The position numbers and the translations under genes are program-made. Below the pieces are notes generated by a model that was not told the DNA's origin, did not search any database, and saw only the letters and a program-made list of their open reading frames with translations. Below are positions 1 to 64,000 of a stretch of 64,000 nt of DNA, piece after piece (within the stretch, counting starts at the first letter, position 1; every line of letters starts with the position of its first letter). Source of the DNA: Anthoceros angustus (Eukaryota; Plantae; Anthocerotophyta); NCBI GenBank assembly GCA_010909165.1, contig MU008154.1, forward strand, positions 620,001 to 684,000, written 5' to 3'.

Positions 1-1397
1 ATGGTGCTTCACGTGAAGCTAGTGTCCAGGTGTGGGAGGAAGAAGGGTAGGGAGGAATCTTAGGATAAGACAGGTGCAGATGTAAAACGAGGAGATGCGT
101 CCTCCGGAAGGGGCAGGGAGAGTAGGAGAGGATTCTCCTTGTGGGAGAGTTGAAGGAGAGGGCGTCAGAATGTCAACAATCCGTGTACAAAAGGATAGAG
201 AGCTGTAGCGGGCTCTTGCTGCCAGTTATGGTCTTAGAAAATGCTCGGTACGGCACAAGCAAGAAGTGGCTCGTAAATTAGCCAATCAATTTTTATGCCT
301 TACTAGTGCATACACGGCAGAATGTCGTAGAGACATTTTGGGGGTATTCAGTCACCTACCTCTTCTCAAGTTATATCAGCCAGGAGCTACAAAGGATGCA
401 AAAGAGATCCAATTGGAAGCATTGTTGTTGAAGAATGTGCGTGAGGCTTGTCCTCAAAGCTCTCCACTACGAGGTTTGAGTCCGAGTGAGGCACGCACCA
501 CAGGGTGTAGTGTGATGCGATATTTTTCCCAGAATTGGCTGGTGCGCAGAACCCAAAGACATCCCGTTGGCCACCATCTCCTCCGGCACAGGTAGGCTCT
601 GGTAGCCTGGACTCTTCACAATCACCTGTGCTCTGCTGTGCAGCGCTGGAGTCCTTAAGCTAGAGAATTGATGGCGGCACGCGAGACTGGTAGCTGGGCG
701 AACGTAGTGAGTTCCCTGTTTTGCCTTACGCTCAAGTGCTCTACGGTCTGGGTTCAGTTGATAAACGATGCCTGTATGACTAAGCTATATGCAATGAGTG
801 GGATCTGTAGGAATGCATTTTGCCAGCTCAAATAGTGTAGATATGCAAGTTTGTCATGGCACCACATGGGCATGAGGGAGAAGTCCAGTTGTACATGCTT
901 ACCCTTGAAGCCTAGGAACAAGTCACTGCCTGTGTCTATGAAAGCAACTGACGAAGGTGAGTACTCTGCTCGAGGAAGCTGAAGTTCTAGTGGTTGATGT
1001 ACATTGTGTGGTCTTGAGATGACCACAACCTTATTGGTGAACATGTACTACGTGCATACTTAGTGCAGGACAACAAATGATGCAACCATTCGTGCCCCAA
1101 GATTGCTACGTTCAAATTGTTCTGAGTGCTAAGTTAACCAAACTATGTTGTCACACTTTTTCCACCTCCGGGTCGGGCTTTGCAATGCTATGCAGCCGTT
1201 TTACAAATGGATGTTGGCTCTGAAGTCTTGTGACCCAAATTTTGGTGCTATAACGCAAATGTGGTTTTGTTGATATTTATTTCATTGCTCTGATAGATGT
1301 GCGGTTGGGAGCTAGGAGCTCATATTTGCTGTTCATAGAACTCTGCTGGATAGTTGTCATTTTTTCTCTTAGAAATCCATTATCAGCTGAATTTCTG

Positions 1398-1545
1398 GAT
1401 TTGTGGATTCTGTGGATTCTGTGGATGTGCGGATATGGGGATGTGACGATGTGTGGATGTGTTGATGTGCCGATGTGTGGATGTGCCAATGTGTACGTGG
1501 ATGTGTGGATGTATGGATGTGTGGAAGTGCCGATGTGTAGATGTA
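1398..1545 (+). repeat. GT-rich simple repeat (TGTGGA / TGTGCCGA units), left half
   Basis: Degenerate repeats of gatgtgtggatgtg / gtgccgatgtg. The same repeat resumes at 4369-4460 beyond the TIR element. Confidence 0.8.
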
Positions 1546-4366
1546 ACACGATAATTTTGCAAGGAGGAGAATATACAAACCCTCTTCTTCTAGGTTGGAC
1601 CCTCTTCTTCTGGGTTGGACCCTCTTGATCAAACACTGCCCAGTCCGAAAATAGCCCTTTTACATCAGGTTCAAAACATCACCTCCATTCCTGGGGTACA
1701 TACACTTATACACCAAATGTTTACCAGATGCCTCCACTACAATGACCCATCAGGGCACTGGCCTGATGGGTCTATCACAACACTGAAGCCTTGTACTACA
1801 TTTGTGAGGAACTACTGGTGGACTTTCTATACCACAAAAAAAATGGATCTTTCACCTTCAATCAAATGTTTTGAGCCTGTCTACTTTAGAATGGAGGGAT
1901 GTGACGGGGGCTACGTTGTAACTCATCTGGTGCCTGAGCAGATACTGAATACAACACCATTGCTAAATTACGCATTCGTTCCACCAACACCATAATTATG
2001 GAAGATCCCCTTGACGAAATTGACATAGTCCTTAAAAATTTGGATTTAAACCCTAGGTCTTCAAAATGACATTACCCTCGTTATTTTGTCCACAAACAAA
2101 AAGTGTGCATTGTTTTAATTGACATGATAGAGAGCCTATCCACGGCTCCGGCCGGCCAGCGCCCTCCGTGATGTGTTCATGGATACCATTCAATAAATTC
2201 ATATAAAAACTAAACATGGTTATACTTTGGAAAGACACAAAACCGAAGGTTGTGTGAACGACATGGCGTCACAATGGGACAAAATGGTAAACTTTAAAAC
2301 GAGCACATGCAAGCGGCTACGCCGGGAATGGTCCCCCACGGGGAACAATCTGCAACTCATCCGGGCATTGAGCCAATACTGAATGTATGCACATGCACTC
2401 CACTTTTGGGTCATCAAAATCATTGTTCTTGCCCATGGACTTGGCATCTTCGAACTCCCCAACTCCTGCCTCATCAAGCACTTGTGTAAGCGTGTGGCAG
2501 CTGTGGTCGTAGCCTATGCATCATTCCTTTGCCGTTTTGCTTTACGAGGACGTTCACGTCCACCTGGGTTATGGCTTTCACGAGTTTGAATCATTGCCTT
2601 TATCAAACAAGTAACCCATTCCCTCAACCATTTGAATGTATGTTTCAAATTGAATGAGCAAAAATATGACATCTTTCACATGTCAAATCACAATGTACAT
2701 GTAGCCTTGGTCGATTGCAAAGATGGTGTCCAGGACTGAAACACATGCCTAGGAGCTATGACCTCTACAATACAATGGTCGCGGCCTTCAATGAGATTGA
2801 TAAAACTGAAGAAACTTGAGTGAACCGTAGCTCTCTTCACCATTTTGATTCTTTTATAATTTGAGACTATTAATATAATATTATGAATAATTTCAAATTC
2901 GCGATCAACAATTGAAAGATATTTGTTATGATTTTGGGTTTAAAACTACAAATTCTTAACTATGCTGGCCAACATAAGGACATGTGAATCGAACCATAGA
3001 CCATGCCCACTTAGCCCTTCTATCAAACCATACCTTAGCAGATGGGCGCATGGGCACGGGCATGCTAGGTCCTTAAAATCAAAACAAGCCCTTAAAATCA
3101 AAGAAGTCGGTGTACTAGGACAAGAGAGGTTTTGAACGTAAACGTTTTCCCAACCACTTGAGTAATTAGCCCAAGCTACAATTTGTGTGAAGCGCTAATT
3201 ATTTATTTTATCAAAGACAGCCCATGAGGAGGACATGCATGGGAAGGGCGCCGGCCAACCGGCGCCCATGGGGAGGGCGTGCATGGGGAGGGCGCTAGTC
3301 GGCCGGCGCCCATGGGCAGGGCGTACATGGGAAGGGCGCCGGCCGGCCAGCGTTCTCTTTATGGATGCGTATTTTGAAATTCTTCTCTCATGCCACAGTT
3401 GCACCCATTTTTGAAAAAACCTATGAACCTACTTTCATTCATTCATACTGTACTATGTGCAGCTTCGTTCTCAAAGAATATCTGGGCATGTTCAGGTACC
3501 CACCAAAATGTGGAGCATAACATTACTTTGAGGTTTGGGGCCTTGGTTTTGAGGGGAACTAATCCCACTTACTCCATATTTTAAAGCAACGGCTCCTGAT
3601 TTGGTTAACTTGTATGGTATTGAACTAGTGTGCATGAAGTACAAAGCCTTTGTGTTCCCCACAGAGGGTGGTCATTTGCTTTAAAGGACTTCGCGTTGCC
3701 CCACCCTGGACTGATGTAGTGGAATGCAAAGGGAAACGGGACCTTGTGACAAGGGCTTGCGGCATTCAATCGCTGGTGACAACCATGTGGGCTACTGTAA
3801 AAAAATCAGAATGAAGGTGCTTGCTGAAGAGGGTTCCATTTGCCTATCATTCTGCAATCCGATGTCGTCATGTACTCTACCACATACGCGAAGGACATTT
3901 TCTGTGCGTGGGAAGTGGGAACGACGACCAGGAACTTTGACCTAAACCCCAAAACCCTCTGTATACAGGGAAAGGGTGCCGGCCGGCCGGCACCCTTTTC
4001 CCGCACACTCAGGTATATGCCCAATATGTAGTATACAAACCACTACTAAAGGTCTTCTTTTGGTATTTTTACATAGTGCCTTAGTTGAAAGGTAGTATTT
4101 ATGTGCGTAACACCGGCAAGAATAGTCAACCACGTGGGTTCAATTATGCTGCAAATCAATGTGTTGTGGAAAGCCTAAACCCTTCACATGCCTCAGCCGT
4201 TCATGAAAACAATGCAACCAATGGTATGGCACCATGATTTTGTGATAAATTTTCAGAGCATGCCATGACAGGCTAGTTTTAGACCCATCAAAAACCCTCT
4301 TCGCAGGATAAAAGCCAGTAAACCCCCATCGGGTATAATCCCCCTCTTGCACGGGTATTATCGTGT
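1546..4366. mobile_element. Putative DNA transposon remnant with TIRs and TA target duplication (Tc1/mariner-like by TSD)
   Basis: Left end TA|ACACGATAATtttgcaaggaggagaatatac (from 1546) is the imperfect inverse of the right end gtataatccccctcttgcacgggtATTATCGTGT|TA (to 4366). It splits a continuous GT-rich repeat. No recognisable transposase ORF. Confidence 0.6.
3240..3352. repeat. GC-rich palindromic repeats (GGCGCCGGCC / CCCATGGG), with a related hairpin at ~3967-4003
   Basis: Repeated gggcgccggcc...ccggcgcccatggg units, and agggaaagggtgccggccggccggcacccttttccc. Confidence 0.7.
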
Positions 4367-4368
4367 TA

Positions 4369-4460
4369 TGTGTGGAAGTGCCGATGTAGGGATGTACCGA
4401 TATGCCTTTGTGTGGATGTGTGGATTGTGGATGTGCCGATGTGTCGAAGTGTCAATGTGT
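4369..4460 (+). repeat. GT-rich simple repeat, right half
   Basis: tgtgtggaagtgccgatg... continues the 1398-1545 repeat. Confidence 0.75.
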
Positions 4461-5144
4461 TAATGGTTAGGTTACTTTCGGTGACATACTGGTCACTTAG
4501 GTTTGGGCAACTTTTCTTTCTCAAATTGCTTCTTGCCGGGTTATTTTGAAGGGATAGGTCAGGTCAGTGCGCTCCGGCGTGGAGGGCCCTTTGTTCGGCA
4601 AAAAGTCAGTGGCATGGAGGGTCCTTGATTTGATAACAAGTTAGCTGTTTTGTCACGAGTGTAGTGGGTACGGTGCGGAGGGCGCATTTCTGCAACAAAG
4701 CAGCTGTTTTCATGCTCTGCTATTGTCTCAGGCTCCTCGTGCTGATTTGGGTGTCTCCAACAGAGTTGGATGGCCAGCCTGATCTTATACCCTCGGAGAC
4801 GCACGCAAGCTCCGACAGAGCATAACTCATCCCAATCTTTAGCACTGTTGCTGCTTCTGCTTGGTGTATGCTTCCTCTTCCTCTCTTTCGTCTTCCCAAT
4901 TGGAGATTCACTCGGAGAGTAAGTGAGTCCACTTATGGTCCTCATCTTTTCAATCAACACAAGCAGATGCATGCATACGAACAATGTGAGCTCAAGAGTT
5001 GCAAGATTGGTAGCCATGTGTGATACCATCTTCATAGCTCCTGGCACTCGAGTGTAAACCGCAGCGTAAAGGCTAGCGTAGGGGGAACCATGAGGTCCCG
5101 CTTGCGCGTACAAGAATCTGTTTAGGTTTAATGCCGCTCGTGTA

Positions 5145-5200
5145 GCTTAAGGGGGGGGGTGTTGGATTACTTAACTAACACTCGCTTATGTTATGATTAG
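5145..5200 (+). mobile_element. Possible polypurine tract plus LTR start of an old LTR retrotransposon
   Basis: cttaa-G9-TGTTGGATTAC resembles a Copia PPT/3'-LTR junction. No partner LTR or pol found in the window. Confidence 0.3.
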
Positions 5201-5636
5201 GTTATTTATGCTTAGGTCATGATCTAATGAAGATTCACACTTAGAGTGTTTAAAAAAGGACAACTAATTACATTTTTGTATAATGTGATAAATTTATATT
5301 ATGTAACCTTATATTTTCTTTAAAGATGATATGTACATTCTTATTAAGATCGCTATACATCCTGAATAAGATATTTGCATTTGTATATTTATGAAAATAA
5401 CGAATGTATATAATAAGATAACTGTACATTTTTATTCAGATAATCTGTACAAATGTTTTTCTATTCTCAATCCTATTTTCAGAAAAAAAAAGCATTCTAA
5501 GCCGGCAGGGATAAAAAAAAAAGGGTCATGAAAGAAACCTGTCGTGGGGAGATGCAACTGACAGGATAAGGAAACCATCCAAAATCGCTCTTGGGGTAGG
5601 AGGTAGTATACACTGAGAAAATGGCCTGTGAGAAGT

Positions 5637-7334
5637 CTAAAGACGAAGCTCGAGATCCAAAGCTTCCGATTCATGGTTTGGAGACTCTTCGCCTGTACCA
5701 ATTTCCTCATGCTCCTCAATCCTCCTCCTCCATGCCAATCGCCTCCTCTTCCCGTCGTCATCGGAATGAGACTGTGAGCCCTGATCATGTGCCAAATGGC
5801 AGCAGCGAATCACATTTTCACCCTTGGTACCAGGGGCTGCAGCAGCAAGGTGGCTGTATGGCTGGAAGGCTCTCACGAGCTCTGGACGAGGACGGGGCTC
5901 GCAGGCCGTTATTGTTGCAGCTGCTGGGTCCGGGCTTTCATACTTCTTGATGACATAATTGACCAATATCTCCCTGCTCTGACCTGAAGAGCATCCTGCT
6001 GCGGTTTTGCTGGACAAAGTCCCAGCCACATTCACAGAATCTGACGGGCTGAGGGGACAGTTGTTCCTGCCTGCACCCGACGTGGAGGAGGAGGATTGAG
6101 ATGGACGCGGGGAGGAAAGGGGGGAGTTGGGAGAGTATGGGCAGTTGGACGCGGACTGGGCTGGTGGGGAAGAAGGTTTGGGTTTTGCATTTGCATTGCA
6201 GCACTCAGACACAGTGGTGGGATGATCTGCCGCTGGTTGGTACTCAGCCTGGGATCTGAGATGATCTGCCAGTGGCCATAAGTGCGATGGGGGAGGGAAG
6301 TAAGCGTGACCGGAGGTCCCCGGAGTAAGGGGAAATTGAGAGGAAATGGGGAGACTGGACTGCTGGCCCAGGGGAAGCATGTGAGACAAATTAGACTGCG
6401 CAAAACACTGAGACTCGGGAAAGGGATATGAGTTCTTAACCGCTTGAAGGTGGGGGAAGGGATGACAATGGGGATAGGCATTCCTATCCCCTTGAGGCTG
6501 GGTGCTCATCACAGTCGTGTTCGCGTAAAACACGTTGTTAGAGTTGGCGGGCAGGGGAGGAAGCGGACCGGGAACTTGATACAACCAGATTTGCGGGGTC
6601 GACGCTGCTACTGCTGTGCCTGAGGAGCCTGTGCCGGAGGAGCCTGACGTCGGGAGACTGTTGCCGCCATGGACATCTGCAAGTGTCAAACAAGTGATGG
6701 GCCCGGGTCCGAGTCCGGGAGCTTGGAATAACATTTTGTTGCGAGGAACAGGAGGTTGAAATTGCACTGCATCCATACCAGCGGCCTGTCGTAGCGTATT
6801 GAGCTGGTTGGCTTGAGCTCGCTCCCGTCTGTGGACGTTCATGTGGCCTCCCAGCGCCTGTGCCGTACGAAATTCTCTCGCACAGAAGCTACAAGTATAA
6901 GATTTCGGAGGCCACTGATGTGTCGTCCCGTTGCTGGCTTGTAAATCCTCCGCAAATGCGCGAGCTTCCCATGCGTCTTCCAAAGCTGCCTGCGCTGCTG
7001 CAGGTGTGAGAATTCTTGTAGAGGACGGAAGTCCTGCCCCATAGACGGAAGATGCTGGTGGCACTGCAATCCTGGCTGTGGGTGCTACAATCGTGGTGGC
7101 TGTTGGTGCAGCAAAGATGGCAGAAGATGTGCACTCCTCGCCTTCAGTTTCCTGCTGTTGCTCCACTGCATCATCAATTGTTCCATCTCTAACAGCCATA
7201 TCTCTATGCAAGAGGCCTCGCAGAGGAATCGTAATATGTTCTGTATGTACAGAACAATTGCATCCTAAACCAAGAACTGCGAACGCATCCGGAATATAAA
7301 CATTTGAACCTGCGAGCTCGCTCGCTCGGTTCAC
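5637..7334 (-). CDS. Single C2H2 zinc finger transcriptional repressor, SUPERMAN/RABBIT EARS/ZFP10-11 type (start could be the later Met of MAVRDG)
   Basis: 565-aa intronless ORF with [33 protein letters not shown] (plant QALGGH finger) and C-terminal EAR motif LDLELRL. Confidence 0.93.
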
Positions 7335-8438
7335 AATCCAACTATACTGACAGGGTGGACAAAGGCGCTGGCTTTGTGCCTGGGCCAGGAGACTTCAGGC
7401 CGGCCCAGAGATCCAATGGCGCCCCGGTTTCTTCACCGGACGCGGCCTTCCACCCACTCTCTTTGTCTGTATCCCCGCATCCCCACTCTTGCGAAGCAAG
7501 GTACTGCTTTACGTTTGAACGACAGATAGCCTCACACCAGAAAGAAGCTCGCAGTTGGAGGGCAAGTCTTGACACTAAACGCTCCTTGGCCCGGCTGCAT
7601 CCTGTCAAGAGACCTTCCAATTTCATCGCATGCTGTTAAAATGAGAGGCGGCCGCATCTACCGGGCCCACTCTTCAACCTCGTTCAAGTCGTTACATGAC
7701 TCAGAAGATCACACTTGCCGCTACAGTGACATGCAATGCCAAGGCCCACTTCCAACTTTGGCAACTTTGTGTGCAACCACTGGCTCACATACCTGCTGCC
7801 AAGGGAAGCAGGAACGGACCAACCCACTTTGGCAACACCGTCACTGGATTCGTCTGAAAACGAGAATGTTCTCTCCTTGCTACTTCCCGTTGTGGCATGT
7901 CGGATTTCCGGCTGGCACAGAACAAGTGCATTCCGACTGGAATCCCGTTTGGAATCCCAGTCGCCAAAGGTTTTTCCGCCCACCTTACTGACACAGAATC
8001 CGCCTCCACTGCACTGTACCGGCTTGGCCCTGGTGAAAGGACACACTCCATCTCCAACTCCAACGTGGTCACTCCACATTTTAAACATACATACAGTGAA
8101 TGGACAGTTTCCGCCGGCAGTGGGAATCTGAGAGCTTGGCCTTGCTGGGTGTCACCATCTGGAGATCTGAGTCCCTACTCCCTGGCCCCATTGACTGACC
8201 ACACCAGGAGGTTATCTCCATGAAACTAGCTCACGAATAGTGCAATAAAACGTGACATGTTCACACCTAACTCTCTTCTGAAGAATATGCTTAAGCTGTA
8301 GCTTACAAGACATAAGTGGAGCCTAGTGCTTCAAGCATCTCCATCTCCTAGTGGTTCTGAAGGGGCAGACGACATGGCAGTCAATAGTGAAGGTTGCATA
8401 TTTGTAACGTGCTTCAAAGGCACTGGGATTGTGGGTAG

Positions 8439-9149
8439 CTATGCATGAACTTCTATGTACTGATCTACGTCAGCCCTGACAGCACTCAAGGGCCCTTCTG
8501 ATGTGATCCGCAGACTGTCATCGTTGATGGTCACAAGCACTTTGGCCTGGAAAGCATTGGCATAGGCATTGGGGTTGCAAACCAGCTCAAAGTAGACTCC
8601 ATCCTCGTTGGTGTCTCGGAATTCGAGGCTCTGCCATCGTTGCGGCCTGGTTGCCTTCTCCTTCTCCTTGAATGTGGCCAGCAAGTTTGTGATGGAGGTG
8701 CTCAAACTCTTAGCTGTCTCCACCGAGAAGGGCAAAGTGAGCGAGGTTTCCCCAAAATGGAAGGTGATGGGCACCTTGACTGCATGAAGCCAGACACATA
8801 CATATTGATGTTACTTGAACAAGCAAGTTAGCACCACCTCAGAACAAGCGCTGGAATTCTCCTCTCAACCATTTCTCACATGCACATCCTTCGGGATTGC
8901 AGTCAAACCTGATTGGCTGGCTCGACCCCCGTCTCCATTGACGGCAACACGGGCCACCCCGCTTGCTCGCTGCCGCCCTCCATTGGTCAACCTGCAGGCG
9001 GAGTTCAGAGCACGTGGTGCAAAGAATAGTACCCGGTCAGGCACCAGGTTGTTGCTCCAGCGCCTTGCCGATTGCACTCGGTTTCCAGGAAATGCTCCTC
9101 CTTTAGAAGCAATGGCATCCACCAACCCCGCCGCTTGAGCCAGCGCCAT
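8439..9149 (-). CDS. Plastid-targeted protein of unknown function resembling a cyanobacterial conserved hypothetical protein; 2 exons (9149-8870, 8779-8439), ~206 aa
   Basis: Exon 1 encodes an Ala/Arg/Ser-rich transit-like peptide (MALAQAAGLV...). A phase-1 intron GTTGAG...TGCAG restores the frame into VKVPITFHFGE...CNPNAYANAFQAKVLVTINDDSLRITSEGPLSAVRADVDQYIE, which I recall as similar to cyanobacterial NPN..P..AKVL.T..D..IR.T.E proteins. Confidence 0.7.
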
Positions 9150-9477
9150 TCCGAAAGGTGTGAAAGCTCTCCTCTCGGACTGTTCTCAGAGTCGGGGTGT
9201 TGATCCTGGAAGATTGCCTAGACCCTAGACTGGCAATAGAACTCTCGTCTTAGACTTAGTGACAGACCGACGAAGCTGGGAGATACAAAAACACTCAACA
9301 AAGATCAAGCTGGGCAGTTCAGCCATCTCCTTGGATCGTAGTGCAGGATAGCTCTGACGCTTGTGCTTTATTTATCGAGGGACAATAACGTTACAGTTCA
9401 GTGAGGCCACAGATAGTACACATTTGTGACAAGGATTTCCCCTTCAGTGCTACCACCACCTTGAACAAGGAAAGTAA

Positions 9478-11339
9478 TCAAAACGCGATCTCTGTATCAC
9501 TGCTTCCCGATGCATCAGAATCCCCTCCTAGAGAAAGGTCGTCATCGGAATCAACGGCATTGACATAGTCGTAATAGGCTTTCACCTGCAAGAGTTTGCA
9601 AGCCAGAGCCCGGGCTGAGGACAAGGGTACATCATCACAAACTCATTCCAAATGCACATCCACTGTCGGGAGATCGATCATTTCTACCTTTGGCCGGGGG
9701 TGAACAGCTTCAAAGACATGGAAGTTTGGGATGGAATAGTCTGGTGGCTCCAACACAATGTACGCCCCCTTATTGTTGTAGCGGTGCTTGGTTGCCTATA
9801 CCAACAAACACTCTCTAATTTAGAACCAGTTGCGACACCTTGGAACCAGACTGGACACCATTCAGTTTGATGAAGTTACCTGAAACTGCGGATAATCAGG
9901 TGCACTGAAGAGAGTGACAAGCTTTCCAGCCTTCACAACATGATCGATAGTATAACCCTTATCCATCCCAGCCATATCAGAACGCTTGTCCCGTGCATCT
10001 GGGCCCTCATGTGACCTGACTATCAGCTGCAAACAAGCGCACAAGAACGTGAAGGTTTTCTGTCGGTGACCAAAGCAACCTCTTAAGAGACAGGAGGTAC
10101 TAGGAAGCGCAAACACCAACCCACCTTCAGGTTGTTTTTCTCCAGGAATTCCTGTGTGCAGTCTGGGCCGAAAAGAAGGCCTATACCACGGGCAGAATTG
10201 TGCGTGAGACCGTCCACGTTGGAAGGATCCGACCACAACACATCGCCTGGAATGGGATTTGATCCAGAATGTGAGGGATCCATAACCCCTCGCCTGGCTT
10301 TAGCCAGGTCATGCAGGTTCCCCAATCTTAGAACCTTGTCTGAGGTCTCCCTGCGACTGGTTCTCCGACCTGGTTTTGCCCCTTTTTTCTTTTTCACAGC
10401 AGCAGGCTCACTGCATCGGAACAAACCCCCATGAGCCATGAACACATCCCCTGCCACCAAGGCAGCTAAGGGATGACCATGAAAGCAGCCCAACAACTTG
10501 TGATACAAATGCTTTGCATTAGACCCGTATTTTGCGATTACCTCCTGCTCAAACCCATATGCACTTGTACAGTACTTGGTCTCATGGTTACCCCTTAGCA
10601 GGAAGACTGCGTGGGGGAGCAGTATCTGTTACAGCAAAGACACAACTCTTCCAGTTCAGCGAACAACATCTCAGCATCCGGCTTCCAAGAAAAGGCAAGT
10701 GGTGAGCACCACCTACATCAGGCTCAGCAACCTCACACCCAGTTGAATGCAACATTTCCTAAAGAAGGCACTGCAGCTTGAGCAAGCCCTGAACAAAACT
10801 GGCAGCAACAAACACCTCTGCACAGAGCATGACATGCTACGATGGTCATGCCATCACGTCAATTCGCACGAGCTGGATTGCACCGATGAGGATACCTTCC
10901 AGGCAAGGAGCAGAAGATAGGTTTCCAAGCCCCAGGCCCCTCGATCGACATAATCTCCATTGAATATAAACACCCGATCATTTGCAGGGAAACCGGCAAC
11001 CTCCAGCAGGTGCAATACATCATGGAGCTGGCCATGGACATCCCCAACCAGCACCACGCTAGATGCTAGGCCCTCCACCCGCAAGTCCAGGCAGTTGGGC
11101 TCGTGGTGCATGATCTTGGACGCCGTGGCGATCAAGGCATCTGCTACAGGCAGCGGCAGAATCTCCGGCAGCTGAGAGGGCTGCAGGTTGCGGGACGCAT
11201 ACTCCAGAGTTGCAGCGAAGCGATCTACCCATTCCCTGGTGATAGCTCCACCCTGAGGCCACTCCAAGGCGGCAGGCGGCGATGCGGCAGAAAGCTCTCC
11301 TCCTCCCCCCAGGGGTGGGTCATCGTCGTCGTCGGCCAT
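9478..11339 (-). CDS. PP7: Serine/threonine protein phosphatase 7; 5 exons (11339-10896, 10625-10125, 10026-9880, 9795-9688, 9585-9478), 435 aa
   Basis: PPP motifs GDVHGQ, GDYVDRG, RGNHE, HGGLFR, DVLWSDP, RSHEG and the PP7-diagnostic SAPDYPQFQ; all introns GT-AG and in phase. Confidence 0.95.
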
Positions 11340-12700
11340 AGCTGTGACTTCAAGATGCCCACAAACCCCAACAGCATTCCGGGGCAAGGCTTGAATTCTT
11401 GAGCCTGTTCCCAGGAAAACAAACGCCGAGCGCCCAACTCTCCACTCCCAGATTCCGCACAAGGACCAAGAACAGCACTGCTAGTTTGTAGCTTGTGATG
11501 CAGAGTCCGAGGCCACTGTAATCATGCACACTGCATACTGCCAAGGGACAGCCCTCACATCAGGTGACCCACGAGGGTCACTCACAACGGTAGTCTTTTC
11601 ACCTGAAGTATTCAAACCTCATCCGCCAGAGCTTCGTCTTCTTGCCTGCCTTCTGACGTCCTGACTGGGCAAGAGGTACATAATCAGCCACTTGCCAGGT
11701 GGAGGACGTGAACGATCTCCCTTCCTCGTTTTATCCTGGACAATCCAGAAGCACACAATTGGCGGGTTACTGTATTCGACTGTCGATGGACTGGGCAGGC
11801 GGAGGTTTTCCGCTGCAGGGTTTTGGGAGTTTTCATTGCAGCGAGATTTTTGGAAGCCTTGTGCCCCATCGTGAAGCATTTGTCCGCCTGGGATGACAGC
11901 GAATTCGAGCTCGGTGGTGTATGAATGCTTTGCTTCCGGGTTTACCAAGGCTGTGAAACTGAAGTCGATGCATTACCTCCTTCCTTGTAAGGACATGGGC
12001 AAAGCCGAAACTGGCACAGAACGATCACATTGTTAAAAGCAGCTTGAGCGTGCTCTGCAGTCCGGCGTGGAGGTGTCTACTTCCAAGCTGTTAGACTGGA
12101 CTTGCCGAGGTGCTGATGAGTGTGAAGCCCATTGCAACGTCTGAGCTCCGCAGTACGTATTCCAGAACTCAGCAAACCCAGCTGAAATCGGTTGAATTGT
12201 GCACTAGAGGCAACTTCAGCCTTGGTCAAGACGGTGCGTGACAAAGAGCTCCCACAGCAGTGCCGATTGCATACCCAGTCGCACACAGCCGAACACTCAC
12301 ACCCATGACCCTTAAGCTTGCTGTCATAAACCCATGACAAGTGTATGTCCCTGCCGATGTTGTGATGCTCTCTCCACCACACATGCATCGCAGCAGGTGG
12401 GGGTAACGTCTTCTTGCCACAAATTCTGCCAAGAGGGGAGAAAGATTTTGCCTAGAGGATGATGTCTGACAGAATGATTCGCAGTAACTTAGAACTCTCG
12501 TTTCTTGTCTTGACACACGGTTTCCACATCCGCAATCAGCCCACACATCTCCCAAAATCAGGAGATGTCAGGAGCTATAATCTATGGAAAGGATCATTTT
12601 GGGCGTGTAATACCTGCATAACATAGAACTTCCAGCCCTTACGCGTATAATCTAGATGCTAAATAATTTTGTGTAACGAACAAACATCCCTAGCTGTAAA

Positions 12701-13936
12701 ATGCCTACAACAGAGAATCTTAGTTCATATAATGACGATGAAACTTCACAAGAGCATATTAGCACACTAGATGCTTCATCAACTACCCGTTCAGGATATG
12801 AAACCCCTACACCTTATGATCCAGGAAATTCTATATTTGTAGCTCCCAAAGCGGAAAGAAAGCCTTCCAATTTCTGTAATGGAGGAAAACCTCCTCATTA
12901 TGGATTTGTCAGCACTCAGATTATTGGTTTCTTGCAGGGCCTTGTTGAGAGACTTGAGCTTTTAGAAGTTCTGCCTCTTAATAATACATCCTATGAACCA
13001 TGCATATTCTTTGAGCCAGAAAGTGAAATCGAACAAGATGCGCGGTTCTATTTGACAAATTTATTGCATGATGCTAATCACATGCATACCTTGATCCAAC
13101 CTAAATTCAAGGTTTCAAAGTTTTTTGTGGAAACTACTTGGCTAAAGAGCATATTTGAAAAGACATTAAGTGAGATATTAGAAAGTGGGACATTTGAGAC
13201 CTTGCTGGATACATGTGAAACACAAGAGGATAAGGAAAAGTTGACACCAAGCCAAATTCAACATGAAAAAAATCTCCGTGCTGAGATGGTTATGTTGAAT
13301 GATCAAAGGGTGATAGAAGATGAGATGGAAGCTAAAGTTGAAAAGGAAAGGAAGGTTATACTTGTAAATCTTGAAAGAGAGTTGAAGAGAGTTCAAAAAG
13401 CTGGAAAAATATCTTTGAATTATAAAATTGAACAAGCTGTTGCAAAATCCGACTATGGAAGAAGAGTTCGAAGTAAGATTATCGACAACTTGTCGACAAA
13501 GGTGGATCAACTAGGAGAGGATCTTGAAGATGAGAAAAAAATTAGTGAATTTGTAAAAGAATATTTGAAAAAACAAAATATGGATTTAAGGGAGGAAGCT
13601 ATCGATCTTGCACAAGACCATGATCTGGATTTGCAGCAATTAGACGTAATGCTGAAAAGAATGAAGGACAAGAAATGGGAGAGAGAACAACTCCTAGCAA
13701 AACTAGAACCCAAGTACCTAACACACTTGAGTGAATCTCATGCCAACGCAGCCCAAAAAGAAAAGCAACTGCTATTCGAAATCGCTAATAAAGGTGTAGA
13801 AGAACAGCGAAGCAAAGCTTCTTTGAAAATACAAAAGATCTGGCGTGGTCGGGTGGCTCGGGTACTTGTCAAGAAGGAAAAAAAGAAGTTAAAGAAGAAA
13901 CTAGAGAAGGAAGGCAAAAACAAAAAGAAGAAATAG
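12701..13936 (+). CDS. DRC9: Dynein regulatory complex subunit 9 / IQ-domain protein G-like (flagellar nexin-DRC)
   Basis: 411-aa intronless coiled-coil ORF. KTLSEILESGTFETLL resembles IQCG 'DTIKELQDSATYNSLL', with a terminal IQ motif KIQKIWRGRVAR and Lys-rich tail. DRC10/IQCD is not fully excluded. Confidence 0.75.
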   Translation: MPTTENLSSYNDDETSQEHISTLDASSTTRSGYETPTPYDPGNSIFVAPKAERKPSNFCNGGKPPHYGFVSTQIIGFLQGLVERLELLEVLPLNNTSYEPCIFFEPESEIEQDARFYLTNLLHDANHMHTLIQPKFKVSKFFVETTWLKSIFEKTLSEILESGTFETLLDTCETQEDKEKLTPSQIQHEKNLRAEMVMLNDQRVIEDEMEAKVEKERKVILVNLERELKRVQKAGKISLNYKIEQAVAKSDYGRRVRSKIIDNLSTKVDQLGEDLEDEKKISEFVKEYLKKQNMDLREEAIDLAQDHDLDLQQLDVMLKRMKDKKWEREQLLAKLEPKYLTHLSESHANAAQKEKQLLFEIANKGVEEQRSKASLKIQKIWRGRVARVLVKKEKKKLKKKLEKEGKNKKKK

Positions 13937-13943
13937 GGCACGC

Positions 13944-14030
13944 ATTCTAGGGCTAGGGCTAGGGCAAGCCTTCTAGGAATAGGGCAAGCATTCTAGGAAT
14001 AGGGCAAGCATTCTAGGGCTAGGGCAAGCG
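13944..14030 (+). repeat. Short tandem repeats (ttctaggaatagggcaagca / ctaggg)
   Basis: ~20-bp unit repeated about 4 times just after the DRC9 stop. Confidence 0.8.
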
Positions 14031-14301
14031 AGCAGTTTAAAGCAGTGACCTTGCTTTTCTTCGAGAATTGGTCTAGACAGATGTGAGCCGCACCCTTGGA
14101 AAAGTTGTTTTTGCTGTTGTAGGCGCCTTGGTGTGAGATGGATGCCGCGGAAAGTCTGTTGCGGAGACGTCTGGAATCTCGTCGGACACAGACAGCCTGA
14201 TGCATATTTCTCTGGTCGGGAATGTGTGTGAGATTTTGCCCTCTGAGCTGGTTGCTGACAGTCCATGAGCAGGGCTAGGGTTTTTGTCATCGTCTACCAT
14301 C

Positions 14302-14380
14302 TAGGCCAGTGATGAAATATAGTTGTCATGCACCACACTGATTCCGTGCTGATACTGACCATAAAATATTTCTGAGGCTA
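14302..14380 (+). ncRNA. Box C/D snoRNA, predicted guide for 18S rRNA Gm at the yeast G1271 / human G1328 equivalent (snR40/U32A-like)
   Basis: Box C GTGATGA 14309, D' CTGA 14338, C' TGCTGA 14347, D CTGA 14372. D' guide GTCATGCACCAC pairs with 18S GTGGTGCATGGC; the 5th nt upstream of D' falls on that G. A telo-box (TAGGGTTT) lies just upstream. Confidence 0.8.
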
Positions 14381-14451
14381 GCTAGTAGGAAGCAGTCTTT
14401 CTAGGGTTTCAGGCTGTCGTTGCCTTCATATGGCTTAGGTCAGCTTGCGCT

Positions 14452-14543
14452 TGGCTCAGCTCTGATGATTAAGGTTATTAGCTCTATCTGATTATCTGTG
14501 AAGATAACATGGATCGACTATATGAAGAGATTGACCTGATGCC
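14452..14543 (+). ncRNA. Box C/D snoRNA, predicted guide for 18S Am (human A166 / plant A162 equivalent; SNORD44/snoR18-like), copy 1
   Basis: Box C TGATGA 14463, D' CTGA 14488, D CTGA 14536. Guide TATTAGCTCTA is antisense to 18S TAGAGCTAATA. Confidence 0.8.
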
Positions 14544-14659
14544 TCGTTCGAGCCTTTTCTCTTCTTTAATTATTAATGATCTTGAGGTAGTGAGTAGGAA
14601 GCAGTCTTTGCCGGTGTTGGATTTGTTTACATTGTCATGTGCACATCTTGGTGTACGCT

Positions 14660-14746
14660 GGGCTTTCTGATGATTATGGTTATTAGCTCTACCTGATCAT
14701 TCGTGAAGATCTCATCTTTCTGTATGAAGAGAGTGACCAGCTGCCC
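14660..14746 (+). ncRNA. Same snoRNA family, copy 2 (terminal box D degenerate)
   Basis: Box C 14667, intact TATTAGCTCTA guide and D' CTGA 14693, GGGC/GCCC ends; terminal CTGA replaced by CAGC. Confidence 0.6.
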
Positions 14747-14851
14747 AACAATTGCCCCTTCCTTTATCTTGAGGTAGCAAGGCTGGTTTTGTATCTGGTG
14801 ACGGTGTGATGTGCATATTTCGGGTGTCACGTGCTTGTTCTGGTTTAATCT

Positions 14852-14939
14852 GGGCCCATCTCTGATGATTAAGGTTATTAGTCTATCGGATCTTCTGTGA
14901 AGATAAACAGCGTGACATGAAGAGAGTGCTCAGCTGCCC
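14852..14939 (+). ncRNA. Same snoRNA family, copy 3 (decaying)
   Basis: Box C intact; guide has a 1-nt deletion (TATTAGTCTA), D' is CGGA, box D degenerate. Confidence 0.45.
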
Positions 14940-16202
14940 ATTGTCTTTTTTGGTGTTCCCTGGGTTCTCGTGGTGGTAGTGACTGAAATACTGGAAGGCG
15001 TTGGTAGTGACTGGAATACTGGAAGTCTTAGGGAGTGGCTGACATACTGTCAGTTGTCTACGGCCATTGAAGACTCCCTGAACGAGCAGCATTGGTTTTT
15101 TGGTTGGCGGACTGCCATGTGCTCTCTCTATACAAGTAAATTGAAAAGCTTTCCTGCTTCTACGCCACCTCTCTGAGCTGTCCTCGGTCCCATCGGTCAC
15201 GTTCTATCTTCAACCTTTCTTGTTTTGTGAGAGTTACTCGGGCTTGTTTATGAAGGGCACCCCTAAGCGACCCAACGCATGAGCCACAACATGCCTGAAC
15301 GGTAAGCGAGGGGAGGCTACACTATGCCCCCCGTCGACTAACTGCTACCGCGAGAGCAGACCGAACCTACCTGCACTAAGCAGCCCTGACTGCGGATTGC
15401 TCAAGCACTAAACCTTAGACTATAAAAGCCACCTAGTCACCTCCGCCAAGGAAGTACATGCTTCTTCAACAACCATGGTGAAAACGTACAGCAAGAATGA
15501 CGGTGTTCCTGGCAGCTCTGTTCAAACGGGTCCCTGCTCTTCACCTAAACCGAAATCCCGTAACGCATGCCACCGTCACGCGGTCGTGATGGAACGGGAA
15601 ACTGGTGAGAAGGCTTTCTCACGTGGGGGGATCGTGACGAAGTGAGTTCTCCATCGCTAAGCGCGAAAGCGATGCGTAACGGAACGGGTGGATGAGCAAC
15701 GAACCACACCCGCTAATGATCGCGCTGGCCATGTCGGAAGCGATGCTTTTGTTCCAGGCGTGCAGTCGGAGCTACAAACACTTTGGCCCATGCAATTTCT
15801 TGCCAAACCTCCGGCACTTTTGGCGCGCTTTTCTGTGCGGCACTGCCATCCTGATCCGCCGTTTCGTGGCGTCGCGTCTTCGCTTGCAAGGCAAGCTCCT
15901 TCGATCTTTGTTTCGCTGTGCTTCGGGGGTTGAACTGGTCAAATGAAGCCGTGAGCTTCCTGGTTGCGAAAATTTGCCTTAGTGTTCATCGATTTTCGCA
16001 ATGTCGGGAGTTGCGAAGCCGTGGATTTTAGGTGAGGAGATCGCCCCTGTGGAAACGCCACGCTTGTGAAGCTTTTGGTCCGGCTTTCCTCCAGCAATTT
16101 GTGAGCTCGTGTTGACGAGTTGTTAGTACCATAATCTGCTGCTCAAGTGACTGTGCTTGCTGTTATGTAGAGCGTCGCTTGAAACCGGCCGTAAGTAGGA
16201 CG

Positions 16203-18856
16203 ATGGAGGTACTGGCGTTTCTCCTACTCTTGGCTGGTGTCGGACTCGGTACGCTCGTTGGACAGGCCAATGCGGAAGATCCGACAGTGACATACGACTG
16301 GACTGTTGCCTACAAGATCGTGTCACCCTTGGGCGTGGCGCAGAAGGTTGTTGCTCTTCCAGCTGAATTGCCGGGTTTTATGATTGAGATGGCTCTGCTT
16401 GGAAGCGAGCTATTCGGGAGTGTGTGGTAAAGTGGAACACTTGTTGCTCTGGATAATTTGATGTCTCATTGCTCATTTGCACAGCCTTCTGGATGCAGGT
16501 GATTGCTATCAATGACAGGTTTCCGGGGCCGATTTTGAATGCAACAACCAACAACAATGTTGTGATCAATGTGCGGAATAATCTTGATGAGCCCCTGCTG
16601 TTTACCTTGTAAGTGGATGTTGACTGAGCTTTGGAGCTTTGGCTGTGTAGTCTGTGGTTCTTCGCTTCATTTGAAGTCCTATTGGTCTCGAGCTGAGGTT
16701 ACCCGCTGGCCAGGGAGCTTCCCTGTAAAATGCAGCGTGATGAGGAAATCCATATGTAATCCAGTCCTGGCGATCGATCGGCTCGGACACGCCATTCCTT
16801 TGTCGGAGCTGATCTCGTCGTGATTTCGTTTTGCAGCCAGGGAATACAACAGCGAAAAGACTCTTGGCAAGATGGAGTTTCTGGGACAAACTGCCCTATT
16901 CTGCCAGGGAAACAGTGGACATACAACATGCAATTCAAGGACCAGATTGGCACGTTCTTCTACGCTCCGTCTCTTCTGTTACAAAAAGCTGCAGGTGGCT
17001 TTGGAGGTGTACAAGTGTATAATCGGCCGGTCATTTCTGTGCCGTTTCCACCGCCGGAAGGGGACATTACTCTCCTCATTGGTGACTGGTATAAAACTGG
17101 CCATACTGTAAGTTCTGTTGTCAGACATTGTTCTCCGCTGTTCCATCCTGGTCTTGAACTTGTTGCGTATATGGAAGGCGAGTCCCCCAAACTGACTTGT
17201 TCTAGCCTTGTCATACGAGGTCTTGAGAAATATTTTAGAAAAAGGGAGCCTTCTGCCTCCACCAGATGCGATTCTGATAAACGGCAGAGGGCCAGCCGGG
17301 AGTGGGAAACACACTATTGTTGATGTGAACCCAGGTCTCTTCGATTTCCTCTTGGGAGTGGCAGCTTGGCTTCTTCAGAATCCTGCGACCTTTGTCCGCT
17401 TAAGCATTTTCTCGCAATTTTACCGATTTGAAATGTACTTGATTGTGGATGCAGGTAAAACATACCGGTTTCGGGTTTCCAATGTGGGAACCTCCACTAC
17501 CTTCAGCTTTGCTGTTCAGAGCCATAATTTTTTACTCGTGGAAGCCGAGGGCTCGTACACTCAGCAGACCACCTACACCAACTTGGATGTACACGCCGGC
17601 CAGTCTTATTCTATCCTCATAACCACCGATCAAGGCGCCGGTGACTTCTACGTTGTGGCAACCTCTCGCTTTGTTACTCCTACGATTGAAGGTGTTGCCG
17701 TGCTCCATTACACAAACTCAAAGACGAAGCCTTCTGGAGCATTCCCACCGTCTCCTGACCCGTTGGACTTCGACTCATCCATATCTCAAGCGAAAACTAT
17801 CAAGTAAGTAGTTAAATCCATGGCCTCTCGTTGTGAATCGCGGCGTGTGTAGGTGTGTTGCTGATTGGTTGATGCTCGAATTCGGATACATCAAATTTTG
17901 CACTCAATCCCTTCTGCACCTTGGTCGGTTGCCTGCGCAGATGGAACCTTACAACCGGAGCTGCTCGGCCCAACCCTCAAGGCTCCTACCACTATGGACG
18001 GATCAAAATATCCCAGACTGTCATCGTGGCCAACTCTGCCCCGGTGATGAGTGGGAAGCAAAGATATGCTGTGAACGGGGTGTCATATCTGGCACCAACA
18101 ACACCCCTGAAACTAGCTGACTATTTCAAGATCACTGGAGTATTTGAGCTGAATTCCATCCCTTCACTCCAGGAAACCAGGGCACCCTGCGATTCTAAAA
18201 CATCTATCATGGTTGGCGATTACAGATCTTTCACTGAGTTTGTTCTGCAGAATGGTGAAGACACGATTCAGTCATGGCATTTTGATGGGTACTCGTTCTT
18301 TGTTGTGGCGTAAGTGTACTAAACCCTAGGTATTGTTATTCATGGTAGGAAGCCTGTTTTTCTTATGCATGTGAGGACATGGCAACCACTTGAGGTGCCT
18401 AGAGGAAGGTTGAGCTAATTATTGTTGTCTTCCATTCTTTGGCAGTTTTGGCTTCGGAGACTGGTCCTTGAAAGCCAGAGACTCCTATAATCTTGTGGAC
18501 GCTGTTTCTCGCAGCACAACTCAGGTGAGAACTTCTTTACAAGTCTGATTGCGGCCTTGCAACGTGTAGTCGGCTGTTTTACTCCAGCTCGTTGCTGATT
18601 CGTGAGGAAGACGGTAGCATTCAGCAGTCCTGTAAGTTAAATCGTCTTTCATTCTGCAGGTTTATCCAAAGGGATACACTGTCGTCCTGGTGGCGATGGA
18701 CAATGTTGAATGTGGAACTTTCGTTCAGCACAGCTTCAGCGAGCTTATTTGGGGCAGGAGTTCTACATTCGGGTGTATGATCCTGCAGAATCTTTGAGAA
18801 CTGAGAAGGCCATTCCAGCAAATGTGCTGCTATGTGGCAAAGCAGCACGTCGCTGA
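16203..18856 (+). CDS. SKS: SKU5-similar (SKS) multicopper oxidase-like protein, 8 exons (16203-16346, 16499-16608, 16837-17107, 17220-17334, 17455-17803, 17941-18309, 18446-18524, 18660-18856); 1-bp deletion in last exon
   Basis: Signal peptide then AEDPTVTYDW, INDRFPGP, GIQQRKDSWQDGV, KDQIGTFFY, GDWYK, WNLTTGAARPNPQGSYHYG, SWHFDGYSFF. Exon 8 is 197 nt instead of 198 (gttgaatgtgg vs gttggaatgtgg in the 43.2-kb copy), so DNVGMWN is frameshifted. No GPI tail. Confidence 0.9.
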
Positions 18857-19239
18857 AGAGTCGATCTGCCTTTGCTTCAGTTCAAATAAGACACTTTTGC
18901 GTTTTGTCCACGACTCTTGTTTTGAAGCAAGGGTTGTGAACATGGTTCTTTTCTCAGCCGTGAGACGCTGAGAAGGGAGTGCTTCGGTTGGAGTTGTCGG
19001 TCATGAAATTGACCGAGTGTTAAATCAAATAGGACCCTTGTGTATGCATCTTCAGTTGCCTAGTATTCTTCAGATGCATGCTGGCTATACGATGTGCAGT
19101 CCTGAGCAGCATCTTCGTCCTACATATTTCTCTACACACACAGAAGCACGGGGAGTAGCACGGCTTCCTCACAGTCAAATGTATCCTGCGTATCGTCCAC
19201 GCCTCTGCACTGACAGGTTTGAACAATCAACATGTCTGA

Positions 19240-19486
19240 GTACATACTTGTGATGCATGTCTAGACCTGTGCGCAGTCCACACCTACATACAGTACTTAT
19301 GGACACGTACTGTACCCTTAAGGTACAGACTGTACTTGTGTGGTTGGTACTACCGTGGTACAGTATTGGTACCAACTTTAGGTACGGTTGTGGACATCGT
19401 CTTCTTCTCCCCGTCTCCGGTCTATGTACTGTAGGCCGTGACCAACCGTAATTGGTAAGTGTGTCCAAGCCACCGCAAATACGTAC
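19240..19486. promoter_or_regulatory. Dense GTAC (SBP/SPL core, copper-response element) array; TATAAAA at 19688
   Basis: 12 GTAC at 19240, 19293, 19307, 19312, 19323, 19332, 19347, 19358, 19369, 19382, 19426, 19483 (about 1 expected by chance). Confidence 0.55.
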
Positions 19487-20532
19487 ATGTCCCCAAGGTA
19501 GATTGGCAGAACCTTCTGGAACCTATGTGCTACTAGACTACTACATTGCTACTAATTCACCACACGAACGTCCTTGTGTCTGTTTGCAACAGGGCCCAAA
19601 GACGTCGGTCTTCTTCCGCCTTCCGTCAGTGCCGTTAACTCGGGAGTTACACTTAACTGACAATCCCCTCCTCGGGAATGTGTCTTTTATAAAACCCAGC
19701 CCACCCCAGCCCAGCCAGGACCAGAAACCTCTAAAACCCACAGGGTGCACGTGGAATTGGATCTTGCAAAGGGACTCGGAGTGGGCTGAAAAACATTTGA
19801 GCAGGAGCTGCGCCTCAATCTGTGAGAAAGCAATACTTAAGAGGCGGAAATCAATCCTGCAAATCTAAAACAGTATGATGGTGACGCTTGAATTGGAGGA
19901 AGACGGTATTGATCCACAAACAAGGATCATACCTTTCAGGGAAGAGGCGCTTCCGTGCCTATTATATCAATGCAAGTGGGGGACAGAGGTCTCACAGTCA
20001 TGCATTGTTCATGATGAAGACATTGGGGAGCTTACGGCACTGGTACTTTAACCATGTGCCAAGGAATACACTTGGAGGTGGTCCATTGGTACTGAGCCTG
20101 AAGAGTTTCTTATAGAAATGACGATGTTATGGCCCGGCCAATCCATGGGTCCTAGCGCACGCGCAGTATCTTCATAGATTGCCATGCTGAGCACTCCGGA
20201 TGGCAAAGTGTCCTTTGATAGCAAGACATGTCACTGAAGGCTGAGGTTGTAGACAGTTGGTAAGACTTGTAATTAGGCCCTATAATTGTGGGTAAGTGGG
20301 TGGGTCACACTATCGCTGAACCACCCACAGTCACCGCCAGCTAGCTCCAATTCTTGTGAATCGACACAAGATCTACATAAACAGTACTGAAAACGTCCAA
20401 TTAGGCTAAGGCATGTATCGGCACCGACCGCCGGAGACTCCAGCTCAAAATCGTACTTCCCCATTTGGGGTGTCGCTGGGACGGAAAACCTCACACTATT
20501 TGTCATCACTTAAGTGCCCGAGGCAGAGTTCC

Positions 20533-20662
20533 GGTCAAGGCCAGTGACGTGCGCAGCCCAAGGGCCTGCGCTCTACCAGGATTCCACAAATACGTTCAAA
20601 GTCGTCATCAGTCTACATACTTCCTTCCTTCCGGGTACCTTCCACACATGCCTGCTTATAAG
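20533..20662 (+). promoter_or_regulatory. Peptide gene promoter: W-box (GGTCAA) + TGACG element + TATA
   Basis: GGTCAA 20533, TGACGT 20545, TTATAAG 20656; same module before the other intact copies. A predicted 5'-UTR intron runs 20712-20773 (GTGAGT...CTCAG). Confidence 0.55.
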
Positions 20663-20801
20663 CCCGGCACCAGCAAGCCCTTCTCACAACTGCTACCCAC
20701 ACTCCAGACTTGTGAGTGTTCTCTTGCTCTCAGCTCATTTGCGAAATCGACAACTCTACTTACAATTCCTCAGGCAGCACTCAACTCAGTCTTCAGTGAT
20801 C

Positions 20802-21131
20802 ATGGCCATGGCGAAGCTCGTCCTCGTCCGCAACGTTCTCTGTGTCTTGATGCTTCTGGCAGCAGTGATGACTGATGCGGCAAAGATCGAGACGTTCAAC
20901 CCAGCCAGCTGTGATGGAGGTGCTACCAACACGTTCTACGTGGGCGGGAACACCTGCCAGACTTTTATCGACCAGGGCGCTGTGCGGATCAGTGAAATTG
21001 ACGGCGGCACCCGTGTGTCCATACACAACCAGAGGAACTGTGAAGGCTCCAGTAGCGTTGCACAGATTTACGGACCAGGGTGTGTGGTGCAAGGTGCAAC
21101 CAAGCTGCGCGCTGTCTGGATTCAGGGTTGA
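20802..21131 (+). CDS. Secreted 4-Cys MiAMP1-like (beta-barrelin) antimicrobial peptide, copy 1, intact, 109 aa
   Basis: Signal peptide MAMAKLVLVRNVLCVLMLLAAVMTDAA. Mature part aligns by eye to MiAMP1 (IHNQRNCEG ~ LYNQAGCSG; RAVWIQG ~ KSIFIQC). Confidence 0.75.
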   Translation: MAMAKLVLVRNVLCVLMLLAAVMTDAAKIETFNPASCDGGATNTFYVGGNTCQTFIDQGAVRISEIDGGTRVSIHNQRNCEGSSSVAQIYGPGCVVQGATKLRAVWIQG

Positions 21132-21523
21132 ACGTCGCATGTTGCGTCTTCAGAAGTATAAGTATGCATAAGGTATGCCCCATTGCAACTCTTTTATCCA
21201 ACAGAATTGCATGTACTTCTTCAAGCTCCTGCGTTTTAGAAGGAGCTATGGTTTGGTGCCTGTGGTTCTTTCGGTGATACCTGCACATTCTCAAGGCTGG
21301 GCGCCGTACCGTTTTGTGCAGGCACGAATCGGATGTAGTCACACTTAGTCATCACGTGAGATGAGCAGAGATGGGGATACCAACTAGGTGGAGCATTTGG
21401 TATAGATGTATAGGGATCTATATATGAGAATAAAACAAGTGTACCATCCGAAGAAAAGTTTTTTAATAAATAAATACTTTTTTAAATTGAATCCCACCTC
21501 TATTTAGTCAATGAAGTGCTTGC

Positions 21524-22450
21524 TTGCTCATTTGCACAAGCCTCCTGGATGCAGGTGATTGCTATCAATGATAGGTTTCCACTATGTACAGATCAAAAGA
21601 TCCCAGACTGTCATCGTGGCCAACTCTGCCCCGGTGATGAGTGGGAAGCAAAGATATGCTGTGAACGCGGTGTCATGTCTGGCACCAACAACACCCCTGA
21701 AACAAGCTGCACTATTTCAAGATCACTGAAGTATTTGAGCGAAATTCCATCCCCTTCATTCCCGGAAACCAGGGCGACCCCCCGATTTCTAAAACATCTA
21801 TCATGGTTGGCGATTACAGATCTTTCACTGAGTTTGTTCTGCAGAATGGTGAAGACACAATTCAGTCATGGCATTTTGATGGGTACTCGTTCTTTGTTGT
21901 GGCGTAAGTGTACTAAACCCTAGGTATTGTTATTCATGGTAGGAAGCCTGTTTTTCTTATACATGTGAGGACATGGCAACCACTTGAGGTGCCTAGAGGA
22001 AGGTTGAGCTAATTATTGTTGTCTTCCTTTCTTCGGCAGTTTTGGCTCCGGAGACTGGTCCTTGAAAGCCAGAGACTCCTATAATCTTGTGGACGCTGTT
22101 TCTCGCAGCACAACTCAGGTGAGAACTTCTTTACAAGTCTGATTGCGGCCTTGCAACGTGTAGTCGGTTGTTTTACTCCAGCTCGTTGCTGATTCGTGAG
22201 GAAGACGGTAGCATTCAGCAGTCCTGTAAGTTAAATCGTCTTTCATTCTGCAGGTTTATCCAAAGGGATACACTGTCGTCCTGGTGGCGATGGACAATGT
22301 TGAATGTGGAACTTTCGTTCAGCACAGCTTCAGCGAGCTTATTTGGGGCAGGAGTTCTACATTCGGGTGTATGATCCTGCAGAATCTTTGAGAACTGAGA
22401 AGGCCATTCCAGCAAATGTGCTGCTATGTGGCAAAGCAGCACGTCGCTGA
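21524..22450 (+). pseudogene. SKS pseudogene copy 2: no exon 1, start of exon 2 fused to exon 6, frameshifts
   Basis: Begins in intron 1; junction GATAGGTTTCC|ACTATG at ~21580 with CC microhomology; shares the exon-8 deletion with copy 1. Confidence 0.9.
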
Positions 22451-24324
22451 TCAAAGAGTCGATCTGCCTGTTTTGAGTCTTGTCCACGACTCTTGTTTTG
22501 AAGCAAGGGTTGTGAACATTAGTTCTTTTCTCAGCCGTGAGACGCTGAGCAGGAAGTGCTTCGGTTGGAGTTGTCGGTCATGACATTGACCCAGTGTTTC
22601 AAGGACCTCGGCTGTTTATGACACCCAAGGTCCCTGAAAGCTTTATTTGAAGCCTACTTAAGAAAATGAGGTTGTTCAAATCAAATAGGACCCTTGTGTA
22701 TGCATCTCCAGTTGCCTAGTATCCTTCAGATGCATGCTGGCTATACGATGTGCAGTCCTGAGCAGCATCTTCCGCACTACATATTTCTCTACACACACAG
22801 AAGCACGGGGAGAGCACGGCTTCCTCACAGTCGAATGGATCTTGCGTATCGTCCACGCCCCTGCACTGACAGGTTTGAACAATCAACATGCCTCAGTATA
22901 TACTTGTGATCCATATGCAGACCTGTGCGCAGTCCACACCTACATACAGTACTTATGGCACGTACTGTACCCTTTAGATACAGACTGTACTTGTGTGGTT
23001 GATACTACCGTGGTATTGGTTCCAAACTCAGGTAAGGTTGGTGGACATCGTCTCCTTTTCCCCGTCTCCGGTCTATGTACTATAGGCCGACGGGTTGGAG
23101 ACCGCAGGCCCCCACGCCAGCCACCTACATACGTACTATGTACATCTGTAAGTAACCAACCGTAATTGGTAAAGTGTGTCCAAGCCACCGCAAATATGTA
23201 CGAGTCCCCAAGGTAGATTGGCAGAACCTTCTCGAACTTATGTGCTACTAGACTGCTACATTGCTACTAAGTCACCACATGAACGTCCTTGTGTCTGTTT
23301 GCAACAGGGCCCAAAGACGACGGTCTTCTTCCGCCTTCCGTCAGTGCCGTCAACTCAGGAGTTTCACTCAACTGACAATTCCCTACTTGGGAATGTGTCT
23401 TTTATAAAACCCAGCCCACCCCACCCCAGCCAGGACCAGAAACCTCTAAAACCCACAGGGTACACGTGGAATTGGATCTTGCAAAGGGACTCGGAGTGAG
23501 CTGAAAAACATTTGAGGACGAGCTGCTCAATTTGTGAGAAAGCAATACTTAAGAGTATGTTCAGCAACTCTTGGTAGGTGTTTCGGCTACCTCGGTTGCT
23601 CCTTCCTTTCCTTCGGTAGTCCCTTCCACTGCAAATCTAAAACATACGATGGTGACACTTGAATTGGAGGAAGATGGTATTATCCACAAACAAGGATCAT
23701 ATCTTTCAGGGAAGAGGCGCCTCCGTGCCTTTCAGATCAATGCAAGTGGGGGACAGAGGTCTCACAGTCATGCAAAGTTCATGATGAAGAGGCATTGGTA
23801 CTTTAACCATGTGCCAAGAAATACATTTGGAGATGGTCCATTGGTACTGAGCTTGACGAGTTTCTCATAGAAACGACGACACAAACAGTACCGAAAACGT
23901 CCAATTAGGCTAAGGCATGTATTGGCACTGACCGCCGGAGACTCCAGCTCAAAATCGTACTTCCCCATTTGGGGTTTCGCTTTGTTACTGGGGCACAAAA
24001 CCTCACAATATTTGTCATCACTTAAGTGCCCGAAGCAGAGTTCCGGTCAAGGCCAGTAATGCGCGCAGCCCAAGGGCCTGAGCTCTACCAGGATTCCACG
24101 AATATATTGAAAGTCGTCATCAGTCTACATACCTCCTTCCTTCCTTCCGGGTTACCCACCTTCCACACATGCCTGCTTACAAGCCCTGCACCAGCAAGCC
24201 CTTCCCACAACTGCAATCCACACTCCAGACTTGTGAGTGTTCTCTGTCTGCTCTCAGCTCATTTGCGAAATCGACAACTCCACTTACAATTCCTCAGGCA
24301 GCACTCAACTCGGTCTTCAGCGAC

Positions 24325-24688
24325 ATGGCCATGGCGAAGCTCGTCCTCGTCCGCCACGTTCTCTGTGTCTTGATGCTTCTGTCAGCAGTGATGACTGATG
24401 CGGCAAAGATCGAGACGTTCAACCATCACTGATGCGGCAAAGATCTAGACGTTCAACCCAGCCAGCTGTGATGGAGGTACTACCAACACGTTCTACGTGG
24501 GCGGGAACACCTGCCAGACTTTTATCGATCAGGGCGCTGTGCGGATCAGTGGAATTGATGGCAGCACCCGTGTGTGCATACACAACCAGAGGAACTGCAA
24601 AGGCTACAGTAGCGTTGCACAGATTTACGGACCAGGGTGTGTGGTGCAAGGTGCAACCAAGCTGCGCGCTGTCTGGATTCAGGGTTGA
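24325..24688 (+). pseudogene. MiAMP1-like peptide copy 2, disrupted
   Basis: A 31-bp duplication plus 3 nt (actgatgcggcaaagatc(g/t)agacgttcaacc x2, ~24393-24458) gives KIETFNHH-stop. Confidence 0.88.
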
Positions 24689-25331
24689 ACGTCGCATGTC
24701 GCGTCTTCAGAAGTACAAGTATGCATAAGGTATGCCCCATTGCAACTCTTTTATCCAACAGAATTGCATGTACTTCTTCAAGCTCCTGCGTTTTAGAAGG
24801 AGCTATGGTTTGGTGCCCGTGGTTCTTTGGGTGATGATACCTGCACTTTCTTTAAGGCTGAGCGCCGTGCCGTTTTGTGCAGGCACTAATCGGATGTGGA
24901 CACATTGGTCATCACGTGAGATGAGTAGAGTTGGGGATACCAACTAATGGAGCTTTTGGCATAGATTTTTTTTTTAATTTGATATTTTGAACATAAATCA
25001 AAACAACCCCGAGGGAGAAATCTTCAGCAAGGGTTCTGATTCCCCTATGTTACACATCCTATCTTTTGGCATAGATGTATAGGGATCTATATATGAGAAT
25101 AATACAAGTGTACCATCTGAAGAAAAGTTTTTAATAAATAAATATTTTTTTTAATTAAATCCCACCTCTATTTAGTCAGTGAAGTGCTTGCTTGCTCATT
25201 CGCTCAGCCTTTGGATGCACGTGATTGCTATCAATGATAGGTTTCTGGGGCTGATTTTGAATGCAACAACCAACAGCAATGTTGTGATCAATGTGTGCAA
25301 TAATTTTGATGAGCCCCTGGTGTTTACCTTG

Positions 25332-27813
25332 ATGATGATGATGATCTTTTAGAGAGTGTCGTGAGATCACCACAAAGAGTCTCGCACGATGACCACACAC
25401 AAAAGAGGTCGGTGTGCCTAGGTAGACGAGAATGACTTTTATTAGACTAGGACGACTTTTTATGAGAACAAACTTGCCCAACCGGCCTGAAAGATTATTA
25501 TTTTTTGCCCAACCGGCTTGAAAGATTGAATGACTTTTATTAGACTAGGACGACTTTTTATGAGAACAAACTTTCCCAACCCGCCTGAAAGATTATTATT
25601 TTTTGCCCAACTCGACTGAAAGATTATTATTTTTTGCCGAACTGGCCTAAAAGATTACAATATTATTTTTTGCCCAATTAGAGGGTGAATTATGGATCCG
25701 AGCAAGGTGAGGATTATACAAAGCCCATCAATCCACGGAAGGGTGTCAAGTTCTAGTAAGAGTGCGATTGTATGGATCCGAGCAAGGTGAGGATTATACA
25801 AAGCCCATCAATGCGGAAGGGTGTCAAGTTCCGATATGAGTGCGGTTGTGTGGATCCAGACAAGGCGAGATTATACAAAGCCTATCAATCCGCGGAAGGG
25901 TGTCGTCCAGCATACCGCGATATGTGAAAGATTTCCTCCTCCAATAGACCCAAGGATCTGCCGGTCTATATAACTCCATATTGTGCAACATCCCCACCGT
26001 ACGCATCTGCTCAAGAATGCTATTTATCAAGTAGGCGAGATCAGTCAAAGCCTAGTGGACCTCTGCTTGGCTTTTGTATCCTCTGGTGAATTCCGCACGT
26101 TCCTTTCAGGTTGGCTATGGCTCGAGAGCCAACCTCGTGTGACTTTGATACCCTGGAAATTGTTGACTATGCGAATAAAGTGTTTTGGGATACTGTGATG
26201 GAAGTTGTCTCTTTAACACTTCTTGAATACAACAATTAATACAAAAGTTATTCAATTGGAAACAAGGGTGATCTGGGTCCTCTTCTAAGTGTGAAAAGGG
26301 CCGTACTGCAAGTCATTGTTAGACTTGGGGGCCATATGTATAGATGCTATGCACTTAGTGGACAACAATCATGCAAAAGACTTAGTGGACAAAGCTATGC
26401 GTTAAGCTAGCAGAGGTAAGGCCACATATAACTCATAAATTTGGATTAAAGTTTAATGCAAAGGTATCACAACTTAACAGAAGATAATATTGTAAAGATC
26501 ATCTATATGTTATAATAAATACGTATTAATCTTATGATAGTAAAGGTAATACATATTGACCATTTTTAACTTGAAAAGACTATATGCACAATGATTTGTG
26601 TGAAACCATAAAATACTTACAATACCCGTATTCCACCCTGTGATGTTCATGTAGTACCGTGTAATACGTTAGTGTGTGGACGTTTAACAAACTTTTCTTC
26701 TTCTTATTGTAGTTTTTAAATAAGAATGTGCATAATACATAATCCATCTTAAAGATAGTCCATGCCACTCTATATACCTAGTTAATATTCGGCTACACTA
26801 CTAGCAGATGTACAATCCTAAGCCCAATGATAAAAAGAAGAGGCTGGCTATTACAATGCAAAGCCCATTGATAGAAATAAGTAATTCAATTCCATTCAAT
26901 TCAATGAAAGTGGTCTCATGCATACAACTCCTTAGCCGCAATCAAGCATGCCCTAACTCAAGCATGATACTATAGACCACAACCATTACATTTTCCTTTT
27001 TCGTAATCAACAGCATAGGCCACAACCATCACTTTTTCCTGTTTTGTTATATCTATTCGTTATGTTAGGTTCATCTGATGAGCTCGTTAGAGTTGGGTTA
27101 GTGGACAAGGCTAGGGCGGTTTGAACAAACCGAGAGCACATGACACAAATTTGAATTGGAAAATGAGAATCGAAATGAAGACTGGCAAAGTCAAACGGGT
27201 CGAGTAAATCTACTTGTCGCCCACGACAGCCCTAAAAGATTGTGAAAGGATGATTTCCCATCCCAGCATCTACCTGGGACGACTTTTACTAGACTAGGAC
27301 GACTTTTTATAAGAACAAACTTACCCAACCGGCCTGAAAGATTATTATTTTTTGTCTAACCAGCCTGAAAGATTATTATTTTTTTGCCTAACCGGCCTGA
27401 AAGATTATTATGTTTTGCCTAACCAGCCTGAAAGATAATTATTTTTTGCCTAACCGGCCAGAAAAATTATTAATTTTTGCACGACTTTTTATGAGAACAA
27501 ACTTGCCCAACCGGCCTAAAAGATTATTATTTTTTGCCAACTAGCCTGAAAGATTATTACTTTTTGCCCAACCGGCTTGAAAGATTGTGAAAGGATGGTT
27601 CTCCATCCCAGCATCTACTTGAGATAATTTTTACTAGACTAGGATGATTTTTTACCAAAACCAACTAGCCCAACCGACCTGCAAGATTACTAGTTTTTGC
27701 CCAACCGGGCTGAAAGATTGTGAAAGGATGGTTCCCCATCCAGCATTGGTCCGCCTGTACGGCGCTTAATTGTGGAATTCTTATGTCACCTGGTGTATGT
27801 GCACTCGAGGATG
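25332..27813 (-). mobile_element. 5S-rRNA-derived SINE-like element, internally expanded, inserted in SKS exon 2
   Basis: TSD ACCTTG (25326-25331 / 27814-27819). Minus-strand 5' head 27813-27728 has about 70% identity by eye to plant 5S (TACACCAG, AATTAAGCGCC box A, GGATGGGG box C). (CAT)n tail at the other end; internal ~30-bp tandem repeats and a ~1.55-kb insert (25680-27233). Confidence 0.7.
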
Positions 27814-30392
27814 ACCTTGTAAGTGGATGTTGACTGCGCTTTGGAGCTTTGGAATCCAATCCTGGCGACCGATTGGCTCGAACACGCCATTCCTTTGTCG
27901 AAGCTGATCTCGTCGTAATTTCATTTTGCAGCGAGGGAATACAACAGCGAAAAGACTCTTGGCAAGATGGAGTTTCTGGGACAAACTGCCCTATTCTGCC
28001 AGGGAAACAGTGGACATACAACTAAAGAGACCACTAGAGCGAATGAATTTGCATTGATGGATCAAGGTATTTATACAAGTGTGTTCGTGTAATTGCTGAG
28101 CCGTTGATATTCTACGAAGTAACCTGCCTAACTATGTAAACTGAAGCTTAAACATTATTTTCCAGGCATCTATGTGAAACGTACCCTAGCTCGGATCCGC
28201 CAGTGACTGTATTGCGCTATGTCGCAACACTCCCCCTCGCTGCTGATCCTGAGCTCATCATTCCCCTCGCGTGTAGGATGGGGTTGTGTGTCATCGCAAT
28301 TGCTGATTGGTTGTTGCAGAGCAACTTGGTTGGCCGATCTTGCTTCTGGTTGATGTCACTTCGGAACTGCCGAATCCACAGGATTTCCTTCGCAGCTGGG
28401 GATGTAACTGCGTACTCTGCCTTCGTGGACGACAAGCACATGGTTTGCATCTTCTTGCAGCCCCAGGAGACAAGCCCATGATTGATGAGCATACAATAGG
28501 CTGCAGTGGACTTCCGAGCGTCTGGATCACCTGCCCAATCTGCGTCGGAGTAGGAGGTTAGTGTGAGTTTGCAAGATGGGTCACCTCTGTATACCAATCC
28601 GAGTGTCTTGTGGCCCTTCAGGTAGCGGAGAATGCGCTTCACGCTGGTCCAATGGGCCCTTCCTGGGTTGGAGAGATATCTTGATGCAATGTTGATAGCT
28701 TGGGAGATATCTGGCCTGGTCCTGATTGCCAGATACAGAAGGCTACCCACAGCTTCACTGTAGGGCACTTGTGACATCTCTTGGGCCTCCTCCGAGTTGA
28801 AGGCGATCCTCCATGGATATCTTCTCACCAGATGCGATGGGAGTTGAGACAGGTTTGGCATCCTTCAATTTAAATCTTTCGAGCAGCTGATCGACATAGT
28901 GTTCTTGATGTATGAAGAATGAGCTGTTCACAGGGTTGTGTTCAAACTGCACTCCGAGGGCAAATCGAAGGGGTCCCATGTCGACTACTTCGTACTTCTT
29001 TGACAGCAGGTCTTTGACTTCTTGTATTGCAGCAAGGCTGTTCCCAAAGATAAAGTTGTCATCAACATACAGGGTGATGATGACAAGTTTGCCTTGTTCT
29101 TGCAGGACATAAACGCTGGTGTCGGAGGGCAGTGAGGTGAAGCCGCATTTCTTCAAGTACAAGTCGACAGTCTCGTTCCACACTTGTGCTGATTGATTCA
29201 AGCCGTATATGGACTTGAGGAGCATGCACACTTAGGAGCTGTCCTTGATGAAGCCTGGCAGTTATAGCATATAGATGTCATCATGTAGAGTGCCGTATAG
29301 AAATGCTGATTTAACATCTACCTGGTGTATGTGCAGGTGATGATGGGCTGCAAAGGCTAGCAGTATTCGGATTGAGATTGCTTTAACCACAGGACTGAAG
29401 AGTCTATTCTCTTCATAATCAAAGCCTGGTACCTGGGTGAAACCACGGGCTATCAGTCTGGCCTTATACCTGGATACTGTACCATCTGGATTGAGCTTCC
29501 TGCGAAAAGTCCACTTGCATGATGTAGGCTTTCTACCAGCAGGTAAGTCTGTGAGCTTCCAGGTTTTATTGGCAATTAAAGAGTCGTACTCTAACTTGAC
29601 TGCTGCGGTCCATTCAGGTGTACTGAGTGCCTCTTGGATGTTGGCAGGGACATCTTGCATCTCTATTGCAGAGAGAGCGTGATAAAGGGCAAGCTAAACT
29701 GGATCATTATCAGGGGCTTGTGCTGGTGCTGGCACATCTTCAGGTCGAATGGCTGTATGACGGGAAAATGACTCTCTAGGAACAGAAGGTGGATTCCTCC
29801 ATAGATGACTTGGTGGTCGATTGCATGTAGAACGCTATTGGATAATATTGTTTAGATCATACCTAACTCTAGTTAAGAGTATCGTTTGATTAATTAATTA
29901 GGGTTACTTTAGAAAAAAACGGTTACACTTCTTCTTTATGTACCTTTTGATTGATTCACGATGACATTCTCATCCGCACACACGCTCCTCAGCATCTGGT
30001 CCTTATGCTTCTTAATCTATGATGTCCGTGTGATGCCCATATCACAAATCGGTATCAGAGCCATTCTGAATCATGCCGTCGTTCGGTATTACCAATGCCC
30101 CGCGTCATTGGATCAAGGCCGCAATTTTAATTGACCCAAGGAAGCGGGAACGGCGGCTTGTTTCCAACATTCTACGATGTCTCAGGAGCGCAATTAGGCG
30201 TCTTTCTCCCTGATGTTGATAGGGATGGACAAGACAAACGCTCTCTCCAGAGACAGATCTACATTAGAACACGCAAGTAATTTTGGCAGGCACAAAGCAA
30301 ATGGGAGTGCTTTGAGAGAAAGCACAAGTGACTTGCTTACAAATATGCCTTGCAGGAGGAATGACAGCAGATTCCAACATTGCTGTTTTTCT

Positions 30393-32727
30393 TTTCCTTT
30401 GCAAGCCTGTTGTAATCAGCCAGCACGTGAATACACTTGCTGTCATCAGCAGTATGCACAGACTCCTACACGATGCAATAGTTTAGTTTTTCCTGTCCAG
30501 AGTAAAGACCCAGCACTCCTGGCCATTAAGAACCTCAGATCACACTTAAGACTTTTGCAAGAATACACATGTGTAGTAAAACATAGTCATAAGAAAGAAC
30601 TGATCTCTTTGCACAAACAAATTGGAGTTTTGACTAAGCAATTTACACGACTGTCAAATGACTTTGCTAACTTAGGACTAGTTGCTGCAACCCGTCTTCA
30701 TACAAACAAATTACCTGACATCTCCTGTTCATATTCTTCCTACGGCTGCATGCTCATGCCTGAACCCATTGAACAGGTCTTAGAGTCTCTCTTCACCATG
30801 TTTGGGAAAGATCCCAATACTGTCTGACCCCTTTGCCATTAGGTCAGCGAGGCTAATTGTAGCATAGCCTTATTTTGCATGTGGTCTCCTCCAAACAGAT
30901 CTTTACATTATATCCCACGTTTTCCCAGACCAGTCCCTTTTCCTCACACAGTACAAACCATGGCTATAGGAGGAGGTGGTAGCACTAGTACCATCATTAA
31001 CAATACCACAAAAATTGACTTCAAAGACCGAGATCGGTTTAATGGAACTGATTACCCAGTCTGGGAGATGCGGATTACGGCGTTGCTGGAGGAGCATGAC
31101 CTAATGGATATGGTCCTTGGAAAAGTAGCCAAGCCGATTGATGTTGATAAGCTGACCGTCTGGAACAAACAGGATAAGCGAGCTAGAAGTATTATACTTT
31201 CCTTTGCAAGCTCTTAAATCACCAAAGACGTGAATACACTGTCATCAGTAACAGATGCATCTACACGATGCAATAGTTTAGTTTTTCCTGTCGAGTAAAG
31301 ACCCAAAGACTCGGCCATTAAGAACCTCGATCACACTTAAGACTTTGCAAGAATACACACATGTAGCAAAACATAATCATAAGAAAGAACTGATCTCTTT
31401 GCACAAACAAATTGGAGTTTTGACTAAGCAATTTACACGATCACATGACTTTGCTAACTTAGAACTAGTTGTCGCAACCCGCCTTCATACAAACAAATCA
31501 CCGACATCTCCTGCTCATTCCTCCTACGGCCACTTGCTCATGCCTCGAACCCATTGAACAAGTCTTAGAGTCTCTCCACCATGTTTGGGAAGATCCCAAT
31601 CTTGTCGACCCCTTAGCCATTAGGTCACGAGGCTAATTGTAGCATAGCCTTATTTTGCATGTGGTCTCCTCCAAGATCTTTACATTATATCCCACGTTTT
31701 CCTGCATCCCTTTTCCTCACACAAGACAAACCATGGCTATAGGAGGAGGTGGTAGCACTAGTACCATCATTAACAATACCACAAAATTGACTTCAAAGAC
31801 CGAGATCGGTTTAATGGAACCGATTACCCAGTCTGGGAGATGCGGATTACGGTTCTTTGGAGGAGCATGACCTAATGGATATGGTCCTTGGAAAAGTAGC
31901 CAAGCCGATTGATGTTGATAAGTCCGTCTGGAACAAACAGGATAAGCGAGCTAGAAGTATTATACTTTCCTTTGCAAGCTCTTAAATCACCAAAGACGTG
32001 AATACACTGTCATCAGTAACAGATGCATCTACACGATGCAATAGTTTAGTTTTTCCTGTCGAGTAAAGACCCAAAGACTCGGCCATTAAGAACCTCGATC
32101 ACACTTAAGACTTTGCAAGAATACACACATGTAGCAAAACATAATCATAAGAAAGAACTGATCTCTTTGCACAAACAAATTGGAGTTTTGACTAAGCAAT
32201 TTACACGATCACATGACTTTGCTAACTTAGAACTAGTTGTCGCAACCCGCCTTCATACAAACAAATCACCGACATCTCCTGCTCATTCCTCCTACGGCCA
32301 CTTGCTCATGCCTCGAACCCATTGAACAAGTCTTAGAGTCTCTCTCACCATGTTTGGGAAGATCCCAATCTTGTCGACCCCTTAGCCATTAGGTCACGAG
32401 GCTAATTGTAGCATAGCCTTATTTTGCATGTGGTCTCCTCCAAGATCTTTACATTATATCCCACGTTTTCCTGCATCCCTTTTCCTCACACAAGACAAAC
32501 CATGGCTATAGGAGGAGGTGGTAGCACTAGTACCATCATTAACAATACCACAAAATTGACTTCAAAGACCGAGATCGGTTTAATGGAACCGATTACCCAC
32601 CGGGAGATGCGGATTACGGCAGGGAGCATGACCTAATGGATATGGTCCTTGGAAAAGTAGCCAAGCCGATTGATGTTGATAAGTCACCGAACAAACAGGA
32701 TAAGCGAGCTAGAAGTATTATACTTTC
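30393..32727 (+). repeat. Triplication of a ~770-800 bp leader/gag-start segment inside Copia B
   Basis: Junction ATTATACTTTCC|TTTGCAAGC recurs at ~31200 and ~31970; copies 2 and 3 are near-identical and share small deletions relative to copy 1. Confidence 0.9.
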
Positions 32728-35700
32728 CGCACTGGACAAGAATATGATTCAGCATACCCAAGGCCAAGCTACATCAACCGAAGTATGGAAGGTTTTCACG
32801 GACCTATTCGCAGCTAAGGACTCCATGTCCTTAGTTAATGCAACTAGATTACTATACGCTCTCCGTATGAAAGATACGGACAACATTGAGCATCATGTGC
32901 ATAAATTCCGCACCTTGAGAGCCAAGCTCGCCTCTTGTGGCCAGGACCTGACTGAACCACCAGCAGTAGTTGCTCTTTTAACGTCACTTCCACCCAGCTA
33001 TAGGGCTTTTGTCAGCACGCAGACTTCCATCACCAGGCAAGGTGCTGCTGGTGCTGCAACAACAGTGGCACAAATTGTTGGAGCCCTGCTTGAGGAGGAG
33101 TCAAGAGGACAGGATCAACGTGGACGTACTCAACATCACAACTCGCAAGTTCTTTTTACCTCCAGGGGACGTGGGCGAGGTCGAGGTCCTTACAGGCCAC
33201 CTTTCCAATCCAGGAGACCCTACACTTCACCCTCCTTTCCACAGACGCAGCGAAAGGTTAAAGGTACATGTCACTGGTGTCGAATACCAGGACATTTTGA
33301 GCATGAGTGTAGAAAAAAGCATTGGGGAACCCAGGCGAGAAGCTCCTCCTGGAGGAGAATCACACCTAGTGACTCATGGACAAACCTAGTGACATGTGGT
33401 TTCTCGATTCTGGCGCAACAAACCACATATGCCAACTGCGAGAGAAGTTCATCACTTACACTGCCACTTCGTCTAGTCAATTTGTGCTGCTCGGCGATGA
33501 CAGTGGGTTGGCCGTAGCAGGCTTAGGAGAAGTCCTGTTACCCCTGGGAGGAGACAAAGAGATACATCTTGTGAACGTACTCCATGTACCCAGCATGACT
33601 AAGAACTTGCTATCTATACGAAAGCTTATTTCTGACCATGAGCTACAAGTAGTTTTTACACCTACTGGCTGCATGGTTACATCAGCATATGATACACCCC
33701 TCCTACTTGCAACGGGAGTGGTATATCATGACCTATATAGGTTTGAGGCTGTATCTTCAGCAGCCCGCTCATTAGTTATTGACACTCGACCTGATGTGGA
33801 TAAGACTTTGCTCTGGCACTGTCGCATGTGTCACCCCAGCATCACCTACATACGACAGCTGGTTGGTAAGCCAAAACTATATAAAGATGCTTTAACATTT
33901 AAAGTTCGATCACCTTTTGAGAAGCTCAAGTAGGGAAGATGGCTCGAAGCCATATAATGACCCTGAGCCTACAAAAGCAGCAGGCCTTCTCGATGTGGTC
34001 CATTCTGATATATGTGGACCCATGTCCACGAGCTCTTTTGGTGGAGCTATCTATTTTTTAACCTTTCTGGATGAATGGAGTCACTTTTGCACCTTATATT
34101 TCCTGCATGGCAGACACCAAACATATGACAAGTTTGTAGAATACGTGCACATGGCTGAAACACAAACTGGAAAAACACTAAAGAGATTGTGGAGTGACAA
34201 TGCACCAGAGTACCTCAGCCATGATTTTCCGTCCTTCTGTCAGGAGAAAGGAATCATCCACCAACTTACTATGCCACACCACCTTGCACAAAACTCTTTC
34301 GCAGAACGTTACAACTGCACGTTACAGGAAAGATGCAGGGCTACACTCTCATTGGCAGGCCTGACCAGAGGATACTGGGCCGAAGCTATTGCAGCTGTAA
34401 ACTATGTTCATAATAGACTGCCAGCAAAGCCCTTATTTGATCACACACCTTTTGAGAGATGGCATACTTCTAAACCTCGAATCAGCCATCTTCGTATTTT
34501 CGGTTAGCATATGCTTATGTACCTGCTGACAAGAGAGGAAAGATGGATAATCGGGCAACCAAGCACATTTTGTCGGCTATTCTGACACTTCCAAAGGTTA
34601 TAGGCTCTACAACCCTTACACTAAGCAACTTACCTTGGCCCGTAGTGTTAGCTTCAATGAGAGTTTTATTCTGAATGCACATCTCCAGTCCTCCACTAGC
34701 CATGAGCCTCTTCCACAACCTTCCTTGTATGGCCACCTTCCATTAGATCGGTCCATTGATAATACAACGATTTTAATCGATGTGGTTGAATTCTTACGAT
34801 CTTATTAAACCACACCAAGAGCTTGTCCCCATTCTAGCACATCAATGATCGGTTGTTAGATGCGCCTGACATAATTTAGTGGATGAATTAGACCAACCAC
34901 ACAATATTTTAGTGGACGATTTAGACCAACTGCAGACTTACGGATCCACATTGACTTACCAATAGAGGCTCCAGCTATGACACCTTTGAGAAGATCAGCC
35001 AAGTCACATCGCCCTCGTGAAAGAGTGGCTTAATCCACCTTATTCACATGGTGATACTTTTACCTATCAATCACAGCCAGATCATGTAGCACAACCTCGT
35101 GCGAGTCTTTCAGCTTTTGCTTATGCAGCAGCATCTTCTGTCCTAGATCCCCTGACACACCACTCACCTATCAAGAGGCATTGTCTGGTCCTCAAAAGGC
35201 AGAATGGCAGAAAGCTATTGATTCAGAATATAACAGTCTTATATCAAACAAGACATGGGAGTTGGTAACCTTGCCACCAGATCGAAAACCCATCACATCC
35301 AAATGGGTTTTCAAATTGAAGCTCCATCCAGACGGGTCAGTAGCCCGCTATAAGGCCAGGTTAGTGGCGAGGGGCTACACTCAGGTCCATGGTCTGGATT
35401 ACACAGAGACCTTTAGCCCAGTTGTAAAGCCAACGTCTATGCGTATATTACTCTACTATGCTGTCAAACATAAGTTAATTGTCCATCAAATGGACGTGAA
35501 GACCGCATTTTTAAATGGAGATCTTACCGAGGTGATTTTTATGAACCAGCCTGAGGGCTATATTGTCGATCACACCAAGGTATGTAGACTCCTGAAATCC
35601 CTGTATGGATTAAAACAGTCAGCATGCCTATGGAATTCACGTGCTAATAAGAAACTATGCAAGCTGGGTTTTGTACCTCTAGCTGCTGATTGCAGCGTCT

Positions 35701-35787
35701 ATGTCCTCAAGAAGACCAATGAGATATGCATCATTGCTTTGTATGTTGATGATAATTTCATCTTAGGTGACAACGGATCGACCTACA

Positions 35788-37257
35788 TCAAGCGAGAACT
35801 CTCCCAGGAGTGGGACATGACTGATATCGGACCTTTAAAGTTTGCACTTGGAATTCAGTTTGCTTTTGATATGGGCAGGACTTGTGTATGTATTCATCAA
35901 TCACATTTTATACGTCAGCTTCTCACTAAATTTAATCTGCTGGATGTAAACCCAGTCTCTACTCCAGTTTCCACTAGTGACAAGCTATCTATTAAGGACA
36001 CCCCAACTACTAATAGTGAACGAGCAGCTATGTCAACTATACCCTATAGAGAGGCAATTGGGAGCCTTTTATATTTAGCTAGCTGGACTCGTCCAGATAT
36101 TTCCCAGGCTGTCGGTATAGTCTCACGCTTCCTCAGCAACCCTGGACAAAAGCATTGGGTCGCTGTGAAACGTATCCTTCGTTATTTGAAAGGGACCCAA
36201 CACATGTATATGCAGTATTCACAACATGGCAGCAGTATTCTTACCTCGTTTTCTGATGCCGACTGAGCAAGGGACATTGATTCTCGGAAGTCTATAGTAG
36301 CTTATTGTGTCCTGCAAGGTTCAGCAATCAGTTGGCAATCAAAAAAGTTATCCATCGGTCTCTCCTCAGCAAGGCGGTATGGTGCTCTTTCACTTGTTGC
36401 CGTGAGATCACTTGGGTCGACGGTTTCTTGATGGTATTCAGGAGCAACTCGAGCAACCACATTGCGACAACCAACCAGCTATCGGCGTCCCCATCCTGCA
36501 CGCGATCAAAGCATATTGAGATTCAATTTCATTTTATCCATCAAGCGAGAACTCTCCGAGTGGGACATGGTGATGTCGGACCTTTAAAGTTTGCACTTGG
36601 CATTCGGTTTGCTTTTGATATGGGCAAGACTGTATGTATTCATCAATCACATTTTATACGTCGACTTCTCACTAAATTTAATCACTGGATGTAAACCCGT
36701 CTACTCCAGTTCCACTAGTGACAAGCTATCTATTGAGGACACCAACTACTAATGAACGAGCAGCTATGTCAACTATACCTTAGAGGCAATTGGGAGCCTT
36801 TTATATTTAGCTCTGGACTCGTCCAAATATTTCCCAGTTTTCGGTATAGTCTCACGCTTCCTCAACCACGGACAAAAGCATTGGGTCAGTGAAACGATCC
36901 TTCGTTATTTGAAAGGGACCCAACACATGTATGCAGTATTCACAACATGGCAGATTCTTACCTCGTTTTCGATCGGGCGAGGGACATTGATTCTCAAGTC
37001 TATAGTATTGTGTCCTGCAAGGTTCAGCAATCGTTGGCAATCAAAAAGTTATCCATCGGTCTCTCCTCAACCGAGGCGGTATGGTGCTCTTTCACTTGTT
37101 GCCGTGAGATCACTTGGGTCAGACAGTTTCTTGATGGTATTCACCGAGCAACTCGAGCAACCACATTGCGACAACCAACGACTATCGGTGGCGGCCAACC
37201 CCATCCCGCAGCGATCAAAGCATATTGAGATTCAATTTCATTTTATCTGTCAAGCAG
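35788..37257 (+). repeat. Duplication of ~750 bp of RT/RNase H inside Copia B
   Basis: Junction at ~36540 joins RNase H (TTTATCCATCAAGC) to RT (ACATCAAGCGAGAAC) over CATCAAGC. Confidence 0.88.
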
Positions 37258-40200
37258 TGGAAATGGGAATCATACAGCTCCAATACGTTCACACCTCAAC
37301 CAACATTGCTGACATTCTTACTAAGGGACTCCCTAAGATGTCACATGATCAGCATAGATGCTCCCTCGGGCTTAATGATTCCACCAACACTTATCTTAAA
37401 GCAGCGAGTCGGGATCCTCCTCTGGATCCTCCTTTGGATTCAGCTTGATTTTGAGCCCTACGATGCAGCATTGGGCCATCCCCTCGATTTTCAGTTCCTA
37501 TGTGGCCTTGCAGGATCGCTTTGGAGCCCTAATCAATCACTACACCCCGTTAATCTGGATGAATCAACACTCTAAAGTTAGCGGATCGGTGATCACTTAC
37601 CTTCAATAGCAGAATTAAGTAGCTTGGAAGTTCGCGAGTTACCTCCTCTCTCGCCATTCTTAAGCCGGCGATAGCAGCGAGCGTCTTCGCGAATTTCCTT
37701 CCTTACCTTTTTTTTGGGAACTTCATCAGGCGCTTTATCTTCAGCTACATCAACCAGGTTTTGCATCCGCCTTCTACTTCCAACTCTATGTGATGCAGAA
37801 TGCCTCGGAGGCAGCAGGATCCAAACAGCCAGCATGATCGCAATCGTGAGCTCTAAGAGGTGAGCTGTGATCAGACTGTATGCTCGAGTTTTTTTTGTTT
37901 ATGCAAGCCGTGAGCACTTTACTGAAGACGGGCGCGCACCTCTACCGGACCTCGTGGATTACGTATCTAAACGTTTTTTTTCGAGTTAGGTCTGAGGGGG
38001 CGTATTGGATAATATTGTTTAGTTCATACCTAACTCTAGTTAAGAGTATCGTTTCATTAATTAATTAGGGTTACTTTAGAAAAAAACGGTTACACTTCTT
38101 CTTTATGTACCTTTTGATTGATTCACGATGACATTCTCTTCCGCACACGCGCTCCTCAACATCTGGTCCTTATGCTTCTGAATCTATGATGTCCGTGTGA
38201 TGCCCATATCACAAAGAACGCCTTAGAGATTCGGGTTCTGGAATAGGTACGGGCTCTGGATCTGGATTGAGAGGTGCAATTGGTTGCAGAGGAGGTGGTA
38301 CCGAGCACTGCTCATGTGGTAGTGCTGGATGGCTCACGAGGAGGAGGCCGGACCGTGGGCCGCCGTTGGCCGAAACCGGATTTCTTGAGCTTGGAGCTTG
38401 TCTTCGTCGTAGAGTGTTTCCCCCTCAAGGTTGTGAGGGGAATCCGAGTGAAGGAAACCTAGTGCGGCAGGAAGAGGAGACGAGAGGGAAGCTAGGTAGG
38501 AGTTAAGTAGCAAAGATTCATGGAAATGAGCGCTACGGGAAAGAATTACCTCACGGATGGCAGGGTCAAAGAGGCGATAGGCCTTGGATTGGTCTGAGTA
38601 CCCGATAAAGAGGAGTTTTCTACCCTTGTCGTCCCACTTCTTCCGGTTCACATCAGGGATATGGGCGAATGCGGAGCTGCCAAATATTCGTAGATGAGAA
38701 ATGCGGGGCTTGTGCCCGGTCCATCGTTCAAACGAAGTGATGTTGGGCAGCTCCTTTGTTGGCAGGCAGTTCTTCAAGTAGTTGGAGGTTGCCACAGCCT
38801 CGGCCCAGTAACCTCAAGTGGGAGAATAGATCTGGAGATCTCAAGCAAAGAGCGATTCAGGCGCTCTGCAAAAGGATTATGGGAGGGTGTGTGAGGTACT
38901 GTGAGTTGGCGAAGGATCCCTTTGGATCTACAGAAGTCCTGGAAGGCATGGCTTGTGTACTCCCCAGCGTTGCCAATGCGAAGAGTACAGTCCTGGAAGC
39001 CTGTTTGCCTTTCTTCTGCTAGGACAAATTCTGGGAAGCATGTAAGTGCGTCATCCTTGTGCTTCAGGAAGAAAATATGGCAGTACCTGCTCCATTCGTC
39101 CAAAAAATTTAGGAAGTAGGAGTGGCCTTCAAAACTGGAGGTGCTCATGGGTCCGCAAATATCTGAGTGAACGACTTCAAGGAGGCATCGAGCTCGAGTA
39201 GGTGAGGGATCTTTGAATGGGAGCTGATGCAGCTTTGAGTACTTGCAAATTTTGTAGAAGAAGTCTTGGGGTACCTTGATGTTGGCTGGATCTTTGTACT
39301 TGTCCAGGTTGGAAAATGTGCTGAGGTACCGTGGATTGATGCGTCCTGCTCGACAGTGCCAGAGTCTGGTGTTGTCGAGGTTGCTAGATGATGAGCTATC
39401 GACGCCGAGGAATAATTAAGGTGCATGTGTCGCTGAAAGGGAGTCCGTGTGTGATTGCAGTTTGCGTCTTGTCTTTTGAATGAAAGATGGAGCAATGATT
39501 GCCTTGGAAAGTGATGATGAAGTCATGCTCCGTTGCAAGCTTACGGACTGATAAGAGATTCTTTGTCATAGCAGGGACATGGAGAGCGCCGTTGATTATA
39601 AGGGTCTCACCGTTTGACAATCTCAGCTGTACTTCGCCGGTGTCTTCAACTGGGAGAGAGCTGTCGTCTCCGAGGAGGACATGTTGGTCGAAGTGAACAG
39701 TGTGATGGGATGTGAACATATCCTTGCTGCTGCAGATGTGGGTTGTGGCTCCCGAGTCTAGAAACCATATGCAACTATCCGTTCTGGTGAGTGTTAAACA
39801 AACAGCTAGAATTGAGCTTGCAGGGGGTGACTTGATGGGTGAAGTCACGTTGGACTCATTTCTGGGTGAGTCTCATCGGGGTTCTCCCGATTGTTTCTTT
39901 TTGCATTCGTGCTCGAAATGGCCTGGGATCTTGCACCAATTGCAGGGTCCTTTGCTATTCTTCTTCTGATTGTTCTGACTGTATCTATTATAGCTTCCAG
40001 ATGACTGCTGTTGTGAGTCGAAAGGTCGCCGATCGGAGAAGTTACCACGTCCTCTGCCTCTTCGACCCCCTCAGCCTCGAGAGGTGAAGAGTGCGGAGTT
40101 GGAGCTACCTTGGCCAGCACGTGGGTTGGAGCCACGGCTTGATTCCTCCTCGAGTAGTGCTCCCACAACTTCGGAGAAGATGCCAGCTGCTGGTGCACCT

Positions 40201-43200
40201 CCCGCTTGTGTGGCTTGTCGGAGGATAGAGCTCTGGGAACTAACAAACGTTCTGTAAGATGCAGGCAGAGATGTAAGGAGTATTACTGCTGCTTGATGCT
40301 CGGTGATGGTGGTGCCGGCTGCGGTGAGGCGAGCCCTGGAAGCTTGAAAGTTGCTGATGTGCTGCTCAACACTTTCAGTGTCCTTCATCTTGATTTGGTA
40401 GAATAGTTTGATTGCATTTATTTGTGACATTGAGTCTTGCAACTGGAACATGTCGTTAAGTGCTTTCCAGATTGCGTGAGCATCGTCCTTCCCTTGTGTG
40501 TGATGGAGCATGTTTTTGTCAAGTGCAGAGATTAGAGCATTGCGTGTACATTTGTCCTTCTTAACCCAGGCTGCAATTGTATCAAGTGTACCAACGGGGT
40601 TGGTAGCGGGCCCTGGCTTCACGAGTGTGCCGTCCGCAATCTCCATCAACTCGTGTTCTTCAAGAAGGCGGTAACTCGCATCTCCCATACACCAAAATCT
40701 GTTCCGCTGAATCAGTCACGATCGCGGAGCTCAATTTTGGTGGTTGGTGCTGCCATAATTACTTGTCTTTCTTAGTCTTTCTTTTATAATTCTTAAGGGG
40801 ATCGAATGCTAACATACGCCATGTAGGATGCTAGGATACTGTCTAAAATCTATAGATTCTCTCTAATGCTAGGTGGAGCGACTCGATTTGGTACTCGATT
40901 GCTGGAAGTTGTGACTTCAGGTCTTCATGAGTGATGATTGTCTTGGCAGGGAAGGTACTTGGGTGATTGCGAGAGGATCTGCAAACGGTGAGTTAGGAAA
41001 ACGTCGAGCTTGTACGGTATGCTGCAGTAGGTGCACGTCGACGTTTGAATCCAATACCGCGCGTCATTTGTGCAATGCAATCATTGCAGATGACTTGCCT
41101 TGGGGGCGGGGCCCGGCCAAGAGGTGAGTAGCCGCTTCCTAGCCATGTTGCCAATTTCAAGATCGTTGGCGTTAATTGCCTTTTGTTGTGTGCAGCGCTA
41201 TAACGATGGATCTTGGAAGACCAGGCGCGAGGCGCGCTTGATGCACCGAAAGGCAGGGAGTGCTCCTGTTCTGATACCGTAAAGAGACCACTAGAGCGAA
41301 TGAATTTGCATTGATGGATCAAGGTATTTATGAAAGTGTGTTCGTGTAACTGCTGAGCAGTTGATATTCTACGAAGTAACCTGCCTAACTGTGGGAACTG
41401 AAGCTTAAAAATTATTTTCCAGCCATCTATGTGAAACGTGCCCTAACTCGGATCCGCCAGCGCCTCTATCGCGCTATGTCGCAACAACAACATGCAATTC
41501 AAGGACCAGATTGGCACGTTCTTCTACGCTCCGTCTCCTGTCACAAAACGCTGCAGGTGGCTTTGGAGGTGTACAAGTGTATAATCGGCCGGTCATTTCT
41601 GTGCCGTTTCCACCGCCGGAAGGGGACATTACTCTCCTCATTGGTGACTGGTATAAAACTGGCCATACTGTAAGTTCTGTTGTCAGACATTGTTCTCCGC
41701 TGTTCCATCCTGGTCTTGAACTTGTTGCGTATATGGAAGGCGAGTCCCCAAACTGACTTGTTCTAGCCTTGTCATACAAGGTCTTGAGAAACATTTTAGA
41801 AAAAGGACCCTTCGGCCTCCACCAGATGCGATTCTGATAAACGGCAGAGGGCCAGCCGGGAGTAGGAAACACACTATTGTTGATGTGAACCCAGGCCTCT
41901 TCGATTTCCTCTTGGAAGTGGCAGCTTGGCTTCTTCAGAATCCTGCGACCTTTGTCCACTTCAGCATTTTCTCGCAATTTTACCGATTTGAACTGTACAT
42001 GATTGTGGATGCAGGTAAAACATACCGGTTTCGGGTTTCCAATGTGGGAACCTCCACCACCTTCAGCTTTGCTGTTCAGAGCCATAATTTTTTACTCGTG
42101 GAAGCCGAGGGCTCGTACACCCAGCAGACCGTCTACACCAACTTGGATGTACACGCCGGCCAGTTTTATTCTATCCTCATAACCACCGATCAAGGCGCCG
42201 GTAACTTCTACATTGTGGCAACCTCTCGCTTTGTTACTCCTACGATTGAAGGTGTTGCCGTACTGCATTACACAAACTCAAAGACGAAGCCTTCTGGATC
42301 ATTCCCACCGTCGCCTGACCCGTTGGATTTCGACTCATCCATATCTCAAGCGAAAACTATCAAGTAAGTAGTTAAATCCATGGCCTCTCGTTGTGAATCG
42401 CGGCGTGTGTAGGTGTGTTGCTGATTGGTTGATGCTCGAATGCGGCTGCATCAAATTTTGCACTCAATCCCTCCTGCACCTTGGTCGGTTGCCTGCACAG
42501 GTGGAACCTTACAACCGGAGCTGCCCGGCCCAACCCTCAAGGTTCCTACCACTATGGACAGATCAAAATATCGCAGACTGTCATCGTGGCCGACTCTGCC
42601 CCGGTGATGAGTGGGAAGCAAAGATATGCTGTGAACGGGGTGTCATATCTGGCACCAACAACACCCCTGAAACTAGCTGACTATTTCAAGATCACTGGAG
42701 TATTTGAGCTGAATTCCATCCCTTCACTCCAGGAAACCAGGGCACCCTGCGATTCTAAAACATCTATCATGGTTGGCGATTACAGATCTTTCACTGAGTT
42801 TGTTCTGCAGAATGGTGAAGACACGATTCAGTCATGGCATTTTGATGGGTACTCGTTCTTTGTTGTGGCGTAAGTGTACTAAACCCTAGGTATTGTTATT
42901 CATGGTAGGAAGCCTGTTTTTCTTATGCATGTGAGGACATGGCAACCACTTGAGGTGCCTAGAGGAAGGTTGAGCTAATTATTGTTGTCTTCCATTCTTT
43001 GGCAGTTTTGGCTTCGGAGACTGGTCCTTGAAAGCCAGAGACTCCTATAATCTTGTGGACGCTGTTTCTCGCAGCACAACTCAGGTAAGAACTATCTCGT
43101 TGCTGATTCGTGAGGAAGACGGTAGAATTCAGCAGTCCTGTAAGTTAAATCGTCTTTCATTCTGCAGGTTTATCCAAAGGGATACACTGTCGTCCTGGTG

Positions 43201-43748
43201 GCGATGGACAATGTTGGAATGTGGAACTTTCGTTCAGCACAGCTTCAGCGAGCTTATTTGGGGCAGGAGTTCTACATTCAGGTGTATGATCCTGCAGAAT
43301 CTTTGAGAACTGAGAAGGCCATTCCAGCAAATGTGCAGCAATGTGGCAAAGCAGCACGTCGCTGAAGAGTCGATCTGCCTTTGCTTCATTTCAAATAAGA
43401 CACTTTTGCGTTTTGTCCACGACTCTTGTTTTGAAGCAAGGGTTGTGAACATTAGTTCTTTTCTCAGCCGTGAGACGCTGAGAAGGGAGTGCTTCGGTTG
43501 GAGTTGTCGGTCATGAAAATGAGGGTCATGAAAATGAGGTTGTTCAAATCAAATAGGACCCTTGTGTATGCATCTTCTGTTGCCTAGTATTCTTCAGATG
43601 CATGCTGGCTATACGATGTGCAGTCCTGAGCAGCATCTTCTGCACTACATATTTCTCTACACACACACAAGCACGGGGAGTAGCGCGGCTTCCTCAGTCA
43701 AATGGATCTGCGTATCGTCCACGCCTGCGCAGTCCACACCTACATACA

Positions 43749-43880
43749 GTACTTATGGACACGTACACCCTTTAGGTACAGACTGTACTTGTGTGGTTGG
43801 TACTACCGTGGTATTGGTACCAAACTCAGGTAAGGTTGGTGGACATCGTCTCCTTCTCCCCGTCTCCGGTCTATGTACTG
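43749..43880. promoter_or_regulatory. GTAC array, unit-3 copy (about 7 sites); a more eroded copy lies at ~22949-23140
   Basis: Homologous to 19290-19430. Confidence 0.5.
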
Positions 43881-45276
43881 TAGGCCGTGACCAACCGTAA
43901 TTGGTAAGTGTGTCCAAGCCACCGCAAATATATACGTGTCCCGAAGGTAGATTGGCAGAACCTTCTCGAACTTATGTGCTACTAGACTGCTACATTGCTA
44001 CTAAGCCACCACACGAACGTCCTTGTGTCTGTTTGCAACAGGGTCCAAAGACGTCGGTCTTCTTCCGCCTTCGTCAGTGCCGTTAACTCGGGAGTTACAC
44101 TTAACTGACAATTCCCTACTTGGGAACGTGTCTTTTATAAACCTAGCCCACCCCAGCCCAGCCAGGACCAGAAACCTCTAAAACCCACAGGGTGCACGTG
44201 GAATTGGATCTTGCAAAGGGACTCAGTGGGCTGAAAACATTTGAGGAGGAGCTGCGCCTCAATCTGTGAGAAAGCAATACTTAAGAGGCGGAAATCAATC
44301 CTGCAAATCTAAAACAGTATGATGGTGACGCTTGAATTGGAGGAAGACGGTATTGGTCCACAAACAAGGATCGTACCTTTCAGGGAAGAGGCGCTTCCGT
44401 GCCTTTCATATCAATGCAAGTGGGGACAGAGGTCTCACAGTCATGCATTGTTCATGATTAAGACATTGGGGAGCTTACGGCACTGGTACTTTAACCTTGG
44501 CTGGTACTTTAACCATGTGCCAAGGAATACACTTGGAGGTGGTCCATTGGTACTGAGCCTGAAGAGTTTCTTTTAGAAATGACATGTTATGGCCCGGCCA
44601 ATCCATGGGTCCCAGCGTACGCGCAGTATCTTCATAGATTGCCATGCTGAGCACTCCGGATGGCAAAGTGTCCTCTGATACAAAGACGTCACTGAAGGCT
44701 GAGGTTGTAGAGAGTTGGTAAGACTTGTAATTAGGCCCTATAATTGTGGGTAAGTGGGTGGGTCACACTGTCGCTGAACCACCCACAGTCACCGCCAGCT
44801 AGCTCCAATTTTTATGAATCGACACAAGATCGACACAAACAGTACTGAAAACGTCCAATTAGGCTAAGGCATGTATCGGCACTGACCGCCGGAGACTCCA
44901 GCTCAAAATCGTACTTTCGCCATTTGGGGTGTCGCTTTGTTACTGGGCCACAAAACCTCACACTAGTTGTCATCACTTAAGTGTCCGAGGCAAAGTTCCG
45001 GTCAAGGCCAGTGACGTGCGCAGCCCAAGGGCCTGCGCTCTACCAGGATTCCACATATACGTTGAAAGTCTTCATCAGTCTACATACTTCCTTCCTTCCT
45101 TCCTTCCGGGTACCTTCCACACATGCCTGCTTATAAGCCCGGCACCAGCAAGCCCTTCTCAAAACTGCAACCCACACTCCAGACTTGTGAGTGTTCTCTT
45201 GCTCTCAGCTCATTTGCGAAATAGAAAACTCTACTTACAATTTCTCAGGCAACACTCAACTCAGTCTTCAGCGATC

Positions 45277-45606
45277 ATGGCCATGGCGAAGCTCGTCCTC
45301 GTCCGCAACGTTCTCTGTGTCTTGATGCTTCTGGCAGCAGTGATGACTGATGCGGCAAAGATCGAGACGTTCAACCCAGCCAGCTGTGATGGAGCTGCTA
45401 CCAACACGTTCTACGTGGGCGGGAACACCTGCCAGACGTTTATCGACCAGGGCGCTGTGCGGATTAGTGAAATTGACGGCGGCACCCGTGTGTCCATACA
45501 CAACCAGAGGAACTGTGAAGGCTCCAGTAGCGTTGCACAGATTTACGGACCAGGGTGTGTGGTGCAAGGTGCAACCAAGCTGCGCGCTGTCTGGATTCAG
45601 GGTTGA
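45277..45606 (+). CDS. MiAMP1-like peptide copy 3, intact, 109 aa
   Basis: One amino-acid difference from copy 1 (DGAAT vs DGGAT); W-box, TGACG and TATA retained. Confidence 0.75.
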   Translation: MAMAKLVLVRNVLCVLMLLAAVMTDAAKIETFNPASCDGAATNTFYVGGNTCQTFIDQGAVRISEIDGGTRVSIHNQRNCEGSSSVAQIYGPGCVVQGATKLRAVWIQG

Positions 45607-46695
45607 ACATCGCATGTTGCGTCTTCATAAGTATACATAAGGTATGCCCCATTGCAACTCTTTTATCCAACAGAATTGCATGTACTTCTTCAAGCTCCTG
45701 CGTTTTAGAAGGAGCTATGGTTTTGTGCCTGTGGTTCTTTCGGTGATACCTGCACATTCTTAAGGCTGAGCGCCGTACCGTTTTGTGTAGGCACGAATCG
45801 GATGTGGACACACTTGGTCATCACGTGAGATGAGCATAGATGGGGATACCAACTAGGTGGAGCATTTGGCATAGATGTATAGGGATCTATATCTGAGAAT
45901 AAAACAAGTGTACCATCCGAAGAAAAGTTTTTAAATAAATAAATACCTTGTTTAATTAAATCCCACCTCTATTTAGTCAATGAAGTGCTCGCTTGCCAAT
46001 CTCGGAGGCAACTCACAATCAAGTTCACTAAAAAAAATGTAGGAGGCAACTTGCTCAGCGTGAATCACTTTGGAACAGTGTCATCGCCTCTTTGACAGAC
46101 AAGCTGCAAGTTTGAAATGCTCAAGCTGCAAGCTTGAAATGCTCTTGTGCCTCGCCTAGTAGAGTTTGTTGTCCACAGCAAGGGTATAATGATTTGCGTA
46201 ATTTTGGTAGGACGTTAATCGTAGAGGCCATTAAGAAAGCAGTTCAGAGATAGGATCTTCTGCAAGGGTCGGTTGGCTGTGATCAACAATCATGCCAGGT
46301 AGAGATCTGACCTTCTGCTGTTGCAAACTGGGATGGTTGATTCTTCAACATGGTTCTAGCCTTGGCCAGCCAGGGGCCTCAATTGTGTAAGGTTGATTGT
46401 TAATCGTTTCGGAAATGGTTCTGCCATGGCCAGCAGGGGTGCTTAATCGAGCAAGATTGGTTTTGTCAATCGTTCTGGAAATGTGTCTGCCCATGGCCTC
46501 CAGGGGCTTAATTGTGCACAGCTGACATAAGTAGTAAATGATTGTCATGCGACTGATACTGGATGAACTCAGTATTGCTTCCAGATCTCCTGCAGGAACG
46601 CGTGTTTCTCTAAGGCAATGTGGGTCAAGGCTGTGACGTGCCGAGCCGAGTTATGTACAGTCTACACCTGACAAATATTACCGATTCAGATGTAT

Positions 46696-46825
46696 CAATG
46701 GGGTAACATTTAACGAGGTCAGAGAGTCTCACGGGGTAACATTTAGCGAGGTATGTATGTACTTTTCAGAGAGTCTCGCGGGGTAACATTTAGGGAGGTA
46801 TGTATATATTTTTCAGAGAGTCTCA
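46696..46825 (+). repeat. ~47-bp tandem repeat x3 at the tail of the short 5S-derived element
   Basis: cagagagtctc(a/g)cggggtaacattta(g)cgaggtatgtat...tttt repeated. Confidence 0.8.
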
Positions 46826-47051
46826 CGCGATGACCACACACGAGCGAGATCGGCGCGCCAAGGTAGACCGGGACGACTATTACCAGAATAAATTTGCTCA
46901 ACCGGGCTGATTTATCCAGCTGGGCTAAAAGATTGTGAAAGGATAATTCCCCATCCCAGCATTGATCTTCCCCATCCCAGCATTGATCTGCCCCTACATT
47001 GCTTAACTGTTAAGTTCTTAATGTCCCCTGGTGTATATGCACCCCACGATG
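46810..47051 (-). mobile_element. Short (~240 bp) member of the 5S-derived SINE-like family
   Basis: Both ends homologous to the 25332-27813 element without its expansions. Minus head TACACCAG...AGAACT..ACAGTTAAGC...CTGGGATGGGG matches the 5S boxes. Confidence 0.65.
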
Positions 47052-47752
47052 AGGTACATATATCACTTGTCAAATATGAGTAAAAACATAAAAATAATGT
47101 AAATTGGTCAGGGAAAACTTCAGGTGTTCCAAGTGGTGTTACTGTATCTCCTTGTCGGAGGGCTAAAGACTTGCGTCGTTTACGGTCACACGGTGTGACG
47201 ACGACGATTGGAGCCCGACTCCCAAGAGAGTGCGACGGCAGCCGGATAATATGCTACGTGGTGACGACGGTTGTGAAAATCTTCCACATGAAGGCCAAAG
47301 CGAATAGGCACCGAGCGCCGAAGTGTGTAGGCGTAATTCAAGTGGACTTCACCATTTGGCCTGTCAGTTTGTAACTGGGCCACAAGGTGCACGGCACGTC
47401 AGTCATCTGCAGAGCACAAACTTGAATGAGGTCAAGGCTCGTGACGTGCCATGCGGAGCCTGCCGAAGGACCTTACTGCTACCACGAATCCGTTGAAAGC
47501 GTGAGTCTACACGCCTCCTTCCTTCCTTCGCGGTACCTTCCGCTAACGCCCCTTTATAAGGCCCGGGAACCAGCAAGCTTTTCCCACAACTGCAATCCAG
47601 ACTTCTGTTCCTGCTCTCAGCTTACGAGTTTGCGAGCTCAACAGCTCCACTTACAGTTCCGCAGTGTTTCTGCTCTCAGCTTACTTGCGAGCTCGACAGC
47701 GCCACTTACAATTCGGATTCGCCAGTCATTCAGGGTTCCCGCTTCAGCGACC

Positions 47753-48085
47753 ATGGCCATCGCGAAGCTCGTCGTCGTCAGCAACAACGTTGTCTGCGTC
47801 TTGCTGTTGCTTTCAGTAGTGATGACTGACGCGGCAAAGATCGAGACATTCAACCCGGCCAGCTGTGACGGATCTCCTACCAACACGTTCTACGTGGGCG
47901 GGAACACCTGCCAGACGTTTATCGACCAGGGCGCTGTGCGGATCAGTGAAATCGACGGCGGCACCCGTGTGTCCATACACAACCAGCAGAACTGCGAAGG
48001 CTACAGTAGCGTTGCACAGATTTACGGACCAGGGTGTGTGGTGCAAGGGGCGACCAAGCTGCGGGCCGTCTGGATTCAGGGTTGA
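47753..48085 (+). CDS. MiAMP1-like peptide copy 4, intact, more diverged paralogue, 110 aa
   Basis: MAIAKLVVVSNNVVCVLLLLSVVMTDAAKIETFNPASCDGSPTNTFY...RAVWIQG; W-box+TGACG at 47431-47448, TATA ~47554. Confidence 0.75.
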   Translation: MAIAKLVVVSNNVVCVLLLLSVVMTDAAKIETFNPASCDGSPTNTFYVGGNTCQTFIDQGAVRISEIDGGTRVSIHNQQNCEGYSSVAQIYGPGCVVQGATKLRAVWIQG

Positions 48086-48949
48086 ATAACAGTCACATGT
48101 TGCAATTCTTCATAAGTATGCATGAGGTGTGGCTCCTGAGTCTTCAGTGAAGCTAGTTTATCCATCAGAATTGCGTGTACTTCTTCAATCTCCTGCGTTT
48201 TCAGGAGCGTTGGTTTGCTGGCTTTGGTTCTTTTGATGATGTCTGACATTCTTTAAGGCTGAGCGCTGTACCGTTTTGTGCAGGCACGAATCGGATGAGG
48301 TGACACACTGGCCATCACGTCAGATCGGCAGCAATGGAGATACCAACGAGATCAAGCATCAAGCATTTGGCGTAGATGTATAATAAGTACATATATGAGA
48401 ATAAATTAAGTGTACCTCCGCAAAAATGTGCTTCTAATAGATAAATACTTTCTGTTTAATCCCTTCCAGTTTCGGAGGCAACTCGTTCAGTGTGAGAAAC
48501 ACTCGACAAGCAAAAACAGTTGAAACGGTGTCTTTTGGCAGAAAAGCCGCAAGCTTAGAACTCGAGCCTCGCAGAGTTTTGTCTCGGCCGCTGCCCTGCT
48601 GGGATTAGGCTGGCCTGATCGATGCGGCCTGGATGGTCAGTCTGCAATGCTTGCTTGATAATGGCCCGCCCATCCTGGGATGGTAATCAGGCTTTCCCCG
48701 GTGATGATGGCGTTGATTGCCTCGGCTCGATCGTAATCAGGGCGATGGGTGCCAAGGGTAGCCTGATTGTCGCGGCTGGAATCAGGCTGGCCTGGTGGCA
48801 GAAAACCATCCAGCCGGCCGAATCGGGAGGATCGGCCATTGCCAGCAACCGTAACGGGCACGGGGTGCATCGGCTGCTTAAAAGTTTACTACAGGCCAAG
48901 CTGGCAGGGAAGGAATAAATGTGTTGTAGGGACAATATTGTCTAAACAT

Positions 48950-49020
48950 GTCCGGATGGGCGAGTTGGTGTTAGGCCACAAGGCAAATGTAACCCGGGTT
49001 CAAATCCGGATCCCGGCTTC
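48950..49020 (+). mobile_element. tRNA-derived SINE head or tRNA pseudogene
   Basis: A-box-like TGGGCGAGTTGG (48957) and B-box GGTTCAAATCC (48997); imperfect T-arm, no valid anticodon arm. Confidence 0.45.
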
Positions 49021-49067
49021 ACCTTCGAATGCACTTCTGCGCACCAACTCAAATCTTTTGAATTTAT

Positions 49068-49232
49068 TTGAAACACAAGATGTGACCTAGCAAGCAGAGT
49101 TACATTTGCGGGTTAAGAGAAATTTGAAACACAAGATGTGACCTAGCAAGCAGAGAAACTTGAAACAAAAGGTATGACTTAGCAAGCAGACAAAGCTGAA
49201 ACACAAGATGTGAAAGAGCAAGCAGAGAAATC
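49068..49232 (+). repeat. Degenerate tandem repeat (ttgaaacacaagatgtgacctagcaagcagag) x4-5
   Basis: Direct inspection. Confidence 0.8.
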
Positions 49233-49791
49233 TAAAACACGAGACAATTTATGGTCAAGCAGTGGCAACAAAAGCCATGACAGCCGGCAGAGCAAGCAGA
49301 AAATCTCCGATCTCTTCAGATGGATCAAGCCCCTGCGGAAGCCAATTGTTCTGCAAATCGGAGATCAAACGCGCTATGTACATACGTACTTGATACAGAC
49401 TGTACTTGGGTGGTTGGTAGTACCGTGGTACCTAACCCAGATAAGGTTGCACTCTGGCACACATGAAATTCAAGTTTTCCTGGTCTTCATGGTCACGGTC
49501 AAGGCTCGTGACGAACCATGGCCAGCCCAAGGCTCAACTTCTACCAGGATTATTCCACGAATCCGTTGAAAGTCGTGATCAGTCTACGTCCTTCCCTCCT
49601 TCCTTTCGGATACCTTCCACACATGCCTGCTGATGAGCCCGGCACCAGCAAGCCTTAAGCTTTTCCACAACTGCAATCCACACTCCAGACTTGTGAGTCT
49701 TCTGTTTCTGCTCTCAGTTTATTTTCGAAATCGACAACTCCACTTACAATTCCTCAGGCAGCACAATTACTCCACTCAGGCTTCAGCGACC

Positions 49792-49932
49792 ATGGCCATG
49801 GCGAAGCGATCGTCCTCGTCCGCAACGTTCTCTGTGTCTTGATGCTGCTCTCAGCAGTGATGACTGACTAGGCAAAGATCGAGACGTTCAACCCAGCCAG
49901 CTGTGACGGAGCTGCTACCACCGCGTTCTACG
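49792..49932 (+). pseudogene. MiAMP1-like peptide copy 5, frameshifted and truncated
   Basis: 2-nt insertion (gaagcgatcgtcc), GAC-TAG stop, deletion into 3' UTR at 49933; TATA mutated; a 5-site GTAC cluster lies at 49377-49431. Confidence 0.85.
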
Positions 49933-50911
49933 CTTTAGAAGGAGCTGTGCCGGTTTGCTTGTTTTTGTCCTTTTGGTGATGCCTGCACACTCTTGAGGCT
50001 GAGCGTTGTATCGTTTTGATGCTGGCTTCCCCTCAACCGTACCGATGCTAGTTTCGAATTCTCGCAACTTCTTTCCTTGAGCTTCCAGACTGCCTGAGAT
50101 CTCGGCATGGGAGCTCTCCACACTCTCGGTACGTCCTTCCAGCAATTTCAGCAGGTCTGGTTGTTCGAAGCGGACTCCTTCCTGCTCTGTCGACGACTTC
50201 CGTCTCTCACTGCTACCAGATCGCCGCAAACGCATTGTGGGTCTCCCCTTCCTCACCACCACCGATCAGGCAGGTAACCTCCTTCTCTGCCTCCAGCTGC
50301 AGATTGCGGACATCTGTGAAGCTGTTCTGCCTCGACTGCACTCGGACTGTGTTCCCGTGAACCCCGTCCATGCGGAATAAGGCCCTGCGCAGGTGGAACT
50401 TGAGCGGATCATTGCTGCACTGCTATCCGCATTATAATCTGATGCGATACTGCCGCGTCTGAATCCGTTGAAGGCGTTCTTGATATTCCGGAAGGATACA
50501 TTTGGAGGTGGTCCATTGGTACTGAGCTTGACGAGTTTCTCATAGAAACGACGACACAAACAGTACCGAAAACGTCCAATTAGGCTAAGGCATGTATTGG
50601 CACTGACCGCCGGAGACTCCAGCTCAAAATCGTACTTCGCCATTGGGGTTTCGCTTTGTTACTGGGGCACAAAACCTCACAATATTTGTCATCACTTAAG
50701 TGCCCGAAGCAGAGTTCCGGTCAAGGCCAGTAACACGCGCAGCCCAAGGGCCTGAGCTCTACCAGGATTCCACGAATATGTTGAAAGTCGTCATTAGTCT
50801 ACATACCTCCTTCCTTCCTTCCGGATTACCCACCTTCCACACATGCCTGCTTATAAGCCCGGCACCAGCAAGCCCTTCCCACAACTGCAATCCACACTCC
50901 ACACTTGTGAG

Positions 50912-53900
50912 TGTGTGAAAGTGGTTTCCTTTTATGAAGCCATACGATCTGAACAGACGCTCAGACACCGATCCGAACAGACACACCGTTTCATGTTGAG
51001 GCATTCTTAATGCCTCCTCACACTCAATCAAATCACTCTCAAAAAGTCTTCTCACAATTTTTCATCTCCAGCCCTCCATGTTTTAATCACATGGTATCGA
51101 GCATGAAGAAAATCAAACATACTTAGACTCATGATGGAGAGCAAACTCTACGATTGAGACTATCCAACATGGATAGATTCATCTCTCGATGCATGCATTG
51201 TCATGAATGCAATTCTATCGGTAGAAGGAAAATTCCTTCTAACTTTAATAAAACCAGAAGCGATCCTTGTAGACATGTCACACCTCCGGCTGTCTGGATA
51301 AAGAGATACGTGGTCTTATGCACCAAAAGACTACACACAGATTAATCAGGTGCTCAATAAGCTATGCCCAAACTAGAAATCACGAACATAAAACCCAACT
51401 TACTTCACTTTCCACTTATATGGATTGCATTTGCGAATGCGGTGACATCTGAGAATCCTAGACAAGATACAATCACAACTAGAAGTGATGAGTAAAAATC
51501 ATTAATTTCACATATTAGTAAGCACAAGAAAAGCACAATGGCAAACTCCTGGCAAAATGACTGGCGATTGATAAATTGACTAGCGTTAATTATCACTCTT
51601 GGGCTCCCGTATTGAGATGCTTCGCTAAGAAGTTCTACATAGACGATGGTTGATGGCACAGTTAAACCTCCAGCCGACCACGCGACTTACCGCTTGGTTG
51701 GTCAAGGATGCTCAAGCCAGATCTGACATCTTGCTGCATGTTTCAGATAGGTTAATACCTATCATCAAGAGACTACCTACAGCAAAAGCTATGTGGGACA
51801 AACTCAAAACCACATATCATGAGGGGAGCATGGCTTTTAGACTCTATGCTCAAGAACAATTGCAATCAAACAAGCTCATAGAAGGCAATTCTGTCCTAGA
51901 TTTCCTGGAAAGTTGGCAAGCTTCTCTAGATGCAGTTATCTCATCTGGATTAACCTTGGATGATGAGACACAGGTTATGCATCTCCTGAGAGCATTACCA
52001 CAGTCATGGAGTCCTTTTATAACAAAGACAATCAAAGCGATGCAACCCGCAATCCTTTAACCCTTGAGATTCTTATTCCTAGAATTATGCATGAAGCTAG
52101 GTTACGCCAATCCCACCAACCAAGTACTCCAGTAGCGTCTATTGTTGGTGGCAAGCGGCTGGAATAACAAGAAAATCTTCTTCTCAGGAGGATCCCAGCG
52201 GATCTCCTCCCAACAATCCGCACATAGGAATAAGATATGTCATTCTTGTCAAAAACCACATAGCACGATTGCGGAAGAAAAGCGAGATAGAGCAGGTTTA
52301 AAAACCCTACTCCTTCTCACGCCTCTTAATTGCAAACTACAGGTCAAGGCCCTTCTTAGGTATTCTCAACTCGGTCACAAATCTTTGAACTACGATCTAC
52401 CCAAGATTCATGGCTCCTGAGCAGTGGAGCCACGGCACATGACACCGAGGAGGCGGTTCTTTATGAGGCCTTCTGCTCCACAAAGCTGTCTATATGGAGA
52501 TAGCTCTCCCACAAGGCAGTGGGTAAGGGAGTGGTACAGGTACAATTGCAGAACCACATTGTCTTCATCAAAGGCGTCGCATGTGCATGTGCCCGCTCTG
52601 ACTCACATCGGTCACACAAGCCACAAGACAACCCACTACCACAATACAGTTCACTCATAAAGGTTGTCTGATTACGTTCAGACATGCTACAGGACAGCTT
52701 GTCAAGCTTTTCTATCCTCATAGTGGTAAATTATTTTATGTGGCTACAGGCATCTTGCCTCAAACCCTGAGCACAGGCACAACCACACACAGTTTAGTAG
52801 CTTCTAATACAGACACCACAACCACACTTTGGCACGTTTACTTTACACCTTAGCATGCAAGCGAATGAACGCCAAAAATCTCGTTTAGGGTTACGCTAAG
52901 TGGGCACTTTATCACTCTGCCATGGGCGTACTGCAAACACACCCGCCTTATCCTCAATCTCTTACTAAGACAACCGTACTTGAAGTAGTCCATGCAGTTA
53001 TGCGGCCCCATACATGTACCACCTTGAGCGGAAAATTATACATGTTTGTGTTCTTGGATGACTTGATGGACACACCTATACAAGCGAAGTCGAGCGTTTC
53101 CAAGCTTTCAAGCCTTTCAAGCCTATGCCGAAAATCACACAGGCGGAAGATTAAGATCTTCCATATGACAACGAGGAACTAACCGCGCCACAATATGAGG
53201 GCCATCTCTTGTTACACGAAATTCAACACCAGAAGATTGTTCCGTATTCACATCCCCAACTTGGCAAGGCCGAACGCCGAAATCGATCCCTCATGGACGG
53301 GGTGCGGAGTTCTCTTGCTACGGCTTCACTCCCAAATTACTTATGGGCAGAAGCTGCTGCCGCTGTGTGCTATGTTCAGAATCGGTGGGACTTCTACAAT
53401 TGAAGACAAAACGCCTTTTGAGATCTGGACAGGGAAGAAACCGGATGTAAGCCACTTACGTATCTTTGGATGTACCGCTTATAAGTATGTCCCACCAGAA
53501 ATTTGTAAGAAGTGGATCCCCGTCCATCAAACTCACCTTTGTGGGCTATGGCGAGATTCGAGTGAAGGGTTATCGCCTCTTGATCGCCATACTACTTTCA
53601 CCCTAGCCCGTAATGTCATCTTTGATGAAGCTCCACTTCTTGGGCTTCTTTCTTCCGCTTTTCCGACACCGAGGTTTCTAATCCCCTTCCTCACCACCTT
53701 TGAGGCGATGAGATCCTCCATCCATCCATCACGCTTCCCCACCCGTCATCCCACCTCCGAGGACCCTCTGCTCCTCTCCCGGCTCTGCTCCGCCCCGGGG
53801 AAATATGTCTAGTCCAGACAACATGTGGTGAGCAAGATCAACGCAACAACCGCAGCAGGCTGAGAATTCCAGGCGATCAACAAGATCCACCAAAGGCGTA

Positions 53901-55500
53901 CCCAGTGTAAAGTTTCATGACCTTGATTTTAATAAGTCTCACGCTCTTTATAGTGCAGATATTGTTCCAATCAGAGAGGCCCTTGAAGGAACAGAGTCCT
54001 CCTCTTGGAAACAAGCTATGGACAGTGAGTTTAACTCCTTGGTCTCTAATGATACATGGATCCTTGTTGATCCACCACAAGGACAGAACATCGTGGGGAC
54101 CAAGTGGGTACTCAGAAAGAAGCATAACGCTGATGGCTCCTTGGCTAGATTTAAAGCCAGACTGGTTGCAAGAGGATTCACCCAGAAGAAAGGCGTTGAC
54201 TACAGTGAGTCTAACATCTTCAGTCCCGTAGTAAAACTTACATCTCTTCGTGTGATGCTGGCCTTAGCGCTTTGCATGGTCTCTTTATCCATCAACTAGA
54301 TGTGGAGGCGCCTTTCTACATGGCATCTTAAAGGAAGAGATTTCGTTCAACAACCTCCACGGATGAGGTATTAGTCAAGAGAACAAGGTTTGCCTTAAGA
54401 AAACACTTTATGGATTGAAGCAATCTCGAGAGGTATGAGTCTTCACGGTACTTACTTAGCCTATGCTAAATGCTCTGATTCCGATGTTTTCACGAGAAAG
54501 CAGAGGAAATCATATCGATGATGGGCCTTTCGTTGTGATCGATCATGGTATCTAATGATGAGAAGTATTTATCGAATACAAGTCCGACCTTCGTAAGAAT
54601 TCAAAATGACGGATAATGGGAGTATGACTTATTGTCACGTATTCGTGCTCTCGACTTAGTAAAACAATGTCACCTCGTGAACTTGCGAGATGCAATTAAT
54701 TCCTTATGCGGGCGTGGTGGGTAGTGTCGACATCTGGCCCAATACACGATGTAGCTGTCCGAATGGACATCTCTCGATTCTATCTAATCTGGTAAGCTTC
54801 ATTGGGTGCGCCAAAGAGTTTGAGATATCTCCAACGTACTAAAACCCGTGGAATACAGTACAAAGGAGGTTGGAATGCCCAAAACAAGCTTATTGGTGGG
54901 TGGCGTGAGATCACGATGAAATCCACGGTGGTTATGTGTTTATCCTTGCGAGGCTGTGGAAATCGAAAGCAGACATCAATAGCTTTGAGTTCAGCTGAGT
55001 CCGATATATTGCAGCTGCTTACGTAAGGGGAGGGCTTGTACATAGCTCTTAAAGACCTTGGGTATCCACATGATGGACTGTGGAGCTCATGTGATAATGT
55101 GCAATATCGCTCTCCCGAGACATGAGGTTTCATGAGCGTTCTAAGCACATCGAACTACGATATCACTTTCTCCGTGCTAAGGTGGAATCACGGAGAATTG
55201 CTACTCACGTATGTTCCTGAAGACCAACTTCGACATTCTTGAAGCCCTCGGCAAGATCAAGCACCTGCTTTTTGTTCATTGTTAGGCCTTGTAGATTTGT
55301 GAAGTGTTCAGATCATTTAGCTTCAAGGGGTGTGTGGTCCTTTTGTGAAGCACGATCACGAGCAGGGCCACCGAGACACCGATCCAGCACACCGTTTCAT
55401 GTTGAGGCATTCTTAATGCCTCCTCACACTCAATCAAATCACTCTCAAAAAAGTCTTCTCACAATTTTTCATCTCCAGAGCCCTCCATGTTTTAATCACA
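50912..55500 (+). mobile_element. Ty1/Copia LTR retrotransposon C, heavily frameshifted, in the 5'-UTR intron of peptide copy 6
   Basis: LTRs 50912-51091 and 55331-55500 (TG...CA), TSD GTGAG, PBS TGGTATCGAGC, PPT AAGGGG; gag (AKAMWDKLK..Y), integrase and RT fragments. Confidence 0.9.
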
Positions 55501-55505
55501 GTGAG

Positions 55506-55873
55506 TGTTCTCTTTCTGCTCTCAGCTCGTTTGCGAAATCGACAACTCCACTTACAATTCCTCAGGCAGCACTCAACTCGAAGCTCGTCCTTGTCCGCCA
55601 CGTTCTCTGTGTCTTGATGCTTCTGTCAGCAGTGATGACTGATGCGGCAAAGATCGAGACGTTCAACCCGGTGATGGAGGTGCTACCAACACGTTCTCGT
55701 GGGCGAACACACGCGGACTTTTATCGACCGGGGGCATGCGGATCGGTGGAATTGATGGCGGCACCCGTGTGTCCACACAACCGGAGGAACGCAAAGGCTG
55801 ATGGCGTTGCCAGTTCACGGACCGGTGTGTGGCGCAAGGTGCAACCAAGTGCCTATCACGGATTCGTGGTTGA
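55506..55873 (+). pseudogene. MiAMP1-like peptide copy 6, start codon deleted, many indels
   Basis: actcaactc|gaagctcgtcc lacks the ATG region; 50490-58226 duplicates 23820-27110. Confidence 0.85.
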
Positions 55874-55954
55874 ACGTCGCATGTCGCGTCTTCAGAAGCA
55901 CAAGTATGCATAAGGTATGCCCATTTGCAACTCTTTTATCCAACAGAATTGCAT

Positions 55955-56100
55955 GTACTTCTTCAAGCTCCTTAGTTTTAGAAGGAGCTATGGTTTGGTG
56001 GCTGTACTTCTTTAAGCTCTTAGTTTTAGAAGGAGCTATGGTTTGGTGGCTGTACTTCTTCAAGCTCCTTAGTTTTAGAAGGAGCTATGGTTTGGTGCCT
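55955..56100 (+). repeat. 49-bp triplication in the 3' UTR of peptide copy 6
   Basis: gtacttcttcaagctccttagttttagaaggagctatggtttggtggct x3. Confidence 0.85.
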
Positions 56101-56358
56101 GTGGTTCTTTCGGTGATACCTGCACTTTCTTTAAGGCTGAGCGCCGTACCGTTTTGTGCAGGCACTAATCGGATGTGGACACATTGGTCATCACGTGAGA
56201 TGAGCAGAGTTGGGGATACCAACTAATGGAGCTTTTGGCATAGATGTATAGGGATCTATATATGAGAATAAAACAAGTGTACCATCCGAAGAAAAGTTTT
56301 TTAATAAATAAATACTTTTTTTTAAATCCCACCTCTATTTAGTCAATGAAGTGCTTGC

Positions 56359-56497
56359 TTGCTCATTCGCTCAGCCTTTGGATGCAGGTGATTGCTATCA
56401 ATGATAGGTTTCTGGGGCTGATTTTGAATGCAACAACCAACAATATGTTGTGATCAATGTGTGCAATAATCTTGATGAGCCCCTGGTGTTTACCTTG
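56359..56497 (+). pseudogene. SKS copy 4: intron 1 end plus exon 2 fragment
   Basis: Same TTGC junction and same SINE insertion point as copy 3. Confidence 0.85.
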
Positions 56498-58226
56498 ATG
56501 ATGATGATGATCTTTTAGAGAGTGTCGTGAGATCACCACAAAGAGTCTCGCGCGATGACCACACACGAAGGAGGTCGGCATGCCTAGGTAGACGGGAATG
56601 ACTTTTACTAGACTAGGACGACTTTTTATGAGAACAAACTTGCCCAACCGGCCTGAAAGATTATTATTTTTTGTCCAACCGGCTTGAAAGATTATTATTT
56701 TTTGCCCAACTCGACTGAAAGATTATTATTTTTTGCCGAACTGGCCTAAAAGATTACAATATTATTTTTTGCCCAATTAGAGGGTGAAGCGTATTATGGA
56801 TCCGAGCAAGGTGAGATTATACAAAGCCCATCAATCCACGGAAGGGTGTCAAGTTCTAGTAAGAGTGCGATTGTATGGATCCGAGCAAGGCGAGATTATA
56901 CAAAGCCCATCAATCTGCGGAAGGGTGTCAAGTTCCAGTAACAGTGCGGTTGTGTGGATCCAGACAAGGCGAGATTATACAAAGCCTATCAATCCGCGGA
57001 AGGGTGTCACGTCCCAGTACCAGTGCGATATGTGAAAGATTTCCTCCTCCAATAGACCCCGAAGACAGATCTGCAGTCTATATAACTCCATATTGTGCAA
57101 CATCCCCACCGTACGTATCTGCTCAAGAATGCTATTTATCAAGTAGGCGAGATCAGTCAAAGCCTAGTGGACCTCTGCTTGGCTTTTGTATCCTCTGGTG
57201 AATTCCGCACGTTCCTTTCAGGTTGGCTATGGCTCGAGAGCCAACCTCGTGTGACTTTGATACCCTGGAAATTGTTGACTATGCGAATAAAGTGTTTTTG
57301 GATACTGTGATGGAAGTTGTCTCTTTCACTTCTTGAATACAACAATTAATACAAAAGTTAATCAATTGGAAACAAGGGTGATATGGGTCCTCTTCTAAGT
57401 GTGAAAAGGGCCATACTGCAAGTCACTGTTAGCCTTGGGGGCCGTATGTATAGATGCTATGGACTTAGTGGACAACAATTATGCAAAAGACTTAGTGGAT
57501 AAAGCTATGCATTAAGCTAGCAGAGGTAAGGCCACATATAACTCATCTATTTGGATTAAATTTTAATGCAAAGGTATCACAACTTAACAGAAGATAATAT
57601 TGTAAAAGATTATATATATTTTATAATAATATACGTATTAATCTTATGATAGTAAAGATAATACATATTGACCATTTTTAACTTGATAAGACTATATGCA
57701 CAATGATTTGTGTGAAACCATAAAATACTTACAATACCCGTATTCCACCCTGTGAGGTTCATGTAGCTTGCTAACGTATAATAATACGTTAGTGTGTGGA
57801 CATTTAACAAACTTTTCTTCTTCTTCTTGTAGTTTTTAAATAAGAATGTGCATAATACATAATCCATCTTAAAGATAGTCCATGCCACTCTGTACACCTA
57901 CTTAATATTCAGCTGCACTACTAATTGATGTACAATCCTAAGCCCAATGATAAAAACAAGTGGCTGGCTATTACAATGCGAAGCCCATTGATAGAAATAA
58001 GTAATTCAATTCAATGAAAGTGGTCTCATGCATAAAACTCCTTAGCCGCAGTCAACCGTGCCCTAACTCAAGCATGACACTATAGACCACAACCATTACA
58101 TTTTCCTTTTTCGTAATCAACAACATAGGCCACAACCGTCACCTTTTCCTGTTTTGTTATATCTATCCGTTATGTTAGGTTCATCTGATGAGCTCGTTAC
58201 ACTTAGGTTAGCGGACAAGGCTGGGG
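56498..58226 (-). mobile_element. Duplicate of the tail side of the 5S-derived element, cut by a Gypsy LTR
   Basis: Colinear with 25332-27110; interrupted at aaggctgggg|TGTCTTGCG. Confidence 0.85.
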
Positions 58227-59109
58227 TGTCTTGCGAGGTGAAGGCAAGGAAAGTGTCCCGAGTCTTTGGGGCATGGGATTCTGAGTCCTCATGGGGACAC
58301 TTGGGACTAATTGATCGAGGGTGGCCGACCATTTATGATACACCACCACAAGAGGCATGTCCAGAGTCCCAAGTATTGGGCAGGAATGTTAACCACGCAT
58401 ATGGGATGCAGGAATTTGGGGCGATCCACAGGAGTTGTCATGAGGTAAGCACTTGAATTCATATAAGCACTTCCTCGACCAGCAACCAAGCAAACAAATC
58501 TAATACGCAGATATATAGGTGCAAACCAATAACAACATGAGGAAATAGCTCGCACGTCATGGCACAAACACACTCTCCCCACGAGAACAACACGCAAATT
58601 CCTCACACATCGCTCTCGGAGTCATAGCTTTGGCCTCCTCACAACGCTCTTGCATTGCATATCTAGAGGACAAGCTATGATCGAGCTTGTCCTCAATGGA
58701 AGGGTCTATATATACTAGCCCTTGGCATGGCATATTCTAAGATATCCTATTGGCATCGCATATCAAATATCTTAAGAATACACTATAATATCAAGAATAT
58801 ACGCATATTACTTGAGCTTATCCACTTAGCTATTGTATCCTAAGAATACACTATAATATGCAAGGAATATGCCAAAGCATATTACTTGAGCTTATCCACT
58901 TAGCTATTGCTAACCATGCTTAATTAACACTAATCAATGCTTCATTAACATAAACACCTTAGATTAATTAACACTAATCAATGCTTAATTAACATAAGCA
59001 CCTTAGATCAATTAACCCTAATTACTTACTTAAAGATAAGTGATTAGATTAATTAATGCTAATCAAACACTAAACCCAAGTGCAGAGATTAGTATCACAC
59101 GGCATGACA
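58227..59109 (-). mobile_element. Gypsy-type 3' LTR (~880 bp, TG...CA on minus strand)
   Basis: Minus strand starts TGTCATGCC after a G-rich PPT (GGGGGACTC) and ends CGCAAGACA; internal AT-rich tandem repeats. Confidence 0.7.
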
Positions 59110-59783
59110 GAGTCCCCCAATCACACACACATTAATTTCTCCGGACTGAACCTATCTATAAGTCGTTGCACCAAACTGACACATTGCAAGTTATCACAAC
59201 ACAAAAGCCTCATCGGCGGATTAAAAGCACAAAATTAGCGGACTGAAAACCAACTTAGCGGTCACCAAAATGAACATCTTCCCTCACAGGTGATTTGAGC
59301 CACATTGCGGATTGCATGCTGCTCAAAAATGTAATGCCGGTTTGCACAGCTAGGAGTTAGAAACCACGCATTGATTAAGCCCATCAATCCCCGCCTCAAA
59401 CACTCAAATCACAAGATTCCATTGGTTGACAATGTTCTCAAAGGGATTGCGGGAGGACTCTCCTGGACACTGCTAGAGCGACTTCAACAAGCTATTCTCT
59501 ACCTAGCCCTCCTCTTAGTCTCACGCCATCTCCTCCAGTGAAATCGGAATAAGCCTATGAAACAACTAACATAGCTATTACGAAACTAGGCAAAAAGACT
59601 TAAGAACATGAACTAACAAAACCTCACCCACTAATGGTGAGAGACTAAAATGCCGACAGCCAAGGCTTAGGCTACCACAAAAGCGATCCGGACGGCCTGA
59701 GAGTCTGGGCTGGGGAGAGTCCCGGAATTGAGAAGTCCCCTTCACTCAGTCTTCTCTCCCATAGTGACACTTTCATGGCCAAA

Positions 59784-60160
59784 TGCGAGGTGAAGGCAAG
59801 AAAGTGTCCCGAGTCTTTGGGGCCGGGATTGCGAGTCCCTCATGCCGGGACACTCGGGACTCATTCACGGTGGCCAGCCATTTATGGTGGCTACCACAGC
59901 AGAGACATGTCCCGGGAGTCCCAAGTATTCGGGAGAATGTTAGCCACACTGCATATACAGGGACAAGGACAGTCTGGGAGTCCATCACACACACACATTC
60001 ATACAGTCGATTTCTCCGGACACGAACCACTCATAAGTCTTGAGGGACTGCTGAGCAGACATTGCAAGTTATCACAACACGCCTCATTAGCGGTGGATTT
60101 AAGCACAAAATTAGCGGACTCAAAACCAACTCGGCGGATCGGCAAAATGAACATCTTCCT
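59784..60160 (-). mobile_element. Second, internally deleted LTR copy plus duplicated pre-LTR region
   Basis: 59784-59955 matches 58232-58400; 59960-60160 matches 59110-59280; followed on minus by PBS-like TTTGGCCATG. Confidence 0.6.
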
Positions 60161-60207
60161 ACCCTTTAAGCGAGAGCCTAAATGACAGAGGAGCGTGTGG
60201 AGGGGCT

Positions 60208-61030
60208 TTATAAGCGTGCAGGCCCACTCGGCACCTCTTCAAGTGGTGGATCAAGGCAAAACAGATGAAACCCCCCATTGTAGTTATCACACAAAAGCAT
60301 GAGCTCAGGGTCATCGGGCCGCCTACACACCTGGCACGGGTAGTCACTTGGGGGGATCCAATCGCTAGTGACGATTGTAGGATCTAGGTTGGGAAGGTGA
60401 CATGGTGATTCTTCATGTGATCGTAAGTAGTGCGCTCGCCAGCTTTGCGGCAAAGGACAGTTAGTCGACCTCCTTCACTCGCAACACATGTCTGCTGTTG
60501 GAGGTATCCAGCGTGTCCCTTGTTTGGCGCTGAAGATAGATGAAGTCACCGAATTGAAACTTCTTGACTTGTGGAAACTTCCACTTGAGTGTCTGGCGTG
60601 CAGGGTGTCCGTCTTTGGGCTATACGCAGGTTTGCCATTGCCATAGGCATGACCTGCTTGAACAAGGCCACCCGCTGGCCTATGACCTGTGCCCATACAG
60701 CTGGATTATCCAGATCCACGACCTCCTGCAGCTGCTTTGCGATGGCACTTGGTGGCATGGGATCCCTCCCAAATAGTAGGAAGTAAGGACTGAAATGGGC
60801 CAAAGCGGCATGTTTGCTCATTCTATAGCCCATTGCTATAGCGCTCAAGTCCCAATCATCTTGGCGTTTGCAGCGAGTTTGCGGTCCCTTTTTAGCTGCC
60901 ATCCGCTCCTTACCCATGTGGGTGGTCAGTGGTCGGTGGTTCACCAAAGCGTCGAGGAGATCCGGGCACTCTCCTCTAAATTCGAACCACGATCGGTGGG
61001 CATTTATAGCCAAACGCTCAAAATTACGTA
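60208..61030 (-). mobile_element. Gypsy pol remnant: integrase core and C-terminus followed by a PHD finger (frameshifted)
   Basis: (T)DRGSEFRGE, DWD...IAMGYRMSKHAAL..FSPYFLLFGRDP, MPMAMANLRIAQ, RKFQFGDFIYLQRQ, then PCQVCRRPDDPELMLLCD.YNGGFHLFCLDPPLEEVPSG. Confidence 0.85.

Positions 61031-64000: not shown

Follow-up and report, generated by a model that had tools for sequence, protein, structure and literature searches.

SINEs are non-coding retroposons of ∼100–700 bp, with an A-rich or simple-repeat tail and a target-site duplication (TSD) of variable length. To our knowledge, the SINEs described from plants are all derived from tRNA. SINEs related to 5S rRNA are known from animals and fungi, and include zebrafish SINE3, AmnSINE1, MEG-RS, HaSE3, 5S-Sauria and AfuSINE3 (PMC10946416, PMC10886601, PMC5063351), those of fungi being reported from Aspergillus (PMC5063351). 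A first-pass annotation of the DNA studied here put forward a 5S-headed family as possibly new for plants. This agrees with a 2024 review, which knows of no 5S-derived SINEs in plants and finds the 5S promoter there only in Cassandra LTR elements (PMC10946416), and a full-text search covering 2023–2026 brought up no report of a plant 5S-derived SINE. Kojima (2024) relays the speculation that Cassandra itself arose via insertion of a SINE3 into an LTR (PMC10886601).

Here we analyse an insertion of 2.48 kb in the window, by which we mean the whole 64,000-nucleotide stretch of plant DNA under study. We read it, with a probability of roughly 0.65, as an old and inactive SINE-type copy belonging to a family whose unit is ∼240 bp and whose first ∼90 nt are a diverged 5S internal control region (∼17–96). 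The annotation had called it a 5S-headed non-LTR retroposon of the SINE3 type; the non-LTR insertion and the 5S-promoter-like head stand, whereas the SINE unit of 2,482 bp and the 5S-like RNA do not. A short, non-coding retroposon like the SINE3 elements of animals and fungi, the family shares with them a 5′ end that resembles the 5S internal promoter, a body of unrelated sequence, a tail that is A-rich or made of a simple repeat, and a TSD that varies in length. It differs from them in its plant host, in an 11-nt non-5S leader ahead of the core, and in that just 5S ∼17–96 can be recognized, too diverged for Rfam. With Cassandra (vascular plants) and Ajax (nemerteans) it shares a 5S ICR core (A-box, IE and C-box) without the 5S fold (PMC10853983, PMC10886601). 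Those, however, are LTR elements, and their paired LTRs, PBS/PPT, TG..CA ends, 5-bp TSD and mid-LTR position of the core are features not seen here.

The insertion and its internal structure

On the plus strand, an exon of a SKU5-like multicopper-oxidase paralog stops exactly at 25331 (paralog exon end at 16606–16609; tblastn, plant fragments), and the next host exon lies at ∼27861–28022 (tblastn). Matches to the paralog flank the element on both sides (16469–16609 versus 25192–25331, 91%; 16755–16927 versus 27850–28022, 95%). In the neighbouring copy of the host gene, the target site is empty and reads ACTTACAAGGTAAACA (16590–16620, minus strand); the filled site reads ACTTACAAGG / TCATCCTCGAG...ATCATCATCATCATC / AAGGTAAACA. 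Comparison of the two sites shows that 25331–27814, a span of 2,484 bp whose sense strand is the minus strand, is one real insertion, which bears out the annotation on this point. The TSD is AAGG (4 bp), or CAAGG (5 bp) when the tail's final C is included; a TSD had been claimed correctly, but at a length of 5–6 bp. Read on the minus strand, the long copy begins TCATCCTCGAGTGCACATACACCAGG… and finishes …CTCTCTAAAAG(ATC)5, and this last stretch (25331–25345) is the (CAT)n tail of the earlier description. The element went in antisense, within the final 4 nt of the exon and before the GTAAGT donor, and the insertion destroyed the splice-site-adjacent exon end of this multicopper-oxidase paralog. 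Features of the locus and of its relatives are collected in Table 1.

Table 1. Features of the long copy, its target site and related sequences in the window
Feature	Position	Strand	Basis or remarks
Whole insertion	25331..27814	-	TSD-bounded; filled versus empty paralogous site
TSD, 5′ copy	27815..27818	-	AAGG on minus strand; CCTT on plus strand, the host exon's final 4 nt ahead of the GTAAGT splice donor
Head	27725..27814	-	11-nt leader TCATCCTCGAG and 5S-like core aligned to 5S 17–96; nhmmer, plant-5S profile
Reiterated SINE-body modules	27219..27724	-	TRF, pattern search, self-BLAST
Putative nested 1,542-bp insertion, non-coding	25677..27218	.	TGGGC flanks inside VNTR unit; TRF; direct reading against the 31-bp unit
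Second 31-bp/98-bp body-repeat block	25450..25676	-	TRF, self-BLAST
SINE 3′ region common to sister copy	25346..25449	-	…GTGTGTGGTCATCGYGYGAGACTCT…; 77% identity over 74 nt
(ATC)5 simple-repeat tail	25331..25345	-	Sequence reading, TRF
TSD, 3′ copy	25327..25330	-	AAGG; filled versus empty site comparison
Empty paralogous target site	16590..16620	-	Neighbouring host-gene copy, without insertion
Sister copy, unit length 238 bp	46815..47052	-	Leader, 5S-like core, body and 3′ region as in long copy; nhmmer 5S match 47021–46971
Segmental duplicate of filled locus	56232..58226	-	91% identity to 25063–27116 including flank; identical 3′ junction

The SKU5-like multicopper-oxidase copies form a tandem array (16400–25200, 41280–46000 and 47400–56300) of ∼3.55-kb units that are 85–100% identical, and several of these copies are broken or shortened by transposable elements. 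Parts of a Ty1/copia element occupy 30050–36300 (PBS-like site at 30050, gag at 32636–33517, RT at 35181–36266), and a second Ty1/copia gag lies on the minus strand at 40071–40688. A 3.9-kb segment at 58539–62427 is bounded by long inverted repeats (∼58539–59109 and 61885–62427; 93–100% complementary) and has ORFs inside (60546–61587). In protein searches, the best identity was 70% for the multicopper-oxidase exon and 48% for the closest database relative of the copia RT, with the best named matches of these searches coming from ferns, a liverwort and angiosperms. For four ORFs of the window, look-ups of the exact protein found no record.

The first-pass annotation took the span 25332–27813 as the SINE unit. 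A length of 2.48 kb does not represent the unit: this is a copy of the ∼240-bp type that has grown through tandem repetition of its own body and through a nested insertion of 1,542 bp. Only positions 1–114 and 2325–2439 of the long element are collinear with the 238-bp unit of the sister copy (self-BLAST). The interior holds two additional partial C-box+body units (27614–27580 and 27269–27232) and a 31-bp VNTR, AATAATAATCTTTCAGGCCGGTTGGGCAAAA, of ∼8.5 copies (27327–27586; TRF). The 31-bp units derive from the element's own body and form a second array at 25474–25657, and the terminal ∼22-nt unit of the 3′ region is doubled. The 1,542-bp piece, which includes a 78-bp tandem repeat (25691–25904; TRF), shows no similarity elsewhere in the window except to the segmental duplicate. 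On either side of it stands the 5-bp duplication TGGGC (27223–27219 and 25676–25672), and deleting the piece together with one TGGGC recreates the interrupted 31-bp unit, as read from the sequence. From this duplication we infer that the piece probably entered later, as a nested insertion.

Alternatively, the 2.5-kb element could have been mobilized whole, as a composite retroposon made of head, VNTR, unique region and SINE tail. Hominid SVA offers a parallel, with its SINE-derived ends, internal VNTR and unique region, and length in the kb range. A single TSD encloses the entire 2,484 bp, the VNTR is built from the element's own body, and the internal region is already present in the segmental duplicate, all of which would fit such a composite. 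Against it, the unique 1,542 bp lies within a repeat unit and has its own TGGGC duplication, which is what a piece nested later would show, and no other long copy in the window is independent, since the 56-kb copy has an identical junction. Moreover, stretches of at least four T occur 13 times on the sense strand of the long copy, starting from position 155, and hence the 2.5-kb sequence cannot be one Pol III transcript. Unlike in SVA, the length is better explained by tandem amplification after insertion plus the nested piece, and we see no sign of mobilization as a unit. We regard the composite as improbable, and retain the reading of a ∼240-bp SINE-type copy that was enlarged in place.

Similarity of the heads to 5S

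A comparison with RF00001, which the annotation had named as a check on its 5S alignment, turned out negative. Rfam gave no match at all, 5S included, for the whole window at the gathering score, nor for either head at E ≤ 10, with an E-value multiplied over 4,227 families, such that weak 5S-specific similarity could stay hidden. A profile HMM was built from plant 5S genes and run with unfiltered nhmmer over the whole window on both strands (128 kb), the references being angiosperm-like and not the host's own. These references came from a scan of bacterial assemblies with a 22-nt plant 5S motif, which led to 33 small contaminant contigs; of the 33, 20 were checked, and RF00001 genes scoring 90–116 bits were present in every one, giving 14 distinct angiosperm-type sequences. 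The 33 bacterial assemblies, GTDB species representatives, each include a plant 5S rDNA contig of 0.3–0.85 kb, evidently through contamination.

The top three profile matches lie at 63085–63024 (E 0.011), 27804–27732 (E 0.033) and 47021–46971 (E 0.12), and the next has E 6.3. All three are at the 5′ ends of SINE-like elements, in sense orientation and in one register (5S 17–98). Taken singly, the copies score low (long head 9.7 bits, sister 7.9 bits), with marginal E-values of 0.03–0.12 per window, and the window, reversed as a decoy, gave up to 7.8 bits. Together with the lack of an Rfam match at E ≤ 10, and with the failure of a structural model to detect the heads (see below), these values favour another view of the elements: that they are SINE-like or other LINE-dependent retroposons whose 5S likeness reflects chance or convergence, any promoter being of other origin.

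We consider chance or convergence doubtful, given that the three best matches in 128 kb share position, orientation and register. In 300 block-wise dinucleotide shuffles of the window, the top match reached at least 9.7 bits once. Three matches of at least 7.9 bits occurred in 0/300 shuffled windows (best third match, 6.1), a comparison in which the three heads probably share ancestry and are not fully independent samples. When the long and sister heads are aligned to each other, leaving 5S out, and made into a profile, the real 5S consensus reaches 15.0 bits with it, and none of 5,000 shuffled decoys exceeds 6.0; adding the 63.1-kb head as a third changes these values to 19.4 and 6.7 bits. 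Jointly, then, the two copies are nearer to 5S than each is alone, as expected from a 5S-derived ancestor. The shuffles and the two-copy profile uphold the significance of the 5S match on which the annotation relied.

Against plant 5S, the long head has 49 identities over 5S 17–96, with three 1-nt indels over 74 columns, and its A-box to C-box distance is within 1 nt of that in 5S, much as the annotation had put it (∼49/69, box spacing kept). The A-box-like AATTAAGCG matches at 9/15 positions, the IE at 4/6 and the core of the C-box-like GGATGGGG at 7/10, in the original order, where we assume for the A-box and IE the positions of the Xenopus numbering. The canonical plant C-box, AGGATGGGTG (PMC10853983), is retained as GGATGGG in three of three heads. 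The blocks best conserved among the heads, RTTAAGC and GGATGGGG, coincide with the A-box and C-box cores, which also argues against chance. When the plant genes were used to build a covariance model that includes the 5S structure, it missed the heads and returned trivial GC hairpins only, and RNA folding of heads and tails was no different from that of shuffles. Judged from the sequence, the 5S-like part is the promoter region only (5S 17–96), a remnant of that region and not a 5S-like RNA.

The window's best 5S-profile match belongs to a different SINE-like element (62860–63115, minus strand). After its head, GAACTCAGAGTTAAGC…GGATGGGG, come a GGCC-TTAAAA-GGCC hairpin and a stretch rich in CTT; a TSD search at this element found none. 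It resembles the long/sister family in the 5S-like core and in common departures from 5S (GGATGGGG; GATCA for GAGTA). The similarity is limited to the ∼50-nt core (E 0.096), whereas body, 3′ region and tail differ.

Related copies and class of element

A ∼240-bp sister copy with a 5S head of its own had been claimed at 46810–47051, and was recovered as a unit of 238 bp (46815–47052, minus strand). It is 79% identical to the long copy over 85 nt of the head and 77% identical over 74 nt of the 3′ end, and its C-box module is doubled within the 5S-like core. Common to both copies are the body motif ATCCTTTCACAATCTTT and the 3′ region GTGTGTGGTCATCG.G.GAGACTCT (…GTGGTCATCGYGYGAGACTCTCTGAAAAG). Both also have a T4 run inside the unit, a point against our reading. 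In the sister copy, the tail is A5 and the TSD, of ∼11 bp, is imperfect (ATATATGTACC / ATATACATACC). That tails and TSD lengths differ between the copies (4–5 versus ∼11 bp) fits target-primed reverse transcription, not an integrase. In size, the sister copy fits the SINE range at 238 bp, and the long copy, at 2,484 bp, exceeds it via internal amplification and the nested insert. The 3′ junction of the sister copy (last ∼15 nt, TSD and ∼17 nt of flank, forming a 46-bp unit) is present three times in tandem at about 46700–46830 (minus strand).

The sequence at 56.2–58.2 kb holds the flank, the tail, the 3′ repeats and most of the nested insert; the head is missing, with the breakpoint inside the element. 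It has the flank of the 25-kb locus and an identical 3′ junction, which rules it out as an independent insertion. The long/sister family thus accounts for two independent insertions, plus one segmental duplicate, in the 64-kb window. No partner LINE with the family's 3′ end was found in the window, where the three SINE copies are the only places with the 3′ motif. A metagenome scan with a 20-nt body motif gave 12 matches, all of them chance and matching the pattern only, and scans of viral contigs with the tail motif and with a 5S motif gave none. Protein words taken from the conserved frame in the 3′ part of the SINE, searched for in order to find spurious ORFs in other copies, likewise brought up none.

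Cassandra is the known 5S-bearing element of plants and also keeps only a ∼70-bp ICR core (PMC10853983), and the TSD of the long copy can be read as 5 bp. One might on this basis take the copies for solo LTRs of a Cassandra-type TRIM. Several features speak against this. The elements carry their 5S core at the 5′ end and not in the middle of an LTR; the termini are TC…TC (TC…ATC for the long copy) and not TG…CA; and the tails (simple repeat versus A-run) and TSD lengths (4–5 versus ∼11 bp) differ. The first and last ∼100 nt of the long copy are unrelated, with no terminal direct repeats (self-BLAST), and the head motif was found just twice in the window, 19 kb apart. No PBS was found in or adjoining the elements, the sole tRNA-Met-type PBS-like site being the one at 30050, in the copia element. 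Solo LTRs are, in our estimation, highly improbable. Absence of a terminal direct repeat, of TG..CA ends and of a PBS led us to reject Cassandra/TRIM as the class of the long copy; the annotation had likewise seen no TG..CA LTR pair, and its proposed search for paired LTRs and a PBS came out in the same direction.

A Helitron was ruled out by the presence of a TSD and by a 3′ end of (ATC)n rather than CTRR, and a TIR DNA transposon by the absence of inverted self-matches or TIRs in the long copy (self-BLAST). ARAGORN detected no tRNA-like part in the element, and the long copy is without an ORF above ∼70 aa. The TSD, the simple-repeat tail, the absence of an ORF and of LTRs or TIRs, and the short sister copy support a non-LTR, non-autonomous retroposon-type insertion. 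As far as sequence comparison goes, the element is a candidate plant SINE3: the SINE-type insertion is real, statistics support the likeness of its head to the 5S promoter, and a Pol III role for this head is putative.

Proposed history of the locus and its significance

The family would have spread by target-primed reverse transcription, in which element RNA is copied into a nicked target by a LINE reverse transcriptase; such a process would leave target duplications that vary in length and tails that are A-rich or made of a simple repeat. After insertion, the element's own 31-bp body motif and its C-box+body modules may have been amplified in tandem. Next, a foreign 1,542-bp piece would have entered one repeat unit, generating the 5-bp TSD TGGGC. 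Last, part of the locus was presumably duplicated segmentally to 56.2–58.2 kb.

The broader proposition is that genuine 5S-promoter SINEs (SINE3) exist in a seedless-type plant, where at least two families share only a 5S-derived core of ∼50–80 nt. We would give this even odds. If true, the promoter module has been exchanged between SINE families or recruited twice, and elements of this kind are what has been postulated as the 5S donor of Cassandra. The present locus is worn and bloated, and as an example it is of use chiefly for its proven empty site. As no plant SINE3 has been shown so far, a family of plant SINEs whose head is of the 5S type would close a gap, and would supply the missing donor type for Cassandra. 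Such a family would also allow study of the way in which a plant retroposon puts a TFIIIA-dependent promoter to new use.
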